From Candidatus Heimdallarchaeum aukensis (GTDB lineage Archaea > Asgardarchaeota > Heimdallarchaeia > Heimdallarchaeales > Heimdallarchaeaceae): DNA of 64,000 bases. A program made the translations under genes and the position numbers. The notes under the pieces were generated by a model. That model was not told the origin of the DNA. It was given only the letters and a program-made list of their open reading frames with translations, and did no database searches. Positions 1-64,000 of the stretch are shown here, in pieces. The stretch spans positions 1,440,001 through 1,504,000 of the forward strand of contig CP084166.1 in the NCBI GenBank assembly GCA_021513695.1. Direction: 5' to 3'. How positions within the stretch are numbered: the stretch's first letter is position 1; the number at the start of each line of letters is the position of its first letter.

Positions 1-54
1 GGCACCTGCCTGCGGAGCAGGGTATCGCAGGTTCAAGTCCTGCCTGGCCCGCCA
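1..54 (+). tRNA. tRNA-Arg (anticodon GCG), 3' portion only; the 5' part lies outside the window. CCA is genome-encoded.
   Basis: Reads as anticodon stem CCTGC/GCAGG with 7-nt loop CTGCGGA (U33, anticodon GCG, G37), a 5-nt variable loop GTATC, a T-arm GCAGG-TTCAAGT-CCTGC, acceptor 3' strand CTGGCCC, discriminator G and CCA ending at 54. Confidence 0.65.
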
Positions 55-57
55 TTT

Positions 58-708
58 TTACAGAAGTGAATGTTTTGTTTTATAAAAGGGGCTTGTCTTT
101 TTCAAGGGAACCTCCAAAAATGCTTCTGCAAACCCCACTTGTGCTTGTGTACCTCTCATTTTTGTTCTATACTTATGAAACTCAATATAGAAATTATTTC
201 CTCCTTTGTCGAGCTGAGAACTATAACATTTCATAGCTTTTTCTTTTACTTCAACAAAATCTGAAATGTCAACAAGTACATGAGGGTTCGATAATAGAAC
301 TGTCGTTTCAGTGAAATAAAGCTTAGAAACAATAAAGGAGTTTGAATACTGTGTTTCATGTGCTGCCCATTCTATTGCCTCTTTAACCATAGAACTTGTT
401 AAACGATGTTCAACATGATAATCATTATCCATATGGGTCACTATTATTTCAGGACGATAAGTAAGAATAAAATCAATAATTTGATTTTTCATTTCTACTT
501 CATTATTTTCTATTGTTTTGTAATTTAGGATTATTGCTTTTTTAACGTTTAAAATCTTTGTAGCTTCTATGTATTCTTTTTTTCTTACTTCATTTGAAGT
601 CAAACAAAGCGAATATACATTATTTCCCAAAGCGGAATAGCGAGCAATGGTTCCTCCTGTACTAAAACTTTCATCATCAGGGTGTGCAAAAATAAAGGCA
701 ATATTCAT
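58..708 (-). CDS. LmbE/PIG-L family N-acetylglucosaminyl deacetylase
   Basis: N-terminal 'FIFAHPDDESFSTGGT' (AHPDDE zinc-binding motif of the PIG-L family). Start moved to the ATG at 706-708 ('MNIAFIF...'), because the longer ORF adds a hydrophobic leader. Confidence 0.7.
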   Translation of the reverse strand: MNIAFIFAHPDDESFSTGGTIARYSALGNNVYSLCLTSNEVRKKEYIEATKILNVKKAIILNYKTIENNEVEMKNQIIDFILTYRPEIIVTHMDNDYHVEHRLTSSMVKEAIEWAAHETQYSNSFIVSKLYFTETTVLLSNPHVLVDISDFVEVKEKAMKCYSSQLDKGGNNFYIEFHKYRTKMRGTQAQVGFAEAFLEVPLKKTSPFYKTKHSLL

Positions 709-761
709 AAAGAAAATTAAAAAAAAGTAGAGATAAAGATTTCTATCTTCTAAAAAAATCA

Positions 762-1757
762 TTATTTTTTGGTGATATAGTCTACTGCATTAATCCCTGC
801 CTTGTATCCTTCACCCATTAATATTGCACAATAATCTTTTTCTCCTGTTATTACTCCTGCTGCAAAAAGTCCTGGAATGTTTGTTTCTTTTATATTATTT
901 GTTTCTAAGAATCCTTCTTCATCAATTCTTATATCGAGTTCTTTCAACATTGAGAAATCAGGTTTATCTTTTAATTCTATAAAAACTGCATTTACTGAAA
1001 GTTCTTTTTCTTCTCCATCTTCAACAAATTTTATTCCAGTTACAAATTGTGACCCCACTACTTCAACCTTTGATAGATCAATTCCATATTTTATTTTTAC
1101 ATTTGGTGATTTTTCCAGTTTTTTCATGAAACGTTTGTCAATGTCAAGAGTAGATGATGGACAAAGAACAGTGACTTTTCTGCAATATTTTCTTAAGAAA
1201 AGAGCTCCTCTTGCAGCGAAATTATCTTTTCCAATAATGCACACTTTCTTTCCTCTAAACAAAGCTCCGTCACACACCGCACAATAAGATAAACCTTGTC
1301 CTTCAAATTCCTCTTCTCCCTTAACTGCACCTTTCAATTCTGGAAGATCATAAGCTAGAATAACAGCCTTTGCTTTGAATGATTCCCCATCTTCGGTCAC
1401 TAAAACAAAATCTTCTTCTTTTATGATCTTTGAAATTTCTTCCTCTTCAATCTCAATTCTTTTCTCTTTTACCTTTAAATTATCATCTTGTTCATCAGAA
1501 GATGAAAAATAAGAAATATATTCATTGTTAAATTTTTCAATTTGCCCCAAAATCTGAACAATGTAATCAACGCCCACTACGCTTTCAACCCCAGGAATTG
1601 TGTCAATGGTTCCTTTTTTTGCTGTATTTGTATCATAGGGTATTCCAAAAAGTTTTATTTTAAGGTCTGGGTTTTTTGAATATGCAGCTATCGCAGCTGA
1701 TAACCCTGTCAATCCTGAACCAATTATAGCTAAATCAATAGTCCCATCTCTATTCAT
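762..1757 (-). CDS. Thioredoxin reductase-like FAD/NAD(P)-dependent disulfide oxidoreductase
   Basis: N-terminal dinucleotide-binding 'DLAIIGSGLTGLSAAIAA', redox-active 'CAVCDG' motif, second Rossmann 'KKVCIIGKDNFAARGA' and C-terminal 'GLFAAGVITG'. Start taken at the ATG at 1755-1757 ('MNRDGTIDLAIIGSG'); the upstream ORF extension overlaps the divergent wHTH gene. Confidence 0.7.
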   Translation of the reverse strand: MNRDGTIDLAIIGSGLTGLSAAIAAYSKNPDLKIKLFGIPYDTNTAKKGTIDTIPGVESVVGVDYIVQILGQIEKFNNEYISYFSSSDEQDDNLKVKEKRIEIEEEEISKIIKEEDFVLVTEDGESFKAKAVILAYDLPELKGAVKGEEEFEGQGLSYCAVCDGALFRGKKVCIIGKDNFAARGALFLRKYCRKVTVLCPSSTLDIDKRFMKKLEKSPNVKIKYGIDLSKVEVVGSQFVTGIKFVEDGEEKELSVNAVFIELKDKPDFSMLKELDIRIDEEGFLETNNIKETNIPGLFAAGVITGEKDYCAILMGEGYKAGINAVDYITKK

Positions 1758-1879
1758 ATAAGAAGTAAACACAGAATTAAAAATAAAGTTAACTATCGAT
1801 TTTTTTGCGGATAGTTTTTCGACATCCTTTTTATAAAATAACGAGAAAATATATATAGAAAATTTTATGGGGACTAAAA

Positions 1880-2098
1880 ATGGGCAAACAAGAAATTTCT
1901 GTTTCAGGACAAAGATTAATTCAATTACTTGAAGAAAAAGGTCCTTTGACACAAAAACAATTAATTATTGAGTCAGAGATACCTGCTCGAACAGCTAGAT
2001 ATGCCTTAAAAAGATTAATCGAAATGGGATTGATCATAAAAAGGAATAATTTAGCAGATATGAGAAGCGTCTATTATTTCTTAGTTGAGGAAAACTAA
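1880..2098 (+). CDS. Small winged-helix transcriptional regulator (72 aa)
   Basis: 'GQRLIQLLEEKGPLTQKQLIIESEIPARTARYALKRLIEMGLI' is a typical HTH plus wing. Divergent from the trxB-like gene. Confidence 0.5.
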   Translation: MGKQEISVSGQRLIQLLEEKGPLTQKQLIIESEIPARTARYALKRLIEMGLIIKRNNLADMRSVYYFLVEEN

Positions 2099-2133
2099 TC
2101 TATAGTAACTTCCCCAACTTTTTATTTATATTA

Positions 2134-3708
2134 CTATATTTTAGCTGTGTAATTGATTTTGTTGTTTGTTTCACTCCCAGGGAATATTCCAAGTATTCTC
2201 CTAAAGTTAGAAGGAATAAAGACTTCAGATACTACAATTGCTCCATCAGAAGAGATATCTATAATATTAAAACTGTTTTCACTACTTGCAGTTTTTTGAG
2301 AAGAAAAAGTATTACAGTTTACAAAAACTGTTTTCTCAACTCTCGTACAGAAAGCTCGACCTAGATGACCTGACATAACTAAGTTCACATTTGTATCAAC
2401 TAACAACCGTAGAACATCTCCAGCATCTTCTAATGCAGAAGTTTCTCGGGTACCTGGAATAGGCACAAGATGATGATGCATTATAACACTATTAAATTGC
2501 TTACTTCGTTCTTTTTTAGCTTGATGTACATAACGATGTAACTTTAATTGAGTTCTCCTCCCAACTACACCAATATCAGTTCCAGCTTCAGAGGTATTAA
2601 GAACATAAAAATTAGAATTTTCTTTTTCTATTAAATGTTCAATGTCAAAATATTTGTTTAGGAGAGATTCTCCATACCCTCTAAGATCTCTTGGCCCTGG
2701 ACAGAAAATAAACTTCTCTTTGTATTTGAGAAAATGTTCTATTGCTTGTTCATATTCATCAGAGTATCCACTGTATGTCAAATTACCATTATGAATTATT
2801 ACATCTGGTTTTGTATCATCTATCAATTTCATTCCTTTTTTAAAATACTCAGCTTGTTTAGACCAAGAAGAACCAAAATCTGTTCCTGATAATTGTACAA
2901 TGCGTAACCATTTTCCTCCAGAAGAATTAACCATACGAAAACGCCTTGTTATGGTTTTAATCTCTTCATGCAGTTCATTTCCTTTAGATTCAATAGTTTT
3001 AATTTTCACATCTTTCTGAGGTCTTATTTCTACTAAATTAAAAGAATGAGGTTCTCCGCTCCTTGTTTTATAACTTGAAATCGAACCAGAGGAAATAATT
3101 ATAGTATCTTCCACTTTGTATACATTGGGATGATGTTTATGACCAGTAAAAACAGCATCTACACCATAGTCAAGCAAAATTGAAAGCATTTCTCCAGAAT
3201 CCACAGCATTAGACCTTTCTCTCCCCACCTTAGGAATTGGTAGTAGATGATGATGGAAAGCCACTATTTTTATTCTATCTTCTCCAAACTTAGTAAGTAT
3301 TTTTTTAGCAAAATCAAACGCTTTCCTTCCAAAACGACCACTATCTCGATCAGGAACACAAGAATCTAATCCAATAAAAAGAACTTTATCATCAACATCA
3401 AAAAAATCTCTTTCTCCCACCATCTTTTCCCAAACTTCGAACCCACCAGAACGACTGTCATGATTTCCGATGATCCAGTGGATCTTAGGGAGGTTAATTA
3501 ATTCCCTTAATTTATTTGCAAACACATAATCCTCATATAATCCGTCTTGAGTTAAGTCACCAGAAAAAATTCCGAAGTCTATTTTCAATTTATTTGCTAA
3601 TGAATTAATTTCATTCACTGCAGCAAAATATTCGGAAGAAACAAATTGAGGTCTAGAAGTTATGTGTGTATCACCAAAGTGAATTATCCTAACAGCTGAA
3701 TCACGCAT
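2134..3708 (-). CDS. Tandem-domain metallophosphoesterase (two calcineurin-like phosphoesterase domains)
   Basis: Domain 1 has 'IIHFGDTHI', 'GNHD' and 'GHKHH'. Domain 2 has 'IIHNGNLTYSG', 'FCPGPRDL' and 'MHHHLVPIPG'. Start set at the ATG at 3706-3708 ('MRDSAVRIIHFGDTHI'). Confidence 0.7.
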   Translation of the reverse strand: MRDSAVRIIHFGDTHITSRPQFVSSEYFAAVNEINSLANKLKIDFGIFSGDLTQDGLYEDYVFANKLRELINLPKIHWIIGNHDSRSGGFEVWEKMVGERDFFDVDDKVLFIGLDSCVPDRDSGRFGRKAFDFAKKILTKFGEDRIKIVAFHHHLLPIPKVGRERSNAVDSGEMLSILLDYGVDAVFTGHKHHPNVYKVEDTIIISSGSISSYKTRSGEPHSFNLVEIRPQKDVKIKTIESKGNELHEEIKTITRRFRMVNSSGGKWLRIVQLSGTDFGSSWSKQAEYFKKGMKLIDDTKPDVIIHNGNLTYSGYSDEYEQAIEHFLKYKEKFIFCPGPRDLRGYGESLLNKYFDIEHLIEKENSNFYVLNTSEAGTDIGVVGRRTQLKLHRYVHQAKKERSKQFNSVIMHHHLVPIPGTRETSALEDAGDVLRLLVDTNVNLVMSGHLGRAFCTRVEKTVFVNCNTFSSQKTASSENSFNIIDISSDGAIVVSEVFIPSNFRRILGIFPGSETNNKINYTAKI

Positions 3709-3775
3709 TGTGACAAGTATTTGTAAATGGATAAAAAACCTTTTTCTAAAAAATTTAAAATGATTTTTTGAGAAT

Positions 3776-4171
3776 TTAAACAACAAGCAAGTTTAGCGGA
3801 TTTAGCATTCCAATAATCTTATCTCCATCCTTAACTATCAAGTGGTTTATTCTCTTTTCTTTCATTTTAACGAGAGCGACTGAAATTGTTTCTCTTGCTG
3901 AGATAGAGATTAATGGGCTAGTCATAATTTCTTTAATTTTTGTTTTATTGAAGTCTAGTTCCTTATAAAGAGCTTTTACGATATCTTTAGTTGTAATAAT
4001 ACCGACTGGCTCGTTATCATTTGTTACAAGTATGGAACCAATATCGAAATCTGCTATTATTTTAACAGCTTCATTTAGATTCTTTTCTCCTTCAATGAAT
4101 AATACACCTTTTGTCATAACACTTGTTACAGGTTCTTCATAAATAGGTTCTCGCAGAGTCATTATCCTCAA
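3776..4171 (-). CDS. CBS-domain pair protein
   Basis: 131 aa. Two CBS-like repeats ('VMTKGVLFIEGEKNLNEAVKII...GSILVTNDNEPVGIITTKDIV' and '...RINHLIVKDGDKIIGML'). Confidence 0.65.
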   Translation of the reverse strand: MRIMTLREPIYEEPVTSVMTKGVLFIEGEKNLNEAVKIIADFDIGSILVTNDNEPVGIITTKDIVKALYKELDFNKTKIKEIMTSPLISISARETISVALVKMKEKRINHLIVKDGDKIIGMLNPLNLLVV

Positions 4172-4305
4172 AATAAGCTTTTATTTGCTTTTATTAATGT
4201 TTTTGAAAAAAGATAATTACAAAAAAAAGAAAAATTTGATACGAAAAACTAATATGTAGATTCAATATAATAATAGAATCGAGAGAACTAGGAGTAGGAA
4301 AAAAG

Positions 4306-4752
4306 TTGTATGCGGATAGTCAAGAGATATTTCATTTAGCGACGCAATTACAAAGAATAAATTACTTGGGGCATGTACAAACTTTCCAAATTGAATTCGA
4401 CTATTTAGAAGAAGAGATGAAAAAGAAACTTCTGGATGTATTTAATGATTCTACGGGTATTGGTCAATTCAAGTCAGATATGATAATAATAGAACAAGTA
4501 GGGGAAAGAGATTTTCTTAAGACTGTTGAGACATTTCAATATATTGCTAAGGTTATGGGGGATCTGTCAGCAATAGATAGTATAACTGCTTTAGTAGAAA
4601 TAAATTACAAAAATGATGTTCATTTTATCGTTGTTTCCTTTGTACCACCTGATTCATTGGAATTAATAAGTACAAGTGAAAGTAAACTATATTTTGAACT
4701 ATTAAACTATGTAAGAACAAAATGGGCATTTTCAAAGACATTTATTCGATAA
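4306..4752 (+). CDS. Hypothetical protein (148 aa)
   Basis: Open frame with a TTG start in the ORF track and no recognisable motif. Possibly a roadblock-like alpha/beta fold, but unsupported. Confidence 0.35.
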   Translation: MYADSQEIFHLATQLQRINYLGHVQTFQIEFDYLEEEMKKKLLDVFNDSTGIGQFKSDMIIIEQVGERDFLKTVETFQYIAKVMGDLSAIDSITALVEINYKNDVHFIVVSFVPPDSLELISTSESKLYFELLNYVRTKWAFSKTFIR

Positions 4753-4770
4753 TAATTTCTACTAGTTTTA

Positions 4771-5856
4771 CTAGGCAAATGGTCTTTCTCTTAATAGGGC
4801 ACGAAGTAATTCCAAATTTGTTTGTATTTTAGGTGAATTGATGGGTAAATTTTCATTTTTTATGGAATCAATTATATCATATAATATATATGTTGCAATA
4901 TGGAAATCTATTGTATAACCATCTGGATACATCGATTGGAGGTCTTGTTCTACTCCAATTTCAGTTAGAGTTTTATCATATTCGTATATAAATTTCATAA
5001 CTTTATTTTTTGTTGAAGTAAAAGATTTAGTACTTTTATATTCGGTTATAACATCAAGAGCAAAATAAGCACCAATATCCTCGCATCTATCTCTATTAGC
5101 TTCTATAAATTCTGAATTAAAAACATAAACTTTCACTTTTTCGCAATCTTGTTCAGTTAAACTGGAACGGTCTGAAGATGAATCAATAACCATTTTTAAG
5201 TTAGACTTATGAAAATCACCATGAATAACAGCAGAACCCTTGGATTTTTGTAAAATAGCTAAGGAGGGAACAAGGAGATCAATCAATTCTTGTTCTAGAT
5301 CCTCGTTGTTCAATAAAGAGATCAAAAATAGAATGACCGTTTTATAAGGTTCAACATCAATTTCTTTTGCTCCTATCCCATGAATTAAGGCCAAGGTTTT
5401 TGCTGCGAGTTTTAATGAATCATCTTCTGAAATGTTGCTTTTTACGTCAATCCCTAAACCTGCTTCATAGATAATACACTTGTTTTTTGCACTTTTATAG
5501 ATAATAGGAGGAACTAAAACACAAGGATAGTTTTTCAATGAGGAAGCTAAAATTTCATAATTGCTAATTTCTTTGATATAAGCCTCTTCGTCCTTACTGA
5601 ACTTTACTATTAAATAAACGACATGTTTACCCAATTCAGATTCTAAATTATATGTTACAAAGTGTGTTTTTGAACGAGAGGAACGAAAATCCTGGGAAGT
5701 AACATCAACAATGGATATTTGATGGGGAGTAGCGTTTGTTTCTTTTTCAACAGATTGCTTAAAGTATTCTTTTAAACTCTCTCCAATTATAGTAAGTATT
5801 CTTTTCAGTTTTTCAAAATCTTTTTTATTGTTTGGAGAGTTATTTGCTTTTTGCAT
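4771..5856 (-). CDS. Kinase-like phosphotransferase (APH/choline-kinase fold) family protein
   Basis: Catalytic-loop-like 'VIHGDFHKSNL' (HGD motif), followed by a 'FNSEFIEA' D-x-E-like segment and an upstream beta-strand Lys region 'VYLIVKFSKDEE'. Confidence 0.45.
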   Translation of the reverse strand: MQKANNSPNNKKDFEKLKRILTIIGESLKEYFKQSVEKETNATPHQISIVDVTSQDFRSSRSKTHFVTYNLESELGKHVVYLIVKFSKDEEAYIKEISNYEILASSLKNYPCVLVPPIIYKSAKNKCIIYEAGLGIDVKSNISEDDSLKLAAKTLALIHGIGAKEIDVEPYKTVILFLISLLNNEDLEQELIDLLVPSLAILQKSKGSAVIHGDFHKSNLKMVIDSSSDRSSLTEQDCEKVKVYVFNSEFIEANRDRCEDIGAYFALDVITEYKSTKSFTSTKNKVMKFIYEYDKTLTEIGVEQDLQSMYPDGYTIDFHIATYILYDIIDSIKNENLPINSPKIQTNLELLRALLRERPFA

Positions 5857-5913
5857 TTAATTCAACTTATAGATATAATTCAAACTTATAAAAGCTTTAT
5901 GTGTTTACTATGG

Positions 5914-6300
5914 GGTAGTGTCTAGTTTTTATACCACCTCCTAGGCAAAAAGGAATTAAGGGGTGGGTGTCCAAGGCTCTGGTGGGGGCGAATGAAGTTA
6001 TAATAAAGCATAAAGAGAGTAAGAAAACCAGAGAGATGATCGGAGCCATAAATAGCTCGAATAGAACAGGTACAGTGGAGAACAGAGTGAAACCAACGAT
6101 AGGTCTTAAGACTGGCATTAAAGCGCTCAACATATGACCGTATACCACCACTAACAACAAGATGATTAAGCCCGAGACGAGATAGATAGGATAGAATAGC
6201 AGGAACCAGCATCAGTGACGACGATACGTGGTTTTGAGGCCCAACAGCGGAACCAATAACGAAAAGTTAGTAAGCACTCGAGGACACTACTACCTTTACT
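5914..6300 (-). mobile_element. Truncated copy (left ~385 bp) of the IS6-family element found intact at 54324..55089
   Basis: Begins with the same terminal inverted repeat GGTAGTGTCTAGTTTTT (5914-5930). It is ~75% identical over ~380 bp to 54324-54712. It encodes the transposase C-terminus ('...ERFNASLKTY...YNFIRPHQSL...PRRWYKN*') on the minus strand. There is no right inverted repeat and no target-site duplication, so this is a solo or partial copy. Confidence 0.7.
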
Positions 6301-8873
6301 GTTTACTCTAATGGAACATATGTTATTTCAGTCTCTGATCTTACTGATTTTGGTAAATATCAGTTAGTAGTATTATTAACCTTAGATGGTTACGTTGATC
6401 AAAGCTTCACTCTGAACATTTTACTTTTAGAGAGAGAAACAACATTGAGTTCAACTACAGGAACTAGCCTACAGATTTACACAATTGATACCTTGAATCT
6501 ATTTTTAGAATACAAAGACAAAAATACTGATACAGCAATAGAAGCAGATGATAATCAAATTTCTTTTGCTCAAGGAACAGGAAATGAAACTTTAACCCTC
6601 AGTTTTTACTTTGAATCAATAAGTTACAATGGTTACACAGTCACTCTTCATTCTTTCACTTTTGACCCTAATGAAGCTACTGCAGCAGGATATGTATTTG
6701 TTTTCAACATTACACTTTCAAAATTTGGATATTCTAACAATTCAATTATAATCTATTTAAGAGTTGATATCAATCCTTCTGATATTCAGTGCCTAGAAGA
6801 TAGTATACTTATTGATTCTTCACAACAAGCATCTTTTACAATTTTCTATATTGATACAGTTTCTAATACAAACATTACTGGTGCGTTCATTAGCGTGTTA
6901 CAGTTAAATGGTTCTTCTTCTGATATCGATTCACTTTTAGCTTATAGTTCTACACCCTTTTACATTGTCTATATTGATCCTGATAATGTAAATGCTGTAG
7001 ATAAGACCTTTATGTTTAATGTTACACTCTATAAGGCGGGATATGAGAATCAATCTTACATTATTTACCTAACCGTAGTGTATAATCCCACCACAATTAG
7101 TGCAGAAGAAACAGAAAGTACCATTTTTGCGGATCAAGTCGCAGAATTTACACTGTATTATATAAATGATAAAACAGATACATATATAGAAGATGCTTCA
7201 GTAACCATTGAAATTGTCAATGGTTCAATGTATATAGAAGAATATTATGCTACAGGAACAAGTCCCTATATGTTTATATTAACCCTTATGATTAAAATTC
7301 CTCAGATTTAACTTTTGAAATAAGAATCACAATATCAAAAGGAGGATATAAAGAACAATCTATAGTACTTTATTTGCATGTAAAGATTCATCCTACAAGG
7401 ATATTCTCCTCTAGTAGCACTCAAACAATTTATGCAGATGAAACAGCAGATTTCACTGTTTATTACTGGGATACTTACAATGTTTTAATTGAAGAAGCAA
7501 ACCATACAGTAGAACTTACTCTTGGTGATTCAATAGATGTTGAAGGAGTAAGTTTGTTACATAACCAAGTTCTAGATGCTTACATTATCTCTTTTGATTT
7601 TAATGACTTTACAGTAACAAATGAAACATTTATTTTTAACATTACAATGTGGAAACCAGGATTCGAAAATCAATCAATAATACTAACGGTAAAAATCCAT
7701 GATTTCATTAGATATGAATTAAGCATAAACATCGATAGCGATACTATTCAACTTCTAAGTACAGTAACATTTACATTAATTCTAAAAGAAGCTATTATAC
7801 AGTTACTTGCTGATGATAATACAAAATTAGCTTATTCTCCTATTGGAGAAAATGTAACTTTAACTTTATTCCTTCTCGATAATGCTAATAATATCATTGA
7901 AACATCTACATTTAATATTACAATAAGTGATATTCAAAATGGTAATTATATTGGTCAATTCAAATATAGAGTTGAAAATTGGAAAGCTAAAAGCCTTAAA
8001 ATAGAGTGCACATATCTTCCTAAACAATCAAATATTGTTTCAACAACGAACTTCGATCTAACTTTTGAAATAAAGTTTCCATATTTCAATGATCTTTTCT
8101 ATGAATATCTATCTTACATGATTGCAGCAATTTCAATAATTGCCGTAGCAGCAATAACCTTGGCTGTTTATTTTGGAGTAGTTCGTCCCAAAAAACAAAG
8201 GCAACAAGCAAAAAGAAAACAATATTGTGATACTGTGTCAAATATACTTCAAAGCGTCACATCCATAAAGAAAGTTCTTGTTGTTCATAAAGATACTAGC
8301 TCTCCTGTTTATGAATTAGACTTAGGTTCAGATATGAGAGTAAGTTCAGCGCTTGTGACTGGATTTTTGCAAGCTGTATCCACAATGGCAAAAGAGATTA
8401 CAGGAAAAGATAAAGATGTTGTCAAAAAGTTAGATTACGGAGATTTAATTGTTACTTCTGCAGGCACAAAGAACTATATTACTTACATTTTCTCAGATAG
8501 AGAACTTTCAGAAGATATAACAAATGGTCTAAAAGAGTTCGTAAAATACTTTGAGAAAAGATTTTCTCATGTTGCAGAAAACTGGATTGGTTCCTTAGAT
8601 GAATTTAAAAAAGCAGAAAAGGCAATTTTGCGTAATTTAACAGAGCACTTATATATTTGGACATTATATCCTATAACTACTAATCCAACAATGGAAAAAG
8701 AAGTAAAGAAACTAGGTCCAATGAGCCAAAAAATAATTAAATTCGTTAAAGATACAAAAGAAGTAACAATAGGAATAATACTTCAATATTTCAACAGGTG
8801 GCCAAAAGAAGAAACTATTTCACTTGTCTTTGCTTTAGTTGAAGATCATTACCTTCTTACAAAGAGAATATAA
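6274..8873 (+). pseudogene. Disrupted large repeat-containing surface (S-layer/adhesin-like) protein with a C-terminal TM helix and a cytoplasmic roadblock/longin-like plus wHTH-like domain
   Basis: One gene in two frames (6274..7311 and 7296..8873). There are ~90-aa internal repeats, each ending with '...F(V/M/I)FN(I/V)TL.K.G(Y/F).N(Q/N)S.I(I/L)(Y/T)L.V', recurring at least five times with N-glycosylation-like N-x-S/T sites. The frameshift lies near 7285-7320 and is verified codon by codon. The N-terminus is missing: the frame opens right at the edge of the IS remnant at 6274, with no start codon or signal peptide. A TM segment 'IAAISIIAVAAITLAVYFGVVRPKKQRQ' is followed by a ~240-aa cytoplasmic domain. 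Confidence 0.6.
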
Positions 8874-8939
8874 CACTTTTTCTTTTTGTCTTTAATGTTA
8901 ACTTTATTAATTAACCTAATTCTCTTTTTTTAGATTATA

Positions 8940-9659
8940 ATGAAAAAATGGGAAGGATATGCGATCCTTTGCGATATGGATGGTGTCATTATAAGTATAA
9001 AAGAGAGATGGATAAACCCCTTTGAAAAAGCATTAAGAAAGGTTAAAGAAGATATAGATGAACATGCTCTGAGAGAACAAGCTCCATCTTTACTTCTAAC
9101 ACATGGAGGAAGAAGTAAAAAAATATGGTTAAGAGCAATTTTCAAGGTTTGTGGTTATGCGGGTTTGTCTAAATTTCAATCTTTTAGAGTGCTAATAAAT
9201 GTTGGTTTAATGCTTTTAAAACCTAAAAACTTTAAAATTGTTCCTTTTGATGGAGTTGAGGAAACTTTAGAAAAACTAAAAGGTTTAGGATTTAAACTTG
9301 CTTTAGTTACAACGGCTTCGAATTTTACCATAAGGAGGTTAAAAAAACTATATCCTGAAATTCATTCTAAGTATGACTTTATTTTCACGAGAAATGATGT
9401 AAAATTTACTAAACCCTTTCCAGACCAATTAAATTTAGCAATTGAGAAATTAAATGTTGATAGAGATAAGTGTGTTATGATTGGGGATTTGATGACTGAT
9501 ATTCTAGCTGGTAAAAATGCAGGAGTTAAAACTGTAGCTATCCTTAGTGAATACCCATTTATTACTGAAGCTCTTTTATCATCAGTAGAACCAGATCATA
9601 TGATAGAATCATTTTCTTTACTTCCAGAGTACCTAGATGACATTTTTACAAATAAATAG
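8940..9659 (+). CDS. HAD-superfamily (subfamily IA) hydrolase/phosphatase
   Basis: Motif I 'ILCDMDGVII' (DxDG), motif II 'LVTTAS', motif IV 'GDLMTDILAGKNAG'. An insertion between motifs I and II forms the cap. Confidence 0.7.
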   Translation: MKKWEGYAILCDMDGVIISIKERWINPFEKALRKVKEDIDEHALREQAPSLLLTHGGRSKKIWLRAIFKVCGYAGLSKFQSFRVLINVGLMLLKPKNFKIVPFDGVEETLEKLKGLGFKLALVTTASNFTIRRLKKLYPEIHSKYDFIFTRNDVKFTKPFPDQLNLAIEKLNVDRDKCVMIGDLMTDILAGKNAGVKTVAILSEYPFITEALLSSVEPDHMIESFSLLPEYLDDIFTNK

Positions 9660-9754
9660 CTAAATAGCTAAAATTTCTAATGCACTAATATATTTTTCCT
9701 AGTCTATCATAAGAAAAAGTTCAAAAACGCTATTAAAAACGCTAACATGTAAGA

Positions 9755-10231
9755 ATGAAAAGGCAGTTTAGATTTCCGGAAGCTCTCCTCTATCAATCGA
9801 CCTATGTTTGGATAAAAGATATAGGAAGAGGTGTTTACGCAATAGGGATTACAGATTATGCACAATATTTGTTAGATGACATTGTCACAATTTCATTACC
9901 TGTTGATGACTATGTAGAACAAGGTGATGAACTAATTTCCATTGAATCTATTTACGAAACAATTGAAATTGAAAGTCCGTTCACAGGTAAGATTGTAGAA
10001 ATAAATGACGATGTAAAAGATAATCCTGAGCTCTTAAATGAAGACGCCTTTGGTTCATGGATCTTAAAAATTGAAATTAGCGATGAAGAAGAATTAGATG
10101 ATTTATATACAGCTGATGAAGTTTTTGATCTATTTCAAGAAGAACTGGAAGAACAAGGGGATGAAGAATTAACAAAAGAATTTGGTGCCTTTGTACAATT
10201 TAACGACGACAATGAAGATGGATGGGTCTAA
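9755..10231 (+). CDS. Glycine-cleavage H-protein-like protein lacking the lipoyl-lysine, with an acidic C-terminal extension
   Basis: Aligns to GcvH throughout ('YAIGITDYAQYLLDDIV', 'ISIESIYETIEIESPFTGKIVEIN', 'PELLNEDAFGSWILKIEI'). The position of the lipoylated Lys (ESVKAAS in E. coli) is Tyr here (ESIYETI). About 45 extra C-terminal residues are rich in D/E. Confidence 0.65.
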   Translation: MKRQFRFPEALLYQSTYVWIKDIGRGVYAIGITDYAQYLLDDIVTISLPVDDYVEQGDELISIESIYETIEIESPFTGKIVEINDDVKDNPELLNEDAFGSWILKIEISDEEELDDLYTADEVFDLFQEELEEQGDEELTKEFGAFVQFNDDNEDGWV

Positions 10232-10412
10232 TTTACTTCTTTTAAAAAAAGAAACCAAAGATTTTTATATTAAACTTTTTGTTGAGTTGTAGATAATAAT
10301 AGAGGACTTGATGCCTTGGAATTTCGATAGCACTATTATGGAAATCTGAATTAATTGTAAATTCTAGTAGAACAATTTTAAAAGTCCTTAACTATTTTGG
10401 AGTGTTAGGAGT

Positions 10413-11900
10413 ATGAACAACGATAAGGAATCTATTTTTTTACCACCAGAAGCTATTTTGATTTACAAAATAATTAGCGAAAAAAAGGAACTAGAAATCA
10501 ATGAACTTGAGAACATTTCAAAACTTTCTAGAGGAAAAATTGAATACAACCTTCCTTTTTTGCAAAAACACGATCTATTGGACAGAAAAGAGAGAATAAA
10601 CAAATACTGTTCTTTAACAAAGGAAGGAGAAGAAGCAGAGAAAAATCAATTGATTGAAAGAAGAATATACAACTTAATTAAAGAGAAAAAGAAAGTATCC
10701 TTTGCTCAACTTGGAGATTTTATTAAAGCAGACAAAAAAGAATTGAATGCAGGAGTAGGTTTACTACGAAAACTTGATGCCATCACAATTGAAAAAGGAG
10801 AAATAAGTATAAAACTGCCAGAAAAAGATATTAACCTTGAATTACAACAATATCTCACTAAAATAAAAAAAGAGAAAGTGAGTTATTCAGATAAAATTTC
10901 TCCCCTTGTTAAAAGAGGATTAGTTAATGTAATTGAGGAGAAACAATCATTTTTGATTATAAAAGTTCCTTATTCAAAAATAAAGTCCAGAATTAAAGAA
11001 TTAATTGAAGTAGGAAGATTGTCTTCAAATATGTTAAGAGATGGAAGTTGGAGAAAAACTCAATTGAAGGCATATAACCTAAAAGGGCAACCCCCCACTT
11101 ATTTTGTTGGGAGAAAACAACCTTATGCAAGATTCATTGATACTGTTAAACAGAAACTTGTTGCTTTGGGTTTTCAGGAGATGAGAGGGCCTATAGTAGA
11201 ACTAGAATTCTGGAATTTCGATGCCTTATTCCAAGCTCAAGATCACCCAGCTAGGGAGTGGTCAGATGTTTATAGAGTTTCAAACCCTAAACACGGTAAG
11301 CTTCCTAAAGAAGAATATGTTACTAATGTTCAGCAAGCTCATGAAAATGGGTATAATACAGGAAGTAAAGGTTGGAGATACAAATGGGACCCTAAAAAAA
11401 GCTCAAGACTGGTTTTACGAGCACAAGGCACTTCTGTCAGCGCTCGAACTCTAGTAGGTTTGAAAATTCCCTCAAAATACTTTAGCATTTCTCGATGTTA
11501 CAGACCAGATACTGTTGATGCTACTCATCTTTCTGAATTTAACCAAGTTGAAGGTATTGTAGTTGATCCTTCTATAACTTTCAGAGATCTTTTAGGAATA
11601 CTAGAAACGTTTGCCCTAGATGTTGCTGGAGCAGAAGAATGTACATTTAAGCCCGATTATTACCCCTTTACTGAACCTTCTGTTGAACTTAGCGTTGTTG
11701 ATCCAAATCTTGGAAGAATAGAATTTGGAGGAGCAGGCATCTTTCGTCCAGAGGTAACCAAACCATTTGGTATAGATGCACCAGTAATAGCTTGGGGTTT
11801 AGGAATTGATAGACTGTTCATGGTTAAGTACGGAATAACAGACATCAGAGAGCTATTTAGTCACAAAATGGAGTGGTTACGTTCCACAAAAATGGTATAG
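10413..11900 (+). CDS. pheS: Phenylalanine--tRNA ligase alpha subunit (archaeal type)
   Basis: 495 aa, with a long N-terminal wHTH region and a class II core ('FRPEVTKPFGIDAPVIAWGLGIDRL', motif 3). Immediately followed by, and overlapping the start of, the beta subunit. Confidence 0.9.
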   Translation: MNNDKESIFLPPEAILIYKIISEKKELEINELENISKLSRGKIEYNLPFLQKHDLLDRKERINKYCSLTKEGEEAEKNQLIERRIYNLIKEKKKVSFAQLGDFIKADKKELNAGVGLLRKLDAITIEKGEISIKLPEKDINLELQQYLTKIKKEKVSYSDKISPLVKRGLVNVIEEKQSFLIIKVPYSKIKSRIKELIEVGRLSSNMLRDGSWRKTQLKAYNLKGQPPTYFVGRKQPYARFIDTVKQKLVALGFQEMRGPIVELEFWNFDALFQAQDHPAREWSDVYRVSNPKHGKLPKEEYVTNVQQAHENGYNTGSKGWRYKWDPKKSSRLVLRAQGTSVSARTLVGLKIPSKYFSISRCYRPDTVDATHLSEFNQVEGIVVDPSITFRDLLGILETFALDVAGAEECTFKPDYYPFTEPSVELSVVDPNLGRIEFGGAGIFRPEVTKPFGIDAPVIAWGLGIDRLFMVKYGITDIRELFSHKMEWLRSTKMV

Positions 11901-13604
11901 GTGAAAAAGATGGTCACTATAAAAGCAAGTTATACTAAAATGTTAGAAACTCTTGGGAAGAATCTTCCAATAGAAGAATTGGATAGACTACTTTCTTTTG
12001 CCAAATCTGAAATAGACGAATATGTAGAAGAAGAAGATATGCTAGTAATAGATGTAAAAACAAGTAACCGTCCAGATTTATGGATTCCTGAAGGGATGAT
12101 AAGAGAGATAAAAGGCATATGGGGAGAAGAAAAAGGTATTCCAAAGTTAGAACTAAAAGAAAGCGATTATAAAGTTATTGTAGATCCAAAACTATCTAAA
12201 TCCAGACCCTTTATTGCTTGTGCTATTGCAAAAAATGTCACATTAACAGATTATAATATCAAACAACTAATGCAATTATCAGAAAAAATTGATCATTCCT
12301 ATGGAAGGAGAAGAAAAAGATCTTCTATTGGAATGTACAACTTATCCATGATAAAAAGCCCTATTGAATATAAAGTAATTGACAAAAATCACAAATTCAT
12401 TCCTCTTGGTTATACAGAACCACAATATCTAGAAACAATTTTAGAAACTCATGAAAAAGGAAAGGAATTTGGCTACATTGTCAAAGGTTATGGCCATTAT
12501 CCTATTCTTTTATCAGCAGATGGATTAACACTCTCTATGCCTCCAATCATCAACAGCAATGATGTAGGTAGAGTTACAGAAGAGACAACTGATATGTTAA
12601 TTGAAGTAACAGGAACTCACCTTGGTACAGTACATGTCGTCTTAAACATTCTATGCCAAACATTAGGAGATTTAGGAGCAGAATTATATAATGTAACAAT
12701 AGAATACCCAAAAGAGATATTGGATAAAACTATAGTTACACCTACAATAGAATATGAAGAAATTAAAATTAACCTCAAAGAGGTAAACAAATATCTGGGA
12801 ACTAAACTAAAACCGAAAAAGGTGGAGGAGGTATTAAACAAAAGAAGATTTGATGTCAAGAAAATAGAAAAAGACATGATGACAGTACTTATTCCTCCTT
12901 ATAGAACAGACATTTTACATTGGGTTGATATTGCTGAAGAAATCGCAATTGGCTTAGATTACAACAAAATGGGACCTACAAAATGGAAAGTCCTTACAAC
13001 AGGTGGGCTTTTACCTGAAACAGAAAGTGAAAACATTGTAAGAGATATACTTGTTGGAACTGGAGCAATAGAAGTAATAACAAACACCTTAACTGACCCT
13101 GAGATTCTAACAGCAAATGTTAACATTGAAGAAGACAATTTTGTAAAGATTTCAAATCCAGTAAGCAAAAACTATAGTGTTATTCGAAATATGATTTTCC
13201 CAAATTTAATAAATGTACTTTCTAAAAACACTCATGAAACATATCCCCAAATAATCTTCGAAGTAGGAGAAATTGTAAAGTTAGAAGAAGGAAGAACTTG
13301 GACACAAACAAACGCAGCTTATATGCTAGCGGACACAGAAACAAGCTTTGAAGATGCCCACAAGGTCCTAGATCAAATGATGAAATTACTAGAAACTGAT
13401 TATAACCTCATAGAGACTGAACATCCATCGTTTATTAGGGGCAGATGCGCAGAAATACAAGTTAATGGCAAAACTTGCGGGATCATTGGAGAGGTTAATC
13501 CAGAGGTTTTAGAAAAAAACCAGATATGGATGCCTACAGTAGGTTTTGAAATAGAATTACCATTAATTCCCTCTTTAGAATGTAAAAAGAAGTATACTTA
13601 TTGA
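11901..13604 (+). CDS. pheT: Phenylalanine--tRNA ligase beta subunit (archaeal type)
   Basis: 567 aa, with B3/B4 and B5 domain hallmarks of archaeal PheT. GTG start at 11901 abutting the pheS stop; an ATG at 11910 is also possible. Confidence 0.85.
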   Translation: MKKMVTIKASYTKMLETLGKNLPIEELDRLLSFAKSEIDEYVEEEDMLVIDVKTSNRPDLWIPEGMIREIKGIWGEEKGIPKLELKESDYKVIVDPKLSKSRPFIACAIAKNVTLTDYNIKQLMQLSEKIDHSYGRRRKRSSIGMYNLSMIKSPIEYKVIDKNHKFIPLGYTEPQYLETILETHEKGKEFGYIVKGYGHYPILLSADGLTLSMPPIINSNDVGRVTEETTDMLIEVTGTHLGTVHVVLNILCQTLGDLGAELYNVTIEYPKEILDKTIVTPTIEYEEIKINLKEVNKYLGTKLKPKKVEEVLNKRRFDVKKIEKDMMTVLIPPYRTDILHWVDIAEEIAIGLDYNKMGPTKWKVLTTGGLLPETESENIVRDILVGTGAIEVITNTLTDPEILTANVNIEEDNFVKISNPVSKNYSVIRNMIFPNLINVLSKNTHETYPQIIFEVGEIVKLEEGRTWTQTNAAYMLADTETSFEDAHKVLDQMMKLLETDYNLIETEHPSFIRGRCAEIQVNGKTCGIIGEVNPEVLEKNQIWMPTVGFEIELPLIPSLECKKKYTY

Positions 13605-14534
13605 TCATTTCTCTTCTTTCTTTTTGTTTTCATTTTTTATAATTAACAAAATACGTTCCCATATAGAGTCTAGCAATGAGTGAATAACTCTTTGTTGATC
13701 TTGTGTTTCAATAATAGAGATTCGATGTCTATTTGCTTCTTCAACTAGATATCTCTGAATAGTTCGTATTTCCTCAAAAGCATTAATATATCGTTCTGCG
13801 TTTCTTTCTACAACTTTTAACCCCCTCCTCTTGAAACGTTCAAGATGCTCATGCTCATCTTTTAAGTGGAGAAGAAAAAGCATTACATGAGGTTGGGTTA
13901 TTGTTTCTGTTTTAAACAAGTTAGGAGATAAATGGACACCTTCAATAATTGTATTTTCTCTAGAATACATAGCCGATTCAATGATAGCCTCAACACCCAC
14001 AATGACTAATCTACTTTGTTCTTCAAACCCAACAATACTTCTATCTAAAATTGGGTTTATTTCAGGTTTTAAGTACTTATAAGCTTCATATGAGCTCCCA
14101 TATAACTCTGGGACTAGTTTTTTTGAAATACTTTGCCTTAATATCTCTCTTACCATATCAGTTCCAATAATATTTGTTATTTCTAGCCTTCGGGAGAGCA
14201 ATGAGGCAATTGTGCTTTTTCCTATTCCAGGCACTCCAGCTAATAAGATAATAATTGGTTTATATACTCCCTTTTGCTCAAAAGCAATGTATCTCTTAGC
14301 ATATAAAGGATTAAATTTTTCGAGATTATCAATAATTATCTGAGAAAAAGCTTCTTGAGAGAGTGTTTTGTCTGTTTTTCCTACTTGTAATTCGATTTGG
14401 GTTGCTAGTTCATAAGCATTAATTTCATCTAAGCCTATAGCATAAAAAGTACGAGAAAGAATACCCTTAGAAAAAATAGTTTTTCTTCCTGATTTTGTCC
14501 TAAATTTAATAAAGTTAGATGAAGGTTTACTCAT
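13605..14534 (-). CDS. 2-phosphoglycerate kinase family P-loop kinase (paralog 1)
   Basis: 'ILLAGVPGIGKSTIASLL...IIGTDMVREILR' matches the P-loop and downstream motif of archaeal 2-PGK (Methanothermus fervidus type). Confidence 0.7.
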   Translation of the reverse strand: MSKPSSNFIKFRTKSGRKTIFSKGILSRTFYAIGLDEINAYELATQIELQVGKTDKTLSQEAFSQIIIDNLEKFNPLYAKRYIAFEQKGVYKPIIILLAGVPGIGKSTIASLLSRRLEITNIIGTDMVREILRQSISKKLVPELYGSSYEAYKYLKPEINPILDRSIVGFEEQSRLVIVGVEAIIESAMYSRENTIIEGVHLSPNLFKTETITQPHVMLFLLHLKDEHEHLERFKRRGLKVVERNAERYINAFEEIRTIQRYLVEEANRHRISIIETQDQQRVIHSLLDSIWERILLIIKNENKKKEEK

Positions 14535-14548
14535 TGATAATCTTAGGT

Positions 14549-14566
14549 TTTAAAAGTATAAAAATC
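14549..14566 (-). promoter_or_regulatory. TATA-box-like element about 24 nt upstream of the 13605..14534 start codon (leaderless-type spacing)
   Basis: Minus-strand TTTTTATACTTTTA centred ~24 nt upstream of the ATG at 14534. Confidence 0.3.
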
Positions 14567-14644
14567 TGATGAGAGTTAAATCATTTTATAAAAAATTCCT
14601 AATTTGATAGAAAAACAAAGTAAGTTAGTTAAAACATCAAAACT

Positions 14645-14659
14645 TTATTATATAAAAAA
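14645..14659 (+). promoter_or_regulatory. TATA-box-like element about 26 nt upstream of the 14678 ATG (leaderless-type spacing)
   Basis: TTTATTATATAAAAA at 14645-14659, with the ATG at 14678. The divergent arrangement shares a 143-bp AT-rich intergenic region. Confidence 0.3.
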
Positions 14660-14677
14660 TTTCAATTTTTTTTTAAT

Positions 14678-15568
14678 ATGAACTTTGAATCCCCAATATA
14701 CGTGAAGAGAGAGCAAGCAAGTTATTTATTTAGCAGAGGGATTCTGGCTACAAGACTAGAGGTTATAGGTCTTGAGTTTCAACAAGCTTATGAATTATCT
14801 AACAAGATATATCTAAAAATCAAAAAATTATCTGAAAATACAATATCCAAGAATAAATTAGATGAATTTGTTTATGATTCAATTAAAGAAAAATATTCTG
14901 AAAAACTAGCTGAAGAATACTTAACAATCGAAAAATTAAGAGATACAAATATACCTTTGTGGATTGTTATTGCAGGAGCTATTGGAGTGGGAAAAAGTAC
15001 ATTATCAAGGAAAATCGCTTCAGACTTTGGGATTAGGCATGTAATTGGAACAGACATAGTAAGAGATATTTTAAGAAAAACACTATCTAAAGATATTGCT
15101 CCACAGCTGCATTCTCCTTCATATTTAGCTTATAAAACATTAAGACCAATTTATAGTACACGTTACGATGAAGTGATTATTGGTTATGAAAATCATTCAA
15201 AATATGTTAATATTGGAATCGAAGCTCTGTTAAATAGAGCTGCAATGGAAAACATTTCAATAATTATTGAAGGAGAACATTTACTGCCTTCTTTTTTTGA
15301 CAAAGAAACAATAAAAATTTCAAATTTAATCTACATCACTATCTCTTTAGAAAATGAAAAGATGCATTTAGAAAATTTAAGTTCACAGTATTCTAGAGAA
15401 AAAGAAGAGCTAATTAAAAACTTTAAAAATATTCGGAAAATTCATGATTTCCTTGTCCACGAAACAAAAATCAGAAAGTTACCTGTTATCGAAGCTAAAG
15501 ATAAAGATGTGGTACTTGCAAATGTGAGAAAATATATTATTGAAAAAGCTAAAAAGATAGTTTTCTGA
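14678..15568 (+). CDS. 2-phosphoglycerate kinase family P-loop kinase (paralog 2)
   Basis: 'IVIAGAIGVGKSTLSRKIA...VIGTDIVRDILR' parallels paralog 1 along the whole length. Divergently transcribed from it. Confidence 0.7.
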   Translation: MNFESPIYVKREQASYLFSRGILATRLEVIGLEFQQAYELSNKIYLKIKKLSENTISKNKLDEFVYDSIKEKYSEKLAEEYLTIEKLRDTNIPLWIVIAGAIGVGKSTLSRKIASDFGIRHVIGTDIVRDILRKTLSKDIAPQLHSPSYLAYKTLRPIYSTRYDEVIIGYENHSKYVNIGIEALLNRAAMENISIIIEGEHLLPSFFDKETIKISNLIYITISLENEKMHLENLSSQYSREKEELIKNFKNIRKIHDFLVHETKIRKLPVIEAKDKDVVLANVRKYIIEKAKKIVF

Positions 15569-15613
15569 CTTAAATGACATATAGTTAAAACACTAAAATT
15601 GAATATCTGAGTA

Positions 15614-16468
15614 GTGAAACAAATGCTAACAGAACAAGTTTGTTTAGAATGTATAAAGAAAACTGCTGATAGAGCAATTGATAGGCTAAAAAAAAATGAA
15701 ATTCGAAAGGAAAACATCCTAAACAGTATTAACCTATTTTTAGACAAAGTTGATAAAAAATATTCTCCAATTGAAATAAACTTTGAAGTCTTCAATTTAA
15801 TAAGCTCGCTTTCAGAAATATATGACCCCTTGAAAGAATTAAAAGAACAAGCAAATCTTAATGCGAATCAAGTTTTACCGTATATAAAAGAAGAAGAGAA
15901 GAAGTCAGAAGATATTTTATTTTCTCTTATTAAAGCTTCAGTCGCAGGAAATATTATAGATTTCTCTATTGATAAAGAAGTAAATTTACTAAGCACCCTA
16001 AAAAAAGTACTAAACAGTAGTTTCGCAATAAACGATTATGATCTATTCCTTGAAAAGTTGCAAATAACAAAAAAGGTTCAACTTTTGACAGATAACGCGG
16101 GTGAAATTATTTTTGATTTAGAATTATTATCTTTTCTGCAAAAAAGATTTAACAAAAAGATAGTGATAATAACAAAACGCTTTCCTTTCTCCAATGACAT
16201 TACACTAAAAGAAGTTAAGAGGTTAATTAAGAAAGTAGAATTAAAGGGAAAAATAATTAGCATTAATAATAAAAAGTATCGAAGTTACAAGAAAAAAATA
16301 AAGAAGAAATTAGACAGCAAGGCAGTAGTTATAAGTAAGGGACAAGGTAACTATGAACTTTTATCAGATGAAAAATTGAATATCTTTTTCCTTCTAATGG
16401 TTAAATGCCCAGTTATTGCCAAAAAAATTGTCTGTAATGTTGGAGATGTTGTCTTTTTTCAAAAATAA
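15614..16468 (+). CDS. DUF89/ARMT1-like metal-dependent phosphatase (damage-control phosphatase family)
   Basis: 'LLTDNAGEIIFDLELL' (DN.GE..FD motif) and C-terminal 'VISKGQGNYELL' (KGxGNyE), both conserved signatures of the DUF89 family. Confidence 0.6.
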   Translation: MKQMLTEQVCLECIKKTADRAIDRLKKNEIRKENILNSINLFLDKVDKKYSPIEINFEVFNLISSLSEIYDPLKELKEQANLNANQVLPYIKEEEKKSEDILFSLIKASVAGNIIDFSIDKEVNLLSTLKKVLNSSFAINDYDLFLEKLQITKKVQLLTDNAGEIIFDLELLSFLQKRFNKKIVIITKRFPFSNDITLKEVKRLIKKVELKGKIISINNKKYRSYKKKIKKKLDSKAVVISKGQGNYELLSDEKLNIFFLLMVKCPVIAKKIVCNVGDVVFFQK

Positions 16469-16525
16469 TCTCATAGCGCCAAACTATTAAAAAATAATAT
16501 AAATAAGCTAATTTTAATCGAAACA

Positions 16526-17458
16526 ATGGGATATCTATTTATTGTAAACCCTCACTCAAGAAATGATGAAGTCAAAAAGAGATGGCCAATAATAGAAGAT
16601 GAAATTAAAAAAAGAAACTTGGATTATCAAGTAGAATTTACAAAAGGAAGAAGACACGCAACTGAAATAACAAAGGAGCACATAAATGATTTTGACGTTT
16701 TTGTTTCTTGTGGAGGAGATGGAACAGTTAATGAGGTTGTGAATGGTCTAGCTGAAACAAATAAAGTTCTTGGAATGTTACCTTTAGGAAATGGAAATGA
16801 TTACGCTAACTTACTTCACGTTAGGGGTTCATATGTTCAGACCCTTAATATTCTTGAAGAGAACAAAATAGCAGAGTTAAGCCTGGGGGTAGCCACAGCA
16901 GATACAAAACACTATTTTGTTAATATAGCTGAAACAGGAATTACATCAATTATTGCTAAAGCATCATATACAGAATTAAAATGGATAAAAGGATTACCTA
17001 AATATTATATTCTCGGATTGAAGAAAATTTCTAGCTACAAATCTGTCCCAGCTTATATAAAAGTTGACGATTATGAAAGAAAAACTAAACTGATTCTTTG
17101 TGCTGTAGGTCTTGGTTACCGTTTTGGGGGAGGATTTAATGTTTTACCTGGAAATCAACCATATTTTGGTGATTTTCAAGTTTGTATTGCCGGAGATGTT
17201 CCTAAAATAAAATGGTATTGGATGATCAACAAAATAAAAAATGGAACACATGGAAATATTAAAGGTGTAGATATTATAAGAGGTAAGAAAATTGAAATAG
17301 AAACTGAAACACCATTACCTATAGAAGGAGAAGGAGAGGTGTTCAGTGAAAATTCAACCACAGCAAAATTTGAGTTATCACAATCAAAGTTAAAAATCAT
17401 TGTTGGAAAAGAATTCTTAAAAAATAAAATTGAATTCGAAACAAGAAATAAAAAATAA
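16526..17458 (+). CDS. DAGK_cat-family lipid kinase (YegS/diacylglycerol-kinase catalytic domain)
   Basis: 'LFIVNPHSR...FVSCGGDGTVNEVVNGL' matches the GGDGT ATP-binding motif of the DAGK_cat / NAD-kinase-like fold. Confidence 0.7.
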   Translation: MGYLFIVNPHSRNDEVKKRWPIIEDEIKKRNLDYQVEFTKGRRHATEITKEHINDFDVFVSCGGDGTVNEVVNGLAETNKVLGMLPLGNGNDYANLLHVRGSYVQTLNILEENKIAELSLGVATADTKHYFVNIAETGITSIIAKASYTELKWIKGLPKYYILGLKKISSYKSVPAYIKVDDYERKTKLILCAVGLGYRFGGGFNVLPGNQPYFGDFQVCIAGDVPKIKWYWMINKIKNGTHGNIKGVDIIRGKKIEIETETPLPIEGEGEVFSENSTTAKFELSQSKLKIIVGKEFLKNKIEFETRNKK

Positions 17459-17545
17459 AAATATTCAACGATTTTGATTTTTAACAAAGTTTATTTTTCT
17501 AAAATCCCTTAATATTATCAACAACGATACTCTGAGGAAAATTTA

Positions 17546-17998
17546 ATGCACAAGGGGTTTATAACTAAAGAATTAACCAATGATGAAATAAGTCACAAAA
17601 AAATATTCATTAAAGTAGAAGACAGAATTTTGTTTCCTCATGGTATTTTTTTTATTGACTACCTAGACAATTCCTTTGGAGTTTATTTATCCAATAGAGG
17701 ATTTTTAGAAGGATTAGAATCATGGTTTGAAGAATTTCCTTCTTTAAAGAAGGGAGACATTGTTATTATCGCTAAACATAGCTCGGGCTTTTCTTTGAAC
17801 ACAACCTCACCAGTTGTTCAGTCTCAGATTTCTTTGATAATGGAAATGCAAAGAGTACAAATGTTGACTGAAGAGGATATTCTATGTCCAAACTGTTACT
17901 ACTCCTTAGAAAAAGAAAAACTCCCTGAAGATTCTCCTCACTTATTAAAATTAAAATGTGGGCGTTGTGGATTTATTCTTATAAAAACCAAAATTTAA
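17546..17998 (+). CDS. B3-like (DNA-binding pseudobarrel-like) domain protein with C-terminal C4 zinc ribbon, tandem paralog A
   Basis: 150 aa. 'MHKGFITKELTNDEISHKKIFI...RILFP...GFLEGLESWF...GDIVIIAK' (B3/EcoRII-N-like pattern F.K.LT...WF...GD.v.i), then 'CPNCYYSLEKE...CGRCGF'. Confidence 0.45.
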   Translation: MHKGFITKELTNDEISHKKIFIKVEDRILFPHGIFFIDYLDNSFGVYLSNRGFLEGLESWFEEFPSLKKGDIVIIAKHSSGFSLNTTSPVVQSQISLIMEMQRVQMLTEEDILCPNCYYSLEKEKLPEDSPHLLKLKCGRCGFILIKTKI

Positions 17999-18062
17999 CT
18001 TTTAAAAGAAATTTTAGTAGAAAATTATTTAATCAACATCATATTATTGGATATGTTAAACA

Positions 18063-18530
18063 ATGCATGTTGGATTTATCATCCGAGAATTAACCGAGGA
18101 AGAGATTAACCATAAGTGCTTATATGTTTTTGAAAAAGACAGAATACTTTTTCCTAATACAGGAGTTTTATTTTTTGTTGAATCCTATGAAGAGACATAT
18201 GGAGTAAGAATAGATCAAGATGGATTTCTTAGAGGATTAGAAACATGGTTTACAAAATATCCTCATAATCCTGGCGATACGATAATCATCGCAAAAACTT
18301 CTGAAAGTTTTTCTTTAAGTAGTTCTTCTGAGCTCATTCAACAAATTATTGGAGAATCATATGAAAAAGTTCGTGTTGATGAAATGGATGAGAAATCAGA
18401 AGCATGTCCAAATTGTCAATATCAACTAGAAATGGCAGCTAAAAAAGAAGAACGAATCATTTTCAAGTGTGCACGTTGTGGATTTACAATGGTTAGAAAA
18501 ATAAAAGATAATGAAAATGAAGAAGATTAA
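18063..18530 (+). CDS. B3-like domain protein with C-terminal C4 zinc ribbon, tandem paralog B
   Basis: 155 aa. 'MHVGFIIRELTEEEINHK...RILFP...GFLRGLETWF...GDTIIIAK...CPNCQYQLE...CARCGF'. Collinear with paralog A at roughly 45% identity. Confidence 0.45.
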   Translation: MHVGFIIRELTEEEINHKCLYVFEKDRILFPNTGVLFFVESYEETYGVRIDQDGFLRGLETWFTKYPHNPGDTIIIAKTSESFSLSSSSELIQQIIGESYEKVRVDEMDEKSEACPNCQYQLEMAAKKEERIIFKCARCGFTMVRKIKDNENEED

Positions 18531-18540
18531 GTTTTTTATT

Positions 18541-18819
18541 TTAGGTGTAAAAAAACAGTGCACTCCCGATAACTCCTAAAATAAGAATTAAGAAAACTGA
18601 AGTAATAAAGACATTCTTTGCTTTTTCTATTTTCAAGCATCTAGAACATAATAAAAGTTTAACATTTTGCGGCTTTTGAGGAGAAAACATTGCTGAAATA
18701 GCATTTGTTTTCCAATATTCATTAGTGCATGAAGTGCAAATAGGCTTATAACATCTATTACATCTTGTCTCGGCATTGACCTCAGTGTGAATATAACATT
18801 TTTCTTCCATCATTATCAA
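18541..18819 (-). CDS. Small zinc-ribbon membrane protein (92 aa)
   Basis: 'CNRCYKPICTSC' and 'CSRC' form a CxxC...CxxC ribbon, followed by the C-terminal TM segment 'VFITSVFLILILGVIGSALFFY'. Confidence 0.45.
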   Translation of the reverse strand: MIMMEEKCYIHTEVNAETRCNRCYKPICTSCTNEYWKTNAISAMFSPQKPQNVKLLLCSRCLKIEKAKNVFITSVFLILILGVIGSALFFYT

Positions 18820-18999
18820 CCAAGTTATTAAAGCCTCAGAAAAAGTCGTTTCATCATTGTTCAGTTCGTTGCAACTTCATCATAGGCATGTGAATTTTTT
18901 CCATAGTTTTAAAACCGTTTCTCTTCTACTCATTTTAAACACTAAATGAAATTGGATCTGTGAATACAGTCTATGAAACTACATAACAAAAACAAGTTT

Positions 19000-19074
19000 T
19001 GGAGCCCCGGAGGGGAATTGAACCCCTGACCTGCGGATTACGAATCCGACGCTTTACCACTTAGCCACCGAGGC
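19000..19074 (-). tRNA. tRNA-Thr (anticodon CGU), CCA encoded
   Basis: Reverse complement reads GCCTCGG TG GCTA...TCGGA-TTCGTAA-TCCGC...AGGGG-TTCAATT-CCCCT-CCGGGGC-T-CCA. The 7-bp acceptor includes one G-U pair, the T-loop is TTCAATT, and the anticodon loop has U33, CGT and A37. Confidence 0.75.
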
Positions 19075-19238
19075 TACGTATTCTTTTCTGAAGGTTTCTT
19101 TGTTTTTGTTCTCTTTTTAATTCTAAAAATTTTTTCATTTATGATACTGTAGGAAAAAACGAGACGATTTATAAGGACTGTAATTTTTTTCATATCATCA
19201 AAGTATTACAACCTCATTTATTTAGACCCATATTATTC

Positions 19239-19865
19239 ATGATGGAGGAAATGATACACAATATTTGGATTGCTAAGGATACTGGTGAATGTCTATATCA
19301 TAGAAGATTTAATGATGACATCAACATAGATGAGAATTTAATAACCAGCTTTCTCTCTGCAATTGAAATTTTTGCTCAAAATGTCGATTCTGGCTGTGAA
19401 CAGCTTGAAACAAAAAGGTACAAATTCATCTATGCACAAACAGATAACACTGTCACAGTTGCTTGTATTGACAAAAATGATGATGATACCTATATCAAGA
19501 AAGAAGTAGAAGCAATTCAAAATGAGTTTAAATCCCGTTTCAGTAAAATGTTAGAAAATTGGAATGGAAGAGTAGAGTTATTTAGTACAATGGATGAATT
19601 CGTCGATAAAAGATTATCTTCCTTTAATTCCATTCTTGGTTCGTTTAAGAATAAAAAACTGGAGCTGAATGAGATGATTATTAAGCAAAAACCTAAATTA
19701 AAACTCAGTCCTCAGCAAGAGAAAGTCATATCACTGATCAGATATAAAGGGACAGCCACGTTACAGGACATTTGTAAATGGATGAAATTAACTGAGCCAG
19801 ATGCAGAAATAGCTGCAAAGAGCCTTTTACACAATAATATTATACGTGAGGTTACAGGCGCTTAA
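19239..19865 (+). CDS. Soluble roadblock/longin-like domain protein with C-terminal winged-helix (paralog of the cytoplasmic tail of the 6274..8873 surface protein)
   Basis: 'IWIAKDTGECLY', 'ITSFLSAIEIFAQNV' and '...FKSRFSKMLENWNGRVELFSTMDEF' align with 'VLVVHKDTSSPVY', 'VTGFLQAVSTMAKEI' and '...FEKRFSHVAENWIGSLDEF' of the 7296..8873 segment. The C-terminal 'ISLIRYKGTATLQDICKWMKL...' is wHTH-like. The fold assignment is tentative. Confidence 0.45.
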   Translation: MMEEMIHNIWIAKDTGECLYHRRFNDDINIDENLITSFLSAIEIFAQNVDSGCEQLETKRYKFIYAQTDNTVTVACIDKNDDDTYIKKEVEAIQNEFKSRFSKMLENWNGRVELFSTMDEFVDKRLSSFNSILGSFKNKKLELNEMIIKQKPKLKLSPQQEKVISLIRYKGTATLQDICKWMKLTEPDAEIAAKSLLHNNIIREVTGA

Positions 19866-20129
19866 CTATTTCTTTTTCTCTTTTATTTCCTTCTTTGGTG
19901 AAGAGTTACTCATCCACTCAGGTTCAGTTTGTTTTCCAAATTCTTTATTGAATTCTTGAACTAAAACTCTAGCTTGTTTAGCGGTATTTACTGTCATTAT
20001 TTGTTTTTTATAAACATCTATTCGTTTATTGCAATAGGGACATTGCTTTGTTTTCTGTCCTGTTTTGCAATAAGAGAATTTTCCACAATATCTGTTTGAA
20101 CAACGTACTATTGTATACACACTTTTCAC
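19866..20129 (-). CDS. Small C4 zinc-ribbon protein
   Basis: 'CSNRYCGKFSYCKTGQKTKQCPYCNKR'. Start trimmed to the GTG at 20127-20129 to remove a 79-bp overlap with the well-supported YjbQ gene; the longer ATG start at 20204 cannot be excluded. Confidence 0.4.
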   Translation of the reverse strand: MKSVYTIVRCSNRYCGKFSYCKTGQKTKQCPYCNKRIDVYKKQIMTVNTAKQARVLVQEFNKEFGKQTEPEWMSNSSPKKEIKEKKK

Positions 20130-20539
20130 TGTCCAATGATTGTAACTGCGACTCTTCGATGTCTGCTTCTCACATCTAGACAAATAAAAACTGGTTGTTG
20201 CCATGTTCCTAACTGTAACCGTGAATTATGAATAGATAAAGATAAACTTGGACCAATTAAACTTGCTCTTAAGTGTGAATGAGCGTTTGAATCAATCATG
20301 TCGTGTTTATATCCCGCACCTTTTGGGACTAGTTTCTCTAATATCTGTTTAAAGTCACTTAGTACTCTTGATTCATACTCTATCGTAGTTAAAGCTCCCG
20401 TAGAACCTATTACATTTGCAGACAAAATACCATTCTTTATTTTTGATTTAGAAACAAGATCTTCAAACATTGAAGTTAGATCTACAATAGTTATTTCTCC
20501 TTTTGTATCAAATTCTAGTATTTCAGAATAGACATTCAT
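20126..20539 (-). CDS. YjbQ/UPF0047 family protein (secondary thiamine-phosphate synthase-like)
   Basis: '...DSNAHSHLRASLIGPSLSLSIHNSRLQLGTWQQPVFICLDVRSRHRRVAVTIIGQ' is the conserved YjbQ C-terminal signature (H..H..a.l.G, LGTWQ). Confidence 0.75.
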   Translation of the reverse strand: MNVYSEILEFDTKGEITIVDLTSMFEDLVSKSKIKNGILSANVIGSTGALTTIEYESRVLSDFKQILEKLVPKGAGYKHDMIDSNAHSHLRASLIGPSLSLSIHNSRLQLGTWQQPVFICLDVRSRHRRVAVTIIGQ

Positions 20540-20579
20540 TTTCTCTTCAAATATTGTATAGCATTATCTTTTTTAATTC

Positions 20580-22931
20580 TTGGTTTTAATTAAAAGATTG
20601 ATTTTTTTCAAAAATCGTAAAAATGTTTATTATCTTTCATACGTAAATAAATTGGATAATATGGTAATACAAGAAGAGAGTAAGGACATCATAGAAGACT
20701 CACCTTTTAACCGCCTTGTTCTTGCAGAAATGGAGAGAGAACGACTTTACTCTACATTTGCTTTAGTTGACGAATTTAATGAAATTGCGTCTTCATGGTT
20801 AGAATTTTCAGATTTTTGTGCAAAATCATTATTTAATTTAACAAATTTATCATTTCTTCTCTATGAGCGGTATCTTGATGAATTTAATAGAGATAAGCAA
20901 CAAATAGAGATAAATTTTGAACGTAAAAGCTTCATTATTAAGAGAATAGAAAATCTGCAACAATTCCAAATGGAAGCAGCTATTTTAATGATTCTCTATG
21001 CAGATATTGTTAACACAGGCATTTTTGAGTCTAAACCTGCAGAAAATTTTTGTTATTTAAACATTGAAGGATATAAGGTTCTTGAGAAAATCTCTTCTAC
21101 ATATTTCGATTCTACTCATCCCAGGGCCTCATCAATTGAAGATATTATGGTAAAGTTATTTACAATAAGTCAAAAAGTCCAAATTGTGAAGATACTAAAT
21201 GATTCGCCAATTAAAAAAGCAAAAGAACCATCTTTTATTCAAGAACAACTTGAGTTGGAAAGATTATTAGCAAGTTTTGAGTTTGATTTTATTGCTAAGT
21301 TAATAGAAGAACTCGGAAAAAGATGGTGGTGGTATGACCCAATTGCAATACATTTTAGCTATGAAAGAGCAATGAAACACTTAGAAAAATCTCTTTCCCT
21401 TTTAGAACATAGTGAGGAAAATGTTCTACAAATTAAAGAAGAAATTAAAAATAAGATCTCAACAATAGATAAAATTTGGAGAAATAAAGCACTAATTGAT
21501 CACTTTTATAGAATCACATTAGAAGCAGCTAAAAAAGACAACTTTGTTGCAAGCATCGAATACCTAAACTTAATTTTAGGATTAATCGATGAAATCATTG
21601 AATATTTTCAAAACAATAATGAACATTTAGAAAGCGAAGAACAATTTTATGAAGAAATAGAAGAACGTAAAAACGATTTAAAAGTTTTTCATATTGTTGT
21701 CAGACTAGCTCTTTCTGTAGCTGAAATCATAAACAAACAAACCTCAATAGATAAAGCATTGTTAGAAAAAAAACTTACAGAAATAGAAAAAATATGCAAA
21801 GATTCTTCATTGTTTTCCAATATAAATTACTTCTCTGAAATTATTTATGTTTATCAAGGCTTTGTTCAAACAGCTAGAATTGGTATACTGAAGAAACAAA
21901 AAACAGAGAAAATCTTGAATAATGCAATAGCACAATTTGAATACTATATAGTCAAACTTGAGAATAGTTTAACAAAAATTGCTAATGATTTTTATAAGAA
22001 AGTCCATAAAGGGACGCTAAAAAGTACTGATTTTAAAAATTACTTAAAAAAGATTGAAGAGTTAAAGTACATCAGTTTCTTTTTACCTAACTTAGAACAA
22101 AAACTCAATCTTACACGAGAAATAGAGTCAATGGAATGTTATATTAAATCAATAGCTGCATTAAAACAGTCACAATCCCAAGAGTTGTCTGAAATTGAAA
22201 AACTCATCTATTATTCGAAAGCACACTATTTCTCAAATAAAGCTTTAGATTTGTCTCAAAGTAAGGAAAAAGCCATAATTCCTGACAATTGGCTTGAAGA
22301 GCAGTTCCTTAAAACTTTCACTGAAGGGAGAGAAGTCGAGTTAAAACTTTTTGAATTATCACGTCAATTTCTTTTTCTAAATAAAGTAATAGATGAAATT
22401 GCTTATTGCTTTGACATTTCAGAAAAAAAGAAAGAAAAAATTGAAAATTATGAGACAGTTCTTCAATTTCACTTTAGAAAATTTGAACTCTTTGAAATCA
22501 TTAACAAACAGATAGAAGAAAATTGTTTAGAATCCCTGAAATACAGAGAAATATCAAATGATATTGTAATTGTAGATAAAAACGTCAATTGGCAAATTAT
22601 TGAAGCTAAAAAAATATTGGCATCTTCAGCAGACAAATTAATCAAAGCACTTAAAAAATGCGCCCTTGGTTATGCAGCAGATAGAAGTAAAGACAACTAT
22701 AAAGCAGCTGTTTTATTTAATGAAGGTTATAAGCTGGTTCAGGAAGCATGTAATATTTTAGACCCACTAACTACATATGACAAACAATTTGCTGATTTGG
22801 CAAAAACAACTTACGAATTCAATTTGTTTCTAAAGGAACTTGAACGTTTGGAACTTGAGAAGAAAAAAATAAAAGAATTTCCTCTAGAAAAAGTGTTGTC
22901 TCTAGTTAAGAAAATAATTTTCTTTTCGTAA
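20580..22931 (+). CDS. Large (~755-783 aa) predicted all-alpha hypothetical protein
   Basis: Long uninterrupted ORF with an E/K-rich helical composition and no recognisable catalytic motif. The likely start is the ATG at 20661 ('MVIQEESKD'). Confidence 0.55.
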   Translation: MVLIKRLIFFKNRKNVYYLSYVNKLDNMVIQEESKDIIEDSPFNRLVLAEMERERLYSTFALVDEFNEIASSWLEFSDFCAKSLFNLTNLSFLLYERYLDEFNRDKQQIEINFERKSFIIKRIENLQQFQMEAAILMILYADIVNTGIFESKPAENFCYLNIEGYKVLEKISSTYFDSTHPRASSIEDIMVKLFTISQKVQIVKILNDSPIKKAKEPSFIQEQLELERLLASFEFDFIAKLIEELGKRWWWYDPIAIHFSYERAMKHLEKSLSLLEHSEENVLQIKEEIKNKISTIDKIWRNKALIDHFYRITLEAAKKDNFVASIEYLNLILGLIDEIIEYFQNNNEHLESEEQFYEEIEERKNDLKVFHIVVRLALSVAEIINKQTSIDKALLEKKLTEIEKICKDSSLFSNINYFSEIIYVYQGFVQTARIGILKKQKTEKILNNAIAQFEYYIVKLENSLTKIANDFYKKVHKGTLKSTDFKNYLKKIEELKYISFFLPNLEQKLNLTREIESMECYIKSIAALKQSQSQELSEIEKLIYYSKAHYFSNKALDLSQSKEKAIIPDNWLEEQFLKTFTEGREVELKLFELSRQFLFLNKVIDEIAYCFDISEKKKEKIENYETVLQFHFRKFELFEIINKQIEENCLESLKYREISNDIVIVDKNVNWQIIEAKKILASSADKLIKALKKCALGYAADRSKDNYKAAVLFNEGYKLVQEACNILDPLTTYDKQFADLAKTTYEFNLFLKELERLELEKKKIKEFPLEKVLSLVKKIIFFS

Positions 22932-22975
22932 TACCTTTACATAATCTTTAAAATTTTATCAAAAAATTAACTCAC

Positions 22976-23824
22976 ATGAATAGTTTTCTGCTAAACGATG
23001 AGGAAAAAAAACAAATACTTTCTAAATACACAGAATTCTCATCTTTACGAGGTGAACCAAATAAAGAATTAGATCAATATTTTGTAACGCAAGATACTAG
23101 TTTAAAGAGAGCCTTGCTATTTGAACCAGAAGAATACGAAAGTAAGTGGGTTATTTTTCTAGGAGATATGGATCTAGTAGGTTTTCACTTAGGATTATTA
23201 GCAAAACCTAAGGACTTAGCGGTACTTGATATTGATAAAAGAATGCCAGAAATGGTTTTTTCAATGAAGTTTAACTACAAAATTAGATCAGCTCGATATA
23301 TTAACCATGATTTAAGAATAAGGATGTTGGCAGTATTAAAAAATCAATATGATTTTATTTTCACAGAATCACCTATGACAATTGAGGGCAATGAAGTTTT
23401 CCTTTCTCGCGCTGTACAATGTGCAAAAAAAGACGGTAATAGTAGAATAATATTGTCAACAGATGTTAAAGATGAAAAACGAGATGAGTTATACTCACTT
23501 TTTGATCAAATGAATCTTGAAGTTGAGCAACATATTAAAGACTTTAACAGCTACTCCTTTGAGACTGCTTTAGGCAAAAAGAACTCTGATTTATTCATCC
23601 TCCGCGTTTTAGAAAATTCAAAAGAGAACATAGTCAATCACTATTTAGGCCCAATGTTTTTCAGAGAGATAGAACAAGAAACAAAACCATATAGATGTAA
23701 ATGTGGGAATATCATAGAAGTAGGGAAAGATGTGTCTTCATTAGATGAACTATACGAAAAAGGTTGCCCTGAATGTGGTCATAAAGAAGTATTTGTTTAC
23801 AACTCTTCAATTAAATTAGAGTAA
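22976..23824 (+). CDS. DUF43-like (bis-aminopropyl-spermidine synthase BpsA-like fold) protein with C-terminal zinc ribbon
   Basis: 'WVIFLGDMDLVGFHLGLLAKPKDLAVLDIDKRMPEMV' parallels the DUF43 'VLVLGDDDL.S.AL.L.g.pk.v.VvDIDeRl' core, but with GDMD in place of GDDD. The C-terminus has 'CKCGNIIEV...GCPECGH'. Confidence 0.4.
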   Translation: MNSFLLNDEEKKQILSKYTEFSSLRGEPNKELDQYFVTQDTSLKRALLFEPEEYESKWVIFLGDMDLVGFHLGLLAKPKDLAVLDIDKRMPEMVFSMKFNYKIRSARYINHDLRIRMLAVLKNQYDFIFTESPMTIEGNEVFLSRAVQCAKKDGNSRIILSTDVKDEKRDELYSLFDQMNLEVEQHIKDFNSYSFETALGKKNSDLFILRVLENSKENIVNHYLGPMFFREIEQETKPYRCKCGNIIEVGKDVSSLDELYEKGCPECGHKEVFVYNSSIKLE

Positions 23825-23837
23825 ATTAGTGAGAAAT

Positions 23838-24182
23838 ATGACTCAAGTTCAAACAGAAACAAGATGCGCAAATTGTGATAGGGTAATTAAGCTAACTCCA
23901 GAAATTTTAGAATCAGGTTGTCCAGATTGTGGTTCGTTTAAATTTATAACCAAAAGGATTTTAACAGATTTGGAGAAACAACAAAAAGAAGTAAAGGTCT
24001 TGATAGATAAAGAAATGAGAGAAGAAGATATTACAAAAGATATATCTTCTATAAGACTGAGTACTGAAGGGACATTTGAAATTGATTTAGAGAAACTGCT
24101 CGAAGAAGTAACTGAAAACAAGCCTATAATAACAAGAAATAAGGACGGAACCTATCATGTCAAGTTCCCTGAAAAAAAATAA
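23838..24182 (+). CDS. Small zinc-ribbon protein (about 115 aa)
   Basis: 'CANCDRVIKLTPEILESGCPDCGSF' has the same C..C....L...GCP.CG pattern as the C-terminus of the upstream gene. Followed by a charged helical tail. Confidence 0.45.
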   Translation: MTQVQTETRCANCDRVIKLTPEILESGCPDCGSFKFITKRILTDLEKQQKEVKVLIDKEMREEDITKDISSIRLSTEGTFEIDLEKLLEEVTENKPIITRNKDGTYHVKFPEKK

Positions 24183-24266
24183 ATTGGATAAGCAAAATTT
24201 ACTTTTAAATCACAACTTTTAAATCAAGACTAGAAGAAGTAGAAATGAAATAGGAGTACAAAAAAA

Positions 24267-24932
24267 ATGGTCGCTAAAGATCAACTTGATAAGGAAGATA
24301 GAATAAAAAAGGGAGTAGAAGAGATTCTAAGCTTCAGAGGATATGAAATTAAAAAAATAAATACAGATGATGATTATATTGATTTTTACGCTGAAAAAAC
24401 TGATGAAGACGGAGAAGAAACAAATTTAATTGTCAGATTTCCTAGAAAAGCGAGCATAGGAGTAAAAACAATAAGAGAACTTGATCAATATAGAAAAGAT
24501 GAAGATATTCAAGATGCAATAATTATAGCAGAAGGAGCTTTAACTCACTATGCAAAAAGAGAATGTTTAGAACGAGGAGTGGAAATAATAAGTGGAACAA
24601 ATCCCCTTTTTAATATCTTTGATCACATAATGGTTCCACTTCATATAAAACTTGAAGATGATGAAGTTGAAGAAGTTTTAAAGAAATATCAAATAAAGAA
24701 GCATCAATTGCCAAAGATCCTAGACTCAGACCCTGCGATTAAAGCTATTCAAGCAAACCCAGGAGATATAATAAAGATAATTAGAAACCCAAACATGGGA
24801 GAAGCAGGAGTATATTATCGATATGTTATCAGATCTACATCAAGATTAAGGCTAGCAGCAAAAACTCAACGCTCCTCTTTAGAAGAAGAAGTTGTAGAAG
24901 ACATAGAAGAAGATATAGAAGAAGAACTTTAG
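24267..24932 (+). CDS. rpoH: DNA-directed RNA polymerase subunit H (Rpb5 homolog), full-length eukaryote-like form with N-terminal Rpb5 'jaw' domain
   Basis: C-terminal 'LKKYQIKKHQLPKILDSDPAIKAIQANPGDIIKIIRNPNMGEAGVYYRYVI' is canonical RpoH/Rpb5-C. The N-terminal ~130 aa align with the eukaryotic Rpb5 N-domain (memory comparison with human RPB5). Acidic tail 'EEEVVEDIEEDIEEEL'. Confidence 0.8.
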   Translation: MVAKDQLDKEDRIKKGVEEILSFRGYEIKKINTDDDYIDFYAEKTDEDGEETNLIVRFPRKASIGVKTIRELDQYRKDEDIQDAIIIAEGALTHYAKRECLERGVEIISGTNPLFNIFDHIMVPLHIKLEDDEVEEVLKKYQIKKHQLPKILDSDPAIKAIQANPGDIIKIIRNPNMGEAGVYYRYVIRSTSRLRLAAKTQRSSLEEEVVEDIEEDIEEEL

Positions 24933-24972
24933 AAAAACTTTAGAAAAACTTTAGAAAAACTTTCTTTCTTAA
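24925..24972. repeat. Short tandem repeat (TAGAAAAACT x3, then a degenerate copy) at the 3' end of rpoH
   Basis: Seen directly as agaaaaacttTAGAAAAACTTTAGAAAAACTTTAGAAAAACTTTCtttc. The stop codon lies within the first repeat. Confidence 0.6.
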
Positions 24973-25042
24973 AAAAAGTAAAAGAAGAAATGTGATTTGT
25001 TTTTCTGAAAGATTTATTACATCCTTCTTTTCTTTTCATTTA

Positions 25043-25984
25043 ATGAAAGAAAAAGGTAAAATTGTTTTTTTAGGTGGTGGTACAGGAACACCTAAACTTA
25101 TACAAGGGATTAGGAGAATTATTAATGAAGAGAATATCACTGTAATTACCAATACAGCAGATGATATAACTCTTTATGGTTTATATATATCTCCAGATGT
25201 AGATACATATCTTTACCTTTTTTCAAATTTACTTGACACTAAAAAATTCTGGGGTATAGAAGGAGATTCTTATTATACTTATTCATTTCTAAAGAAATTC
25301 GACAAAAATGCTTGGTTCACTTTGGGAGATAAAGATTTAGCTATCCATCTCTTTAGAACACAAAAACTTCAAGAAGGGAAGAACCTTTCAGAAATAACAA
25401 CTATCTTAGCCAATCGTTTAAATATAAAAGCAAAAATTTTACCATGTACAGATAATCATATAGAAACAAGAATTGTTACAAAAAATGGCCATGACATTCA
25501 TTTTCAAGAGTTTTGGGTACGCGAAAAAGCAAACTTATCTATTAAAGAAATATATGTTAAGGGAATAGAAAACGCGATTATTCCTGATGATATTTTTAGC
25601 GAAATTGAGGAAGCAGATAAAATTATTTTAGGTCCTAGCAATCCAATAACAAGTATCGGTCCGATAATTTCGATAAAAAAAATTAGACAGTCATTAAAGA
25701 AAAATAAAGAGAAATGCATAGCTATTAGTCCTATTGTTGGAGATAGGGCAATAAGTGGACCTACATGTCAATTTCTTGCAACTAAAAACAAAAATTGCTC
25801 AATAAAAGATATAATTTCCCTTTATGAAGATTTTATTACATGCTTTTTTATTGATGAGTCTGATAAGAACATAGAAGAACAAATTAAAAATATCTATCCA
25901 AATTTAGATATTCGAAATGAAAATATAGTAATGAAAGATATTAGTATCTCACAGAATTTAGCAAAAACATTGCTTAAGGTGTAA
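25043..25984 (+). CDS. cofD: 2-phospho-L-lactate transferase CofD-like (CofD/UPF0052 family)
   Basis: 'KIVFLGGGTGTPKLIQGIRRII...ITVITNTADD' matches the TGTPKL motif of CofD. Start taken at the ATG at 25043 ('MKEKGKIVFLGGG'). Confidence 0.7.
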   Translation: MKEKGKIVFLGGGTGTPKLIQGIRRIINEENITVITNTADDITLYGLYISPDVDTYLYLFSNLLDTKKFWGIEGDSYYTYSFLKKFDKNAWFTLGDKDLAIHLFRTQKLQEGKNLSEITTILANRLNIKAKILPCTDNHIETRIVTKNGHDIHFQEFWVREKANLSIKEIYVKGIENAIIPDDIFSEIEEADKIILGPSNPITSIGPIISIKKIRQSLKKNKEKCIAISPIVGDRAISGPTCQFLATKNKNCSIKDIISLYEDFITCFFIDESDKNIEEQIKNIYPNLDIRNENIVMKDISISQNLAKTLLKV

Positions 25985-25986
25985 AA

Positions 25987-26775
25987 ATGGAAATCTCTCC
26001 ACCTATTATTCAATCTGCATTAGCGGGATATACAACACCATCATTCATTCAATCAATATTAGATAATGGTGCGGGTATGGCTACATTTGGAGGTTATTCT
26101 TTAGATAAATTAACAAATGAGGGATCAACTGAAATAATTAAGAGAAATAGAAAAGAGATTTTACTCCCACGAGATGAAACTGAATTTCAAAAGTGGTGCA
26201 ATCTAAATTTAAATGTAAAAAAAAGTTCAGATAAACAATTAATTGCAATTAATTTACGAATATCTAAAATAGACCAAGAAACTTTAAGAAAAATAAATTT
26301 TTTATCAAACTTTATTGATATTATAGAATTAAATGCTCATTGTAGACAGAAAGAAATTGTAGAAAGGAGAGGAGGAGAGTATTTACTCAAAGATATTAAT
26401 CATTTAGACTACATACTAGAAAAAATCAGAAAAACTTCTCCAAATGATAAAAAGATCGGGATAAAAATCAGAGGTTACATTGTAAAAGACCAACAAAAAC
26501 TAGTGAATGTTCTTGAATCAAGATCTGTTGACTATTTACATATTGACTGCATGGAACCTGGAAAACCCTATGCAAACTTAAAAATACTAAAATCTTTTTC
26601 TGAATTAACAGATATCACTTTAATTGGAAATAACTCTGTTAGAAATGTAAAAGATGTTCAACAAATGATTGATGCAGGAGCTTCTGCTGTTTCAATCGCA
26701 AGACCTTTAATTACTAACCCTAGTTCTATCAAAAGGTTAATATCAGAATGCAAAAACAAAGGAATTCTAAAATGA
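25987..26775 (+). CDS. Dus-like (tRNA-dihydrouridine-synthase-like) FMN-dependent TIM-barrel protein
   Basis: 'ALAGYTTPSFIQ' (cf. Dus 'lAPMagvTd..fR'), 'IIELNAHCRQKEIVERRGGEYLL' (cf. 'IDlNmGCP..kv.k.g.G.aLl', Cys retained), 'IGIKIRGY', 'DYLHIDCM' and 'GASAVSIARPLITNP'. Start lies 3 bp after the cofD stop, and the stop overlaps the cofC start (ATGA). Confidence 0.45.
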   Translation: MEISPPIIQSALAGYTTPSFIQSILDNGAGMATFGGYSLDKLTNEGSTEIIKRNRKEILLPRDETEFQKWCNLNLNVKKSSDKQLIAINLRISKIDQETLRKINFLSNFIDIIELNAHCRQKEIVERRGGEYLLKDINHLDYILEKIRKTSPNDKKIGIKIRGYIVKDQQKLVNVLESRSVDYLHIDCMEPGKPYANLKILKSFSELTDITLIGNNSVRNVKDVQQMIDAGASAVSIARPLITNPSSIKRLISECKNKGILK

Positions 26776-27377
26776 CCAAGACAGCATTCCTCATTCCATA
26801 TAAAGGAACAAATAAAGCAAAAACCAGATTAAGAAGAAAACTTAATGGAGAAGTTGTAGATAAACTCCTTTTTCGTCTCTTCGGAGCGGTAATTCAAGAA
26901 CTATCAGAAATGAAAATAGAAAAGTCTATATACATCTTAACAAAAAACTCTAATCTTCTTCTTAATGAGAATTGTATAAAAATAGTTGACAAAAAAGATG
27001 ACTTTAATGAAGCTATTGTTGAAGCTGTTAAAGATCTAAGTGAAGAAAATATCATAATCATCATGGCTGATCTTTACAAAATTAAAAAAAAAGAGATTAG
27101 ACGAATTATTAAATTAAGAAAAAAGTATTCTGTGGTTATTGCACCCTCAGAAAATGATGGAACTAGCATTTTTGCATTTTCTAAAAAATTACTTTCTGAA
27201 ATAGAATTCTGTTTTGGAAATAATTCTTCATTAATATTTGAAAAACAATTTAAGCAAAAAGGAATAAATTATTTTAAATTACGCTATAAGAATGTTTTTA
27301 AGGATATAGATAACCTTGAAGATATTCTTAGTATAAAAAAATTAGCAAAAGAATTAAACTTATTCAACAAAAATTAG
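26772..27377 (+). CDS. cofC: CofC-like guanylyltransferase (MobA-like nucleotidyltransferase fold)
   Basis: 'TAFLIPYKGTNKAKTRLRRKL' matches CofC 'aiIPvK.f..AKTRL'. ATG at 26772-26774, overlapping the stop of the Dus-like gene. Confidence 0.6.
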   Translation: MTKTAFLIPYKGTNKAKTRLRRKLNGEVVDKLLFRLFGAVIQELSEMKIEKSIYILTKNSNLLLNENCIKIVDKKDDFNEAIVEAVKDLSEENIIIIMADLYKIKKKEIRRIIKLRKKYSVVIAPSENDGTSIFAFSKKLLSEIEFCFGNNSSLIFEKQFKQKGINYFKLRYKNVFKDIDNLEDILSIKKLAKELNLFNKN

Positions 27378-27386
27378 GGATAAAAG

Positions 27387-28532
27387 ATGAAAGAAAAAAT
27401 AGAAAGAGTACAACAGGTTCTAAAAAAACATGAAGTAAATAGTTGGATTGTATTCTGTCACCATGGTTACGACATTCACAGTAAATATTTACTAGAAAAA
27501 AACATTACATCAGCCACTTTTATCATGATTAAGCAGGAAAATAAACCCATTGTTATCACCTCTCGAATGGAAGCTATGATGATCAATAATGATGTATATG
27601 ATGTTATAGCCTATAAAACTCGTAACGAATTAATAGAATTATTAAAAAATTCTTTATCTGGTCTCGAAGATGGGAAAAAGATAGCTATAAATTATGTACC
27701 AAAAGATAATTTACTAGATAATTTTTCTATGGATATTCTTCCTGCAGGAACATATGAATTCTTAACTTCGATGAATAATAATATAAATTGGGTTTCAGCT
27801 AAAGATATCATTAGAGATGTCCGCAGTGTCAAAACAAAAAAAGAAATTGAAAATCATAAAATTGCAGCTAAACTAGCTGAAGAGTTAATGGAAGAAGCTG
27901 TAGAGCAGAAAATTAAACCTGGAATGACTGAAAAAGAAATTAAAGCACTCATTGAATACGAATGTAATAAGCGAGGAGGAATAGCCTTTGAAGCAATTGT
28001 AGCTTCTGGTGCAAATTCTGCTATACCTCACCACCATGCTTCTAAAACTAAAATCAAAGAAAATCAAGTTTTATTAATAGATTATGGGGTTTCCTATAAT
28101 TGGTCAAACAGCGATATAACAAGAACTTATTGGATAGGGAGTAATCCTCCTGAAGAAGTCTTAAGAGCTTATGAGGCAGTTGATGCAGCGAAAGAGGCTG
28201 CTTATAAACATATTAAGGCAGGAGTTTTCGCTTCAGAAGTTGAAAATGCGGTAAGAGAAACAATGAAAGAATTTGGCTTCGATCCTGAAAAATATTTTAT
28301 CCATTCTACTGGCCATCCTTTAGGTATAGAAACACACGATATAGGTGTAGGAATATACAAAGCTTCAGAATCAGTAGCTGATAAACCTCTAATAGAAAAT
28401 TCTGTAGTAACCGTTGAACCTGGCCTATATTTCGAAGGAAAATTTGGGATCAGACTAGAAGATGATTGTGTGGTTACAAAAGACGGTAGCATAAGATTAT
28501 CAAATACTCCAAAAGAGATTATTACCCTTTAA
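27387..28532 (+). CDS. M24-family Xaa-Pro aminopeptidase/prolidase
   Basis: 'LLIDYGVSYNW' (metal Asp), 'HSTGHPLGIETHD' (HxxGHxxGlexHe) and C-terminal 'VEPGLYFEGKFGIRLED'. Confidence 0.8.
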   Translation: MKEKIERVQQVLKKHEVNSWIVFCHHGYDIHSKYLLEKNITSATFIMIKQENKPIVITSRMEAMMINNDVYDVIAYKTRNELIELLKNSLSGLEDGKKIAINYVPKDNLLDNFSMDILPAGTYEFLTSMNNNINWVSAKDIIRDVRSVKTKKEIENHKIAAKLAEELMEEAVEQKIKPGMTEKEIKALIEYECNKRGGIAFEAIVASGANSAIPHHHASKTKIKENQVLLIDYGVSYNWSNSDITRTYWIGSNPPEEVLRAYEAVDAAKEAAYKHIKAGVFASEVENAVRETMKEFGFDPEKYFIHSTGHPLGIETHDIGVGIYKASESVADKPLIENSVVTVEPGLYFEGKFGIRLEDDCVVTKDGSIRLSNTPKEIITL

Positions 28533-28635
28533 TATCTTTTTTTTACTATTTTAATAATGTAATACCCGCGTGTTTTTAGGATATTATTTTCTTTTAAGGT
28601 TTAATTCACAGTTTCTTATTTTAAGGTGAAACAGT

Positions 28636-29250
28636 TTGTCTTGGAAAACTTGGTTAAAAAGTAAACCCAAACATATTAAACTTGGATTTTATGGGGAAGT
28701 AAATGCCGGGAAGACAACGTTAGCAAATGTTATGGGGATGGATTGGGCAGGACAAGAAGTGGGAAAAGTTTCTGAAATCCCTCACGAAACTAGAGAAATT
28801 GCAAAACTAGAAAAAGTTGATTTTAATGTGGATGGGACAAAAATAGATTTAACTTTAATAGATATGCCAGGTATAGCTACAACAGTTGACCCAAAATCAT
28901 TTGTTAATTATGGATTAAGTGCTGGAGAAGCTATGCAAAGAGCTAAAGAAGCAACAAGAGGAATAGTAGAAGCTATCAAGTATTTAGAGCAAGTTGATGT
29001 TGCACTTGTAGTATTAGATTCTACAAAAACACCATTTGATCAAGTTAATTTTACTATTCTTGGGAACTTAGAACATCAGAAGAAGCCATTTATTATTGTC
29101 CCAAACAAAATAGATTGCCCTGAATCAGATGTAAAAACAGTGCAAGAAGCCTTTGGTGATTATGAAGTTGTACCTATCTCTGCCTTGAAGAAGGAAGGTA
29201 TTGACAAACTCTATGATAGTATTGCAAAATTAGCTAAAAAGGTGAAATAA
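28636..29250 (+). CDS. Small standalone GTPase (Era/EngB-like MMR_HSR1-type G domain)
   Basis: G1 'GEVNAGKTTL', G3 'DMPG', G4 'NKID'. Not Ras-like (no DTAGQE). TTG start per the ORF track. Confidence 0.6.
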   Translation: MSWKTWLKSKPKHIKLGFYGEVNAGKTTLANVMGMDWAGQEVGKVSEIPHETREIAKLEKVDFNVDGTKIDLTLIDMPGIATTVDPKSFVNYGLSAGEAMQRAKEATRGIVEAIKYLEQVDVALVVLDSTKTPFDQVNFTILGNLEHQKKPFIIVPNKIDCPESDVKTVQEAFGDYEVVPISALKKEGIDKLYDSIAKLAKKVK

Positions 29251-29251
29251 A

Positions 29252-29605
29252 ATGTCTTACAGTGTTGATTTTATTCCAGAAGATGAAACGGGTAGGTTTT
29301 CATTAGTTGAAAAAACCAGATATATTCTCTCTCAAGTCATGCGAAATAAAATTCTTATTTTAGAAAATGCACTCACTCCAGAAGAAGAATTATACTTAAT
29401 CGAGAAAACTATGAATAAGATAGATTATAGTAACTTCGTTGGAATCAAGCTTTTCTCATTTGATTCAGGAGAAGAAAACAGATTCTCAAAAATATTCGGC
29501 AAGTCATCTAAAAAACGGTCTACTTACACTATTGTGGCTCCAAATGATGCAGTTTCTGTTGTAAAAGATGAAAGAGGGATTTTATCAATTAGAATTAATG
29601 TTTAG
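29252..29605 (+). CDS. Hypothetical 117-aa protein translationally coupled to the upstream GTPase
   Basis: Starts 1 bp after the GTPase stop. No motif recognised. Confidence 0.45.
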   Translation: MSYSVDFIPEDETGRFSLVEKTRYILSQVMRNKILILENALTPEEELYLIEKTMNKIDYSNFVGIKLFSFDSGEENRFSKIFGKSSKKRSTYTIVAPNDAVSVVKDERGILSIRINV

Positions 29606-30100
29606 TAATGATTCAATTTTCTCTTTCATTTTTTTGTATGATTCCTCAATATTCCCATCAGTATTAATTACAGTTACTTTTTCTGGAGAGTATAATTCTA
29701 GCATATCAGTTAAAACTACTTCCATAATTTCTGCTTCTACGTTTTCATCGATTTTTATTTGTTTATAGTCCCTTTCTTTTAAACGTGAGATTAGATTTTT
29801 AATTGAACACTGTAAAACAAAACAATGAAAAAGAAAATCTTTTGGTATTTCGACCAAATGACTGTCTAGCACTAACGGAAATTTACTTGTATTAGATTCT
29901 ATTAGCTTTATGAGTTCTTTTTCCAATTTTTCTTCGTCGACAATTAAAGTATCTAGTTTTTTGTCATAAGTTTCATACAATTCTTTTTCGCGAACGAGAT
30001 TTGTAATATTAACGACAGGATAACCATCACTTTCTAGTTTTTTCGCTAGAGTTGTTTTTCCTGTTCCAGGAGTACCAGTAATAATTATTGCCTTTTTCAA
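29585..30100 (-). CDS. Adenylate kinase isoenzyme 6 / Fap7-like nucleoside-triphosphatase
   Basis: 'KKAIIITGTPGTGKTTLAKKLESDGYPVVNITNLVRE' is the archaeal AK6/Fap7 signature. 171 aa. Confidence 0.75.
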   Translation of the reverse strand: MKKAIIITGTPGTGKTTLAKKLESDGYPVVNITNLVREKELYETYDKKLDTLIVDEEKLEKELIKLIESNTSKFPLVLDSHLVEIPKDFLFHCFVLQCSIKNLISRLKERDYKQIKIDENVEAEIMEVVLTDMLELYSPEKVTVINTDGNIEESYKKMKEKIESLLNINSN

Positions 30101-30109
30101 TTTTTTCGC

Positions 30110-30823
30110 CTACTTTAGCATCTCTTCTGATATTTTTGATTCTTTTTTGAGAGCTTTTAATAGTTTTATCTTTTCAAGCTCACCAGTTCTGAATTTTTTA
30201 ATGTTATCAACTTGTCTTGTCATCATAAGAAACGCAATTCCGTACAATATTAAGGCTATTTCCAGTCTACTCATAGAAATCCAAGGCATCAACCACATTT
30301 CTGGTAAAAATAGTGCAAAGGTTGCAACTAATAAAGTAGTAGCTATATACGCAAGCGCAGCATAACCTACAAATATAATAACTATTGGCCATAAAATCAA
30401 CCATACAGCGATCAATGCAGGGTTTACCAATATCATTGTTCCAACAATAACTGTAATTCCTCTTCCGCCATGAGAACCGAGAAATAGTGGCCAATTATGT
30501 CCTACAACTGCAGCTATACCTGCAACTGTAAGAAGAAATTTACCATCAGTTAATCCAACAAAGTTAACAGGATGCTTTATTAAGATATAAGGGATGAAAA
30601 TAGCTAGAAAGGAACGAGAAACATCCAAAAGACCAGCGAATAAAGCCCATTTTAATGAACCTGTAACACGGTATACATTTCTCCCACCTACATTTTTTGA
30701 ACCAATCTTACGTAAATCCTTACCAGTTTTTAATTTTACAATAATCCAGCTAAATGGAATAGAGCCAACAATATAGGCTATAAAAAAAACAAAGACATAA
30801 TCAACTAGATAGCCCATAATCAT
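30110..30823 (-). CDS. plsY: PlsY-family acyl-phosphate:glycerol-3-phosphate acyltransferase-like membrane protein
   Basis: 'AYIVGSIPFSWII...GSKNVGGRNVYRVTG...LDVSRSFLAI' and 'GHNWPLFLGSHGGRGITVIVG' align with bacterial PlsY ('GSGNPGATNVLR', '[21 protein letters not shown]'). Multiple TM helices. Confidence 0.7.
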   Translation of the reverse strand: MIMGYLVDYVFVFFIAYIVGSIPFSWIIVKLKTGKDLRKIGSKNVGGRNVYRVTGSLKWALFAGLLDVSRSFLAIFIPYILIKHPVNFVGLTDGKFLLTVAGIAAVVGHNWPLFLGSHGGRGITVIVGTMILVNPALIAVWLILWPIVIIFVGYAALAYIATTLLVATFALFLPEMWLMPWISMSRLEIALILYGIAFLMMTRQVDNIKKFRTGELEKIKLLKALKKESKISEEMLK

Positions 30824-30912
30824 TTGTTTTATTTTAGATACTTAAGGTTGTTTATTCTCAAAAGCAATCAAATTTTTAAATTAAAGTTTTTTTATCATTC
30901 TTGTTGATTTTA

Positions 30913-32298
30913 ATGAACATCCAAGAGCATATTTTCAGAGCTTATGATATCAGAGGTCTATTTAATAAAGATCTCACTTCTGGAGTGATGTACAAAATTG
31001 GATTAGCTGCAGGAACTTATACTAAAAAGATCCTTGAAGAACATGAAATTATTGTAGGTAATGATATCAGATACTCTAGCATTCCTTTAGCTTTTGCTTT
31101 TATTTCTGGTGTATTGTCTTCCGGAGTAGATGTCGTCTATGTAGGAACTACGGCTTTCGGACAAACTTTATTCAGAGGATGGGAAAAGAAAAAAGGTCCT
31201 ATTGCTTTTATCACTGCTAGTCATCTTCCTCCTGAATGGAATGGAATCAAATTTTACTATTCTGATGGAGTAGGATTCCCAGAAGAAGAACTAAAAAAAA
31301 TAAGAGACTTTTGTTTAAATAATAATGTTGAACTCGCAAGTTGGGATAAAATTGGAAAACTTTCCCAAGAAGATGCTAAAGAAAACTACTTGGAATTTTT
31401 CAAAAAGAATTTCCAATTTGAAAACAAAGTAAAAGTTGCAGTGGATTGTGGAGGAGCTAGTACAACTCTTTCTGCTCCAGAAATTTTTCAATCAATTGGA
31501 ATTAACTTTGTTCCTGTTTTTTGTGAAACTGATCCTAGTTTTTCAGTAAGGCCTTCCGACCCTAAACCTAAAAATCTTGCTGAGTTGAAAAAAACAGTTA
31601 TAGAACAAAACTGTGACTTTGGAGTGGCTTTTGACGGGGACGGAGATAGAGCTGTTATTGTTGATAATAAGGGAAACGTACTCTCTGCGGATCAAACAGG
31701 TATAATAATCGCAAAATATGGGTTGAAAGAGAAAAAAGGAGTTATAATCGCAAATGTTGAATGTTCAAAAGCAGTAGATGAACAATTGTCTCCTCTTGGA
31801 TATAAAATAAAAAGGATTCCAGTAGGGCATACTTTTTTAACCCTTGAAGCGAAAAAAGAGAATTCACCCCTAGGGATAGAATCATCTGGACACTTAATAT
31901 TACCAGAATATTTCTTATTTGATGATGCTCTCGTAATTCCTCTAAAAGTGGCAGAAATACTCACAAAATCAGATAAGAGCTTGAATGAACTTGTGCAAGA
32001 AATTCCTATTTATCCAATTAAGAAGGAAGAAGTAGAGTGCGAAGACAAAATTAAGTTCGAAGTGATGAAGATTTTCTCAGAAGAGGTTAAGAAAGAATTT
32101 TCAAATGTGTCAACATTAGATGGTGTTAGAATTGAATTAGAAAAAGGTTGGGTGCTTATAAGACCGTCTAATACTAGTCCTATAATCAGACTAACAGCTG
32201 AAGCCGATACAGAAGAAGTCTTGAATGAGATCACCAGTAGTTTTAAAGAAAGGCTAAGCAAAACAATAGAAAAATACATGGAGAAGGCGAGAGCTTGA
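30913..32298 (+). CDS. Phosphoglucomutase/phosphomannomutase (alpha-D-phosphohexomutase family)
   Basis: Active-site Ser loop 'TASHLPPEWNGIKF', Mg loop 'GVAFDGDGDRAVIVD', sugar loop 'GIESSGH'. Confidence 0.85.
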   Translation: MNIQEHIFRAYDIRGLFNKDLTSGVMYKIGLAAGTYTKKILEEHEIIVGNDIRYSSIPLAFAFISGVLSSGVDVVYVGTTAFGQTLFRGWEKKKGPIAFITASHLPPEWNGIKFYYSDGVGFPEEELKKIRDFCLNNNVELASWDKIGKLSQEDAKENYLEFFKKNFQFENKVKVAVDCGGASTTLSAPEIFQSIGINFVPVFCETDPSFSVRPSDPKPKNLAELKKTVIEQNCDFGVAFDGDGDRAVIVDNKGNVLSADQTGIIIAKYGLKEKKGVIIANVECSKAVDEQLSPLGYKIKRIPVGHTFLTLEAKKENSPLGIESSGHLILPEYFLFDDALVIPLKVAEILTKSDKSLNELVQEIPIYPIKKEEVECEDKIKFEVMKIFSEEVKKEFSNVSTLDGVRIELEKGWVLIRPSNTSPIIRLTAEADTEEVLNEITSSFKERLSKTIEKYMEKARA

Positions 32299-32705
32299 AA
32301 AATACTAATTCTTTTTTTTATTGTAAGTATTCTTCTCAATGTTTTGAATGTTGTAAAGAGACAGAAATGGTTCTTTCAAATGAAGATATCCTAAGAATAA
32401 AAAAACTAGGTTATAAAGTTCAAGAATTTGCCTTATATGAAGATGGTTTTTACATATTAAAGAACAAAAATGGATATTGCGTTTTCTTAAAAAATGGTAA
32501 ATGTTCTATTTATAAAAATAGACCGGAAGGATGTAAATATTATCCTTTAATATTCGATGTAGAGAGCAACTCTGTTATTATAGATAAAGACTGCCCCAAG
32601 AAAGAAAAATTCAACTTAAATAATTACTCATATCTAAGAACTAATGTTTTACATTTTGTTCTTAGACTATTTAAAGAAAAAGAAGAAAGAAAAAAAAGAG
32701 AATAG
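32295..32705 (+). CDS. YkgJ-family CxxCxxCC zinc/iron-chelating domain protein
   Basis: 'CKYSSQCFECCKE' plus 'CVFLKNGKCSIY' and 'GCKYYP' (UPF0153/YkgJ pattern). The TTG start overlaps the PGM stop, so the start is uncertain. Confidence 0.5.
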   Translation: MKNTNSFFYCKYSSQCFECCKETEMVLSNEDILRIKKLGYKVQEFALYEDGFYILKNKNGYCVFLKNGKCSIYKNRPEGCKYYPLIFDVESNSVIIDKDCPKKEKFNLNNYSYLRTNVLHFVLRLFKEKEERKKRE

Positions 32706-32732
32706 ATTTAGAATAATATTGTATTTTAGCTA

Positions 32733-33833
32733 TTATTCATCAGTAAACATATTTTCAAATTTCTTTAGAACACCTGGTAAAGTGGTGTATTCCATTTCAC
32801 TTAATGGCAATCTACTAGGTTCAAAAGGTCCATGCGCTCGAATGTAGTCTGCAATTTCATTTACTCTTCTTCTAACATGGTCAAAAGAAACATCATCAAA
32901 CAGATCTACAGGGCCAACAATCTTTCCATTTTTTAATTGGAAACCTAAACTAACTACTCGAGGTGGCCCATCAAATCTGCCATTTTGACTATATTCAAGG
33001 CTTACAGGCATCAATGGTCCTCTGTGACTTCCTCTCATCCATCCTGAAACAAGATGACCAAGTGTAAAAGCTTCAAGTACCTCTCCTACAGCTGGAAAAC
33101 CACTTTGTGATCTCACAATAGCTACCGGATCATCTTTACCAACATATTTTCCAGCAATTAGAGAAAGTTTGTCCGTAGAAACTACTGCAGCTTGTCCTAA
33201 CTGCTCATTTTTTGAGAAAACTGATTTGATTACATAGTGTCCTGGTGCACCGATTAATGCCAATAGATCATACATCTGTTCAGGACAAGAGAGGGTAAGA
33301 TATTTGTTATTGTGTATATCCATTATTTTAAACTTGAATCCATCATGTAACTTTGGATCAATAACTAGTCCAGCTGTATTAAAGGGATTGGCAAAAATAT
33401 TGAAAATAGGGTAGTTGAATGCACCGGGTTCTGTTTTATCCATACCAAAAACAATTATAGGTTCTGCAGGTCTCTCTTCTATCTCCATTTCAGCTACTCC
33501 AGGTCCCATTCCTTTAACATTACCTGAAAAAGTATCAGTAAGAAGATCTTGCCCCGCACCATATAAACCATATTCTCTTGCATCTTGTCCAAGTTCCATA
33601 AAAATATCCCATGCTAATTTGTGTATTTCTTCACTATTCACACCTTTCTCATGTGTCATGAGAAGGTTTGTATCATCTCCTGCATTAAAGACCATAAAGT
33701 CGATAAGCAGTCCATCTTCCTTTGCTTTTTCTAAAAGCTCTTCAGCCTTTTCCATTAAAGGTTCATACACGACTACGTGTCCAGGTGAAGAACCGATATC
33801 TGCTTTAATCAAACTAATTGTTGTTTTGGTCAT
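32733..33833 (-). CDS. fbp: Bifunctional fructose-1,6-bisphosphate aldolase/phosphatase (class V FBPase, archaeal type)
   Basis: 'MTKTTISLIKADIGSSPGHVVV' is the hallmark N-terminus of FBPA/P. 366 aa. Confidence 0.9.
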   Translation of the reverse strand: MTKTTISLIKADIGSSPGHVVVYEPLMEKAEELLEKAKEDGLLIDFMVFNAGDDTNLLMTHEKGVNSEEIHKLAWDIFMELGQDAREYGLYGAGQDLLTDTFSGNVKGMGPGVAEMEIEERPAEPIIVFGMDKTEPGAFNYPIFNIFANPFNTAGLVIDPKLHDGFKFKIMDIHNNKYLTLSCPEQMYDLLALIGAPGHYVIKSVFSKNEQLGQAAVVSTDKLSLIAGKYVGKDDPVAIVRSQSGFPAVGEVLEAFTLGHLVSGWMRGSHRGPLMPVSLEYSQNGRFDGPPRVVSLGFQLKNGKIVGPVDLFDDVSFDHVRRRVNEIADYIRAHGPFEPSRLPLSEMEYTTLPGVLKKFENMFTDE

Positions 33834-33983
33834 ATAATATCACCTTATATTAACAAGTCTTAATATGTATTCGATACCCGTATCGTATATAAACTTTCGC
33901 CAACAACGATGTTTTGCCTAAAAAACGCTAAAACTTGTGAAAAATGGACTTATAAAAAAATTGTGAAAAAAGAAAGAAAAAGT

Positions 33984-34877
33984 TTACAAAAGATCGACAA
34001 GGTCAGAAGACCCACCAACAAAACCGACTTTTTGGTGTAAATAATCCATTTCTGTTAATTTATTAGGTTCTAGGCGAGGAACTGTTTCAAGGGTAAACAT
34101 CTCCTTGTTCTTTGTGATATAGTATCCTTTACCATTGACTTTTGAGAGAATATATAAGTAAGGTAAAATTTCATAGCATAGTCTTAATTTTGGTGAAAAA
34201 TAGGCGAAAACCCCAGTTTTATCAAGTATGTTATTCATATCTTGGACTAGGCACCCTCCATATCTTAGTTTTCCAACCTTCTTAATCTTATTCACAAATT
34301 CTTTTTCTTTTTCTGTAAATTCTTCTTCTTTTCCACCAAAACCATAAACTGGCTTTGAGCTGGGGCTTATTGATAAATCATCTTTCAGTACAAAGAATTC
34401 TCCATCAGCGTGAATAAACTGAATATAACCTGCTTCTGTAGCTAAATCAAATCGTAGAAATAGAGTATAACTTACAGTCATAGCTGCTTGTATATTTCCT
34501 TGTTTGTCTGTGATAAGAATTATTCCTCCTGGTCCTCTTGACCTTACAATTGATGATCCATCAATAAAATCACCCAAAATGATAAATTCTCCTGTTCCTT
34601 CAGTTATATTTTCTGGTGTTGTTTCTTCGCCTAAAAGGAGATAATAGTCCTCTTTTGGTAGTTTTTGTAAGAATAATTCATGGGATGCAACATCCAAGCT
34701 TAGTTGCATATCTCCAGAAACGTTTATTGTTCCAGCATATTCTTTTTCGTCTTTAATAAAACTTAGAATTTGTTTCGGGATCTCTAGAGTCACAACAAGA
34801 ATATCTTTTATTAGTTTTGACAAAGATGAATCTAGATCTGCTAAATATTCATCTAAGGTCGAGTATTTTGTTTTCAT
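33984..34877 (-). CDS. Class I (FBPase_1 family) fructose-1,6-bisphosphatase-like protein
   Basis: 'VSGDMQLSLDVASHELF' (cf. 'VQGEVQQKLDLFANE'), 'FIILGDFIDGSSIV' (cf. 'VVLMDPLDGSSNID') and 'RYGGCLVQDMNNILDKTGVFAYFSPKLRLCYEILP' (cf. '[24 protein letters not shown]...KLRLLYECNP'). Confidence 0.65.
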   Translation of the reverse strand: MKTKYSTLDEYLADLDSSLSKLIKDILVVTLEIPKQILSFIKDEKEYAGTINVSGDMQLSLDVASHELFLQKLPKEDYYLLLGEETTPENITEGTGEFIILGDFIDGSSIVRSRGPGGIILITDKQGNIQAAMTVSYTLFLRFDLATEAGYIQFIHADGEFFVLKDDLSISPSSKPVYGFGGKEEEFTEKEKEFVNKIKKVGKLRYGGCLVQDMNNILDKTGVFAYFSPKLRLCYEILPYLYILSKVNGKGYYITKNKEMFTLETVPRLEPNKLTEMDYLHQKVGFVGGSSDLVDLL

Positions 34878-34887
34878 TTCAACCCCT

Positions 34888-36057
34888 TCAGTAAGAATCT
34901 ATTAAATCATTTGAGGTGATGTATTGATAACAAAGTTCTGCAGTATTTTCCATTTTTAGAGCCTTAATGAATTTCAGCATCTCTTCCTCAGCTTTTTCGA
35001 TTATTTTTTCTTTTGTTTCTCCTTTTAAATTCTCAATTTTGTTGAAAAATGGTTTCCAAGCCCTTTTCGCATTTGAAGCAAAAACTTTGTGCTCGTCTAC
35101 TCCTTCTTTCATATAGTTCTCAAGTACCCATGCTCGCATCTCTGAATAGAGTTCTGGTTCTTCTTCTTCTAAAACAGAGTAAACTACATTTTGCCAGTGT
35201 GTGCCTATATTTCCTTTGGCTACCGCTCCATGTGGAAATGTTGATTCTATAACATCGATAGGTGTTCCTGTTATTCCATGTTGAGCAATCCTTGTACCAA
35301 ACCCTTCTTCCTTTAGGGCATCAACGATTTCAACTGTTCTTTTCACATTAATTCCCAATTGAGGAATAATGTTTCCTTCTGCGTCAACGTTTACTCCGTG
35401 TTTTGATCCATTTGCGATGGCTAAATAATCTAAAGTTACTCCATGTTCTTTCAAACTTCTAACATAAAAAGTAGCTTCTTCAACTGTTGTATACTCTGTA
35501 ATTCCTATTTCTCCCACTTCACCTTCTAAGCCATAAGCTCTTCCTTTCATCTGTTCTTCTAGAAATTCAAATAATACCAATCCTTTCTTAATAATTTGTT
35601 CTAGTTGTCCCTTTACTTCAGATTGATTTCTGTCAAAAAGGAAAGAGGTATCAATTGCATATCCTGTAAAACCAGCATTTACTCTTGCTTCTATTTCTTT
35701 TTTCACTTGTTCCATTTCTTCATCTGTACCTTTTTTCACTGTAAGATGGTCAGCATGTAACGCATAAGCAAACCATTTTTCTTTTTCTGCTGCGCTTTTA
35801 CATCTATTAGCAAAGAGTTCTGGAGTATAACCTGTGTATCCTCCTGAAATGGACATCTCACTTAATGCTAATTCAAAAATTACAACAGCATTCTTTTTTT
35901 TAGCAGCCCTTAAAACTCCACGAATTACTTCTTCCGTTGCTCTGGGGTTTATTGCAGCTATTATTGAGCAGGTGTTTAATGTTCCTTTTGCAATATAATT
36001 CAAAGGTAGAGGAGATCTTGGATTTTCAAAATAGGTTACTACTTCTTCTTTTGTCAT
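34888..36057 (-). CDS. Class II (metal-dependent) ketose-bisphosphate aldolase family protein
   Basis: 'ALHADHLTV' (HxDH), 'GFTGYAIDTSFL' and 'LAIANGSKHGV' correspond to conserved class II FBA/tagatose-bisphosphate aldolase segments. Start set at the ATG at 36055-36057 ('MTKEEVVTYF'). Confidence 0.6.
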   Translation of the reverse strand: MTKEEVVTYFENPRSPLPLNYIAKGTLNTCSIIAAINPRATEEVIRGVLRAAKKKNAVVIFELALSEMSISGGYTGYTPELFANRCKSAAEKEKWFAYALHADHLTVKKGTDEEMEQVKKEIEARVNAGFTGYAIDTSFLFDRNQSEVKGQLEQIIKKGLVLFEFLEEQMKGRAYGLEGEVGEIGITEYTTVEEATFYVRSLKEHGVTLDYLAIANGSKHGVNVDAEGNIIPQLGINVKRTVEIVDALKEEGFGTRIAQHGITGTPIDVIESTFPHGAVAKGNIGTHWQNVVYSVLEEEEPELYSEMRAWVLENYMKEGVDEHKVFASNAKRAWKPFFNKIENLKGETKEKIIEKAEEEMLKFIKALKMENTAELCYQYITSNDLIDSY

Positions 36058-36125
36058 TCTGAAGAAAAAAATATCATACCAATAATAACATTTTCGATTA
36101 AAAATGAGAAATTGATGAAGAAAAG

Positions 36126-36437
36126 CTAAACAAAAATTACTTCTTCTCGCACCATTGTTTCTACATTTTGCATTTCTTTTGTCCACTCGTGGTAAAGTTT
36201 AGAGATTTCTTCTTCACTACGTAGAAGTTTATTCAAATCTGTGTAATCTTGTAACCAAAAAATCCAGATAGAAGTAGCTCCTATACCTATTCCTCCACTT
36301 GCAGCAACAATTTCCTTTATCCAAGGAGCTTCATTAACAAGTTCGTGAAACTTCCTAACCTTTTTTGACAATTTGTCGCTTATCTCCTCTGGCCAGTCAA
36401 ACATTACAATATAATATATTCCAGGTTTTTTCGACAT
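36126..36437 (-). CDS. Hypothetical 103-aa protein (possible ferredoxin-like alpha+beta barrel)
   Basis: ORF only ('GIYYIVMFDWPEE...'); the fold guess is weak. Confidence 0.4.
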   Translation of the reverse strand: MSKKPGIYYIVMFDWPEEISDKLSKKVRKFHELVNEAPWIKEIVAASGGIGIGATSIWIFWLQDYTDLNKLLRSEEEISKLYHEWTKEMQNVETMVREEVIFV

Positions 36438-36574
36438 ACTAGCACCTTTTTGTAAATAATATATAAAACGAACTTAAAAAGAATTCGAAATTATAAGGCA
36501 TATTTTTAATATTGGTATATTTTAATCTAATTTCCTTTAGCAAATATTATTAACATTGAAAAAAACGATTCTCA

Positions 36575-37504
36575 ATGAAGTATGGAATAATTATCCACGG
36601 AGGAGCTTGGGATATTCCTGATAACTTTGTTGATAACCATTTGGATGGAATAAATAACGCTTTAAAACTAGGTTATTCACTTCTTGAAGATAATAATAAT
36701 GCCATTGATATTGCTGAAAAAGTAGTTGTTTTGTTAGAAAATGACCCTACATTTGATGCTGGAAAAGGTTCTTTTTTAAATGCTTTAGGTAAGGTCGAGA
36801 TGGATGCAATAATAGCTACAGATGACTATAAAATTGGTTCTGTTGCAGCCCTAAATAATTATTCTAATCCTATAAAAATTGCAAGAGCGATATATGATTT
36901 TGATGGGGCAGTAATGTTAGTTGGAGAAGGAGCAAAAATTTTTGCTGAGCAGCTTGGGTTCCAACAATGCAAAGTTGAAGATTTACTTGTAGGGAGAGAA
37001 CTTGAGAGATACTTAAAGATAAAAAAAGACGCTACTTTTGTCCCAAAAGATGCTTTTAGACGTAAAACGAGAGGGACTGTTGGTGCAGTTGTTCTAGACA
37101 AAAAAGGGAGAATGGCTGTGGCAGTCTCAACAGGAGGAACACCAAAAAAACCTCCAGGAAGAGTAGGAGATACGCCATTATTTGGAGCAGGAGCATATAT
37201 AGAAAAAGACAAACTAGGTGTTGCTGCGACTGGATACGGTGAAGACCTAATTAAAGCTCTAATCTCGAAGAGGGTGCTAGACTTTTTTGACAGAGGGCTT
37301 TCTCCTCTAGAATCAACAGAACAAGCAATATCTTTTCTTTCTAAAAATGTTCAAGGATTAGGCGGAGTCATTGCTTTAGGAAAAAAGGGAGTAGGGTTAG
37401 CTTTTAATACCCCAAGAATGGCTTTCGGTGTTCAAACAGACGAAATTGATAGCTTTATTGGTATTAATCAAAAAGACAAAGAAGAACTATCGAAACAGCT
37501 GTAG
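36575..37504 (+). CDS. Isoaspartyl peptidase / L-asparaginase (Ntn-hydrolase, plant-type asparaginase family)
   Basis: 'YGIIIHGGAW', nucleophile Thr in 'RGTVGAVVLDKKGRMAVAVSTGG', and 'GAGAYIE...GVAATGYGE'. Confidence 0.85.
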   Translation: MKYGIIIHGGAWDIPDNFVDNHLDGINNALKLGYSLLEDNNNAIDIAEKVVVLLENDPTFDAGKGSFLNALGKVEMDAIIATDDYKIGSVAALNNYSNPIKIARAIYDFDGAVMLVGEGAKIFAEQLGFQQCKVEDLLVGRELERYLKIKKDATFVPKDAFRRKTRGTVGAVVLDKKGRMAVAVSTGGTPKKPPGRVGDTPLFGAGAYIEKDKLGVAATGYGEDLIKALISKRVLDFFDRGLSPLESTEQAISFLSKNVQGLGGVIALGKKGVGLAFNTPRMAFGVQTDEIDSFIGINQKDKEELSKQL

Positions 37505-37569
37505 AAGAAGTGTTTTTTTATTTTAATTTTTTACAAAAAAAATAAAAAAGACTTTCTCAACTCGTTGTT

Positions 37570-38367
37570 GTGAAAGAATTAACATTAATTTCTTGGAATG
37601 TCAATGGTATTAGGTCTTTATCAAAAAAAGTAGTTTACAAAAACATGAGTTTCAGAGAATGGGTACAATTTTACTCTCCACACATCATTTGCATACAAGA
37701 AACTAAAGCTTCTCAAGAACAAGTCCCTGCTTCAATAAGTATGATCCCAGGTTATCATACATATTGGAGTTCAGCAGTGAGGAAAGGATATAGCGGAGTC
37801 TTAACCTATACTAAAGCTAGAGCTAGAAGTGTAAATAAAAACCTAGGAATCGAGAAATTCGATATTGAAGGGAGAATGCTAGAAACAGAATTTAAACACT
37901 TTGTACTCTTTAATGTTTATTTTCCAAATGGGAAGAGTAGTAAAGAAAGATTAGATTACAAGATGGAATTCTATGATGTCTTCTTGGAGTATATAGAAAA
38001 AGTAAGAAGTAAAGGGAAACCAATTATTGTTTGTGGTGATGTAAATACTGCACATAAAGAGATAGATTTAGCAAGACCAAAGGAAAATGAAACAATTTCT
38101 GGATTTTTACCTCAAGAAAGAGAATGGATTACAAAACTTATAGACCACGGTTATTATGATACATTTAGATTAATCAACGGAGACATACCAAACAAGTACT
38201 CATGGTGGAGTATGAGAACTAGAGCTCGAGAAAGAAATGTAGGATGGAGAATAGATTATTTCTTCGTCTCTGAAGAGTTAAAAGATTCAGTAACTGACGC
38301 CTTTATTTTAGATGAGATTTATGGTTCTGACCACTGTCCAATCGGAATAAAGATAAATGTACCATAG
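37570..38367 (+). CDS. xth: Exodeoxyribonuclease III (AP endonuclease, Xth family)
   Basis: 'LISWNVNGIRS', 'ICIQETK', 'GDVNTAHKEIDL', 'RIDYFFVS', 'GSDHCPI'. GTG start. Confidence 0.9.
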   Translation: MKELTLISWNVNGIRSLSKKVVYKNMSFREWVQFYSPHIICIQETKASQEQVPASISMIPGYHTYWSSAVRKGYSGVLTYTKARARSVNKNLGIEKFDIEGRMLETEFKHFVLFNVYFPNGKSSKERLDYKMEFYDVFLEYIEKVRSKGKPIIVCGDVNTAHKEIDLARPKENETISGFLPQEREWITKLIDHGYYDTFRLINGDIPNKYSWWSMRTRARERNVGWRIDYFFVSEELKDSVTDAFILDEIYGSDHCPIGIKINVP

Positions 38368-38388
38368 TTTGAAGAAGGAAAAAGAGTT

Positions 38389-39483
38389 CTAAAATTCATT
38401 TCCGAATTTTCTTTTTGCTGCCTCAACTAATCCCACAGGACCAGTCATCATAACATCTCCCGAAGGAGAGGCAAAGTGAACAGGTATTAAAGCTTTTTCT
38501 AAAAGTTTTCTTTTTGGTCCTGTGGCTGCTACAATTTCTATTTCTTCCCAACTTATATTATTATCAAGGTAAACTACTCCATGTCCACCTTCATTGAAAA
38601 CGGTTTCGTTTTTCAGTTTCCCATTAGAGAGAGCTATTATCTCATTTACTAGTTTTTCAGTTGAGAGCATATGTGTGTGATGCTCCATTATTGCTTTAAT
38701 TTCGTTGTCGTAGATGACTGTTACCATTGTATGTGAGTTTCCCACATCCATAGCAACAACTTTCCTTTTAGAAGTAACTATTGGATCATTTATTGCCCCC
38801 AGAATAGCTGCTGCAGAAGTGTCCATTACTAAAGATCCAAAATTGGTTTGATGTTTTTTATTATAATTTTGTATTTCTCTCACCACAGAACGCATTCTTA
38901 AGAAAGAATTAGGAATTTCATTTTCCAAGAAAGCTAGTGTCCAAGGGTTTGGAGAATCATTTAGAATCTCCTCTATTAGTTTTACTCTAAATTTTCTATC
39001 ACTTACTCCTACTGGCGCTTTTCCGTGGTCAAGTACTGCTACAGCAATTGTTTCTATATCAGAAAAATGTTCTTCAGCTGTTGAGAGAAGAGAAAAGATT
39101 TCTTCCAAAAAGACTTCATATAAACAAATATTTTCAATTCCAGAGAGATGCGATATTGTTTCAACATCTGAAAAAACATTTACTCCGAGAGCTTTAACTT
39201 CTTCTATTTTATTTCTAATACTTAAAGCTGTATTAACGCTCATATACACCTTATGACCATTTTTAATATGATTCTTAATAGCTTTTGTAAACGCTCCCCC
39301 ACCTATTGTTTCTCCGTAAATAACTAGATCCCTTCCCTTTTCTGTAACCTTTTTTATTTTCTTCGCAAAAATTTGTGTTGGTGATGGAAGAACTAATTTA
39401 ATGTTATTTTCTATGTTTTTTTCAGGATCATATAGTAGAATATCTTGTGTTCCTGCTCCAATATCAATTGCTAGAATTTTCAT
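38389..39483 (-). CDS. ASKHA-superfamily ATPase-domain protein (DUF1786-like)
   Basis: N-terminal 'MKILAIDIGAGTQDILLYD' (phosphate-1 loop of an acetate/sugar-kinase-like fold) and a second 'VAMDVGNSHT'-type phosphate-2 segment. Confidence 0.45.
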   Translation of the reverse strand: MKILAIDIGAGTQDILLYDPEKNIENNIKLVLPSPTQIFAKKIKKVTEKGRDLVIYGETIGGGAFTKAIKNHIKNGHKVYMSVNTALSIRNKIEEVKALGVNVFSDVETISHLSGIENICLYEVFLEEIFSLLSTAEEHFSDIETIAVAVLDHGKAPVGVSDRKFRVKLIEEILNDSPNPWTLAFLENEIPNSFLRMRSVVREIQNYNKKHQTNFGSLVMDTSAAAILGAINDPIVTSKRKVVAMDVGNSHTMVTVIYDNEIKAIMEHHTHMLSTEKLVNEIIALSNGKLKNETVFNEGGHGVVYLDNNISWEEIEIVAATGPKRKLLEKALIPVHFASPSGDVMMTGPVGLVEAAKRKFGNEF

Positions 39484-39579
39484 TAAAAACTCTCTCCAAC
39501 TTTTCAGATGGACATCTTTTCTCCACTATATTTAAAAACAACTTGGTATATGTATCATAAACACATTGGAGAGATAAAT

Positions 39580-40833
39580 ATGGGAACAATTTATGATGGT
39601 TTAGAGGAAATCGGTCCTCATTTTGAACTTAGTGAAACTCATAAAATGGTTAGGCAAAGTGTAAGAGAGTTTGCTGAAAAAGAGATTGCCCCTTATGTAA
39701 AAGAGTGGGATCAAGCACATGAATTTCATAAGCCAATACTAAAGAAAATGGCTGAACAAGGAATTCTGGGTATTTCCTTACCAGTAAAGTATGGAGGAGG
39801 AGGACTAGATTATATATCACTAGCTATTGCTTGTGAAGAACTTGAAAGAATTGACACGGCAATGAGAGTAATTTTGTCTGTCCATAATGGATTGTGCTCT
39901 TTGACCATTTTCCAGTGGGGAAATAAAGAGCAAAAAGAAAAATACTTGCCTAAACTTGCAACGGGAGAAGTCATTGGAACTTTCGGATTGACAGAACCAG
40001 CTGCTGGAAGTGACCCTGCAGGTATAAAATCTCGATGCAGAAAAGAAGGAGACGAATGGGTTATAAGTGGAGAAAAAATGTGGATATCCTACACAAATTC
40101 ATCAGATGTTTTTCTAATTTTTGCATATGAGGAAGACGTCAAACATAAAGGTATGAGAGCTTTTATCGTTGAAAGAGATTTTGGAGGATTAACTACTGGT
40201 AATATCGAACACAAGATGGGAGTCCGTGCTGGAGAAACAGGATGGATACATCTTGATGAAGTTAGAGTTCCTGCCGAAAATCTATTAGGCGAAGCTGAAG
40301 AAGGATTTAAGATTGCAATGTCTGCATTAGATTGGGGAAGATATACTGTAGGAGCTGGAGCTGTAGGTGCTGCTAAAGCCTCACTTGAAGCTTCTGTTGC
40401 TTATGCAAATGAGAGAGAAACATTTGGAAAGAAAATTGGACAGCACCAATTCATTCAAGGAATGATTGCTGATATGGTTGCTGATATCGAAGCAGCTGAA
40501 TTATTAATTTGGAAAGCTGGCTGGGTGAAAAATCAAGGTAAAATTAATACAAGAGAAACAGCCCTATCGAAGTGGTATGCTACTAACGCCGCAGTTAGAT
40601 GTGCAGATAGAGCAATACAAATTCATGGAGCATATGGATTCTGTGATGATTACCCTGTAGCTCGTTATTATAGAAACGTAAGAGGAGCAACAATCTATGA
40701 AGGAAGCAATGAAATACAGAAAATAATTCAAGCTAGATATGCTCTTGGATACTTCAAAGACAAACCTTTACGCTGCATGCCTCCTAAGTATGATCCTGAA
40801 GAATGGATGAATCCAGATACTGATAAATACTAA
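39580..40833 (+). CDS. Acyl-CoA dehydrogenase (short/medium-chain type) with ~35-aa C-terminal extension
   Basis: 'GLTEPAAGSDPAGIKS', 'GEKMWISYT', and catalytic-base region 'IYEGSNEIQKIIQARYALG'. Start taken at the ATG at 39580 ('MGTIYDGLEE'). Confidence 0.85.
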   Translation: MGTIYDGLEEIGPHFELSETHKMVRQSVREFAEKEIAPYVKEWDQAHEFHKPILKKMAEQGILGISLPVKYGGGGLDYISLAIACEELERIDTAMRVILSVHNGLCSLTIFQWGNKEQKEKYLPKLATGEVIGTFGLTEPAAGSDPAGIKSRCRKEGDEWVISGEKMWISYTNSSDVFLIFAYEEDVKHKGMRAFIVERDFGGLTTGNIEHKMGVRAGETGWIHLDEVRVPAENLLGEAEEGFKIAMSALDWGRYTVGAGAVGAAKASLEASVAYANERETFGKKIGQHQFIQGMIADMVADIEAAELLIWKAGWVKNQGKINTRETALSKWYATNAAVRCADRAIQIHGAYGFCDDYPVARYYRNVRGATIYEGSNEIQKIIQARYALGYFKDKPLRCMPPKYDPEEWMNPDTDKY

Positions 40834-40896
40834 TTTAAATTTTTATTTTTTTCACAAAAAGATTAAATACCCTTTTTTATTTTTTTAAATACTACA

Positions 40897-41544
40897 ATGT
40901 TAGAAGGATACTTTGCCTATATCTTTGATTTTAAGGAGAAAAGAATATGTGAAATTTTAAAATCAAACTCTGAAATATTCTCGAAACATATTCAATATTT
41001 AAAGAATGTAAAAGAGTTGGGAAAGTTACAAATTGCTGGAATAACACAACAAAAAGAAAAAGAGATAATTTTGCTTAATGTGCAAGATGAAAAGCTAGCA
41101 GAAGCAATCTTTTTGAATGATCCTTTAAGAAAATCCAACTTTTTTTGCTCATATTTTTATCGAGCAAATATCTCACATCAATCAATATCTTTTTTATGTA
41201 AACACAATAAAGACAGTAAAGAAGAGGAAATTTTAGAGAATTATAAAAAAACAAAAACAAAGTTTTTTTTAAGTTTTTTTAGAAAAAATAGGAATATTCC
41301 AAGTAGTTCTGTTATTACACAGCTAGATATATTGCATGAGCATCATGAGTATGTGAAGAAAAAGATTCTTTCTAATAAGTTCATAATAACAGGTTTAATT
41401 AATGATGAAAAAATTGGAAATATTATTCTTATATATGCTGAAGATATCGATGAAGCTACTTTACTTTTAAAAAATGACCCCATAATTTCCAAGAAACTTT
41501 TCAATTTTGAAGTATATCCATTTAATATTTTACTAGTTGGATAA
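40897..41544 (+). CDS. Tandem YciI-like (Dabb-fold) domain protein
   Basis: N-terminal domain 'GYFAYIFDFKE...HIQYLKNVKELGKLQIAGI...NDPLRKS', C-terminal domain '...IITGLINDEKIGNIILIYAEDIDEATLLLKNDPIISKKLFNFEVYPF'. Both match the YciI pattern (..H..yl..l...G.l...Gp...DPf). Confidence 0.4.
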   Translation: MLEGYFAYIFDFKEKRICEILKSNSEIFSKHIQYLKNVKELGKLQIAGITQQKEKEIILLNVQDEKLAEAIFLNDPLRKSNFFCSYFYRANISHQSISFLCKHNKDSKEEEILENYKKTKTKFFLSFFRKNRNIPSSSVITQLDILHEHHEYVKKKILSNKFIITGLINDEKIGNIILIYAEDIDEATLLLKNDPIISKKLFNFEVYPFNILLVG

Positions 41545-41561
41545 AAACAGAATAGAACGCA

Positions 41562-42845
41562 TTATTTATCAACAATACGTTCTTTACCCACTAATGGAAT
41601 TAGAAAGATAATTGGAATAAGACCTAAAATGTAAATTCCTCCAGTTACTAGGAAGTTTAATCGAAAATTATAAGGTTCAACATCACCAACTAGATATCCA
41701 CCAATAACAGCACTTACATTCCAAAATAGACCCCATGCAATTGCTTCAAGACTATTCCATTTCGCTCTATTCTTTTTGTTAACAACATCCATTAAAATTG
41801 ATCTTGAGAGCGGTTGTCCAGCGTTCATCAATGACCCCCTAGCGATGAAGATTGGTATTAAAATATATAAAGGAGGATATATTGCTATAACAAACAGACA
41901 TATAGTTGCAATTAATTGGAAAAGGAATAGTGCTTCTGCTCTCCCTTTTTTCAGTGAGTATTTTTGTGCTAATAAAGCTGATAAACCTGTAAAAATAGCT
42001 GTTAACCCCATTATAATTTGCACTGAAATAGGAGGAAGTTCATATTGTTTCAAGAAAAATATGGGAAAGAATTTTATAGTCATTCCTGCACCAAAACCGA
42101 TAATAACATTACTTGCTACAAGTAAAATAGGAATTAACTTAATTGCTTTTTCAGCTGATAGAGGTAATCCAACTCCGTTTCTCTTTACCTCTTTTTGGGT
42201 TAATTCTTCAGGTATTGATTCACTTTCTTTGCCTAAACTTTTCTTATCACTGAAAAGGAATAATAGAATTATTGACAATGCAGAAAAACTCATTCCCAGT
42301 ATCATAACATTCTTCAAAATCGATAGTTCCCACTCGTTTCCGAATATTAAAAACAAGAAAACATTGAAAAATGGTCCTATTGCAGATGAAATTTGTCTTG
42401 CTAAATGTAACCAAGAATAAATTTTGGTTCTAGTTCCTGATTCTAGTGAATCAGCTATTAAAGCTTCTAAAGAAGGCCTAGTTAATGCTTGATACAAACC
42501 CCATAAAGAAAGTGCAACAAAAACATATATGATATTATTTCCAATTATAATAAGTAGTAGACCAATTAAACCAGCTAAGGCTGCAGATTTAAGCAAAATA
42601 TCTCTTCTAAAACGATCTGCTAAAAATCCAGAAGGAAAAACAAAAATTGTCATAGTGATTCCTGTTGCAGCAGATGTCCAGCCCAACAATTTATTAGACT
42701 CTGAAGTAAGAAAGAATATGTAGGCTGATAGAACATTTGACATCCATATTCCACGACCGAAACTTTGTAGAATACTATATCCAAATGCAAGCTTGATATT
42801 CGGATTCATTTTTCGAACTATTTCTGAGAAAGTCATTGATACCAC
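41562..42845 (-). CDS. MFS-family transporter
   Basis: 427 aa with 12 predicted TM helices and the 'GFLADRFRRD'-type MFS loop motif. Confidence 0.75.
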   Translation of the reverse strand: MVSMTFSEIVRKMNPNIKLAFGYSILQSFGRGIWMSNVLSAYIFFLTSESNKLLGWTSAATGITMTIFVFPSGFLADRFRRDILLKSAALAGLIGLLLIIIGNNIIYVFVALSLWGLYQALTRPSLEALIADSLESGTRTKIYSWLHLARQISSAIGPFFNVFLFLIFGNEWELSILKNVMILGMSFSALSIILLFLFSDKKSLGKESESIPEELTQKEVKRNGVGLPLSAEKAIKLIPILLVASNVIIGFGAGMTIKFFPIFFLKQYELPPISVQIIMGLTAIFTGLSALLAQKYSLKKGRAEALFLFQLIATICLFVIAIYPPLYILIPIFIARGSLMNAGQPLSRSILMDVVNKKNRAKWNSLEAIAWGLFWNVSAVIGGYLVGDVEPYNFRLNFLVTGGIYILGLIPIIFLIPLVGKERIVDK

Positions 42846-42919
42846 AGTTTTCTATTTCGTCAGCTATTGTTAAATAAAATCTTTTAACTCTTTTAAAAAT
42901 TAATCGAAACGAACAAAAA

Positions 42920-44587
42920 TCATTTGTGAGAAAAAATCACATTAACTTCAGGTTCTTTAGAATCGATTCGTCCATAACCGACCCGCTCAAGTTGAATAAT
43001 CTCTCCAACAGGATAGTTCTGAATAGTTGGCTCTGCATAACCTTTGACAGTGATTAGTTTCTTTCCTTCAGGAATTATAAGATTCATCTTAACAAAGTCT
43101 GATGGCACCCATTGAATTACCTCTGTTCCTTTTTCAAACACTTCTGTTAGGAATTTTGCTTTATATTCTTCTCCTTCTTTTTTAATTTCTATTGTATAAA
43201 GATCCTTTAGACGCAACTTACCTTCATGTAAATCATCTTTAGCTAACCATATAACTCCATTAGTCTTTATTTTTCTTTTACCTAGTTTCTCATTTTTTGG
43301 ATGAACAGGAATTTCTGCTTCCTTCTCAGGAGCTCCTTCAACTATCAATTTTATGGGGTCAGCAACAAAAAAACAACGTTTTGCGATTGGATCAATAAGT
43401 TTCTTATTAGTTCCTGAAATATGTTTATAATCCAAATTAGTCTCAGCAAGAGAAATACCCACATTAATTGCTAATAATTTAAACGTTTCAGGATTTATAC
43501 CTCTTCTAAGTAACGCACGAATAGTCATTAGACGAGGATCATCCCAAGTAGTATTTTCTTCCTGAATTAATTTTCTTATTTCTCTACCAGAAGTTAATCC
43601 TCCAATGATATTTACTCTGCTGTAGTGAATAATTTCAGGGTTTTTTATGCCTAAAAGACTTCTAATATGATTTTGTAAAGGAGTTCGTTGAAGAAATTCT
43701 GCTCCTCGCAAAACATGTGTAACATTTAACCCATCTTCTATTGCAACTGCAAAGTCGTAAGAAGGCCAAACTCTATATTTTCTCCCTTGTAATGGGTGTT
43801 CTGCATCTATTATTCTAAAAATGGTAGGGTCTCGAAGGAGTGGATCTTTGTCTTTCATATTTCCTTTTAATCGAATAATAAATTCTCCCTCTTTTACATC
43901 GGCATGCATCGCCTTCCAAATCGAGAGATTTTCCTCTGTGCTTCTATTTCTACAAGAACATTCTTTTTCATTCCTACGTTTCTTACTTATCTCTTCTTTA
44001 CTGCATGAACAAGCATAAGCTAAATTTTCTTTAATTAGTTGCTCTCCATAGGAATAGTATTGTTCCATGTTATTTGACTCGATTATCTCTTGATCGTAAT
44101 GAATGTTGATTGCTTTCAAATCTTCTCTTATCGCATCATAATACTCTTTTTTTGGTATCTGAGGGTTGGTATCTTCAAAACGAAGAATCAATTTCCCTTT
44201 ATACTTTTGAGTGTAAAGATAGTTAATATAAAATCCAATAGCATGACCAACATGTAAATATTTACCAGGTTCTGGTGGAAGACGAGCTACAAATTTACCT
44301 TCCACAGCATTGGGTAAATCTTTCAGACTTTTTTTTCTCTTTTCTTTTTTCTCTAATAATTCAGGAGCTAAATCACGTAATTGATTTATCTGCTCTTCCA
44401 AAGTTAAAGAGTTAATTTCTGAAACAAGAGCATTAACTTTCTCAACAACTTCTTTGATATTTTTTTTAGCTTCAGGAAAAGCCCCCAAGATCTTGGGAAT
44501 GACAGATTTAGCGCTAGCTTTTCCTTTATAATCAATTGCGTTTTTAAGTACGATTTTACGAATCTCGGTATCCATTTGAATCAACAT
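42920..44587 (-). CDS. gltX: Glutamyl-tRNA synthetase (archaeal/eukaryal-type class I)
   Basis: HIGH motif 'HVGHAIGFYINY' and 'LRFEDTNP', with the archaeal GluRS N-terminal helical domain and C-terminal anticodon-binding beta-barrel. 555 aa. Confidence 0.9.
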   Translation of the reverse strand: MLIQMDTEIRKIVLKNAIDYKGKASAKSVIPKILGAFPEAKKNIKEVVEKVNALVSEINSLTLEEQINQLRDLAPELLEKKEKRKKSLKDLPNAVEGKFVARLPPEPGKYLHVGHAIGFYINYLYTQKYKGKLILRFEDTNPQIPKKEYYDAIREDLKAINIHYDQEIIESNNMEQYYSYGEQLIKENLAYACSCSKEEISKKRRNEKECSCRNRSTEENLSIWKAMHADVKEGEFIIRLKGNMKDKDPLLRDPTIFRIIDAEHPLQGRKYRVWPSYDFAVAIEDGLNVTHVLRGAEFLQRTPLQNHIRSLLGIKNPEIIHYSRVNIIGGLTSGREIRKLIQEENTTWDDPRLMTIRALLRRGINPETFKLLAINVGISLAETNLDYKHISGTNKKLIDPIAKRCFFVADPIKLIVEGAPEKEAEIPVHPKNEKLGKRKIKTNGVIWLAKDDLHEGKLRLKDLYTIEIKKEGEEYKAKFLTEVFEKGTEVIQWVPSDFVKMNLIIPEGKKLITVKGYAEPTIQNYPVGEIIQLERVGYGRIDSKEPEVNVIFSHK

Positions 44588-45067
44588 TATTACAAAACTT
44601 ATATGAACATAGATTTGAAGAGGGTTTTTAAAATTCTTGATAACATATTTTTTGAAAATAAAGAGATAATAACAAAGATTTTAGAAAAAGAAAAGTTGTA
44701 AAAAATCAAACTTTGCAAATATTTATCGATTTATATGAAGATATTTATCTATAATATTTTCAATAGCTTTTTCCATTTTTCCTTTTCCATTTCTCTCATT
44801 TCTTCTTCTTATTTTCTTTTTCTTTAATTTCAGTTTGCTTCTGCAATTTTTGAAACACCCTTTTTTCTCCTTCTGAAAATGTTAATAACCCACACCTTCC
44901 TATATGCTCTACATTATGAGAATAATATGCAGAAAATTGTATTATGATAAAGCAAAAAAGTCATTTCAACATTTTGCAAAAGGTGTAGAATATGTTCATT
45001 AAAACAGCTAAAAAAACATAATAATTTGTTCACATGTTTTATTAATTGACTCATCTACTAGTAATCA

Positions 45068-45625
45068 ATGACTGACAATAACCAAATAACAACAGAAAAA
45101 AAACAGTTTGTTCCTCGTGAAGGATCTATAGAGTATAAAATGCTTTTTGGAACACCAAAAGAACAGAAAAAAATGACTGCAAAGTTTAAATTTGCCAACA
45201 AGTTTTTTACTATTCCTCTATACAAAATTGGGATATTACCACTGTTTGGTGCAGGACAAATTTTTCTTTTACTATACACTAAAGGTCGGAAAACAGGTAA
45301 GATCAGAACTACTCCTCTTGAATATCGAAAAATGGATGGAAAAATGTATATTTTTGCTAGTAGGGGAAACAAGACAAACTGGTTAAGAAATCTAAAAACT
45401 AATCCGGATGATGTGCGAGTAAAGATTGGATTCAAAAAATTTGCTGTAGAGCCAAGAATTCTATCTGTTGAAGAAAGAGCAAAAGTGTTTTATCAATATG
45501 TAAAGAATTACCCAACTGCTTCAAAGGCCTTAATGGGATGGAATCCGAAGGAAGATAAGCTGGAAGAAACAGATTTTTCGTTTATTGCGGAACACATTCC
45601 AGTTGTACAGTTAATTAAAAAATAG
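45068..45625 (+). CDS. Deazaflavin(F420)-dependent nitroreductase (DDN/PF04075) family protein
   Basis: 'LLLYTKGRKTGKIRTTPLEYRKMDGKMYIFASRGNKTNWLRNLKTNPDDVRVKIG' matches DDN 'llltTtGRkSGkpRttPl.y...g..yvvaS.gG....WyrNL.anP.v.v'. Confidence 0.6.
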   Translation: MTDNNQITTEKKQFVPREGSIEYKMLFGTPKEQKKMTAKFKFANKFFTIPLYKIGILPLFGAGQIFLLLYTKGRKTGKIRTTPLEYRKMDGKMYIFASRGNKTNWLRNLKTNPDDVRVKIGFKKFAVEPRILSVEERAKVFYQYVKNYPTASKALMGWNPKEDKLEETDFSFIAEHIPVVQLIKK

Positions 45626-45795
45626 GTTCTAAACTTTTTTTCTGTTATAGAAGATAAGGAAAATAAAATTATTCAATCATAAGGAGGAGTATTTGATCGT
45701 TTATCCATACTTATAGACTAATATAGTCTTTTACCGATTTTATAATGTTTCCGAATTATTGTAAAAGTTAAGTGGTGAAAGGACGAAAATGATAG

Positions 45796-46305
45796 ATGAT
45801 GCTTATGAAACTCAGTGAATATACGTACAATGGGTATGATTATAAAGTAAAATATAGACATCTTGACGACATTTATTATTATAATAACTTTGATGTTGAG
45901 GATACTTGGGATGCTTATGGATATGATCAATATACTGATACTAACCTGGTTTGGCATCATTATACCCCTAGCGAAATAAATGATTTAGAACACGACGTAA
46001 AGGTTCGAAAAATTGCTAATATGATAGCAATTGGTGCTTTGGGCATAATCTTAGCAGCCTTATTAGCCCCTGCTTTTCCTATTTCTGCTGTACTCGTTAC
46101 CATTGGGTTCAGTATACTCGAGGTTCTCATCTCAGAACGATATGACCAATTAGAAGAATTTGTAGAAAATATTAAAGCAGAGAGAGGTGATGGATGGAGC
46201 GTGTATAAAATTAGGGGAGATGACGCCTATTTTGTACCAGGTAAAGAATTCTGGAAAAATCCAATAAATTCCCCAAAATTCATTAAATGTGCAAATATTG
46301 AGTAA
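45796..46305 (+). CDS. Hypothetical membrane protein (169 aa, one or two TM helices)
   Basis: ORF with TM segment 'IAIGALGIILAALLAPAFPISAVLVTIGFSIL'. Confidence 0.4.
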   Translation: MMLMKLSEYTYNGYDYKVKYRHLDDIYYYNNFDVEDTWDAYGYDQYTDTNLVWHHYTPSEINDLEHDVKVRKIANMIAIGALGIILAALLAPAFPISAVLVTIGFSILEVLISERYDQLEEFVENIKAERGDGWSVYKIRGDDAYFVPGKEFWKNPINSPKFIKCANIE

Positions 46306-46358
46306 CCATAATTTTTTATCTTTTTCACTTAAAGAAATAAATTGTGTGAGAATAACTC

Positions 46359-48347
46359 ATGAAGTCAATAATTAAAAAAACCAGTATATATATTAAAAAA
46401 TTGTTTCAAACAATTGATGTCCCTCAAGGTAAAATAAGAGGTCTTAAGAAACCTATACTTAACAAATGGTACCATCACTTAATGAGAGTAATTATTATTT
46501 ATTTGATAGCAGCTATTGTGGTCTTTCCTGTTTACTATGGAATAAAAAATGTTGATAATTACCAATATGATAAAAATAGAACATCACCACCAAAATTGAT
46601 ATATTCTTTGGATTTAACAGATTATGCAAATGTACCAAAATATGAATGGTTTAGTGGGGATATTATTTTGCAATTTGACTGCGATAATGACTCTATTAAT
46701 GAGATTATAACTTCGATCATGGCAACTAGCAAAGATGGAAGAAAAAAAGAAACAATTGTGCTCGCATTAGATCCGCTAGAAGGTTCTATTCTTTGGACTT
46801 TCAAAACAAAAACACAAGTGTATCCACCATCTATATTAGATAGTAATAGGGATGGTATTCCAGAACTCATAATTAACTATAGTGAAAATGGGCTAAACGA
46901 AGGATTATGTGCATTAAATGTAAATAATGGTTCAATTCTGTGGAAAAAATATTATGTATCACATTTCAGGTATTATTACATTCTGACAGATATAGAAGGA
47001 GATGGAAAGTATGAGATTGTTTTGACCAGTACAGATTATGGCCATATTAGAATTTATAACGCGTCTAATGGCGATTTTTTATGGTCTTCAAACGAGATTA
47101 TAGAAAATACAATTTATGGTCATATCTTTAGCAATCCTCCAGCTATAGCTGATGTGGATAACGATGGTATAAAGGAAATAATTGCCGTTTCAAATTTTAA
47201 TACCATTTACGCGTTGAATAGTCTTTCAAACTCGATTCTCTGGGAGTTTAATGCAACGTTTTGGACTGTTTATCCTCCAATTGTTGGTGATTTAAATAAT
47301 GACAACAAATCAGAAGTAATTTTTGGATCTTATGATGGATTTGTTTATGTTCTAGATGGAATAAGTGGGTCACTTATTTGGAAATATAATACAAAATCAC
47401 GATTTGGAATAGTGATGAGTCCTTCACTTGGAGACATTAACAGTGATGGAATAATTGATATTATAGTGAGCGACTCCGATAATGTTATTCATGCAATAGA
47501 TGGAAATTCAGGAAGCCGTTTATGGTGTTTTTATGTTGAAAATATATACTCCTCACCCACGATAGGAGACTTCGATGGGGATAAAAGATTAGATGTGGTG
47601 ATAAAAACAGAAGAAAAAATTCATGCAATAAAAGGAAATAATGGTAAATTATTATGGTCAATTCCACTAGATGCTTATTTAATCAGCGCATCAGTACCTA
47701 TTTTTATAGTAGACGTGGACGAGAAGAAAGACATGGAAATAGTCACTTTAGAAGATAAAAAATCGACAAATGATACTTTTCTTAACATTTATGACTTTGA
47801 ATCTGAAAAATACATTCATTCATATTGGAATCCTTTTGGAGGGAATACAGGAAGAACAAACAGCTTGGTGGAAGTAGATAGAGATAATGATGGTTTATCC
47901 AATAAATACGAAAAATATATTGGAACAAAGTATAATGAAAAAGATACAGACAAAGATAAACTACCAGACTGGTACGAGCACATATGGACAAAAACTGACC
48001 CAACAATAGAAGATACAGATAAAAATGGAATCACAGACAAAGAAGAAGACCTAGATGGAGACAAACTGACAAACTATGAAGAACTAAAAAAAGGAACAAA
48101 CCCACTAAAAAAAGATACAGACAAAGATCTAATAAAAGACAATAGAGACCCAAATCCACTATACCCAGAAGAATGGATATTTTATAGTGCCTCTCTTATA
48201 ATTTTCAGCTTCATTACAGTAAAGATTATTTTACGTAAAAAAAGAAAAAGAAAAGGAAATACTACTCCGTATTTTGTTTGCAAATATTGTGGTCATTCTT
48301 CAAAAGAGGAAGATATTAGATACTGCCCAGAATGTGGAAAAAAGTAA
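46359..48347 (+). CDS. PQQ-repeat beta-propeller membrane protein with thrombospondin-type-3-like Ca-binding repeats, C-terminal TM anchor and cytoplasmic zinc ribbon
   Basis: N-terminal TM. At least seven 'GS/NG.(I/L)LW' PQQ-like blades (DGSILWTFKT, NGSILWKKYY, NGDFLWSSNE, SNSILWEFNA, SGSLIWKYNT, SGSRLWCFYV, NGKLLWSIPL). D-x-D-x-D-G repeats ('DRDNDGLSNKYE', 'DTDKNGITDKEEDLDGDKLTNYEE', 'DTDKDLIKDNRD'). TM 'IFYSASLIIFSFITVKIIL', then 'CKYCGH...YCPECGKK'. Confidence 0.7.
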   Translation: MKSIIKKTSIYIKKLFQTIDVPQGKIRGLKKPILNKWYHHLMRVIIIYLIAAIVVFPVYYGIKNVDNYQYDKNRTSPPKLIYSLDLTDYANVPKYEWFSGDIILQFDCDNDSINEIITSIMATSKDGRKKETIVLALDPLEGSILWTFKTKTQVYPPSILDSNRDGIPELIINYSENGLNEGLCALNVNNGSILWKKYYVSHFRYYYILTDIEGDGKYEIVLTSTDYGHIRIYNASNGDFLWSSNEIIENTIYGHIFSNPPAIADVDNDGIKEIIAVSNFNTIYALNSLSNSILWEFNATFWTVYPPIVGDLNNDNKSEVIFGSYDGFVYVLDGISGSLIWKYNTKSRFGIVMSPSLGDINSDGIIDIIVSDSDNVIHAIDGNSGSRLWCFYVENIYSSPTIGDFDGDKRLDVVIKTEEKIHAIKGNNGKLLWSIPLDAYLISASVPIFIVDVDEKKDMEIVTLEDKKSTNDTFLNIYDFESEKYIHSYWNPFGGNTGRTNSLVEVDRDNDGLSNKYEKYIGTKYNEKDTDKDKLPDWYEHIWTKTDPTIEDTDKNGITDKEEDLDGDKLTNYEELKKGTNPLKKDTDKDLIKDNRDPNPLYPEEWIFYSASLIIFSFITVKIILRKKRKRKGNTTPYFVCKYCGHSSKEEDIRYCPECGKK

Positions 48348-48748
48348 CTAACAGCTTCTTAAAAAAAAGCAAGCCTAAACGTTTTTTTCCTTGATTTTTT
48401 ATCCTTATAATACTTCCGAATTATCGTAAAATTTATGTTTGTGGCAGATTTGATTTATTCGGTAATGAGAGTATTACTATTCTCTATCCTCCTCTTTTTA
48501 TTCTGAGCATTTATGTGGTCCAACTCTTTTCTTGGTTCTTTTTGCCTTCTCTTTTTTCTCCCTTCCTTCTTTTTTTGTTCTTGTTTATACTTTCGTTAGG
48601 ACTAAGAACCCGAAGCGTCCTTAATTTCTTTTCCTCTCTTCTTTTATTACTATTTTATTGGGAATACATTCTTTCTCAAGAAAAGAAAATAAAGACTTTG
48701 ACATCTTGAGATAAATTTATATCTCTAGTATGCTTCATTTTTTATACC

Positions 48749-50650
48749 TTGAACAAAAGTAAATTCCCCTACAAAGGATATTGTGGAAAAATAATAGAAG
48801 TGGATTTAACAGAAGAAAAAGTAGAAACAAAAGATCTTGAGGTAGAAGTAGCTGAACAGTACATAGGAGGAAGAGGGCTAGCTATCCGCTATCTAATTAA
48901 AAATCTCAAACCAAAAATTGACCCCCTGGGAGAAGAAAATATACTGGTAATAAGCACGGGGCCGCTAACAGGCACTCTAGCTCCTTCTTCAGCAAGATAT
49001 ACAATAGCAACAAAATCTCCACTCACGGGAGTAATAGGCTACGCTAACTCGGGAGGACATTTTGCCCCAGAGTTAAAATACGCAGGCTATGACGCCATAA
49101 TAATAAAAGGAAAAGCGAAAAGTCCAAAATATTTGCTTATTCAAGATGAGAAAGTAAGTATAGAAGATGCTTCCCACTTATGGGGAAAGGATACTTGGGA
49201 AACAGATAAAATACTGAAAAGTGAGTATGAATCTTCTAATTTACAGATTCTGTCTATTGGTCAAGCTGGAGAGAATAAGGTCTTATATGCTGCAATAATG
49301 AATAATTTGTCTAGAGCTGCAGCTAGGACTGGTGTTGGAGCTGTTATGGGGTCAAAAAATCTCAAGGCCATTGCTGTTTCTGGTTCAGGATTTGTCGAGG
49401 TACATAACCCTGAGGAATTTATTGAATTTACTAATAAAACATTAGAAAAGATATATGATGACCCTGCTTATCCAAGTTTATCGGATTATGGGACAAGTTT
49501 TTTAGTTGATTTAGCCTATTTAGGAGGAGGATTAGCTACAAACAACAACCAGTTTGGTGTATTTGATGGTTATGATGGTATTTCAGCAGAAACATTTTAT
49601 GAAAAATATAAGGTGAAATCAGATAGTTGTTTTGCATGCCCGATACATTGTGGGAAGTATTCAAAAGTGGAAGAAGGAAAATATGCAGGCATTGAAGGTG
49701 GAAGTCCAGAATATGAATCAATTGTTTGTTTAGGGTCAAAATGTGGCATAGGAGATTTAGCTACAATAATCTATGCTAATGATCTATGTAATAGATATGG
49801 GTTAGACACAATATCATTGGGTGACACAGTTGCTTTTGCTATGGAAGCGTATGAAAAAGGAGTTCTAAAAAAAGAAGATACAGATGGAATTGATTTAACA
49901 TGGGGAAACCAAGATGCACTAATTGAGCTAATCCATAAAATAGCTAGAAGAGAGGGATTTGGAGATCTATTAGCAGATGGAACAAAAATAGCTTCAGAAA
50001 AAATCAATAAGGGATCAGAAGAATATGCATTACATGTTAAAGGTATGGAACCACCAGCATATGATGTAAGAACAGCGAAAGCTTTTGGTTTAGGTTGGGC
50101 TACAGCTAACAGAGGAGCAGACCATTTATCTGCATTACCTAATTTCGAATTGTTAGGTTATCCAAAAGAGAAAGGTGTAGAGTGGTTTGGTTCAGAAAAA
50201 GCAGTAGACCCTTATGCTTGGGAAAGTAAAGCAAGAATGACAGTTTGGCATGAAAATTTTGGCGCTGTAGTAGATTCCGCAGAGATGTGTAAATATACTT
50301 GTTTTTCAGCTTATGCAGTAAAACCAGACGATATGACCAAGTTTTTGTCTTATGCAACAGGAATGGAACTTAGCGAAGAAAAAGTAATGGAGATTGGAGA
50401 GAGAATTTACAATCTAGAAAGATTGTTCAATGAAAGAGAAGGAAAAGCTAAAGATTCTGATTATTTACCTAAAAGATTTACAGAAGAACCTTTGCCCAGT
50501 GGCCCAGCTAAAGGACAAGTAGTAGAACTGGATAAAATGTTAAAAGAATACTATGAAATAAGAGGATGGGTTAACGGTGCTCCAAAAAAGGAAAAACTGA
50601 AAGAACTGGGAATAGAACAATTTGCAACAAAAAAGGAGGAGGAAAAATGA
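48749..50650 (+). CDS. aor: Tungsten-containing aldehyde:ferredoxin oxidoreductase (AOR family)
   Basis: N-terminal 'GYCGKIIEVDLTEEKV', 'GSKNLKAIAV', Fe-S ligands 'CFACPIHCGK', 'GLDTISLG', and the C-terminal helical domain. TTG start per track (no in-frame ATG before the conserved N-terminus). Confidence 0.85.
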   Translation: MNKSKFPYKGYCGKIIEVDLTEEKVETKDLEVEVAEQYIGGRGLAIRYLIKNLKPKIDPLGEENILVISTGPLTGTLAPSSARYTIATKSPLTGVIGYANSGGHFAPELKYAGYDAIIIKGKAKSPKYLLIQDEKVSIEDASHLWGKDTWETDKILKSEYESSNLQILSIGQAGENKVLYAAIMNNLSRAAARTGVGAVMGSKNLKAIAVSGSGFVEVHNPEEFIEFTNKTLEKIYDDPAYPSLSDYGTSFLVDLAYLGGGLATNNNQFGVFDGYDGISAETFYEKYKVKSDSCFACPIHCGKYSKVEEGKYAGIEGGSPEYESIVCLGSKCGIGDLATIIYANDLCNRYGLDTISLGDTVAFAMEAYEKGVLKKEDTDGIDLTWGNQDALIELIHKIARREGFGDLLADGTKIASEKINKGSEEYALHVKGMEPPAYDVRTAKAFGLGWATANRGADHLSALPNFELLGYPKEKGVEWFGSEKAVDPYAWESKARMTVWHENFGAVVDSAEMCKYTCFSAYAVKPDDMTKFLSYATGMELSEEKVMEIGERIYNLERLFNEREGKAKDSDYLPKRFTEEPLPSGPAKGQVVELDKMLKEYYEIRGWVNGAPKKEKLKELGIEQFATKKEEEK

Positions 50651-51075
50651 TAAAGAGGATCTTTGCGGATACAAAAAGATGCAATGGATGTAGAATATGT
50701 GAATTAAGATGTTCGTTTGAACATGATAGAGTCTTTGGTACAAAATTGGCAAGAATAAGAATAATAATGAACGAAGAACAAGGAGAATATAAACCTAATA
50801 CATGTAGGCTATGCTATAAATGTATTAAGGCATGCCCTGAAAATGCAATATCAAAAAACGAAAAAACGGGAGCAATAAAAATAGATCATGAACTTTGCAC
50901 AGGTTGTGGAAAATGTGTAGAAGCATGTCCATTTAATGTAATGTTCCTTCATCCAATAAAAGAAAAGGCAATAACATGTGACCTATGTGAAGGAGATCCT
51001 CAATGCGTGAAATACTGTCCAGAGAAGGTATTATTTTACACAACATCACAAGAGTTCAAAAAATTAACAAACTAA
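50647..51075 (+). CDS. Polyferredoxin (4x CxxCxxCxxxCP clusters), AOR electron partner
   Basis: 'CNGCRICELRC', 'CRLCYKCIKACP', 'CTGCGKCVEACP', 'CDLCEGDPQCVKYCP'. Start overlaps the AOR stop (ATGA). Confidence 0.85.
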   Translation: MIKRIFADTKRCNGCRICELRCSFEHDRVFGTKLARIRIIMNEEQGEYKPNTCRLCYKCIKACPENAISKNEKTGAIKIDHELCTGCGKCVEACPFNVMFLHPIKEKAITCDLCEGDPQCVKYCPEKVLFYTTSQEFKKLTN

Positions 51076-51111
51076 ACAAATGTAATTAATTCAGATAAAA
51101 AACTGAATTAA

Positions 51112-51402
51112 TCAACCTCCAGCAATAGCAGGAACAATAGCAACTAAATCTCCATCTTTTAATTTTGTAGAAAGACCATGTAATAAATTAATATTGCGAC
51201 CATTTACAACAATACGCCATTGAGGTTTTATAACACCTTCATCAAGCATTAACTCATCGAACAAACTTCTCCCAAAAAGAGAAAATAGTTTTTGTAGGAG
51301 ATCTTCTATGGAATCAGAATTAAGATCCATCTTTCTTTGACCAATAAGTTGTTTAATCTTAGAATAGAATAAAACGGTTATAGAAGGAAGAGAAGAACTC
51401 AT
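51112..51402 (-). CDS. MoaD/ThiS-family ubiquitin-like sulfur-carrier protein ending in Gly-Gly
   Basis: 96 aa. C-terminus '...LKDGDLVAIVPAIAGG*' (classic 'dGDevailPPvsGG'). Confidence 0.75.
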   Translation of the reverse strand: MSSSLPSITVLFYSKIKQLIGQRKMDLNSDSIEDLLQKLFSLFGRSLFDELMLDEGVIKPQWRIVVNGRNINLLHGLSTKLKDGDLVAIVPAIAGG

Positions 51403-51518
51403 TAAAGAAATATTAATCTAAGGAAATATTAATTTAACGAAGGGATTCAAAAAAAGCATTTTAGAACAGGAAAAATAAAAAATCAAGAATAAAAAGAAAA
51501 ATAAAAAAACTATTGCCA

Positions 51519-52094
51519 TTAAAAAAGGAAAGAATCAACCCAAGTAACAAAAGGTAAAAAGAAATTGGATAAAGCATTACGAATAATGAAGAAAAAACTA
51601 CCAATTAAGCCACCGATAACAGTTCCACCAATAATGTCAACGAAATAATGAACACCAGTAGCTATACGACCATAACCAACAAAAAACAACCAAATAAGAA
51701 AAATCCAACCTATAGCAGGAAAGAAAAGAACCATAATTACGGAAAGACAACCCATACGACCAGCATGACCGCTAGGAAAACTGAATAAATCACCCTTACC
51801 AACAAGGTCGGGAGGAATTTCGTCAACAGGACGCTTGCGACGAACAGTAAACTTGAGAAGCATAACAATAAGAAAAGTAGCACCCATAGCTAACCACTGA
51901 ATAAGAAGCTCAATTCTATTAATCGGCTTGTCAAAAATAAAACAAACAATACTAAAAAGAAACCAAGGTAAGGTATTGCCCGACTGAGCGGATAGTCGAG
52001 CAAAACGTTTTTTGTTTTCGGACGTTTTGGAGATATAGTAACTGATTGTTTTATCCCAATTACTTATTCGAGTTTTAATAGAACTAAATTTCAT
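51519..52094 (-). CDS. PAP2-family (type 2 phosphatidic acid phosphatase) membrane phosphatase
   Basis: 'KFTVRRKRP' (KxxxxxxRP), 'FPSGHAG' (PSGH) and 'TGVHYFVDIIGG' (SRxxxxxHxxxD-like), with multiple TM helices. Confidence 0.75.
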   Translation of the reverse strand: MKFSSIKTRISNWDKTISYYISKTSENKKRFARLSAQSGNTLPWFLFSIVCFIFDKPINRIELLIQWLAMGATFLIVMLLKFTVRRKRPVDEIPPDLVGKGDLFSFPSGHAGRMGCLSVIMVLFFPAIGWIFLIWLFFVGYGRIATGVHYFVDIIGGTVIGGLIGSFFFIIRNALSNFFLPFVTWVDSFLF

Positions 52095-52797
52095 CTTTAC
52101 GGTTCTAAAAAATTAAAAGATGTTTTTTAACTTTATGTCTGTACTAAAAGTTCGTTAAAAAAAAGTCGGAAAAAAGAAAAAAAGAAAAAAAAAGAAAAGT
52201 AAAGAGATAATAAAAAAACAAAAAATGAAGAAAAAATAATTCAAGTGGAACCATAAAAAGTCAGTAACTAGCGCACTTATTTTTTATAATCACTGAAGAA
52301 CGAAAATATTGACAACAGAAGAAGAAGTGTTTAGAATGTTATACGATGACGTAAGAACTCAAATAGAGATAGATAGGATAGTAGTAATGAGTGATGTAGA
52401 CATAGCTAAAAAAATGATGCACAATTATATGATAAAGCTTAGGAAGGTATACTAGAATTAGGAGGAAGTAGTTTCTATACAAAAGTGTTTAGTGTAAAAA
52501 ATAGCTCAAAGATTAAACAAGTTATCGCTAGGTTTCTCTTCGATAACGAAAATTACAGACTAACTGATTCTAAAGCGCAAGAGTGATAGCTAGCGTGATC
52601 AATCTTGAGGGAATTTTACAGCTCAACCCTCCTTATTCAAATGAAAATGAATAATAATTTCAAACCATATTTCTTTCATCCCATTTTTTTTGTTTTAGTT
52701 TAATTTTATTTAATTAATATTCTTTTAGTTTATTTCAAAAAACCAAATCTCAAGAATTCAGCACCTTCAAGGCTTGTAACTTCAATATTTGAAAAAG

Positions 52798-52918
52798 TGG
52801 TCGGGGCTTTGAGATTCGAACTCAAGACCTGATGGTTTCAACGCTGACGACTTGATCATTGTTCACAAGCGCGATTTCTCTACAGCCATCCGCTCTAGCC
52901 AAACTGAGCTAAGCCCCG
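52798..52918 (-). tRNA. tRNA-Tyr (anticodon GUA) with a ~43-nt intron 3' of position 37; CCA encoded
   Basis: Reverse complement reads CGGGGCT-TA-GCTC-AGTTTGGCTA-GAGC-G-GATGG-CTGTAG[intron AGAAATCGCG...GCGTTGAA]A-CCATC-AGGTC-TTGAG-TTCGAAT-CTCAA-AGCCCCG-A-CCA. It has the archaeal/eukaryal Tyr C1:G72 pair, U33 and anticodon GTA. Confidence 0.8.
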
Positions 52919-53596
52919 TGTTATTTGAGTTTTACCTTCCACAGTAAATTTGTTTATTCTTACTATCAACTTGCTTTGGTTTTAGCTTTCTATTTTTTTT
53001 TCTTGTCTTTTCTTCTTAAATTTTTCTTTTAATGCCCACTTTTTTTTGGGTATATAAACAGATAAGATTTTTTATTCTCTTAAGGAGCAATTTTTTCCTT
53101 TTTGCTAGTAGATAGTACAAAAACTAGATACTACTGCTCACAGTCATTGCGTCTTGTTCTCTCTTTGTAAAAACTGTTTTGACTGATGAATCCGACTTGT
53201 CTCCTCATCTTTTTTTTTCTTACAAGAAACAAATTTATCTTTAAATTTTTTCTATGACTTTTTCTGAAAAGGAGTATTGTTAACAATGATTAAAATAAAA
53301 GTCATTCTTTTTAACAATATAATAAAAAATGTACCTTGTTCCAAAGAATCATTTCGGAGGAAGTAAGGGTGAATAGTGCTACTTTTCAGTTTAGATGTAT
53401 TTCTTAAGAACCTTTTAAGAACCCCTCCTAATTTATAATTTTACACCGTGAAAAGATAAGCAGAGACATTAAATTATGAGTTTACGTAGACAAAAAAGTG
53501 AAAACGATTAACACAAAGGGTCTTAAAAGTGATAAAAAATATTTTTTCAACAAGAAAGGAAAAAAAAAATTTATTGAAGTGCCAAAAAAGCAAATC

Positions 53597-54220
53597 ATGA
53601 GTAGTTTAAAACTTGAAAACGTAGAAAAACTAAAAATAAATTACTTCAATTGGAAAAATGAAACCACTTTTATCAATAAGATATTACTCAGTATAATAAT
53701 GGCTTGTTTAACGGGATTGTGTGCTCAAATAAAATTCTACCTTCCTTTTACTCCTGTTCCTATCACAATGCAAATCTACGCTGTTTTTCTTTCAGTTTTT
53801 TTGTTAGGTAAATATTGGTCTGGAATAAGTCAACTACTTTATGTTAGCTTGGGTATTATTGGCATACCTTGGTTTGCTAACGGTAAAGGTGGCTTAGAAA
53901 TCATTTATGGTCCTACAATTGGTTACTTGATGGGTTTCATTTTTTCTTCTTTTATACTAGGAATACAAATTGACAATCAAATACGAAAAAAAAGAAAGTT
54001 ATACCTTGTATTAAGCCTTCTCTTTTCCAATCTGTTTTTTATATACGGATTAGGTTTATTCTGGCTAAAAATCTGGTTTGAAATTTTTCAACAACAAAAC
54101 GTTTCAATTATCGAGTTGCTTAAGATGGGTTTATTGCCTTTTATTCTCGGAGATTTACTAAAAGTAATTTGCTCAGTTTTTACTGGAGGACTTATCTTAC
54201 CCAAAGAATTGAATGAATAG
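53597..54220 (+). CDS. bioY: BioY-family biotin transporter S-component (ECF-type)
   Basis: 'LPFTPVPITMQIYAVFLSVFLLGKYWSG...GIIGIPWFANGKGGLEIIYGPTIGYLMGFIFSSFILG' matches BioY ('VPiTlQtfav...lGlPvFagg.gG...l.GPTGGYL.GF'). Start set at the ATG at 53597; the track ORF has a Lys-rich 33-aa leader from 53498. Confidence 0.75.
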   Translation: MSSLKLENVEKLKINYFNWKNETTFINKILLSIIMACLTGLCAQIKFYLPFTPVPITMQIYAVFLSVFLLGKYWSGISQLLYVSLGIIGIPWFANGKGGLEIIYGPTIGYLMGFIFSSFILGIQIDNQIRKKRKLYLVLSLLFSNLFFIYGLGLFWLKIWFEIFQQQNVSIIELLKMGLLPFILGDLLKVICSVFTGGLILPKELNE

Positions 54221-54323
54221 AAATAATACTAAATACCATTTGTATTTTTTCTTGATTCATTTTCATTTAAGCTGATTTTTATCACATTTTCTTTTTCCTT
54301 TAAAATTACCTTTTTAAACCCCT

Positions 54324-55089
54324 GGTAGTGTCTAGTTTTTATACCACCTCCTAGGTAAAAAGGAACTAAGGGGAGGATGTCCCAAGCTCTGATGAGGACG
54401 AACGAAATTATAATGGAGCATAAAGAGAGTAAGAAAACCAGAAAGATGAGTAGAGCCATAGACGGCACGGATAGGACAAGTGCAGTGGAGAATAGAATGA
54501 AACCAACGATAACTCTTAAGAGTAGCATTAAAACGTTCAATATAGGAGCGTAAACCACCTTTGATAACGGAGATTTTGATACCTAGACGAAGTAAGACAG
54601 GATACCATACTCCTGCATCTGTAACGACAATACGGGGCTTAAAACCCCAACATTTGAACCAATAACGGAAAGTTAGTAAACATTCAAGATTACTCCGTCC
54701 TTTAGTAATACTAAAACCCAGTAAAGTTTTATTGTAAGGAAGGATCTAATGCGAACCACAGATATATTGAGCCTTGAGAGGTCTTAATCTCTGTTTCATC
54801 TACTACTATAATCTCTGGTATTCCCCCTCTCTCTGCTACAACTCTATGTAAACTTTCCCTAAAGAGCCTGAACTTCTTTACTAATACCATAATGTTTGGT
54901 GTGTTAAACCATTCTTCCATGCAACGGTCCTCAAACCATTCTTTGAACCAATATATTCATAAATAGCTTTTATTATTATCTTTTTGGGGACTCTGCATCT
55001 CTTAAAAAGAGTAGATAGTTTTTGAATGTTCATATCTTACTATTAGAGTCCCCACAAATATTTTTGTCGGAAAAAAACTAGACACTACC
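54324..55089 (-). mobile_element. IS6-family insertion sequence (766 bp) with perfect 17-bp terminal inverted repeats and a 9-bp target-site duplication
   Basis: Left inverted repeat GGTAGTGTCTAGTTTTT at 54324-54340; right inverted repeat (reverse complement identical) at 55073-55089. Flanking direct repeat TAAACCCCT at 54315-54323 and 55090-55098. Internal minus-strand reading gives an IS6-like N-terminal HTH ('FKRCRVPKKIIIKAIYEYIGSKNGLRTVAWKNGLTHQTLWY', cf. IS26 'iIlwAVrwY...vdHsTiyRWv'), then 'VVDETEIKTSQGSIYLWFALD' (cf. 'DETYVKV.G.w.YLYRAiD'), then '...IERFN..LK...YNFIRPHQSL' in other frames. Confidence 0.8.
54330..55060 (-). pseudogene. IS6-family DDE transposase, disrupted by at least two frameshifts
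   Basis: The HTH segment (55060 down to ~54908, ending in a stop), the DDE N-region ORF 54729..54920 and the C-terminal region (~54330-54700) are in three different frames. The 54229..54558 hydrophobic ORF is an alternate-frame artefact. Confidence 0.65.
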
Positions 55090-55156
55090 TAAACCCCTTA
55101 AAGAAAAAGTTTTAAATATCCTATATATTCAAGCTTGAAGGTGCAGTCGATTAAAG

Positions 55157-56731
55157 ATGACCCCTGATTCTACTAATAACACATTTAGTGTTCCTATAAA
55201 TAATAAAAAAATAGAAAATGTTCCTTCTACAATTATTGAATTTATTGAATCTAATCGTTCTTTATTTGATTCTTATCAATTTCCTGTTATGATTACTGAT
55301 GCTGACCGACGTATATTGTATATCAACCCTATTTTTAAAGAAGTTACTGGTTATAGTGACACTGATCTTTTAAACAATTTTTGGAACGATCTTGCTCCTC
55401 CTGCGTCTTTAGGTAAACTGCTTAAATACCATCATATTCGGAAGAAATTTCCGGATAAAGCTCCTAGTTCTTATGAAACTAGCTTTTCTTTAAAAAATGG
55501 TCAGGAGAAAGAGTTTCTCCTTACTATCACTCCATTATTTAATAATTATCTTTTTTTTCTTACTTTTACTGATGTTACTCCAAAGAAATTGGCTAAAATT
55601 GAACTTTCTCGCTCTTATGAACAATATTATACACTTGTCAACACTTCTCCCGATGGTATTTTACAATTAGATAAAGACTTAAACATTATAATGGCAAATA
55701 ATGTTGCTAAACGCTTTATTAAACATTTCTATGGAGAAACTGAAATTATTGGCAAAAGTGTTTTTTGTTTAATACCTAATGATCAGCATAAAATAATCGA
55801 CAATGCTGTAAAACATGCAATTAAGGAGGGGTACTATCGTAATTTAGAAATATCTTTTCCAAATAAAAAAACTGGAACAACTTCTTATTTTGAGATTAAC
55901 ACTTCTGTAGTTTATGATCATGAAAAACCACTTTTTTTCATTGCTATAGTGCGTAATATTAGTGATCGAAAACAAATGGAAAAAAAACTTAATGAATATA
56001 CTACTAAACTTGAACATTTAGTTCAAGAGAAAGCTAGTAAATTAATGGAACAAGAACGATCTGCAATGCTTGGCAGGTTAGCTGCATCTATTAGTCATAA
56101 TATTAACAACCCTTTGCAATATGTTATTGGTAACGCAGAACTCATTTTAAAACTATTAAAAGAGCCTAACTTGGAAATTTCCTTGATTCAAAGTTTAGCT
56201 CAAACACTAATTTCTGGTTGTTATCGTATAGTAGAAGTTTCTGATAAACTTCGTCGAGCTTCTAGAAAAAGTGATGTAAGCATTTTTGATATCGCTATTC
56301 CCATTGAAGTTGCTATTTCTGTTACTAAAGGTAAATGGATGAAAAAGTGTTCTCAGATTAAAGTTCGCTATTTAACTGATGAAACTATTAAAATTAAAGG
56401 AGTAGAATCTGATATTGCACATGTTTTCATGAATCTCATCATTAATGCAGTTCAAGCAATTAAAGACAAAGGCGAGATAGAGATACGTATTTCAAAACTT
56501 TCTTCTCGTAAAGTTTTCATTGAAGTTCATGATAACGGTAGTGGCATTCCCCCTGATATTGCTGATAAAATAGGTAAAGAAACTGTTACAACAAAAAATC
56601 CAGAAGTTGGTACGGGGTTAGGTTTATTATGGGTTTATGACACGATACATCAGCATTATGGAACAATTGACTTTGAAACCAAACTGGGAAAAGGAACTAC
56701 TTTTAGGATTGCTCTTCCTATCGCAAATTAG
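55157..56731 (+). CDS. PAS-domain sensor histidine kinase
   Basis: Two PAS-like segments ('FPVMITDADRRILYINPIFKEVTGY', 'PDGILQLDKDLNIIMANNVAKRF'), HisKA H-box 'LAASISHNINNPLQYVIGNAEL', HATPase N-box 'FMNLIINAVQA' and G-boxes 'HDNGSGIPPD' and 'GTGLGL'. No adjacent response regulator. Confidence 0.8.
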   Translation: MTPDSTNNTFSVPINNKKIENVPSTIIEFIESNRSLFDSYQFPVMITDADRRILYINPIFKEVTGYSDTDLLNNFWNDLAPPASLGKLLKYHHIRKKFPDKAPSSYETSFSLKNGQEKEFLLTITPLFNNYLFFLTFTDVTPKKLAKIELSRSYEQYYTLVNTSPDGILQLDKDLNIIMANNVAKRFIKHFYGETEIIGKSVFCLIPNDQHKIIDNAVKHAIKEGYYRNLEISFPNKKTGTTSYFEINTSVVYDHEKPLFFIAIVRNISDRKQMEKKLNEYTTKLEHLVQEKASKLMEQERSAMLGRLAASISHNINNPLQYVIGNAELILKLLKEPNLEISLIQSLAQTLISGCYRIVEVSDKLRRASRKSDVSIFDIAIPIEVAISVTKGKWMKKCSQIKVRYLTDETIKIKGVESDIAHVFMNLIINAVQAIKDKGEIEIRISKLSSRKVFIEVHDNGSGIPPDIADKIGKETVTTKNPEVGTGLGLLWVYDTIHQHYGTIDFETKLGKGTTFRIALPIAN

Positions 56732-56769
56732 GAAAATGACATCAATGAAATTTTTCTTTACAATTTATT

Positions 56770-57717
56770 TTATTTTTTTAATGTTCGTTCTCCCACTACA
56801 TACTTAGACTTCATTTCTGTTTGTTTCTGTTTTTTTGATTTTGTTTTTTTCTCTTTTACTTGATAAATCAGTCTATTTTTTGTTTCATCTACTATCAATT
56901 TTATTGAAACATTTATTCCCTCTAGTCTTTTTCTCCACTGATAGCTTAGAAGATTTAAGAACTCTTTTTCATCTATTTTTTCAGGATTTGCTAAACTGTG
57001 TAGAGCTTCAACATCTTTATAATTGTCAAAAATTATTTCATACATATCCTCTTTTTTAAAAATAACACCTTTTAACCCGTAAACATTTGCTCCGATAATT
57101 GAAATATAAGCTACAACTTTAAAAATTCCTTCAAGAAATCCAAATAGTTCATCAAGTTCTTCTTGAAAAAACTCTTTATCATCAAAAAATTGTTTTGCCT
57201 TATTCTTCCCCAAATTACTTGTCAAGTAAGTATAGATTTTATTTATCATTTGAACTCTCATCTTGGCTTCCATCAATCGTATCCAATTTTCATTAAGTTT
57301 TGGTATTTCTATTCTCTCTTGTTTTGGTTCTTCATAAACAGCTACTGTAGTATTATTTAAACCTGTAATTACTAGTTTTTGAAATTCCTTCGTAGGATTA
57401 TTCAGAATCCATGTAATATCTTCATTTTCTGTTGGAGAGATTCTTGTTGAACTATGAATCCTTATTTCGCCATTACTCATTTTCTTTATAAATCGTGGAT
57501 AAATCCTAAACCTTGCCAAACTATTTTCGAAATTATTTATTATCATACTAAAAAAAGCTTGAATTACCCCTTGTGCTGCAAGATCTTCTGATTGTATTAT
57601 AGTTTCTATTTCCCAGTGCCTTTGCTCGTTAACTATTGTTTCCACAGAATAAAGTAACTGATTTACCTCTTCTAATTCAGTTTCGCTTAGATTTACAACT
57701 TGAACCAAGTTTACCAC
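56770..57717 (-). CDS. Hypothetical protein (315 aa)
   Basis: Long ORF, no recognisable motif. Lys-rich C-terminal tail. Confidence 0.5.
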   Translation of the reverse strand: MVNLVQVVNLSETELEEVNQLLYSVETIVNEQRHWEIETIIQSEDLAAQGVIQAFFSMIINNFENSLARFRIYPRFIKKMSNGEIRIHSSTRISPTENEDITWILNNPTKEFQKLVITGLNNTTVAVYEEPKQERIEIPKLNENWIRLMEAKMRVQMINKIYTYLTSNLGKNKAKQFFDDKEFFQEELDELFGFLEGIFKVVAYISIIGANVYGLKGVIFKKEDMYEIIFDNYKDVEALHSLANPEKIDEKEFLNLLSYQWRKRLEGINVSIKLIVDETKNRLIYQVKEKKTKSKKQKQTEMKSKYVVGERTLKK

Positions 57718-57814
57718 ACAATCAAATTCTGTCTACAGATGACATATGAAATATTCTTTTTATTTATTTCTGAGGAACTAAAAAAATATTCATAAGAAAA
57801 AAGTTAGTTTCAAA

Positions 57815-59185
57815 ATGTCACTCTTTTTAAATTACTATTACCTTTTTTCTTTAACAATGCCTTCTCAAGAGAAAAAGGAAGTGAGAGAGACAACACTTGT
57901 CTTGGCAGAAAGCGATATTTTAATCAAACATCGTAGAGCATATAGAAACTTAACCCAAAATTATATTATTTCAGAGAGGTTTATCACTCAACTTCCTGTG
58001 ATTAATGCTCAAGCAAAAGATAAATTTGCAGATCTTCCTACAACAATTAACAAAGAGGAAAACAGGATTATTGTTGAATTTAAACATAGAAAACCCATAA
58101 AACCTAGAGAAATATGTGCAGCAGAGTTATCTCTATTAATTGATGACTCTTTCACTAATCGAATTGGCGATTTACGAATTATTGATTGGCCAAGCGAAGA
58201 TTTAACCGATATACATTTTTTACACACAAAACCTTTTTTTGTTTCTGCCATTGGTAAGGTTGAAAAAAACACTATAACTCCAGCCCCTGGATTCAAATCT
58301 ATTATAAGTCATGCTAGAAAAGGTTCTACTATTCGCATTGAGTATCTTCCGAAGACAAAACCTATTCCTTCAATTTTATGGACTGAAGAATATATCGTTA
58401 AAAATGTTTCAGATGAACCTGTTGAAGAATGTTCATTAAAATTTTTAGTCCCAAGAAATGACATAAAACAAAAAGTGAGTATTAAAGCTAACGAAAAAAT
58501 AAAATTATCTCAAGATTCAGATGGAAATGCTTGGGCGAATGTTACTCTCTTTAATTTAAAAAAAGATGAAAAAAGAAAGATAATTTTAGTGTATAAAATC
58601 GATAAAACAAGTTACACATTTTCCAATGAATATGGAAATATTCAGTTTTTAAAAGGTTTATCAGAACCTAGTTCCGTAGGAAGACATTATCTTAAAGGTT
58701 CAAAGCTTTGGCCTGTAAATGACTATAGCATTCAGAAGATTGCAAGAGGTATTCTTGAAGGTCAAACTAATATATTTGATATTATCAAGCTTATTTTTGA
58801 ATTTGTAAATCAGAACTTTACTTATGAAGCAAATGGAGTCAGATTACCAGCTGATGAAATAATTAAGACTAAAAGAGGTGACTGCTCTGAATTCAGTGAC
58901 TTGTTTGTAACTTTAGCTAGAGCCTGCGGTATTCCAGCAAGGGTATGCACAGGTTATTTTTGGGGACTAAATGGAAAATTAGAAGGGCATGCATGGTGTG
59001 AAGTTTTTACTAAACAAGGTTGGATACAGTTAGATTCTTTACATGGCTTCTTGCATGGAGTTTCATTTCAACATATTCTTTTCTCCAAAGAGTCAAATGA
59101 TGTTGATTATCCTTCTTACGTTGTCAAGAATATAGGTGGAGAAATTAATATCACAAAAACATATGATGTAAAAGTAATGAGTTGA
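57815..59185 (+). CDS. Transglutaminase-like (papain-fold Cys-His-Asp) domain protein
   Basis: 'RGDCSEFSDLFVTLARACGIPARVCTGYF...GHAWCEVF...LDSLHG' is the transglutaminase-like core with the catalytic Cys/His/Asp. The upstream ~300 aa is uncharacterised. A start at the ATG at 57857 is possible. Confidence 0.7.
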   Translation: MSLFLNYYYLFSLTMPSQEKKEVRETTLVLAESDILIKHRRAYRNLTQNYIISERFITQLPVINAQAKDKFADLPTTINKEENRIIVEFKHRKPIKPREICAAELSLLIDDSFTNRIGDLRIIDWPSEDLTDIHFLHTKPFFVSAIGKVEKNTITPAPGFKSIISHARKGSTIRIEYLPKTKPIPSILWTEEYIVKNVSDEPVEECSLKFLVPRNDIKQKVSIKANEKIKLSQDSDGNAWANVTLFNLKKDEKRKIILVYKIDKTSYTFSNEYGNIQFLKGLSEPSSVGRHYLKGSKLWPVNDYSIQKIARGILEGQTNIFDIIKLIFEFVNQNFTYEANGVRLPADEIIKTKRGDCSEFSDLFVTLARACGIPARVCTGYFWGLNGKLEGHAWCEVFTKQGWIQLDSLHGFLHGVSFQHILFSKESNDVDYPSYVVKNIGGEINITKTYDVKVMS

Positions 59186-59275
59186 AAAATATAACTGTAT
59201 TCAAAATTGATTTGTTTTTAAAAGAATAATTGAAAAACTTTGTTTTCAAAAGCAAATATAAGTTTCTTTTTAGAA

Positions 59276-59806
59276 TTAATCTTCTTCAGTGAATTTTTTT
59301 CCTACTTTTCTTGCAAACTGCTCTATCCTTTCCCAATTTCGATTATCAAGTTGAAAACGGGGCAATCTGCGGAGGATTCTATAGAAGTGTATTTGTGGTA
59401 TGTATAACATTGGAACTCTTCCTCCAAAAGCTTCTTTTTCTATTACTTCTACTCCACTTTCTTCTATGACTTTGTCTAGAAAATGCTCTCTTGCATAGTC
59501 ATACAGGTCTTCTTCACCAGCGAAGCCAGAAGATATAAAAACCGCAACTTTTCTATTACCAAAGTCATTATTTTTTAAAAATTCTTCAGCTTCTTTCACC
59601 CATTTTCCTTCTTTTATCCCACTTCCTATAATTATATGGGGAAAATCCTCTAATTCAGGAAGTTTTTTTCCTTTTTTTATAGTATAAACTTCAACATTTA
59701 GTTTGAATTCTTTTTCAAGAATTTGTTGAATAGTTGCTGCTGCTTCTGTAGTTGCCCCATATCTTGTTCCGTAGGCAATCAATATCTTATCACTCATTTT
59801 AATCAA
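59276..59806 (-). CDS. Flavodoxin-like fold protein
   Basis: 'KILIAYGTRYGATTEAAATI' (FMN phosphate-binding loop T/SxxGxT) and 'VAVFISSGFAG'. Confidence 0.6.
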   Translation of the reverse strand: MIKMSDKILIAYGTRYGATTEAAATIQQILEKEFKLNVEVYTIKKGKKLPELEDFPHIIIGSGIKEGKWVKEAEEFLKNNDFGNRKVAVFISSGFAGEEDLYDYAREHFLDKVIEESGVEVIEKEAFGGRVPMLYIPQIHFYRILRRLPRFQLDNRNWERIEQFARKVGKKFTEED

Positions 59807-59873
59807 TAAAGTTTACTTTTTGCGATTAAAAGGCTTTTGAATTTACAAAATTAGCATTTTTCATAAAAAAGAA

Positions 59874-60479
59874 TCAGTCATACTTTTTTTCTAAATTATT
59901 TATTACGCGTTCTAAAATTATCTTTTCTTCTTCATTTTCCTCTTTAATCATTAGATTCCAAAGAATAGGTAGAGACTTTTTAGTTGCATATTTAGTGATT
60001 AGACTTAAAGCTAGTTTTTTAGGAAAAGATTCATTCTCATTTGATATTATAGTTAACAATATTTTTTCCATCTCATCGTTACTTAGTTTCTTTCTTTCGT
60101 GTATTTTTCTTAGGGCTGTCCCTTTAATAATTCCTGATAAACCCCTTCTTACTTCCTTTACAAGAAAATCTTTGCTATCAAAGTTTTCATATTCAGCTAA
60201 AGTTTCAATAATAGCGATTTTTACACTTTCATCTTTTTCTCTATAATACATTCTTTCAAGTTTTTCTCCATTATTTTTTGAATCATAATTTTTCAATTGA
60301 ATAGCTGCTAAAACTCGAACCTTATAAAATTGCTCTTTTTCTATTACTTCAAACAAGAAATCTGCAATATCTGGATCACGTAAATTGTTCCATGCAATGA
60401 GTAGATCGATTTTTTCTTTATCGTTACCTTTTTTGAATTTAGATTTCATTTTTGAAGGTTCTATATTCATCAAAAACAA
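59874..60479 (-). CDS. HEAT-like (PBS-lyase-type) repeat protein
   Basis: Repeated ~30-aa helical-hairpin units ('...FYKVRVLAAIQLKNY...', '...ESVKIAIIETLAEYEN...', '...LSGIIKGTALRKI...', '...FPKKLALSLITKYA...'). Confidence 0.4.
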   Translation of the reverse strand: MFLMNIEPSKMKSKFKKGNDKEKIDLLIAWNNLRDPDIADFLFEVIEKEQFYKVRVLAAIQLKNYDSKNNGEKLERMYYREKDESVKIAIIETLAEYENFDSKDFLVKEVRRGLSGIIKGTALRKIHERKKLSNDEMEKILLTIISNENESFPKKLALSLITKYATKKSLPILWNLMIKEENEEEKIILERVINNLEKKYD

Positions 60480-60550
60480 TTCAGTTTTTTCTATAAAAAG
60501 AAATCGAATTGGTGTTTAAATAGCTCCATATTATTATACCTAGGAGGAAG

Positions 60551-61132
60551 TTGACGTTAAGAATTGCAATAGAAAATAAAGAAAATAAAAAGGATAAGTT
60601 TGCTATAGTATACTTTAGCGATAAAGGTTTCACAGTTTTTTCAACAAATATCTTTGATAAGAAATTGCTTACAAATTTAGAACATTATCCTACACTAATT
60701 GGTATTATGCAAAATCAAGATCCTTCTGGTTTAACTACAACAAAGGTTGATGATGATAATTATCTTTACACATATATTATGAATTTAAAGAACCCAGAAG
60801 CTAGAGACCCCAGACTTAAAAAAAATACTATGACAGCGATCAACTTCCTCGTCAATAAGGAAACAAACAGAAAAATAATCCTTTTTTATGATGAATTTGA
60901 AAAATTTTTAGATGATTTTTTTTATCCTGTTGTTTTTTTGGATGATTTATATGCTATCGATTTTTCCAAATTAATTTTGAGATTTCTAAATATAGTTGAT
61001 AACCAAACTGAAATTGACCATTCTTTACTTGAAATTTCAGAAGAAGCAGTACTAAAAGAAAGAAACAACCCTCAATTATCTTTAGCAGTAGAATTTAATA
61101 AATGGATTGAAGATAATCGTCAAGTAGATTAA
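60551..61132 (+). CDS. Hypothetical protein (193 aa)
   Basis: ORF only. Confidence 0.45.
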   Translation: MTLRIAIENKENKKDKFAIVYFSDKGFTVFSTNIFDKKLLTNLEHYPTLIGIMQNQDPSGLTTTKVDDDNYLYTYIMNLKNPEARDPRLKKNTMTAINFLVNKETNRKIILFYDEFEKFLDDFFYPVVFLDDLYAIDFSKLILRFLNIVDNQTEIDHSLLEISEEAVLKERNNPQLSLAVEFNKWIEDNRQVD

Positions 61133-61206
61133 CTATTTGTCTATTGGACAATATTTTAAATCGGTTTGATAAACAGTCATTTAACTACTTAAAAAAATGG
61201 GATATT

Positions 61207-62124
61207 ATGCTCGAGATTAGATTTCATGGACGAGGAGGAACTGGAACTGTCACTGCTTCTCGTGCTTTAGCTAAAGCAGTATTCTATGAAGGAAAACATG
61301 CTGTTACATTTCCTTCTTTCGGCGCAGAAAGGAGAGGAGCTCCTGTCTTAGCTTTTGCTAGAATAGATGACAAAAAAATAACAAAACGAACTCAAATATA
61401 TGAACCAGATGTGGTTGTAGTACTAGATGATTCGCTTCTTGAATTAACAGATATAGCCAAAGGCCTAAAAGAAAACGGGATATGTGTTGTTAATACAAAA
61501 AAGAAACCAGAAGAGATACAACTATCAAAAGTTGTAAAAGTAGCTACTGTCGACGCTTCAAAAATTGCAAAAGAGGAAATAGGCCTAGAAATAACAAATA
61601 GTGCGATTTTAGGAGCACTAGTTAAGAGTGTAAATATCGTTTCCCTAGACAATTTATTAAAAGCAATAAAAGAAGTATTTGCCGTAAAATTAGGAAAAAC
61701 TGCAGCAGAAAAAAATTGCAATGCTGCAAGAAGAGCGTATAATGAAATAATTTTTGGTCAATCTAAGGATGGTAAATCATATCAAGAGCATCAACCTTGG
61801 CTACCAACTGTTGACGAATTACCAATTGGTACAATAATTCCAAAAACCAAAGTAGAAACAGGTCAAATGATAGGACCAGGAACAGCGAACACTAGAATAA
61901 CAGGTACTTGGAGTCATAAAAAAGCATTTATTGATACTGAAAAATGCATAAAATGTCTACAATGTGTATTTCATTGTCCCGAGGGGACTATTCATAGAGA
62001 AGAAGATATAATTAAAGTTGATTGGACATATTGCAAAGCTTGTGGTATTTGTATAAATGTTTGTCCCAAATCAGCTATTACATTCATAACTGTGAAAGAT
62101 ATTGCAGAAATAATAAACAAGTGA
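61207..62124 (+). CDS. 2-oxoacid:ferredoxin oxidoreductase gamma-delta fusion subunit (PorG-PorD-like)
   Basis: N-terminal 'MLEIRFHGRGGTGTVTASRALAKAVFYEGKHAVTFPSFGAERRGAPV' is the gamma subunit. C-terminal 'CIKCLQCVFHCPEG...CKACGICINVCPKSAI' is a 2x[4Fe-4S] delta subunit. No alpha/beta genes are adjacent. Confidence 0.75.
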   Translation: MLEIRFHGRGGTGTVTASRALAKAVFYEGKHAVTFPSFGAERRGAPVLAFARIDDKKITKRTQIYEPDVVVVLDDSLLELTDIAKGLKENGICVVNTKKKPEEIQLSKVVKVATVDASKIAKEEIGLEITNSAILGALVKSVNIVSLDNLLKAIKEVFAVKLGKTAAEKNCNAARRAYNEIIFGQSKDGKSYQEHQPWLPTVDELPIGTIIPKTKVETGQMIGPGTANTRITGTWSHKKAFIDTEKCIKCLQCVFHCPEGTIHREEDIIKVDWTYCKACGICINVCPKSAITFITVKDIAEIINK

Positions 62125-62179
62125 TTTTTTAGTTTAAAATGTAGAAATCTGTTAATCTTCTTTCTTTTTGATGTTTTAC

Positions 62180-63073
62180 TTATTTGTATTTATCTAGTTT
62201 GTCTCCCTTATTGTGAAACTCTTTATAAACATCAAAACTTATTACATCGTCTTTTTTTGAAGAAAAATCTAAAGGCTCTCCTTCATCATATTCTTCATCA
62301 AATTCTTCATCAAAACTATCAAAGTCATCGTCATCAACAAATTCATCAAAACTATCTTCTGTTTCCCAAAAGATCATTTCATCTGGTTCAACAAATGAAG
62401 AGTCGAACATGTTTAATTTATCAGATTTTAAGTCTAAACCAAATATTTTTTCTAGTTCCTTAAGTGCAATTAGAGCTGCTTCACTGTCAGCTTCAAAGGT
62501 ATTACAGTAAGATAGTACAACTAATGTAGCTAATGAATAAGCGCTGGATTCCATAAGTAAATAATGAATTGGACCTTTTATTGATAAATGATCTTTGAAA
62601 GTTCTTTTTACTCCAAATTGTTCTGAGTATTTTACAGTAGGTATTAATGCCACCCATGAATCATTTGAAGAATTCCTTATTTCTTCTCTCAGACCACCTA
62701 TTGCAATATATCTTTTAGCTTTCCAGGAAAGAATCTCTTGACTGATCATTTTCCAGAAAACATCAGGAAAAGCTCGAACTCCAATAACAGGCACATTTAA
62801 CCTGGATGATACCAGAACGAATTTTTCTTTGGGATCGTTTGATTTAATATCTAGTTTGAAAACAGTAATGGGAGCTTCAATTCGATCATTATGAAACCAA
62901 CTTACTGGACCCCAAAATCCAATTGGTGTAACTTTAAAAGTCTCTGCCAAGTGATTTGCGACCAGTCTCCCTACAGAACCATAACCCGAGAAGCCAATAA
63001 TAACTGTTGTATTTTCATCGATAATATTGGAATCGATTGAAAAATGTTGTGAGATTACAAGAGATTCTTTCAT
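62180..63073 (-). CDS. PAC2 (proteasome assembly chaperone 2)-family protein with acidic C-terminal tail
   Basis: 'TTVIIGFSGYGSVGRLVANHLAE' (PAC2 'igfpGvGlvG' motif) and a long D/E/F-rich tail ('FDEFVDDDDFDSFDEEFDEEYDEGEPLDF'). Confidence 0.65.
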   Translation of the reverse strand: MKESLVISQHFSIDSNIIDENTTVIIGFSGYGSVGRLVANHLAETFKVTPIGFWGPVSWFHNDRIEAPITVFKLDIKSNDPKEKFVLVSSRLNVPVIGVRAFPDVFWKMISQEILSWKAKRYIAIGGLREEIRNSSNDSWVALIPTVKYSEQFGVKRTFKDHLSIKGPIHYLLMESSAYSLATLVVLSYCNTFEADSEAALIALKELEKIFGLDLKSDKLNMFDSSFVEPDEMIFWETEDSFDEFVDDDDFDSFDEEFDEEYDEGEPLDFSSKKDDVISFDVYKEFHNKGDKLDKYK

Positions 63074-63131
63074 TTTTATCTTGAGCTAAAAATAAAAGGT
63101 GGGTAAAAAAATTTGTTGTTGTGCAACTTTT

Positions 63132-64000
63132 TTATTCTTTTCTTCTTACATTTGCTTTGGAAATAAATTCTTCTTCAGCTGGCCAAAGAAGTGTAGCTAT
63201 AGTAGTTAAAATTAATAGAAAAACAATAGGTATCATTAAGCCAATCATATTATAATAGAAGTAAATGTCTCCTACAAAACTATAAACAACTATCAAAGCC
63301 ACACCACCAAGAACAATTCCTATTATTTCACTTAATGACATTATTGTTTGCTGTACGCTCATTGTTGTGCCATGCCTTTCTTCTTTAAAACCTATAGAAG
63401 AACTGTCTCCTAATCTTCCGCTAATTGCAGGGAAATACGCTGAAGCAAGAATCACAAAAATGACAAGTAATGTGATAATCCATGAATGATCCAAAATAGA
63501 AGATAAATCATCAGGATCAACATAGTTACCAAAATAAGAAAAACCTAACATAAAGGTCATTCCGATCATCCCAAAGACCCCAATAGCTAGTGTTTTTTTA
63601 CGACCTATTTTATCAGCCACATAACCCCAAAGAGCCATTGGAGCACCCATAAGTAAAGTCAAAAGAACAGTTACTGTACTACCAACATCGGCACCTGTTT
63701 CCAAAGAAATAACAAGAAAAGCCCAATTATTCAGAATCCCAATAATTGACGCAGTCCCTACTAATGGAAGAATAATCCCTCTTCTATCTTTATTTGTTAA
63801 AAGATTCCAAGATGCAAGTAACTGCTTTTTTAAACTAAAGCTACTTTTAGAAATAACGGGTCTTGTTTTTTCCACTGAAAAATAGACAACTAGAGCAGAA
63901 ATTATTAGAAAAAAAGCGAAAACTAGATATTCATAAACCAACCATGAAGGCCTTAGTGGTTGCCAAGCCACATCATCACTCTGCCCTACAAAGAATTTGT
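63132..64000 (-). CDS. MFS-family transporter, 5' end beyond window edge
   Basis: Multiple TM helices, with the frame open (no stop) from 63971 to the window end. The track start at 63971 is a GTG within an open frame. The printed sequence appears to carry one extra nucleotide in the last line relative to the ORF track. Confidence 0.6.
   Translation of the reverse strand, partial: KFFVGQSDDVAWQPLRPSWLVYEYLVFAFFLIISALVVYFSVEKTRPVISKSSFSLKKQLLASWNLLTNKDRRGIILPLVGTASIIGILNNWAFLVISLETGADVGSTVTVLLTLLMGAPMALWGYVADKIGRKKTLAIGVFGMIGMTFMLGFSYFGNYVDPDDLSSILDHSWIITLLVIFVILASAYFPAISGRLGDSSSIGFKEERHGTTMSVQQTIMSLSEIIGIVLGGVALIVVYSFVGDIYFYYNMIGLMIPIVFLLILTTIATLLWPAEEEFISKANVRRKE

Follow-up and report, generated by a model that had tools for sequence, protein, structure and literature searches.

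S-layer proteins built from Ig-like domains, such as Sap of Bacillus anthracis, SbsC of Geobacillus and SlaA/SlaB of Sulfolobus (entry 8qox_B), provide the comparison for the extracellular repeats of a gene remnant in Candidatus Heimdallarchaeum aukensis, located in a window of 64,000 nucleotides (the whole stretch of DNA that was analysed, contig CP084166.1). Sequence identity to these proteins is only 7–13%, and a Pfam match is absent. Moreover, the Heimdallarchaeum protein has a large conserved cytoplasmic domain, which is absent from Sap, SbsC and SlaA/SlaB; a two-dimensional lattice on the cell, as formed by S-layer proteins, would be hypothetical for it.

For this cytoplasmic domain, the comparison is with the roadblock/MglB and longin proteins, including those of Asgard archaea (PDB 8yqg, 9jue, 7yh1). 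The Asgard roadblock/longin proteins described so far occur as soluble proteins or as fusions with small GTPases or TRAPPC3 (Tran et al. 2024, PMC10933270), whereas in the family considered here the predicted domain forms the cytoplasmic tail of a single-pass surface protein of 1,000–2,900 aa and is followed by a conserved helical module. The longin SNAREs (Sec22b, VAMP7 and Ykt6) also present a longin-type fold on the cytoplasmic face, tied to a membrane anchor. However, these are tail-anchored proteins with the order longin-SNARE-TM and almost no external part, whereas the order here is the opposite (ectodomain-TM-roadblock/longin), and the SNARE motif is absent.

The loss of the 5′ end of the gene resembles the IS-adjacent deletions associated with IS26/IS6-family elements and IS1, in which an IS terminus abuts an intact flank on one side, while on the other side host DNA is missing and a gene is inactivated. 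However, classical intramolecular replicative transposition leaves the IS whole, whereas here only about the first 375 of the 766 positions of the IS remain and there is microhomology at the junction, so that the deletion looks like illegitimate recombination rather than a transposition product.

The remnant gene and its lesions

Positions 5914–8873 of the window very probably represent a pseudogene remnant, the broken 3′ 44% of a cell-surface protein gene of ~1,956 codons (Table 1). Its two ORFs are exactly matched by UJG42033.1 and UJG42034.1 of Ca. H. aukensis. The plus-strand frame opens at 6274, right after TAG TAA at 6268–6273, its earliest possible start is a TTG at 6445, and a signal peptide is absent, in agreement with the preliminary description, which had also correctly located the end of the first frame (stop at 7309–7311) and the opening of the continuation at 7296. 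The frameshift itself had been placed at 7285–7320, but it corresponds to one T missing after 7269 (CCCTAT^ATG, as opposed to CCCTATTATG in the alignments to both relatives, L001 and L002). There is no homopolymer or repeat tract at this site, where TT was reduced to T. The duplicated segment "YMFILTL / FEIRITI" reported at the junction was not substantiated, since YMFILTL is an out-of-frame reading of ...YVYINPYD... and FEIRITI is the normal motif strand of the repeat. In addition, an in-frame TAA was found 24 nt downstream of the frameshift, where relative L001 has TTA (Leu). The gene had been regarded as inactivated twice; the 5′ truncation and the frameshift were real, but the TAA had been missed, and the window copy carries three disabling lesions in total (the 3,485-bp 5′ deletion, the 1-nt deletion and the TAA).

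Both the remnant and its lesions are reproduced, at 99.98–100% identity, in two Logan short-read assemblies from separate runs, the contigs of which begin within the IS fragment. At the level of these independent assemblies, the lesions are not an artefact, although a minority of the population may carry an intact allele. The published H. aukensis genome was itself built from contigs assembled from Illumina reads, with Nanopore scaffolding (PMC8813620).

Because the promoter, the start codon and the signal peptide are gone and two internal lesions follow, the surface protein cannot be made from this remnant. In GenBank, a 499-aa hypothetical protein is annotated within segment B from a TTG at 7374, and the main consequence of the analysis for this locus is a corrected annotation, in which K9W45_06100 and K9W45_06105 are two pieces of one pseudogene. 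No minus-strand ORF of at least 60 aa exists within 6300–8873, an Rfam search of both strands of 5000–9500 gave no match, and Pfam recognised no domain above threshold in either remnant ORF.

Table 1. Features of the remnant and of the reference insertion sequence, in window coordinates
Feature	Position	Strand	Remarks
ATGG (4 nt), origin unexplained	5910..5913	.	Between the end of the relatives' homology (5909) and the IS terminus; three-way junction comparison, blastn blocks
Terminal inverted repeat of IS fragment, GGTAGTGTCTAGTTTTT	5914..5930	+	Exact match to both ends of the element at 54324-55089
IS6-like fragment, left ~375 bp	5914..6290	-	C-terminal half of a DDE transposase gene, itself frameshifted; right half and right end missing
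Deletion junction	6283..6299	.	IS passes into gene via a short stretch similar in both (..TTAC..CCTTTA..)
Pseudogene segment A	6288..7269	+	Frame of 6274; codons ~1095-1421 of the reconstructed 1,956-codon gene; no start codon or signal peptide
Truncated Ig-like repeat (HMM positions 43-88 only)	6295..6420	+	Deletion cuts mid-repeat; repeat HMM
Ig-like repeat copy	6472..6765	+	Repeat HMM, domain E 6.8e-15
Ig-like repeat copy	6811..7077	+	Modelled copy, 6772-7089
Ig-like repeat copy with both point lesions	7120..7385	+	Repeat HMM on repaired translation, domain E 4.1e-20
1-nt deletion site	7269..7270	+	One T of TT lost; alignments to L001 and L002, sequence context, two independent assemblies
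Nonsense codon TAA in homologous frame	7293..7295	+	TTA, Leu, in L001
Pseudogene segment B	7296..8873	+	Ends at natural stop codon TAA, 8871-8873
Last Ig-like repeat copy	7425..7697	+	Repeat HMM, domain E 1.4e-21
TM helix YLSYMIAAISIIAVAAITLAVYFGVV, then basic stretch RPKKQRQQAKRK	8106..8183	+
Predicted cytoplasmic roadblock/longin-fold domain	8265..8579	+	Beta-beta-alpha-beta-beta-beta-alpha, juxtamembrane helix ahead
C-terminal helical module of tail	8598..8861	+	Conserved across family alignment A2
Reference full-length IS copy	54324..55089	-	766 bp, 17-bp inverted repeats, TAAACCCCT direct repeat on flanks; transposase gene itself broken

The insertion-sequence fragment and the 5′ deletion

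The preliminary description had recognised a partial IS copy at 5914 sharing its inverted repeat with the element at 54324, and the two proved identical over all 17 nt. Four matches to this repeat were found at up to 3 mismatches, against 0.32 expected, a result reached in 0 of 100 shuffles. The alignment of 5914–6298 with positions 1–381 of the element showed 78% identity (E 3.5e-85), close to the ~75% first estimated for its left half. The GC content of the fragment is 45%, compared with ~30% in the surroundings; its translation (...VVTDAG... / ...SYVERFNASLK...YNFIRPHQSLG) includes an rve_3 match (E 1.5e-4), and the minus-strand ORFs of 87–96 aa that it contains (5897–6160 and 5922–6212) are transposase remnants. 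That the fragment might be a copy of the 54324 element itself was rejected, given the 78% identity and a peptide resembling a different isoform (P0170). Judging from the alignment, it is a ~78% identical isoform of that element. The direct repeat flanking the full copy matches over 9 nt, which is consistent with 8 plus 1 by chance; the fragment at 5914 retains a single end.

Elements of the IS6 family are compact (~0.7–0.9 kb); they carry one transposase ORF between short inverted repeats that begin with GG, generate an 8-bp target-site duplication and transpose through cointegrates. A layout of this kind was found here, with 766 bp, perfect 17-bp inverted repeats (GGTAGTG...) and one 232-aa ORF in an intact relative. 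The transposase of this relative (P0167) had IS6 as its best-scoring family, at 44.5 bits (E 1.4e-11) on NF033587, compared with a cut-off of 125 and with IS3 close behind at 38.9 bits, while Pfam DDE_Tnp_IS240 matched at E 0.083 only. The IS6 label proposed earlier agrees with the best-scoring family, and as a family assignment it is weakly supported.

The proposal that a deletion had removed the right half of the IS together with the 5′ end of the gene was borne out by synteny with L001 and L002. In blastn comparisons, window positions 1–5909 and 6288–18554 are collinear with L001 at 92.5–97% identity, and L001 8198–11682 is replaced in the window by 5910–6287; an equivalent replacement is observed relative to H. 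endolithica (L002). The 3,485 bp of host DNA lost include the promoter region, the start codon, the signal peptide and the first ~1,094 codons. Homology to both relatives begins at 6288, and IS homology fades by ~6298. According to the proposed mechanism, an IS6-like element would have entered the intergenic DNA ~200 bp ahead of the start codon, and a later illegitimate, microhomology-associated deletion would have fused the IS, about halfway along, to the central part of repeat 4, taking with it the IS right half and the host DNA; the remnant would in addition have lost the T after 7269 and gained the TAA. The end state is shown, while the order, insertion and then deletion, is what we infer. 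Recombination between two IS copies was also considered as the deletion mechanism and rejected, because it would leave a whole IS.

The probable ancestral surface protein and its Asgard family

The intact gene could be recovered from orthologous loci, as the preliminary description had suggested. An intact protein of 1,760 aa (P0004) is encoded at the equivalent position in GCA_054001415.1 and in a Logan assembly, with the same genes on either side, namely a ~356-aa minus-strand gene and the HAD/GcvH/PheRS genes. Furthermore, repair of the three lesions of L001 yielded a single open frame of 1,956 codons with a signal peptide, collinear with P0004. The N-terminal hydrophobic signal, read by eye in the L001 5′ ORF and in P0004, is gone from the window copy; the ancestral gene combined a secretion signal with a membrane anchor. 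From sequence and predicted fold, the ancestral protein was probably a type-I membrane glycoprotein, located at the surface and glycosylated. Its layout would comprise a signal peptide, a large N-terminal region, about eight ~90-aa Ig-like repeats, a membrane-proximal region, a TM helix, a roadblock/longin-fold domain and a helical C-terminal module. The ectodomain holds 16 sequons, against 8.9±2.5 expected, and the tail holds one.

The ~90-aa repeats noted earlier are real, as their motif recurs every 102–113 aa and a repeat HMM of ~90 positions detected 5 copies, with domain E-values down to 1e-25. The predicted fold is closest to S-layer domains and corresponds to a tandem beta-sandwich (Ig-like) extracellular domain. 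A DNA-level repeat search in 5800–9000 returned short chance pairs only, because the protein repeats are too diverged to show in DNA. The TM helix and cytoplasmic domain that had been described downstream were also recovered, the helix and basic stretch being followed by a tail of ~230 aa. The tail is predicted to adopt a roadblock/LC7-longin fold, with a five-stranded sheet flanked by helices (alpha-beta-beta-alpha-beta-beta-beta-alpha). Sequence profiles stayed below threshold (Robl_LC7, E 0.044, 14 bits versus a cut-off of 23; DUF7198, E 5e-4, 20 bits versus 27), and a search of PDB sequences with the tail alignment profile gave no match. The C-terminal helical module looks winged-helix-like in the order of its predicted secondary-structure elements.

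With the tail as its defining part, an Asgard family that is wholly unannotated (372 clusters at 50% identity) became visible only by exhaustive HMMER search; a word-indexed protein search with the tail alone returned one relative. No Pfam domain above threshold was found in seven family members. The window tail keeps all nine family-invariant residues, and the family also includes short members and a soluble 208-aa paralog (19239–19865). Proteins of the roadblock/LC7-longin superfamily form dimers and interact with small GTPases or regulate them. A conserved gene neighbourhood, notably one with small GTPases, was not found around four diverse family members, and none of the nine family-member loci examined had a neighbouring GTPase gene. 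The combination of an S-layer-like ectodomain with a cytoplasmic roadblock/longin domain was not found in the searchable Asgard roadblock/longin literature. The roadblock/longin-small-GTPase machinery is common to Asgard archaea and eukaryotes. A candidate role of the family would be surface-to-cytoplasm signalling or anchoring in Asgard cells.

Independent losses and rival explanations

At this position, a more distant relative retains an intact ortholog, whereas in H. endolithica PR6 and in a population of conspecific MAGs the ortholog is disrupted, each time by other lesions. In L001, the lesions are a -1 frameshift, a 36-nt in-frame deletion and a 35-nt deletion; in L002, they are a 1,012-bp DDE_Tnp_1 IS with a 9-bp target duplication, -1 and -2 frameshifts, and a TGG>TGA change. 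With the window copy included, the positional gene has been inactivated independently three times. The dN/dS is 0.05–0.16 for the gene, compared with 0.02–0.08 for its neighbours, and this low value (~0.1), with a tail that keeps every family-invariant residue, indicates that the losses are recent. An ancient inactivation by a hidden lesion common to all lineages was rejected, as repair of L001 leaves its frame open throughout and dN/dS amounts to ~0.1. Across the 24 kb compared, divergence peaks in the ectodomain (88% identity versus 99.5–100% next door). This local hotspot of divergence, which is under purifying selection, is what one would expect of a protein that meets viruses or partner organisms.

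The internal frameshift could in principle be a sequencing or assembly error, with only the IS-associated truncation being real, since a single-base indel is involved in an AT-rich genome scaffolded with Nanopore reads (PMC8813620). This is highly improbable, given that two Logan assemblies, made independently from the short reads of different runs, have the identical string, that the contigs rest on Illumina data, that the site is not a homopolymer, and that a separate nonsense substitution lies close by. The preliminary description had also left a choice between a decaying and a phase-variable gene. Surface proteins are often targets of phase variation and the relatives too show frameshifts in this gene; nevertheless, a contingency gene or programmed frameshifting, by which expression could be switched back on, has next to no probability here, as a repeat tract is absent at every frameshift site, an in-frame TAA follows the shift, the 5′ deletion of promoter, start codon and signal peptide is irreversible, and so are the lesions of the relatives (IS insertion, nonsense codon, 23–36-nt deletions). 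Decay is the part of that choice that stands, because the frameshift has no repeat tract and three lesions are present. A further alternative is that the remnant is alive, the 499-aa ORF (7374–8873) being expressed as a short membrane protein (one repeat, membrane-proximal region, TM helix and tail) that keeps the cytoplasmic function. The intact tail with nine of nine invariant residues, the existence of short members and of the soluble paralog, the GenBank annotation and a conceivable internal promoter all speak for it, but it remains very unlikely. The ~240-aa segment ahead of the TM helix has no signal peptide, translation would have to begin at a TTG for which no promoter is evident, and the tail is not preserved on its own, because it was itself destroyed in two related lineages (35-nt deletion; TGG>TGA). 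The low dN/dS is uninformative on this ORF because the lesions are much younger than the divergence measured.

Within the pseudogene explanation, the three inactivations could reflect selection for loss, driven by virus-receptor escape or by adaptation to growth in enrichments, as opposed to the neutral decay that a dispensable gene would undergo. Three lineages with 3–4 different lesions each, two different IS families in the 5′ region, and a divergent ectodomain with dN/dS of ~0.1, a pattern typical of surface antigens exchanged by recombination, are compatible with it; moreover, PM71 and PR6 were obtained from enrichments kept in the laboratory, and these hosts have viruses (PMC8813620). 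However, a gene of this length offers mutations a wide target in IS-rich genomes, the MAG population seems to be environmental and yet has a fixed frameshift, and a receptor role would be hypothetical; selection for loss is unlikely, although worth considering. This reading extends the pseudogene explanation and does not exclude it. The broadest claim, rather improbable when taken as a whole, would be that an undescribed, Asgard-wide family of giant single-pass surface glycoproteins forms a direct transmembrane link from the surface to the roadblock/longin-small-GTPase machinery and that its at least three knock-outs in Heimdallarchaeum record recurrent selection for loss, for instance by virus-receptor escape.

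The family and its repeated loss are the interesting part, the locus itself being a real but ordinary pseudogene and its IS-linked decay a routine example. In the Asgard lineage closest to eukaryotes, mobile elements and small deletions are here seen to erode a large gene for a surface protein, and the three independent knock-outs amount to a natural experiment on the dispensability of envelope proteins in these organisms.

Structure and decay of the H. aukensis remnant

The region 5914-8873 is a genuine but ordinary pseudogene, and the added value of this locus lies in the gene family that could be reconstructed from it and in its repeated inactivation. A search with the reconstructed protein retrieved P0001, a relative of 1,292 aa (91% identical) encoded on contig L001 of a Heimdallarchaeaceae MAG. 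The window and L001 were collinear at ~92.5-97% identity, on the left over blocks 1-3953, 4016-5521 and 5642-5909 and on the right over 6288-18554, and the 3,485 bp lying between them in L001 (8198-11682) had no counterpart in the window, where 5910-6287, composed of 4 nt and the IS fragment, stood in their place, confirming the IS-linked 5′ truncation proposed in the preliminary description. The same replacement pattern was observed against H. endolithica PR6 (L002, CP084167.1), whose identity to the window (87-88.6%) agrees with the published ANI of 88% between both Heimdallarchaeum genomes (PMC8813620). The lost DNA comprised an upstream region of ~200 bp, a 374-aa ORF starting with MSNNNYRKIGLIFTLIILFSLNLANP and containing a signal peptide, and a further ~720 codons. 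The deletion cut into an Ig-like repeat halfway along, leaving only HMM positions 43-88 of it.

At the right junction, ~15 nt were alike in the IS and the gene (..TTAC..CCTTTA..). Since the IS is cut at this transition, and a transposition product would have left it whole, this similarity points to illegitimate, microhomology-associated joining. In this sequence of events, the IS would have inserted first and the deletion would have followed; the IS end now adjoins upstream intergenic DNA, and the window has lost 3,485 bp together with one half of the element. The IS fragment lies only 53-58 nt upstream of the start codon of an uncharacterised minus-strand gene. A 120-nt stretch of this gene (5522-5641) is missing from L001, where its product is therefore 40 codons shorter (321 aa), and is apparently present in H. 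endolithica, whose ORF of 361 aa has the same length as that of the window.

Two further lesions were found within the remnant. One T is missing after 7269, where the window reads CCCTAT^ATG versus CCCTATTATG in both relatives (L001 and L002), and eight codons downstream, in the correct frame, TAA occupies 7293-7295, where L001 has TTA. These changes explain the stop at 7311 and the frame opening at 7296, the frameshift itself having been misplaced in the preliminary description, and the duplicated segment formerly reported at this junction was an artefact, 'YMFILTL' being a shifted reading of ...YVYINPYD... Gene decay was rightly recognised, but phase variation, offered as the other option, was wrong. 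The 7269 site is not a homopolymer and the same sequence was recovered in two independent short-read assemblies from separate runs (99.98% over 5916-11873 and 100% over 5926-8930), so that both phase variation and an assembly error are very unlikely. Both short-read contigs start within the IS fragment, as would be anticipated of repetitive sequence.

Features of the locus and lesions in the three lineages (window coordinates unless another contig is named)
Feature	Position	Strand	Description
Minus-strand neighbour	4771-5856	-	uncharacterised gene
ORF 288 aa	6445-7311		UJG42033.1, K9W45_06100, "hypothetical protein"
ORF 499 aa	7374-8873		UJG42034.1, K9W45_06105, "hypothetical protein"
TM helix	8106-8183		followed by basic stretch, then tail
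Tail paralog	19239-19865	+	208 aa, soluble, without TM helix
tRNA gene	52801-52918	-	118 nt; Rfam RF00005, 52 bits
Solo IS remnant	53095-53134	-	41 nt
IS element	54324-55089		766 bp
IS in L002	5425-6436 (L002)		other family: DDE_Tnp_1, 314-aa transposase, 1,012 bp
Lesions, H. aukensis PM71			IS-linked 5′ deletion; 1-nt deletion; TAA
Lesions, L001 MAG population (~97% identical to window over most of region)			-1 frameshift after 374-aa ORF; 36-nt in-frame deletion; polymorphic tail deletion
Lesions, H. endolithica PR6 (L002)			1,012-bp IS at ~codon 40; -1 and -2 frameshifts; TGG>TGA in tail

The insertion sequence and its traces

The IS fragment, with a GC content of 45% in a genome of ~30%, begins at 5914 with a 17-nt terminal repeat, GGTAGTGTCTAGTTTTT, also found at both ends of the 766-bp element (4 matches observed vs 0.32 expected by chance), and 5914-6298 aligned with positions 1-381 of that element (78% identity, E 3.5e-85). 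A DDE transposase is encoded on its minus strand, with only the C-terminal half represented (...VVTDAG..., ...SYVERFNASLK..., ...YNFIRPHQSLG...) and with a frameshift of its own. Since its peptide (GLNHLVV...) resembles the transposase isoform P0170, the fragment represents a related element and was not copied from the full-length IS at 54324. The latter is also dead: compared with P0167, an intact 232-aa transposase of H. endolithica that is 97% identical to it, its transposase frame contains a frameshift and stop codons. The direct repeat TAAACCCCT, an 8-9-bp duplication, lies on both sides of this IS. The IS6 label given earlier does correspond to the top-scoring family for P0167 (NF033587, E 1.4e-11), but the score of 44.5 bits is far under the 125-bit cut-off, with IS3 close behind. 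The element size, single ORF, repeats starting with GG and flanking duplication are compatible with IS6, and the element is termed IS6-like here, the IS6 label itself being only weakly supported.

A solo remnant of the same terminus (83% identity) is the third trace of the IS element in the window. It lies ~180 nt from a tRNA gene, which probably contains an intron and was missed by ARAGORN, whose sole report was a tRNA-Thr at 19000-19074.

The reconstructed protein and its Asgard family

Repair of the three lesions in L001 yielded one open frame of 1,956 codons, collinear with the intact 1,760-aa protein P0004, its positional ortholog in the more distant GCA_054001415.1. P0004 was seen in two assemblies, and its gene has matching flanks, with a ~356-aa minus-strand gene upstream and HAD hydrolase, GcvH and PheRS downstream. 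Codons ~1095-1956 are retained in the window. Ectodomain motifs are spaced 102-113 aa apart, and with a ~90-position repeat HMM the remnant showed 5 copies and P0001 showed 8, while the set searched yielded 326 copies spread over 82 proteins. N-x-S/T glycosylation sequons numbered 16 in the ectodomain, against 8.9±2.5 expected, and one in the tail. The tail was modelled (pLDDT 85, pTM 0.73) as a juxtamembrane helix, a predicted beta-beta-alpha-beta-beta-beta-alpha core of roadblock/longin type and a helical C-terminal module; Pfam returned only sub-threshold matches for the sequence (DUF7198, E 5e-4; Robl_LC7, E 0.044), and a PDB sequence search no match. The surface-protein nature proposed in the preliminary description holds. 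The ancestral protein would have been an exported, glycosylated envelope protein held by this helix, whose roadblock/longin tail would dimerise or recruit a partner in the cytoplasm, for example a small GTPase.

Exhaustive searching by HMMER, in which the TM helix and tail served as query, recovered 372 representative clusters at E<=1e-3 (63 at E<=1e-10), the majority of 1,000-2,900 aa with the TM-tail module at the extreme C-terminus. Members with a named source came from Heimdallarchaeota, Lokiarchaeota/Promethearchaeota and "Asgard group" MAGs, all annotated as "hypothetical protein". No Pfam domain was found in the seven members tested, and no adjacent small GTPase gene around four diverse members, whose neighbourhoods were unrelated. 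Asgard roadblock/longin proteins have been described as soluble or fused to GTPases or TRAPPC3 (PMC10933270), in a text where the word "transmembrane" is absent. No description of a surface protein with such a tail was found in the literature searched, which does not in itself prove novelty.

The window also encodes a paralog of the tail (tail HMM E 3e-13; Sybindin and Fuz_longin matches sub-threshold), which, as a free-standing protein, could either partner the tail module or compete with it. On another Asgard contig, L008, a family member of 1,176 aa (6001-9531) is followed 2 kb further by a large gene of 1,190 aa (11463-15035), which may be its tandem paralog.

Independent losses in related lineages

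No lesion was common to two lineages among the three compared. The H. endolithica IS has perfect 16-bp inverted repeats (AGCATGTCCAAAAATT) and a 9-bp duplication (GACAATATA). In the L001 population, the 5′ frameshift is common to four MAGs (sibling MAG proteins P0186-P0195), and the tail deletion, which has the same left breakpoint throughout, exists in three forms: absent in P0189, 23 nt in P0187, a length deduced from how the protein ends (..YIFSNKWSKRVRKIL), and 35 nt in P0001. This polymorphism looks like stepwise decay after a first hit.

The dN/dS of the gene pieces was 0.05-0.16 in three pairwise comparisons, versus 0.02-0.08 in neighbouring housekeeping genes, and these substitution ratios indicate that purifying selection acted on the gene through almost the whole of the divergence and that each inactivation is recent. 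Such repeated loss may be neutral, given the large target that the gene presents in genomes rich in IS elements, or it may have been selected, by a virus receptor function or by enrichment culture.

Between the window and L001 (6288-9100), identity climbed steeply, from 88% where the remnant begins on its 5′ side to 96.7% over the tail, with a jump to 99.5-100% in the adjoining HAD and GcvH genes. Divergence this large at a dN/dS of ~0.1 suggests that divergent ectodomain alleles have been exchanged by recombination between lineages.

Follow-up and report, generated by a model that had tools for sequence, protein, structure and literature searches.

The locus studied here raises the question whether the cytoplasmic tail of a surface protein and a free protein encoded further downstream are made of the same module, and what such a module could do at the membrane. 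Both genes are located in a window of 64,000 nucleotides, the whole stretch of DNA from Candidatus Heimdallarchaeum aukensis that was analysed (Table 1). To our knowledge, Asgard genomes are rich in genes for longin, roadblock and small-GTPase proteins, with nothing that links them to membranes. As pointed out in a commentary, longins by themselves are no proof of trafficking and can work without membrane association (PMC4917890).

Table 1. Features of the tethered gene and of the soluble paralog (window positions)
Feature	Position	Strand	Basis or remark
Transposase remnant (integrase core, rve_3 fragment)	5925..6212	-	Pfam rve_3 E=6.7e-5, below cut-off, partial domain
Ectodomain repeats, reading frame 1, 5'-truncated part	6286..7269	+	Corresponds to aa 1105 to ~1369 of the intact 1760-aa homolog
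Two lesions	7269..7295	+	blastn against PR6 locus L003; sequence
Rest of ectodomain, frame 3	7296..8108	+	ORF listing, frame translation
Single transmembrane (TM) helix (~aa 246-270)	8109..8183	+	Hydropathy, sequence; one continuous helix in AlphaFold
Basic juxtamembrane helix (RPKKQRQQAKRKQ...)	8184..8264	+	Runs on from TM helix into longin strand 1
Longin domain of tail, aa 298-425; Trp404 (8583..8585) in ENWxG motif	8265..8648	+	
C-terminal winged-helix-like domain of tail, aa 434-496	8673..8861	+	AlphaFold; alignment to soluble protein; PDB profile matches
Soluble paralog, 208 aa	19239..19865	+	Longin, then winged helix
Longin domain of soluble paralog, aa 6-130; Trp108 at 19560..19562	19254..19628	+	
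Winged helix of soluble paralog, aa 141-204	19659..19850	+	

The comparison of the tail (8200..8873) with the soluble protein by composition-adjusted BLASTP gave an alignment of 182 aa with 23% identity (E=2e-9). It contains the motif pairs already quoted in the preliminary description, VHKDTSSPVY/IAKDTGECLY, VTGFLQAVS/ITSFLSAIE and FEKRFSHVAENWIGS/FKSRFSKMLENWNGR (tail/soluble protein), and extends past them into the C-terminal domain. When the 85 window ORFs of 80 aa or more were compared by phmmer, each of the two matched only the other (E=3e-10 and 2e-9), the next-best match being found at E=0.07. A profile-profile comparison by hhalign, with 60 sequences in one family and 17 in the other, a check on significance that had been proposed beforehand, resulted in a probability of 96.7% and E=3.9e-10 over 169 aligned columns. 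The preliminary description had claimed one module in a membrane tail and in a free protein; the BLASTP alignment, the reciprocal phmmer matches and the agreement of the AlphaFold models bear this out, and we are nearly certain that both represent a single evolutionary module, in which a short winged helix (WH) comes after a longin domain. The low identity and the fact that curated family models all stay under threshold might suggest a likeness due to chance or AT-rich composition, without a common fold. However, the BLASTP and hhalign values, the same two folds in independent AlphaFold models and the retrieval of both subfamilies among 1513 clusters by a single profile leave this explanation practically no probability, and it is already refuted.

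In the AlphaFold models, both proteins show the longin-type order beta-beta-alpha-beta-beta(-beta)-alpha-alpha and then a three-helix, short-strand domain resembling a winged helix, so that the proposed fold class (roadblock/longin-like plus wHTH) is present in each. The elements of the tail model are E59-66, E72-77, H86-104, E112-116, E119-125, E129-135, H141-163 and H170-186; the soluble model has the same order of strands and helices, but DSSP assigns only four strands. The domain agrees with the longin fold of the SNARE-like superfamily, a five-stranded antiparallel sheet (beta-beta-alpha-beta-beta-beta-alpha(-alpha)) without an N-terminal helix of its own, and is structurally similar to solved longin domains. 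All Pfam and NCBIfam models remained below threshold on both window proteins, and the Pfam models Longin (PF13774), Sybindin (PF04099), Clat_adaptor_s (PF01217) and Fuz_longin_1 (PF19036) reached only E=0.04-0.15, under their gathering thresholds. Orthologs match Pfam longin models repeatedly and always sub-threshold; the distant relatives P0111 and P0127 exceed the thresholds, for Fuz_longin_1 and Clat_adaptor_s. Pfam DUF7198, a model without literature, gave a sub-threshold match to the tail (E=5e-4, one of 17 members).

Roadblock/LC7 (PF03259) scored 12.5-14 bits against a cut-off of 23. The soluble model lacks the N-terminal helix of the roadblock order (alpha-beta-beta-alpha-beta-beta-beta), and roadblock was rejected as the primary fold of the soluble protein. 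For the tail alone the fold-level call between roadblock and longin is less clear-cut, given that Foldseek ranked MglB top (E=4e-5) for the tail model including the juxtamembrane helix. This rank is probably due to that helix, which lies at the position of the roadblock N-terminal helix. MglB and Roadblock/LC7 represent a related alpha/beta sandwich, in their case in use as a GTPase platform.

The closest known architecture is that of eukaryotic NPRL2 and NPRL3, which combine longin and winged helix. These proteins, Npr2 and Npr3 in yeast, belong to the GATOR1/SEACIT Rag-GAP complex as its longin subunits. Their N-terminal longin and C-terminal winged HTH provide a eukaryotic precedent (PMC3747258), and both window models have this domain order. 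Foldseek aligned the tail model with yeast Npr2 (8adl_S) over 260 columns and with a GATOR1 subunit (chain C) over 281-290 columns, at low TM-scores of 0.24-0.34, and the Pfam models NPR2 and NPR3 had no match at E<=1 in the window proteins or at E<=0.5 in 77 family members. In contrast to NPRL2/NPRL3, the window proteins possess a single short WH, where at least two would be expected, and lack TINI or any other intervening domain. NPRL2/NPRL3 are also characterised by a catalytic arginine finger/GP motif and GAP activity toward a Rag GTPase; in the window proteins the loop between strands 1 and 2 reads DTGEC (soluble protein) or DTSSP/ETGLP (tail), which is no clear GP motif. Moreover, NPRL2/3 are soluble and peripheral and never have a preceding TM helix and ectodomain, whereas the tethered copy has both.

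Identity to R-SNAREs (Sec22b, VAMP7, Ykt6), TRAPP subunits (sedlin, synbindin, Bet5) and adaptor sigma/mu subunits is just 8-16%. Unlike in eukaryotic longins, the membrane anchor precedes the longin domain of the tail (type-I) and is no C-terminal tail anchor, and a WH follows. A SNARE-like reading was rejected, as SNARE motif and coiled coil are absent in both models and the longin domain is anchored from the wrong side. Known Asgard expansions of longin and roadblock proteins comprise the Lokiarchaeota Roadblock-Longin protein 8yqg, longin-GTPase fusions and the asCOG 'Roadblock/LC7 superfamily' ESPs. In the searchable literature, Asgard longins are soluble or occur in GTPase, two-component or TRAPPC3 fusions, and no description was found there of a protein that spans the membrane once between a giant ectodomain and a longin-WH tail in the cytoplasm.

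The WH of the tail is modelled as strand-helix-helix-helix-helix-strand with a pLDDT of about 90, and it aligns to the C-terminal domain of the soluble protein in both BLASTP and hhalign. Three helices with short N- and C-terminal strands and a truncated wing are seen in both models. HTH_9 matched 49 of the 60 orthologs and MarR 14 of the 60 (best E=5.6e-4), all sub-threshold, while a WH profile run against the PDB hit Sul7s, DDRGK1 WH, MarR, Z-alpha and Lrp-type HTH chains (E=0.004-0.6). A wHTH-like ending had been noted for both proteins, and the models together with these matches support a C-terminal domain that behaves as a winged helix.

With such a domain the proteins could be one-component transcription regulators, a reading that we consider unlikely, in which DNA binding falls to the WH and sensing or ligand binding to the longin domain. 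In tethered form such a regulator would be membrane-bound and report on the ectodomain, by ToxR/CadC-like logic or proteolytic release; in free form it would be a normal regulator of the cytoplasm. In the soluble family the WH is indeed basic (net +3.3, mean pI 9.4), sub-threshold MarR, DeoR and HTH_9 matches recur in the orthologs, the Sul7s, MarR and Lrp-type chains are among the PDB matches, and P0106 carries TrmB/HTH_47-type WH repeats downstream of its longin domain. However, acidic residues open the putative recognition helix in both proteins (soluble, EPDAEIAAK; tail, KEETISLVFALVED), and a full beta-hairpin wing is absent because only about eight residues come after this helix. The tail-family WH is near neutral (net charge -5 to +6), the HTH matches all lie under family thresholds, and the recurrent fusion partners of the longin family are GTPases rather than classical sensor outputs.

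The module is part of a large longin family of the Asgard type that is missing from Pfam and NCBIfam. A signature-based family search, suggested at the outset, was carried out with a profile on 1.84 billion cluster representatives and retrieved 1513 clusters (at 50% identity) with E<=1e-3, including the tail and the soluble subfamilies, and 232 with E<=1e-10; the family signature is G.CL...LISGFLSA...F..(R)F.....W.G....F. Among the best 149 of the 1513 representatives, 41 have a TM helix at most 90 aa upstream and 97 begin with the module. The WH was matched in 14 of these 41 TM-bearing proteins, and 18 have a longer C-terminal extension; in a second subfamily the tail is lengthened by 280-600 aa of helical repeats. 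In TM-bearing relatives an ectodomain of 1000-2900 aa often precedes the TM helix. Intact homologs have the properties of type-I single-pass proteins: signal-peptide-like N-termini (P0067, P0075, P0104), a single TM helix placed 25-50 aa ahead of the module, a juxtamembrane segment of basic character and N-x-S/T sequons that are 3-10-fold denser in the ectodomain than in the tail. Relatives from the same profile comprise fusions of longin to GTPases (Arf/Ras/Roc; P0151, P0085, P0113, P0129), to V4R (TRAPPC3-like; P0184) and to a prenyltransferase domain (P0088). A word-indexed homolog search with the tail alone returned one partial protein, which reflects a sensitivity limit and not absence because the exhaustive profile search found many close relatives; with a 40-sequence longin alignment, only the soluble orthologs were recovered again.

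The tethered gene of the window had been described as encoding a surface protein. The interval 8200..8873 covers the tail behind the TM helix, but the ORF (7374..8873, 499 aa) is not intact, being truncated and interrupted upstream, and its mechanical TTG start at 7374 falls within an ectodomain repeat. In tblastn against the window the match of P0067 (1760 aa) begins only at its aa 1105, and the window copy is without the N-terminal ~1100 codons. The transposase remnant is situated directly upstream of the truncated gene, and nucleotide homology to the ortholog of Ca. Heimdallarchaeum endolithica PR6 ends at position 6288. Comparison with PR6 by blastn revealed two lesions. The loss of 1 nt between 7269 and 7270 moves the reading from frame 1 into frame 3, and a TAA stop stands in frame at 7293..7295, against TCA in PR6. 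The translated frame-1 repeats carry the motif F.FN.T..K.GY.NQS; Pfam and PDB sequence searches with the ectodomain gave no match. N-glycosylation sequons number 2.4 per 100 aa in the frame-3 part of the ectodomain versus 0.4 in the tail. The juxtamembrane helix is modelled, continuous with the TM helix, within one helix at residues 2-58 of the 260-aa AlphaFold construct; its segment has a mean net charge of +7.6 over the family, and its V/I-R-P-K/R-K motif is kept in homologs.

The tail has a dN/dS of 0.053 against PR6 (0.077 for the neighbouring HAD gene), and because of this value of 0.05 against the nearest genome the damage appears to be recent or a sequencing error. The window gene is probably a very recent pseudogene or a carrier of sequence errors. 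In PR6, the closest complete genome, a TGA stands at the codon of Trp404, the family-invariant residue of the ENWxG motif. The 1-nt deletion, the TAA, the 5' truncation and this TGA taken together, the tethered gene may therefore be dispensable in this lineage.

Tethered and soluble genes are loosely linked, with distances of 10 kb here, 5 kb in GCA_054001415 and about 22 kb in JAUVXV010000001. Neither gene has a neighbouring GTPase, roadblock or longin partner, be it in this window or at four related loci, and no conserved operon partners were found in the window and related loci. An MMR_HSR1 GTPase at 28636..29250 was rejected as a partner: it is of the translation type, 9 kb off and syntenic for unrelated reasons. 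The small-GTPase link that had been suggested is thus found in the fusions of relatives and not in the gene neighbourhood.

In our opinion the module most likely acts as a platform that dimerises and serves small GTPases, whether as a free protein or held beneath a surface protein, a role in which we have about even confidence. We infer dimerisation, GTPase binding and any signalling by the longin-WH module from analogy with TRAPP, Mon1-Ccz1, SRX-SRbeta, FLCN/FNIP and NPRL2/NPRL3. In the tethered form, the module sits on a rigid basic helix running straight from the single TM helix of a type-I surface protein, which in intact relatives comprises a signal peptide and a glycosylation-rich repeat ectodomain of 1000-2900 aa; in the free form it makes up the whole protein. 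The longin domain may dimerise, with itself or as a heterodimer of tethered and free forms, and the dimer would bind or regulate a small Arf/Rab/Rag-like GTPase, with the WH as a possible second contact to protein or nucleic acid. The tethered version could fix this platform on the cytoplasmic face of the membrane below the surface protein, and ectodomain activity (adhesion, contact, clustering) would thereby be coupled to GTPase-controlled events within the cell. The tail may be the output of an outside-in transmembrane sensor, as first suggested. A GTPase platform is favoured by the fusions of relatives to GTPases, the NPRL2/NPRL3 precedent, the low dN/dS of the tail and the loose linkage of the two genes. 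Against it stand the basic WH of the soluble family, which DNA binding would fit too, the absence of partner genes nearby, the low TM-scores with Npr2/GATOR1, the damaged window copy, the TGA in PR6 and the sub-threshold Pfam/NCBIfam matches.

Longin-fold sigma/mu subunits are the core of eukaryotic cargo adaptors. It is conceivable, though rather improbable, that the giant surface protein is anchored or sorted by its longin-WH tail without a GTPase switch, for instance through a cytoskeletal, ESCRT or coat-like scaffold to which the tail docks, with the free paralog as soluble competitor or adaptor. Clat_adaptor_s recurs as a sub-threshold Pfam match in 29 of 60 orthologs and is above threshold in P0127, the TM helix is joined to the longin domain by a rigid helix, and the helical-repeat extension of the second subfamily suggests scaffold binding. 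However, neither adaptor large subunits nor coat genes were seen beside either gene, and coupling to GTPases is indicated by the GTPase fusions that occur within the family.

Extending the GTPase platform further, we can speculate, with low expectation, that Asgard archaea hold a widespread single-pass 'receptor-adaptor' class with a giant ectodomain, one rigid helix and a cytoplasmic longin platform; free longin-WH paralogs would be the heterodimer partners, and Arf/Rab/Rag-like GTPases would be recruited or switched at the plasma membrane. If true, such proteins would prefigure in prokaryotes the membrane-anchored GTPase platforms (for example SR-alpha/beta, Ragulator or cargo-adaptor coupling), and Asgard longins would for the first time be linked to a membrane by direct genomic evidence. 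For annotation, more than 1500 clusters of 'hypothetical protein' become a defined domain family, and its longin-WH architecture is the closest prokaryotic parallel to the layout of NPRL2/NPRL3. Although the tethered copy in the window looks recently broken, the module, with its eukaryote-like longin domain, places a domain of the trafficking/GTPase type right at the cell membrane. The question of trafficking hereby gains a concrete handle, with about one quarter of the best 149 representatives built into single-pass surface proteins.

The tail of the surface protein and the soluble protein share one homologous module, a longin domain followed by a C-terminal winged-helix (WH) domain. The preliminary description had aligned the two from the sequence alone, and this was borne out by BLASTP, which pairs the motifs quoted there with E=2e-9 over 182 residues and extends into the C-terminal domain. 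Among the 85 window ORFs of at least 80 aa, each of the two is the sole significant phmmer match of the other (3e-10 and 2e-9; next best 0.07). Comparison of an alignment of 60 sequences of the soluble family (A1) with one of 17 sequences of the tethered family (A3) by hhalign gave a probability of 96.7% and E=3.9e-10 over 169 aligned columns; the lack of profile-profile significance that the description had named as counting against a relationship was therefore not observed. Since the surface-protein ORF contains a TM helix, the interval behind it represents the cytoplasmic tail. The features are listed in the table.

Features of the window and of related proteins (A2, profile built from tail and soluble sequences; PR6, Ca. 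Heimdallarchaeum endolithica PR6, CP084167.1)
Feature	Position, identifier or count	Strand	Remarks
rve_3 integrase-core fragment	5925..6212	minus	adjoins the end of PR6 homology in the surface-protein gene
Surface-protein ORF, 499 aa	7374..8873		single hydrophobic helix at about aa 246-270, then RPKKQRQQAKRKQ
Tail	8200..8873		dN/dS 0.053 (window vs PR6)
Ectodomain			dN/dS 0.11-0.12 (window vs PR6)
Neighbouring HAD gene			dN/dS 0.077 (window vs PR6)
Divergent gene pair	13605..14534 / 14678..15568	minus / plus	N-terminal sequences alike, ...FSKGILSRTFYAIGLDEINAYELATQIELQ and ...FSRGILATRLEVIGLEFQQAYELSNKIYLKIKK; both lie in a block that a related genome lacks between its PheRS and soluble longin genes
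Tandem paralogs, 150 and 155 aa	17546..17998 / 18063..18530	plus	both begin MH.GFI..ELT..EI.HK, neither with a Pfam match; C-terminal zinc-ribbon-like CxxC...CxxC motif in the second
Soluble protein, 208 aa	19239..19865		without TM segment
RNA polymerase subunit	24267..24932	plus	clear Rpb5 C-terminal domain (E=9e-26); N-terminal domain Mrr_cat/restriction-endonuclease-like (E=1.6e-8), Rpb5_N match sub-threshold; resembles eukaryote-style two-domain Rpb5, not short archaeal RpoH
Longin + Arf/Ras/Roc GTPase domains	P0151, P0085, P0113, P0129		soluble relatives from A2 profile
Longin + V4R (TRAPPC3-related domain)	P0184		soluble relative from A2 profile
Longin + prenyltransferase alpha-alpha toroid	P0088, 425 aa		PF00432, E=5e-30; soluble relative from A2 profile
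Longin + TrmB/HTH_47 winged helices	P0106		soluble relative from A2 profile
TM helix at most 90 aa upstream of module	41 of best 149 clusters		14 with WH matched; 18 with longer C-terminal extension
Module at N-terminus (soluble)	97 of best 149 clusters		20 with WH

The window has a G+C content of 31.5%, and its genes have their homologs in Heimdallarchaeaceae MAGs; among complete genomes PR6 is nearest, with 86% nucleotide identity over window 6288..9700. The soluble gene is intact and strongly conserved, with 63 orthologs at 55-96% identity. Its linkage to the tethered gene is loose, the spacing being 10 kb in the window, 5 kb in GCA_054001415 and about 22 kb in JAUVXV010000001.

Structure prediction of both regions, as proposed in the preliminary description, yielded the longin plus winged-helix layout in each case. 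The AlphaFold model of the soluble protein (with A1; mean pLDDT 79) has a beta-beta-alpha-beta-beta-alpha-alpha order at aa 6-130 and, after a linker, strand-helix-helix-helix-strand at aa 141-204. For the tail, a model built with A3 that includes the TM helix (mean pLDDT 82, pTM 0.72) shows the membrane segment and the basic juxtamembrane stretch as one unbroken helix, a rigid connection, followed by beta-beta-alpha-beta-beta-beta-alpha-alpha and a compact helical domain flanked by short strands. Foldseek ranked MglB and roadblock chains highest for the tail model (E=4e-5), a preference that we attribute to the modelled juxtamembrane helix, which would sit where roadblock has its N-terminal helix. 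It also aligned 260 columns with yeast Npr2 and 281-290 with a GATOR1 subunit, at low TM-scores of 0.24-0.34. The first domain is a longin domain; the earlier 'roadblock/longin-like plus wHTH' assignment is confirmed as longin plus winged helix, and roadblock fits less well.

Pfam and NCBIfam hold no curated model that reaches threshold on the tail-bearing ORF or the soluble protein. A weak match of the tail construct to the uncharacterised family DUF7198 (E=5e-4; 20 bits, where the cut-off is 27) spans the TM helix and the first half of the longin domain, and is found in just one of 17 family members. The C-terminal domain behaves as a winged helix: sub-threshold matches to HTH_9 occur in 49 and to MarR in 14 of the 60 orthologs, and a profile of this domain drawn from both families matches Sul7s (E=0.004), the DDRGK1 WH domain, MarR, Z-alpha and Lrp-type HTH chains. 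The domain is abbreviated, helix 3 being followed by just about 8 residues. A DNA-binding one-component regulator would agree with the basic soluble WH domain (pI 9.4), but acidic residues at the start of helix 3, a truncated wing and a nearly neutral WH domain in the tail make this unlikely.

A search of 1.84 billion cluster representatives with the A2 profile returned 1513 clusters at E<=1e-3 (232 at E<=1e-10), the best 149 of which were analysed. Lengths of 1000-2900 aa are typical of the tethered proteins. Several carry signal-peptide-like N-termini, N-x-S/T sequons are 3-10x more frequent ahead of the TM helix than behind it, and the juxtamembrane segment is strongly basic (mean net charge +7.6); this is a type-I topology with a cytoplasmic longin-WH domain. 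The tail's own subfamily (P0067, P0075, P0076, P0089, P0104 and others; 200-318 bits) occurs at 28 genome loci, nearly all labelled Heimdallarchaeota. A second one (P0138, P0142, P0157, P0189, P0209 etc.) has the TM helix, a V-P-K-K juxtamembrane motif and the longin domain in common, together with an invariant NTSIILPH motif, a divergent WH-like segment and, at the C-terminus, additional helical repeats rich in lysine and glutamate (K..A....Y..A...Y..A..IA..W.L) that extend over 280-600 aa.

The tethered copy in the window is damaged. An intact homolog, P0067, has 1760 aa, of which the window covers just aa 1105-1760, split across two reading frames. Relative to PR6, one nucleotide is deleted between 7269 and 7270, and an in-frame TAA occupies 7293..7295 (TCA in PR6); homology to PR6 stops at 6288, and the TTG 'start' at 7374 falls within an ectodomain repeat. 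From these comparisons, the gene at 6286..7295 (+) looks like a case of IS-associated truncation with recent decay, or of assembly errors. The PR6 ortholog (L003 3361..3363) has TGA exactly at a family-invariant Trp codon (VAEN*IGS), which is TGG at window 8583..8585 and retained in the third, partial sequence P0064. The two closest genomes are thus damaged independently and in different ways. With dS of 0.45 to 0.94 across tail, ectodomain and HAD gene, the low dN/dS values mean that purifying selection acted on the tethered gene, in spite of its lesions, through almost the entire window-PR6 divergence; the lesions arose very recently or are sequence errors.

It is already established that Asgard archaea have expanded longins, longin-GTPase fusions and wide domain shuffling. 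Two relatives score above the Pfam thresholds of eukaryotic longin families, P0111 in Fuz_longin_1 and P0127 in Clat_adaptor_s. The prenyltransferase fusion is notable because Lokiarchaeum has been listed as lacking the protein prenylation machinery (PMC4917890, Table 1). Mainly from the fusions, we infer that the longin clade of the module probably works with small GTPases. The co-occurrence with small GTPases suggested earlier appears in domain fusions of relatives but not in gene neighbourhoods, as no GTPase adjoins either gene in the window or their homologs in four other loci. This agrees with the literature, where Asgard genes for GTPases and for longin/roadblock proteins are noted as generally lying outside operons (PMC10933270). 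One Heimdall MAG encodes a 407-aa Arf/Gtr1_RagA-type GTPase (L001 12591.., JAUVXV010000001.1) about 6 kb away from its soluble ortholog, and another has a Robl_LC7 gene (L032 18120..18482) at a distance of 4.5 kb from a tethered homolog; neither proximity is conserved. A GTPase-independent role of the tail in anchoring or sorting seems to us quite improbable.

The closest known architecture is that of NPRL2/NPRL3, where winged HTH repeats accompany the longin domain; sequence gives no support for membership of the window proteins, and NPRL2/3 are not membrane-integral. A longin SNARE was ruled out, as the module has no SNARE motif and its anchor is N-terminal to the longin domain. Our searches of the literature on longins (Asgard/Lokiarchaeal, transmembrane, roadblock, GTPase), and of the asCOG preprint for mentions of winged helices or transmembrane proteins, turned up no account of a surface protein that spans the membrane once and ends in a cytoplasmic longin-WH tail; the asCOG catalogue may nevertheless list the family under the generic 'Roadblock/LC7 superfamily'. 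In every well-studied case, longin and roadblock domains dimerise into a small-GTPase platform, as in MglB, SRX-SRbeta, TRAPP, Mon1-Ccz1, DENN, FLCN/FNIP and NPRL2/3 (PMC3747258). On this basis, what we infer for the function of the longin-WH module is a dimerising platform for a small GTPase, a proposal held with about even confidence. The tethered form would fix this platform under a surface protein, the free 208-aa paralog may be its heterodimer partner, and the WH domain would supply a second contact.

Follow-up and report, generated by a model that had tools for sequence, protein, structure and literature searches.

Results

Two adjacent paralogous genes in Heimdallarchaeum

The window analysed here is a stretch of 64,000 nucleotides from Candidatus Heimdallarchaeum aukensis (contig CP084166.1, positions 1,440,001 to 1,504,000). 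Two adjacent open reading frames on its forward strand, each with an ATG start, encode paralog A (17546..17998, 150 aa) and paralog B (18063..18530, 155 aa), with a spacer of 64 bp between them (17999–18062). This arrangement is as given in the preliminary description of the locus, and all the shared motifs quoted there were found: MH(K/V)GFI, RILFP, GFL.GLE(S/T)WF, GD..IIAK and CPNC...C(G/A)RCGF. BLASTP aligned the two proteins with 42% identity over 149 aa (E 8e-36), far above chance; the proposed paralogy thus stands, with this measured value replacing the earlier estimate of ~45%. Paralog B matches a Ca. Heimdallarchaeum aukensis protein at 100% identity. For the species pair H. aukensis and H. 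endolithica, dN/dS was 0.047 for A and 0.064 for B. At about 0.05, these values place both genes under strong purifying selection.

A DAGK/YegS-type lipid kinase of 310 aa (16526..17458, forward strand; Pfam DAGK_cat, 1.6e-24; YegS_C, 9.5e-18) is encoded directly upstream. A TATA-like A/T-rich box, TTTATTTTTCTA (17490..17501, forward strand), lies 45–56 nt upstream of A as a putative promoter element and is found in near-identical form upstream of A in loci L001 and L007. A GAGG Shine-Dalgarno-like motif directly precedes the ATG of A. No operator was identified upstream of the family genes, where only A/T-rich BRE/TATA-like boxes, GGAG/GGTG Shine-Dalgarno-like motifs and T-tracts were seen. 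A perfect hairpin, AGAGATAA-N4-TTATCTCT, is present upstream in one clade and may equally well be a terminator of the kinase gene.

Downstream of B, on the reverse strand, lies a small gene (18541..18819) with an open reading frame of 92 aa from a TTG codon; an in-frame Met follows two or three codons later, giving a protein of about 90 aa. Its Cys/His pattern resembles a B-box zinc finger (sub-threshold Pfam matches, E about 0.01), and its C-terminal hydrophobic, presumed membrane, helix is kept in 5 loci. The gene is real, conserved and under purifying selection (dN/dS 0.076, H. aukensis versus H. endolithica), and the zinc finger and C-terminal membrane helix attributed to it earlier hold. 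A role as a companion of A and B did not survive: the gene is confined to the Heimdallarchaeum lineage, and in locus L005 it stands beside an ARMT1-like gene, some 4.3 kb away from A. This different position in L005 led us to reject a functional link with A and B; the gene is a positional neighbour and not a consistent partner. It is followed by a tRNA-Thr(CGT) gene (19000..19074, reverse strand; ARAGORN) and then by a forward-strand gene, hereafter c2 (19239..19865, 208 aa), which is considered below.

Predicted pseudobarrel and zinc ribbon

Paralog A is divided into a B3-like pseudobarrel (aa 1–88, nt 17546–17809 of the forward strand), a connecting helix (aa 89–106) and a C4 zinc ribbon (aa 112–148, with Cys114, 117, 138 and 141). 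Paralog B has the same three-part architecture. Very probably the two belong to a family of proteins of ~150 aa, found in Heimdallarchaeota only, that combine an N-terminal B3-type pseudobarrel, one long helix and a C-terminal four-cysteine zinc ribbon. The family has no recognisable catalytic domain, and no nuclease domain is present in A or B.

The N-domain was predicted to fold as an open pseudobarrel of seven strands and two helices, which superimposes on B3 domains of solved structure. At the level of structure prediction, then, the B3 fold holds. The preliminary description had proposed a DNA-binding pseudobarrel from motif resemblance; the predicted structure bears out the barrel, sequence comparison yields no match to named B3 families, and it is from the fold that we infer DNA binding. 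The N-domain (residues 1–100) had no match in Pfam or NCBIfam at E<=1, a search of PDB sequences with the family profile found no B3 domain, and hhalign of the family against a plant B3 alignment gave a probability of 6% and an alignment that covered nothing but the GD motif. A swapped-hairpin barrel of the AbrB/MazE/MraZ type in place of the B3 pseudobarrel is highly improbable: AbrB-like domains were not the best structural and sequence match of the N-domain.

All members have the same ribbon cysteines, in CPNC (114–117) and C-x-R-C (138–141). With two CxxC knuckles, separated by about 20 residues, and a three-stranded sheet (strands 120–123, 132–138 and 144–148 in the predicted model), this domain is a C4 ribbon; its matches to named ribbon families in Pfam were all sub-threshold.

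Distribution, copy number and outside relatives

The taxonomic and gene-neighbourhood survey proposed with the preliminary description revealed a family confined to Heimdallarchaeota and embedded in conserved housekeeping synteny. Among the genomes fetched, it occurs in 26 distinct ones, all Heimdallarchaeota; the same assignment holds for 22 of 22 genome loci and 38 of 38 protein matches. Outside the Heimdallarchaeum lineage, which carries both A and B, the gene is present as a single copy. Each of the 24 other loci fetched showed only one copy within about 6 kb, as confirmed by hmmsearch for 21 of them. In the gene tree the A clade and the B clade are each monophyletic across 4 genomes, and the family clades match synteny groups. 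Alignments show that the indel states of B are those of single-copy orthologs. The ancestral state of the family is single-copy. The tandem duplication noted earlier is real, with the correction that it is old, that both copies were retained and that a single genus-level lineage has it.

An exhaustive search with the family profile, covering 1.84 billion representative proteins, returned only two relatives outside the family. Both have a pI of 9.5 and carry an NRI(L/R)RG strand that is lost in the family. Residues 48–131 of one outside relative, P0017, were matched by the profile (E 1.7e-5, a single weak match). The rest of P0017 matches McrB GTPases in NCBIfam (8e-57), and the P0017 gene overlaps a McrC gene. 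Comparison of P0017 with PDB sequences did not match 6c5d, the B3 domain of the McrB-like enzyme LlaJI.R1.

Conserved gene neighbourhood

The family gene usually lies between the DAGK/YegS kinase gene and c2. The kinase gene is directly upstream in most loci and displaced in L013, L016, L022, L025, L027, L015 and L008. In many single-copy loci a Gtr1/RagA-Arf-like GTPase is encoded two genes upstream of the family gene, with the kinase gene between them. The downstream linkage is tighter: of 21 single-copy loci analysed, 20 have c2 directly behind the family gene on the same strand, with a gap of 38–142 bp, and in the remaining one, L008, it is divergent and adjacent. This adjacency is kept even where the upstream kinase gene has moved off; it is broken in L001 and L005 and, by inversion, in L033.

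The c2 protein is highly conserved (mean column identity 74%). It comprises an acidic longin-like N-domain and a winged-helix-like C-domain, the C-terminal third of the protein, which is basic (pI 9.67). These assignments come from recurrent sub-threshold matches to Longin/Fuz_longin/Sybindin and to MarR/HTH_9; a c2 profile had no match among PDB sequences. A single-sequence AF2 model was unusable (pLDDT 42.9), its beta-beta-alpha-beta-beta-beta-alpha order giving a faint hint of a longin/roadblock fold. We regard c2 as a candidate functional partner of the family.

Charge and conservation of the barrel

The B3-like domains solved with DNA all bind the major groove via an N-arm and a C-arm (PMC3973309, PMC5934628). 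Both arms are present in the family. Their combined net charge is −3 to +4 with a median of 0, compared with +2 to +8 in the comparators, and VAL1-B3 binds DNA poorly at an arm charge near that of the family (PMC5934628). When the sequences are aligned on their motifs, the C-arm hairpin falls about 7 residues short of that of RAV1 or VAL1, and the position of the clamp arginine is occupied by H, Y, R or F. The barrels as a whole are acidic, with a pI of 4.7–6.7 (one exception, 7.9) and a net charge of −8 to +1; comparator B3 domains have a pI of 9.4–9.9 (RAV1, TEM1 and NGA1) or 8.0 (VAL1). Paralog B (pI 4.8) is more acidic than A.

Among 22 single-copy orthologs the N-arm and the tip of the C-arm were the most variable parts (entropy 1.85 and 1.64, respectively) and the zinc ribbon was the most conserved (0.47). 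Variable arms together with a conserved ribbon are the opposite of what is expected for a conserved sequence-specific reader. Conventional DNA binding may have been lost from the barrel of this family.

Discussion

Possible functions of the family

Our favoured but tentative reading, which we hold to be possible rather than established, is that the proteins are small DNA-associated regulators or cofactors. The barrel would have begun as the module with which restriction GTPases of the McrB/LlaJI type recognise DNA, and would have been domesticated as a chromosomal gene. Contact with duplex DNA would be made by its B3 cleft and would probably be weak or of low specificity; we propose this mode of contact because the arms are short, nearly uncharged and variable. 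The conserved ribbon and helix could dock onto a conserved partner, for which c2 and the basal transcription machinery are candidates, or else drive dimerisation. In Heimdallarchaeum the near-neutral A and the acidic B might act as a heterodimer or have split the ancestral roles between them.

The charge and conservation data can also be read as those of a B3 scaffold that does not bind DNA. The acidic barrel would then serve for interaction with proteins or, as a DNA mimic, bind a basic partner; the ribbon would be the main functional surface, and the protein an adaptor in a cassette with c2 and, in many genomes, also the Rag/Arf-like GTPase and the DAGK/YegS kinase. The loss of the NRI(L/R)RG arginines of the basic outside relatives, the uncharged and most variable arms, and the concentration of conservation in ribbon and helix, including surface residues other than cysteines, all speak for such a scaffold, as do the basic C-domain of c2, which an acidic partner could engage, and the GTPase gene two positions upstream in many single-copy loci. 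The acidity itself is less telling, since the median protein pI in the window is only 6.4 and many genuine DNA-binding proteins are acidic overall. The arms of some single-copy members, moreover, reach a charge of +3 to +4, like those of VAL1 or P0015, and all B3-like domains of known function bind DNA (PMC3973309, PMC5934628). On this evidence we consider loss of DNA binding unlikely, while giving it real weight. Considerably less probable is a protein that binds RNA or serves RNA polymerase or the ribosome as an accessory factor, with a ribbon like those of TFIIS/TFS/Rpb9, RpoP or ribosomal proteins docking on a large RNA or protein machine and a barrel contacting RNA or single-stranded nucleic acid. 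The ribbon matches on which this idea draws are all sub-threshold and generic to C4 ribbons, and the synteny with an Rpb5-like gene extends over some 6 kb that also hold several unrelated genes. We know of no B3-fold protein that binds RNA.

The preliminary description had also raised the possibility that A and B are the specificity module of a nucleic-acid-targeting system. Both the fold and the nearest relatives of the family come from restriction enzymes, and variable reading arms are typical of diversifying specificity modules; a specificity subunit of a restriction-like or other defence system with its effector encoded elsewhere could present this picture. Gene context speaks otherwise. 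A and B have no nuclease or NTPase gene nearby, and no nuclease, methyltransferase, helicase or AAA+ gene is near the family gene in any of 33 loci. Of the five proteins A, B, c2, the kinase and the small membrane protein, PADLOC matched only B, weakly and in a Cas12 zinc-ribbon region. Defence genes are usually patchy and mobile; the family gene is single-copy, keeps its order among housekeeping genes, forms clades that match synteny groups and has a dN/dS of about 0.05. A defence subunit is thus largely refuted by context, and we judge its probability to be very small. An origin of the locus as a defence island or mobile element was likewise rejected on gene context and PADLOC.

Implications

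If it binds DNA, the family would add a type of transcription or chromatin factor to Asgard archaea and provide a clean example of a restriction-module reader that has been domesticated. Were it not to bind DNA, it would represent a natural charge-inverted B3 scaffold put to other use. A bolder combination, which we regard as a long shot, is that a restriction-enzyme DNA reader was fixed as a Heimdallarchaeota core gene and, together with c2 and often a Rag/Arf-like GTPase and a DAGK-type kinase, converts a GTPase or lipid signal into transcriptional output. The Heimdall archaeal group is widely regarded as closest to eukaryotes, and such a signalling cassette would be eukaryote-style and would parallel, independently, the way in which plant B3 transcription factors arose. 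The practical importance is modest, the family being small, limited to one lineage and without a phenotype. The tight linkage to the family also marks the highly conserved c2, with its longin-like and winged-helix domains, as worth study.

Comparison with known B3-type systems

B3-type pseudobarrels are known from two settings, plant transcription factors and the recognition modules of bacterial restriction enzymes, and the passage between them is debated (PMC3973309). The family described here constitutes a third, non-enzymatic, setting as a conserved chromosomal gene of one archaeal phylum. Full-text literature searches on B3 domains and on pseudobarrels, covering Asgard and other archaea, turned up no paper that reports the architecture of barrel, helix and zinc ribbon.

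Plant B3 domains (FUS3, RAV1, VAL1, LEC2 and VRN1; PF02362) have no significant sequence relationship to the family. Their pI is 8–10, compared with about 5 for the family barrel, and no zinc ribbon is present at the C-terminus of plant B3 proteins. That the family occurs in Heimdallarchaeota is no evidence of its being ancestral to plant B3. VRN1-B3 and At1g16640-B3, whose DNA binding is non-specific or unknown, are likewise plant domains without a zinc ribbon, and the family C-arm is shorter still than theirs.

[quoted passage not shown] The B3-like domains of restriction endonucleases recognise defined sites of 5–6 bp with long conserved arms (PMC3973309), whereas the A/B family has short, variable arms and no nuclease. 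No methyltransferase or nuclease gene was found adjacent to A and B.

A close known system is LlaJI.R1, a McrB-like restriction GTPase with an N-terminal B3 domain (PDB 6c5d). DNA recognition by McrB homologues falls to their N-terminal domain, which in LlaJI.R1 is of the B3 type (PMC7680126). No direct sequence similarity of A and B to 6c5d could be detected; homology of their barrel to McrB homologues is traced through P0017, by its one weak match (E 1.7e-5), in a protein fused to McrB and encoded beside McrC. No AAA+ or McrC gene was found in the neighbourhood within the window or in any related locus. Compared with LlaJI.R1, A and B thus lack the AAA+ GTPase and the McrC partner and carry a helix and a zinc ribbon instead; they are acidic rather than basic, and they are chromosomal core genes rather than components of a restriction cassette.

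A tandem gene pair and its small neighbour

Two ORFs lie in tandem on the forward strand of the window (G+C about 31%): A (17546-17998, 150 aa) and B (18063-18530, 155 aa), separated by a 64-bp spacer. A convergent small ORF (18541-18819, minus strand, 92 aa counted from TTG) encodes a B-box-like zinc finger and a C-terminal membrane helix. All three were located exactly where the preliminary description had placed them, and every motif it had quoted was found in A and B. End-to-end alignment of A with B (42% identity, E 8e-36) confirmed that they are tandem paralogs. Database searches revealed that B is 100% identical to a Candidatus Heimdallarchaeum aukensis protein and that A has a match with 88% identity in Ca. 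H. endolithica, which places the window in the Heimdallarchaeaceae, a family of Asgard archaea. Between these two Heimdallarchaeum species, dN/dS is 0.047 (A), 0.064 (B) and 0.076 (small membrane gene); purifying selection thus acts on all three, which are real genes. Across the family (A, B and their homologs) the N-terminus M-H-x-G-F/L is essentially invariant (window 17546-17560 and 18063-18077). M1, H2 and G4, the invariant His2 being in a barrel strand, are identical in 30/30 distinct sequences compared; position 5 is Phe in all 30 and Leu in the fragment P0012.

Copy number was determined by an HMM search of all ORFs of 28 loci and the window. Only the window, L007, L001/2 and L005/6, four genomes that all belong to the Heimdallarchaeum lineage, showed two copies; each of the other 21 loci showed one. 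In L005/6, B is inverted and convergent with A. A neighbour-joining tree grouped the A copies in one clade and the B copies in another, with identities of 67-88% between A copies, 66-90% between B copies and 40-47% between A and B. Therefore, the gene was duplicated before these four genomes diverged, with neither copy lost since. Either copy is about 45-47% identical to single-copy forms. In its indel states B agrees with the single-copy proteins. A, the less acidic of the two, lacks 2 residues after FP and has 3 extra residues in its ribbon.

Predicted fold and relatives of the family

No Pfam or NCBIfam match was obtained for residues 1-100, and the C-terminus gave only sub-threshold zinc-ribbon matches in these databases. 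An AlphaFold2 model of A built from an 11-sequence family alignment has a mean pLDDT of 84.9, with residues 11-80 at 90-96. In the model, residues 1-88 follow the order beta-helix-beta-helix-beta-beta-beta-helix-beta-beta, residues 89-106 form an 18-residue helix, and a three-stranded ribbon with CPNC (114-117) and C-x-R-C (138-141) follows. Fold comparison gave figures of 9.8 for RAV1, 9.4 for VRN1, 9.1 for the LlaJI.R1 N-domain, 9.0 for BfiI-C, 8.8 for At1g16640, 8.6 for NgoAVII, 7.0 for UbaLAI, and 6.9 and 6.6 for EcoRII-N. An AbrB fold for the N-domain is very improbable. A search of PDB sequences with the family profile found no B3, and hhalign against a plant B3 alignment returned a probability of 6%, the aligned stretch being solely G-x-x-x-F...L-x-x-GD-x-V. 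The B3-like pseudobarrel suggested earlier from motif resemblance stands in structure prediction but not in sequence, and the B3 assignment of the modelled N-domain is valid at the fold level only. The fold finding for the family is solid, and somewhat unexpected in Asgard archaea.

Single-sequence searches of 5.8 billion proteins with A and with B gave only five matches each. When 1.84 billion cluster representatives were searched exhaustively with a profile, nine matches emerged: five belong to the family, as members or fragments of members, two are unrelated proteins with several ribbons, and two are distantly related to the N-domain. One of the last two, P0017 (E 1.7e-5), has 444 aa and is homologous to McrB (NCBIfam McrB 8e-57; Pfam AAA_5). 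Its gene is overlapped by an McrC gene; its N-domain has no match to 6c5d, the LlaJI.R1 structure, by sequence. A scan with one genome per GTDB species detected 22 loci, all in MAGs labelled Heimdallarchaeota or Promethearchaeati, including AB_125. Searching proteins with a profile of the N-domain yielded 38 matches; apart from two fragments among them, these are proteins of 138-172 aa, and all share the same architecture. Nearly all of the 38 are without a name or annotated 'hypothetical', and all organism-named ones are from Heimdallarchaeota. In full-text literature searches, no B3-type domain was described for Asgard archaea. What is new in this family is its architecture, its taxon and its standing as a chromosomal core gene. 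The family is small, and nothing indicates that it is ancestral to plant B3.

Genomic neighbourhood

The family gene lies inside a gene block conserved across Heimdallarchaeota. Upstream, many genomes carry genes for an LPG-synthase-like membrane protein, a metallophosphoesterase, an IFT52-GIFT-like protein, a Gtr1/RagA-Arf-like GTPase and a DAGK/YegS kinase; downstream are c2, UPF0047/YjbQ, DUF1922, a protein of ~755 aa without Pfam or NCBIfam match, BpsA_C, an OapC-like protein and a two-domain Rpb5-like RNA polymerase subunit. The window's upstream side additionally contains Phe-tRNA synthetase subunits, an ARMT1-like phosphatase and two divergently transcribed 2-phosphoglycerate kinase-like paralogs (13605-14534, minus strand, and 14678-15568, plus strand; NCBIfam 5e-77 and 1e-70), both scoring below the NCBIfam equivalog cut-off.

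The tightest-linked neighbour is c2 (window 19239-19865, plus strand, 208 aa; 206-214 aa across loci), with a mean column identity of 74% across Heimdallarchaeota. Its N-terminus gives recurrent longin-type matches and its C-terminus matches to MarR/HTH_9/DeoR-type winged helices, all sub-threshold; the N-domain is acidic (pI 4.6) and the C-domain basic (pI 9.67). In 20 of 21 single-copy loci analysed c2 follows the family gene directly and in the same orientation, 38-142 bp away; in L008 it is divergent and adjacent. The linkage is retained where the kinase has moved off (L013, L016, L022, L025, L027 and L015) and lost in L001/L005 and, through inversion, in L033. B and c2 are separated by the small membrane gene and tRNA-Thr in both the window and L007. 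Because c2 is parted from the small membrane gene by tRNA-Thr(CGT) in the window (19000-19074, minus strand) and from the family gene by tRNA-Ser(TGA) in L008 (L008:5827-5916, plus strand), tRNA genes mark interruption points of the conserved pair. The small membrane gene is confined to five loci of the duplicated lineage and in L005 is next to the ARMT1-like gene, ~4.3 kb from A; hence, although real, it is a positional neighbour of the pair and not its partner.

Other features of the block were also noted. DUF1922 and UPF0047/YjbQ ORFs (window 19866-20204 and 20126-20539, both minus strand) overlap by 79 nt as listed; for DUF1922, the first ATG is probably upstream of the true start. A 783-aa protein without Pfam or NCBIfam match (window 20580-22931, plus strand) is kept in 17 related loci. 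The Rpb5/RNA polymerase subunit H homologue (window 24267-24932, plus strand, 221 aa), conserved in 15 related Heimdallarchaeota loci, has an additional N-terminal domain matching Mrr_cat (1.6e-8), NA-iREase1 and, weakly, Rpb5_N, and resembles the eukaryote-style two-domain Rpb5. The Gtr1/RagA-Arf-like GTPase (407-414 aa; L010:3469-4713, plus strand, with equivalents in many related loci; Pfam 5.6e-18 and 1.5e-17) is not encoded near A and B in the window; its gene adjoins the kinase gene wherever both were seen, and the two invert as a unit. Beside it, a 677-aa protein (L010:1275-3311, minus strand), conserved in 16 loci, matches the IFT52 GIFT domain (1.5e-6). A perfect inverted repeat, AGAGATAA-N4-TTATCTCT, is present ~70 nt upstream of the family gene (L010 ~5925-5945) and at the same place in L018, L020, L021 and L023; it could be a kinase-gene terminator or an operator.

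Possible role of the family

The pair had been proposed as a possible specificity module of a nucleic-acid-targeting system. This is contradicted, since no nuclease, methyltransferase or AAA+ gene adjoins the family gene in any locus and PADLOC found no defence family; a defence-specificity role is hardly to be expected.

Two points favour DNA binding. In all B3-like domains solved with DNA, a positively charged cleft holds the major groove between its N-arm and C-arm (PMC3973309, PMC5934628), and the barrel of the family's nearest relative occupies the DNA-reader position of McrB homologues. Against it, nearly all members have an acidic barrel (pI 4.7-6.7, with 7.9 as the one exception; net charge -8 to +1), compared to pI 9.4-9.9 for RAV1, TEM1 and NGA1, 8.0 for VAL1 and a median of 6.4 for the proteins of the window. 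Both outside relatives are basic, with a pI of 9.5, and have NRI(L/R)RG in the C-arm strand, where the family has N-Q-I-T-G or G-F-L-(E/R)-G. The summed net charge of both arms is -3 to +4 (median 0; A 0, B -2), compared to +2 for VAL1, +5 for RAV1, and +4 and +8 for the proteins P0015 and P0017; in vitro binding by VAL1-B3 already requires low pH or added positive charge (PMC5934628). Aligned by motif, the C-arm hairpin falls ~7 residues short of that of RAV1 or VAL1, which alone is no argument against binding because P0017 has the same short arm; VRN1-B3, with a shortened C-arm, binds DNA non-specifically (PMC3973309). In 22 single-copy orthologs mean column entropy is highest in the N-arm, at 1.85, and in the C-arm tip, at 1.64; it is lowest in the zinc ribbon (0.47), where many non-cysteine residues are conserved as well. 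Therefore, it is the ribbon and helix, rather than the presumed reading heads, that are most strongly constrained.

We tentatively favour, at somewhat less than even chances, a restriction-type DNA reader domesticated into a small DNA-associated regulator or cofactor. Docking or dimerisation would use a conserved surface made up of the ribbon and helix, with c2 and the transcription machinery as candidate partners; the B3 cleft would contact DNA weakly or with low specificity, and A and B would be subfunctionalised copies that may pair. The main rival, that the barrel lost DNA binding and became an acidic protein-interaction module in a cassette with c2, is somewhat less likely. An accessory factor of RNA, RNA polymerase or the ribosome, a reading based solely on generic ribbon similarities, is improbable.

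Comparison with known systems

The function of the family is ambiguous. It falls outside each named family: it matches no sequence model, is fused to neither a GTPase nor a nuclease, and its cleft is probably not basic. In looks, and in its presumed working, it is closest to the DNA-binding domains of LlaJI.R1 and plant B3 proteins.
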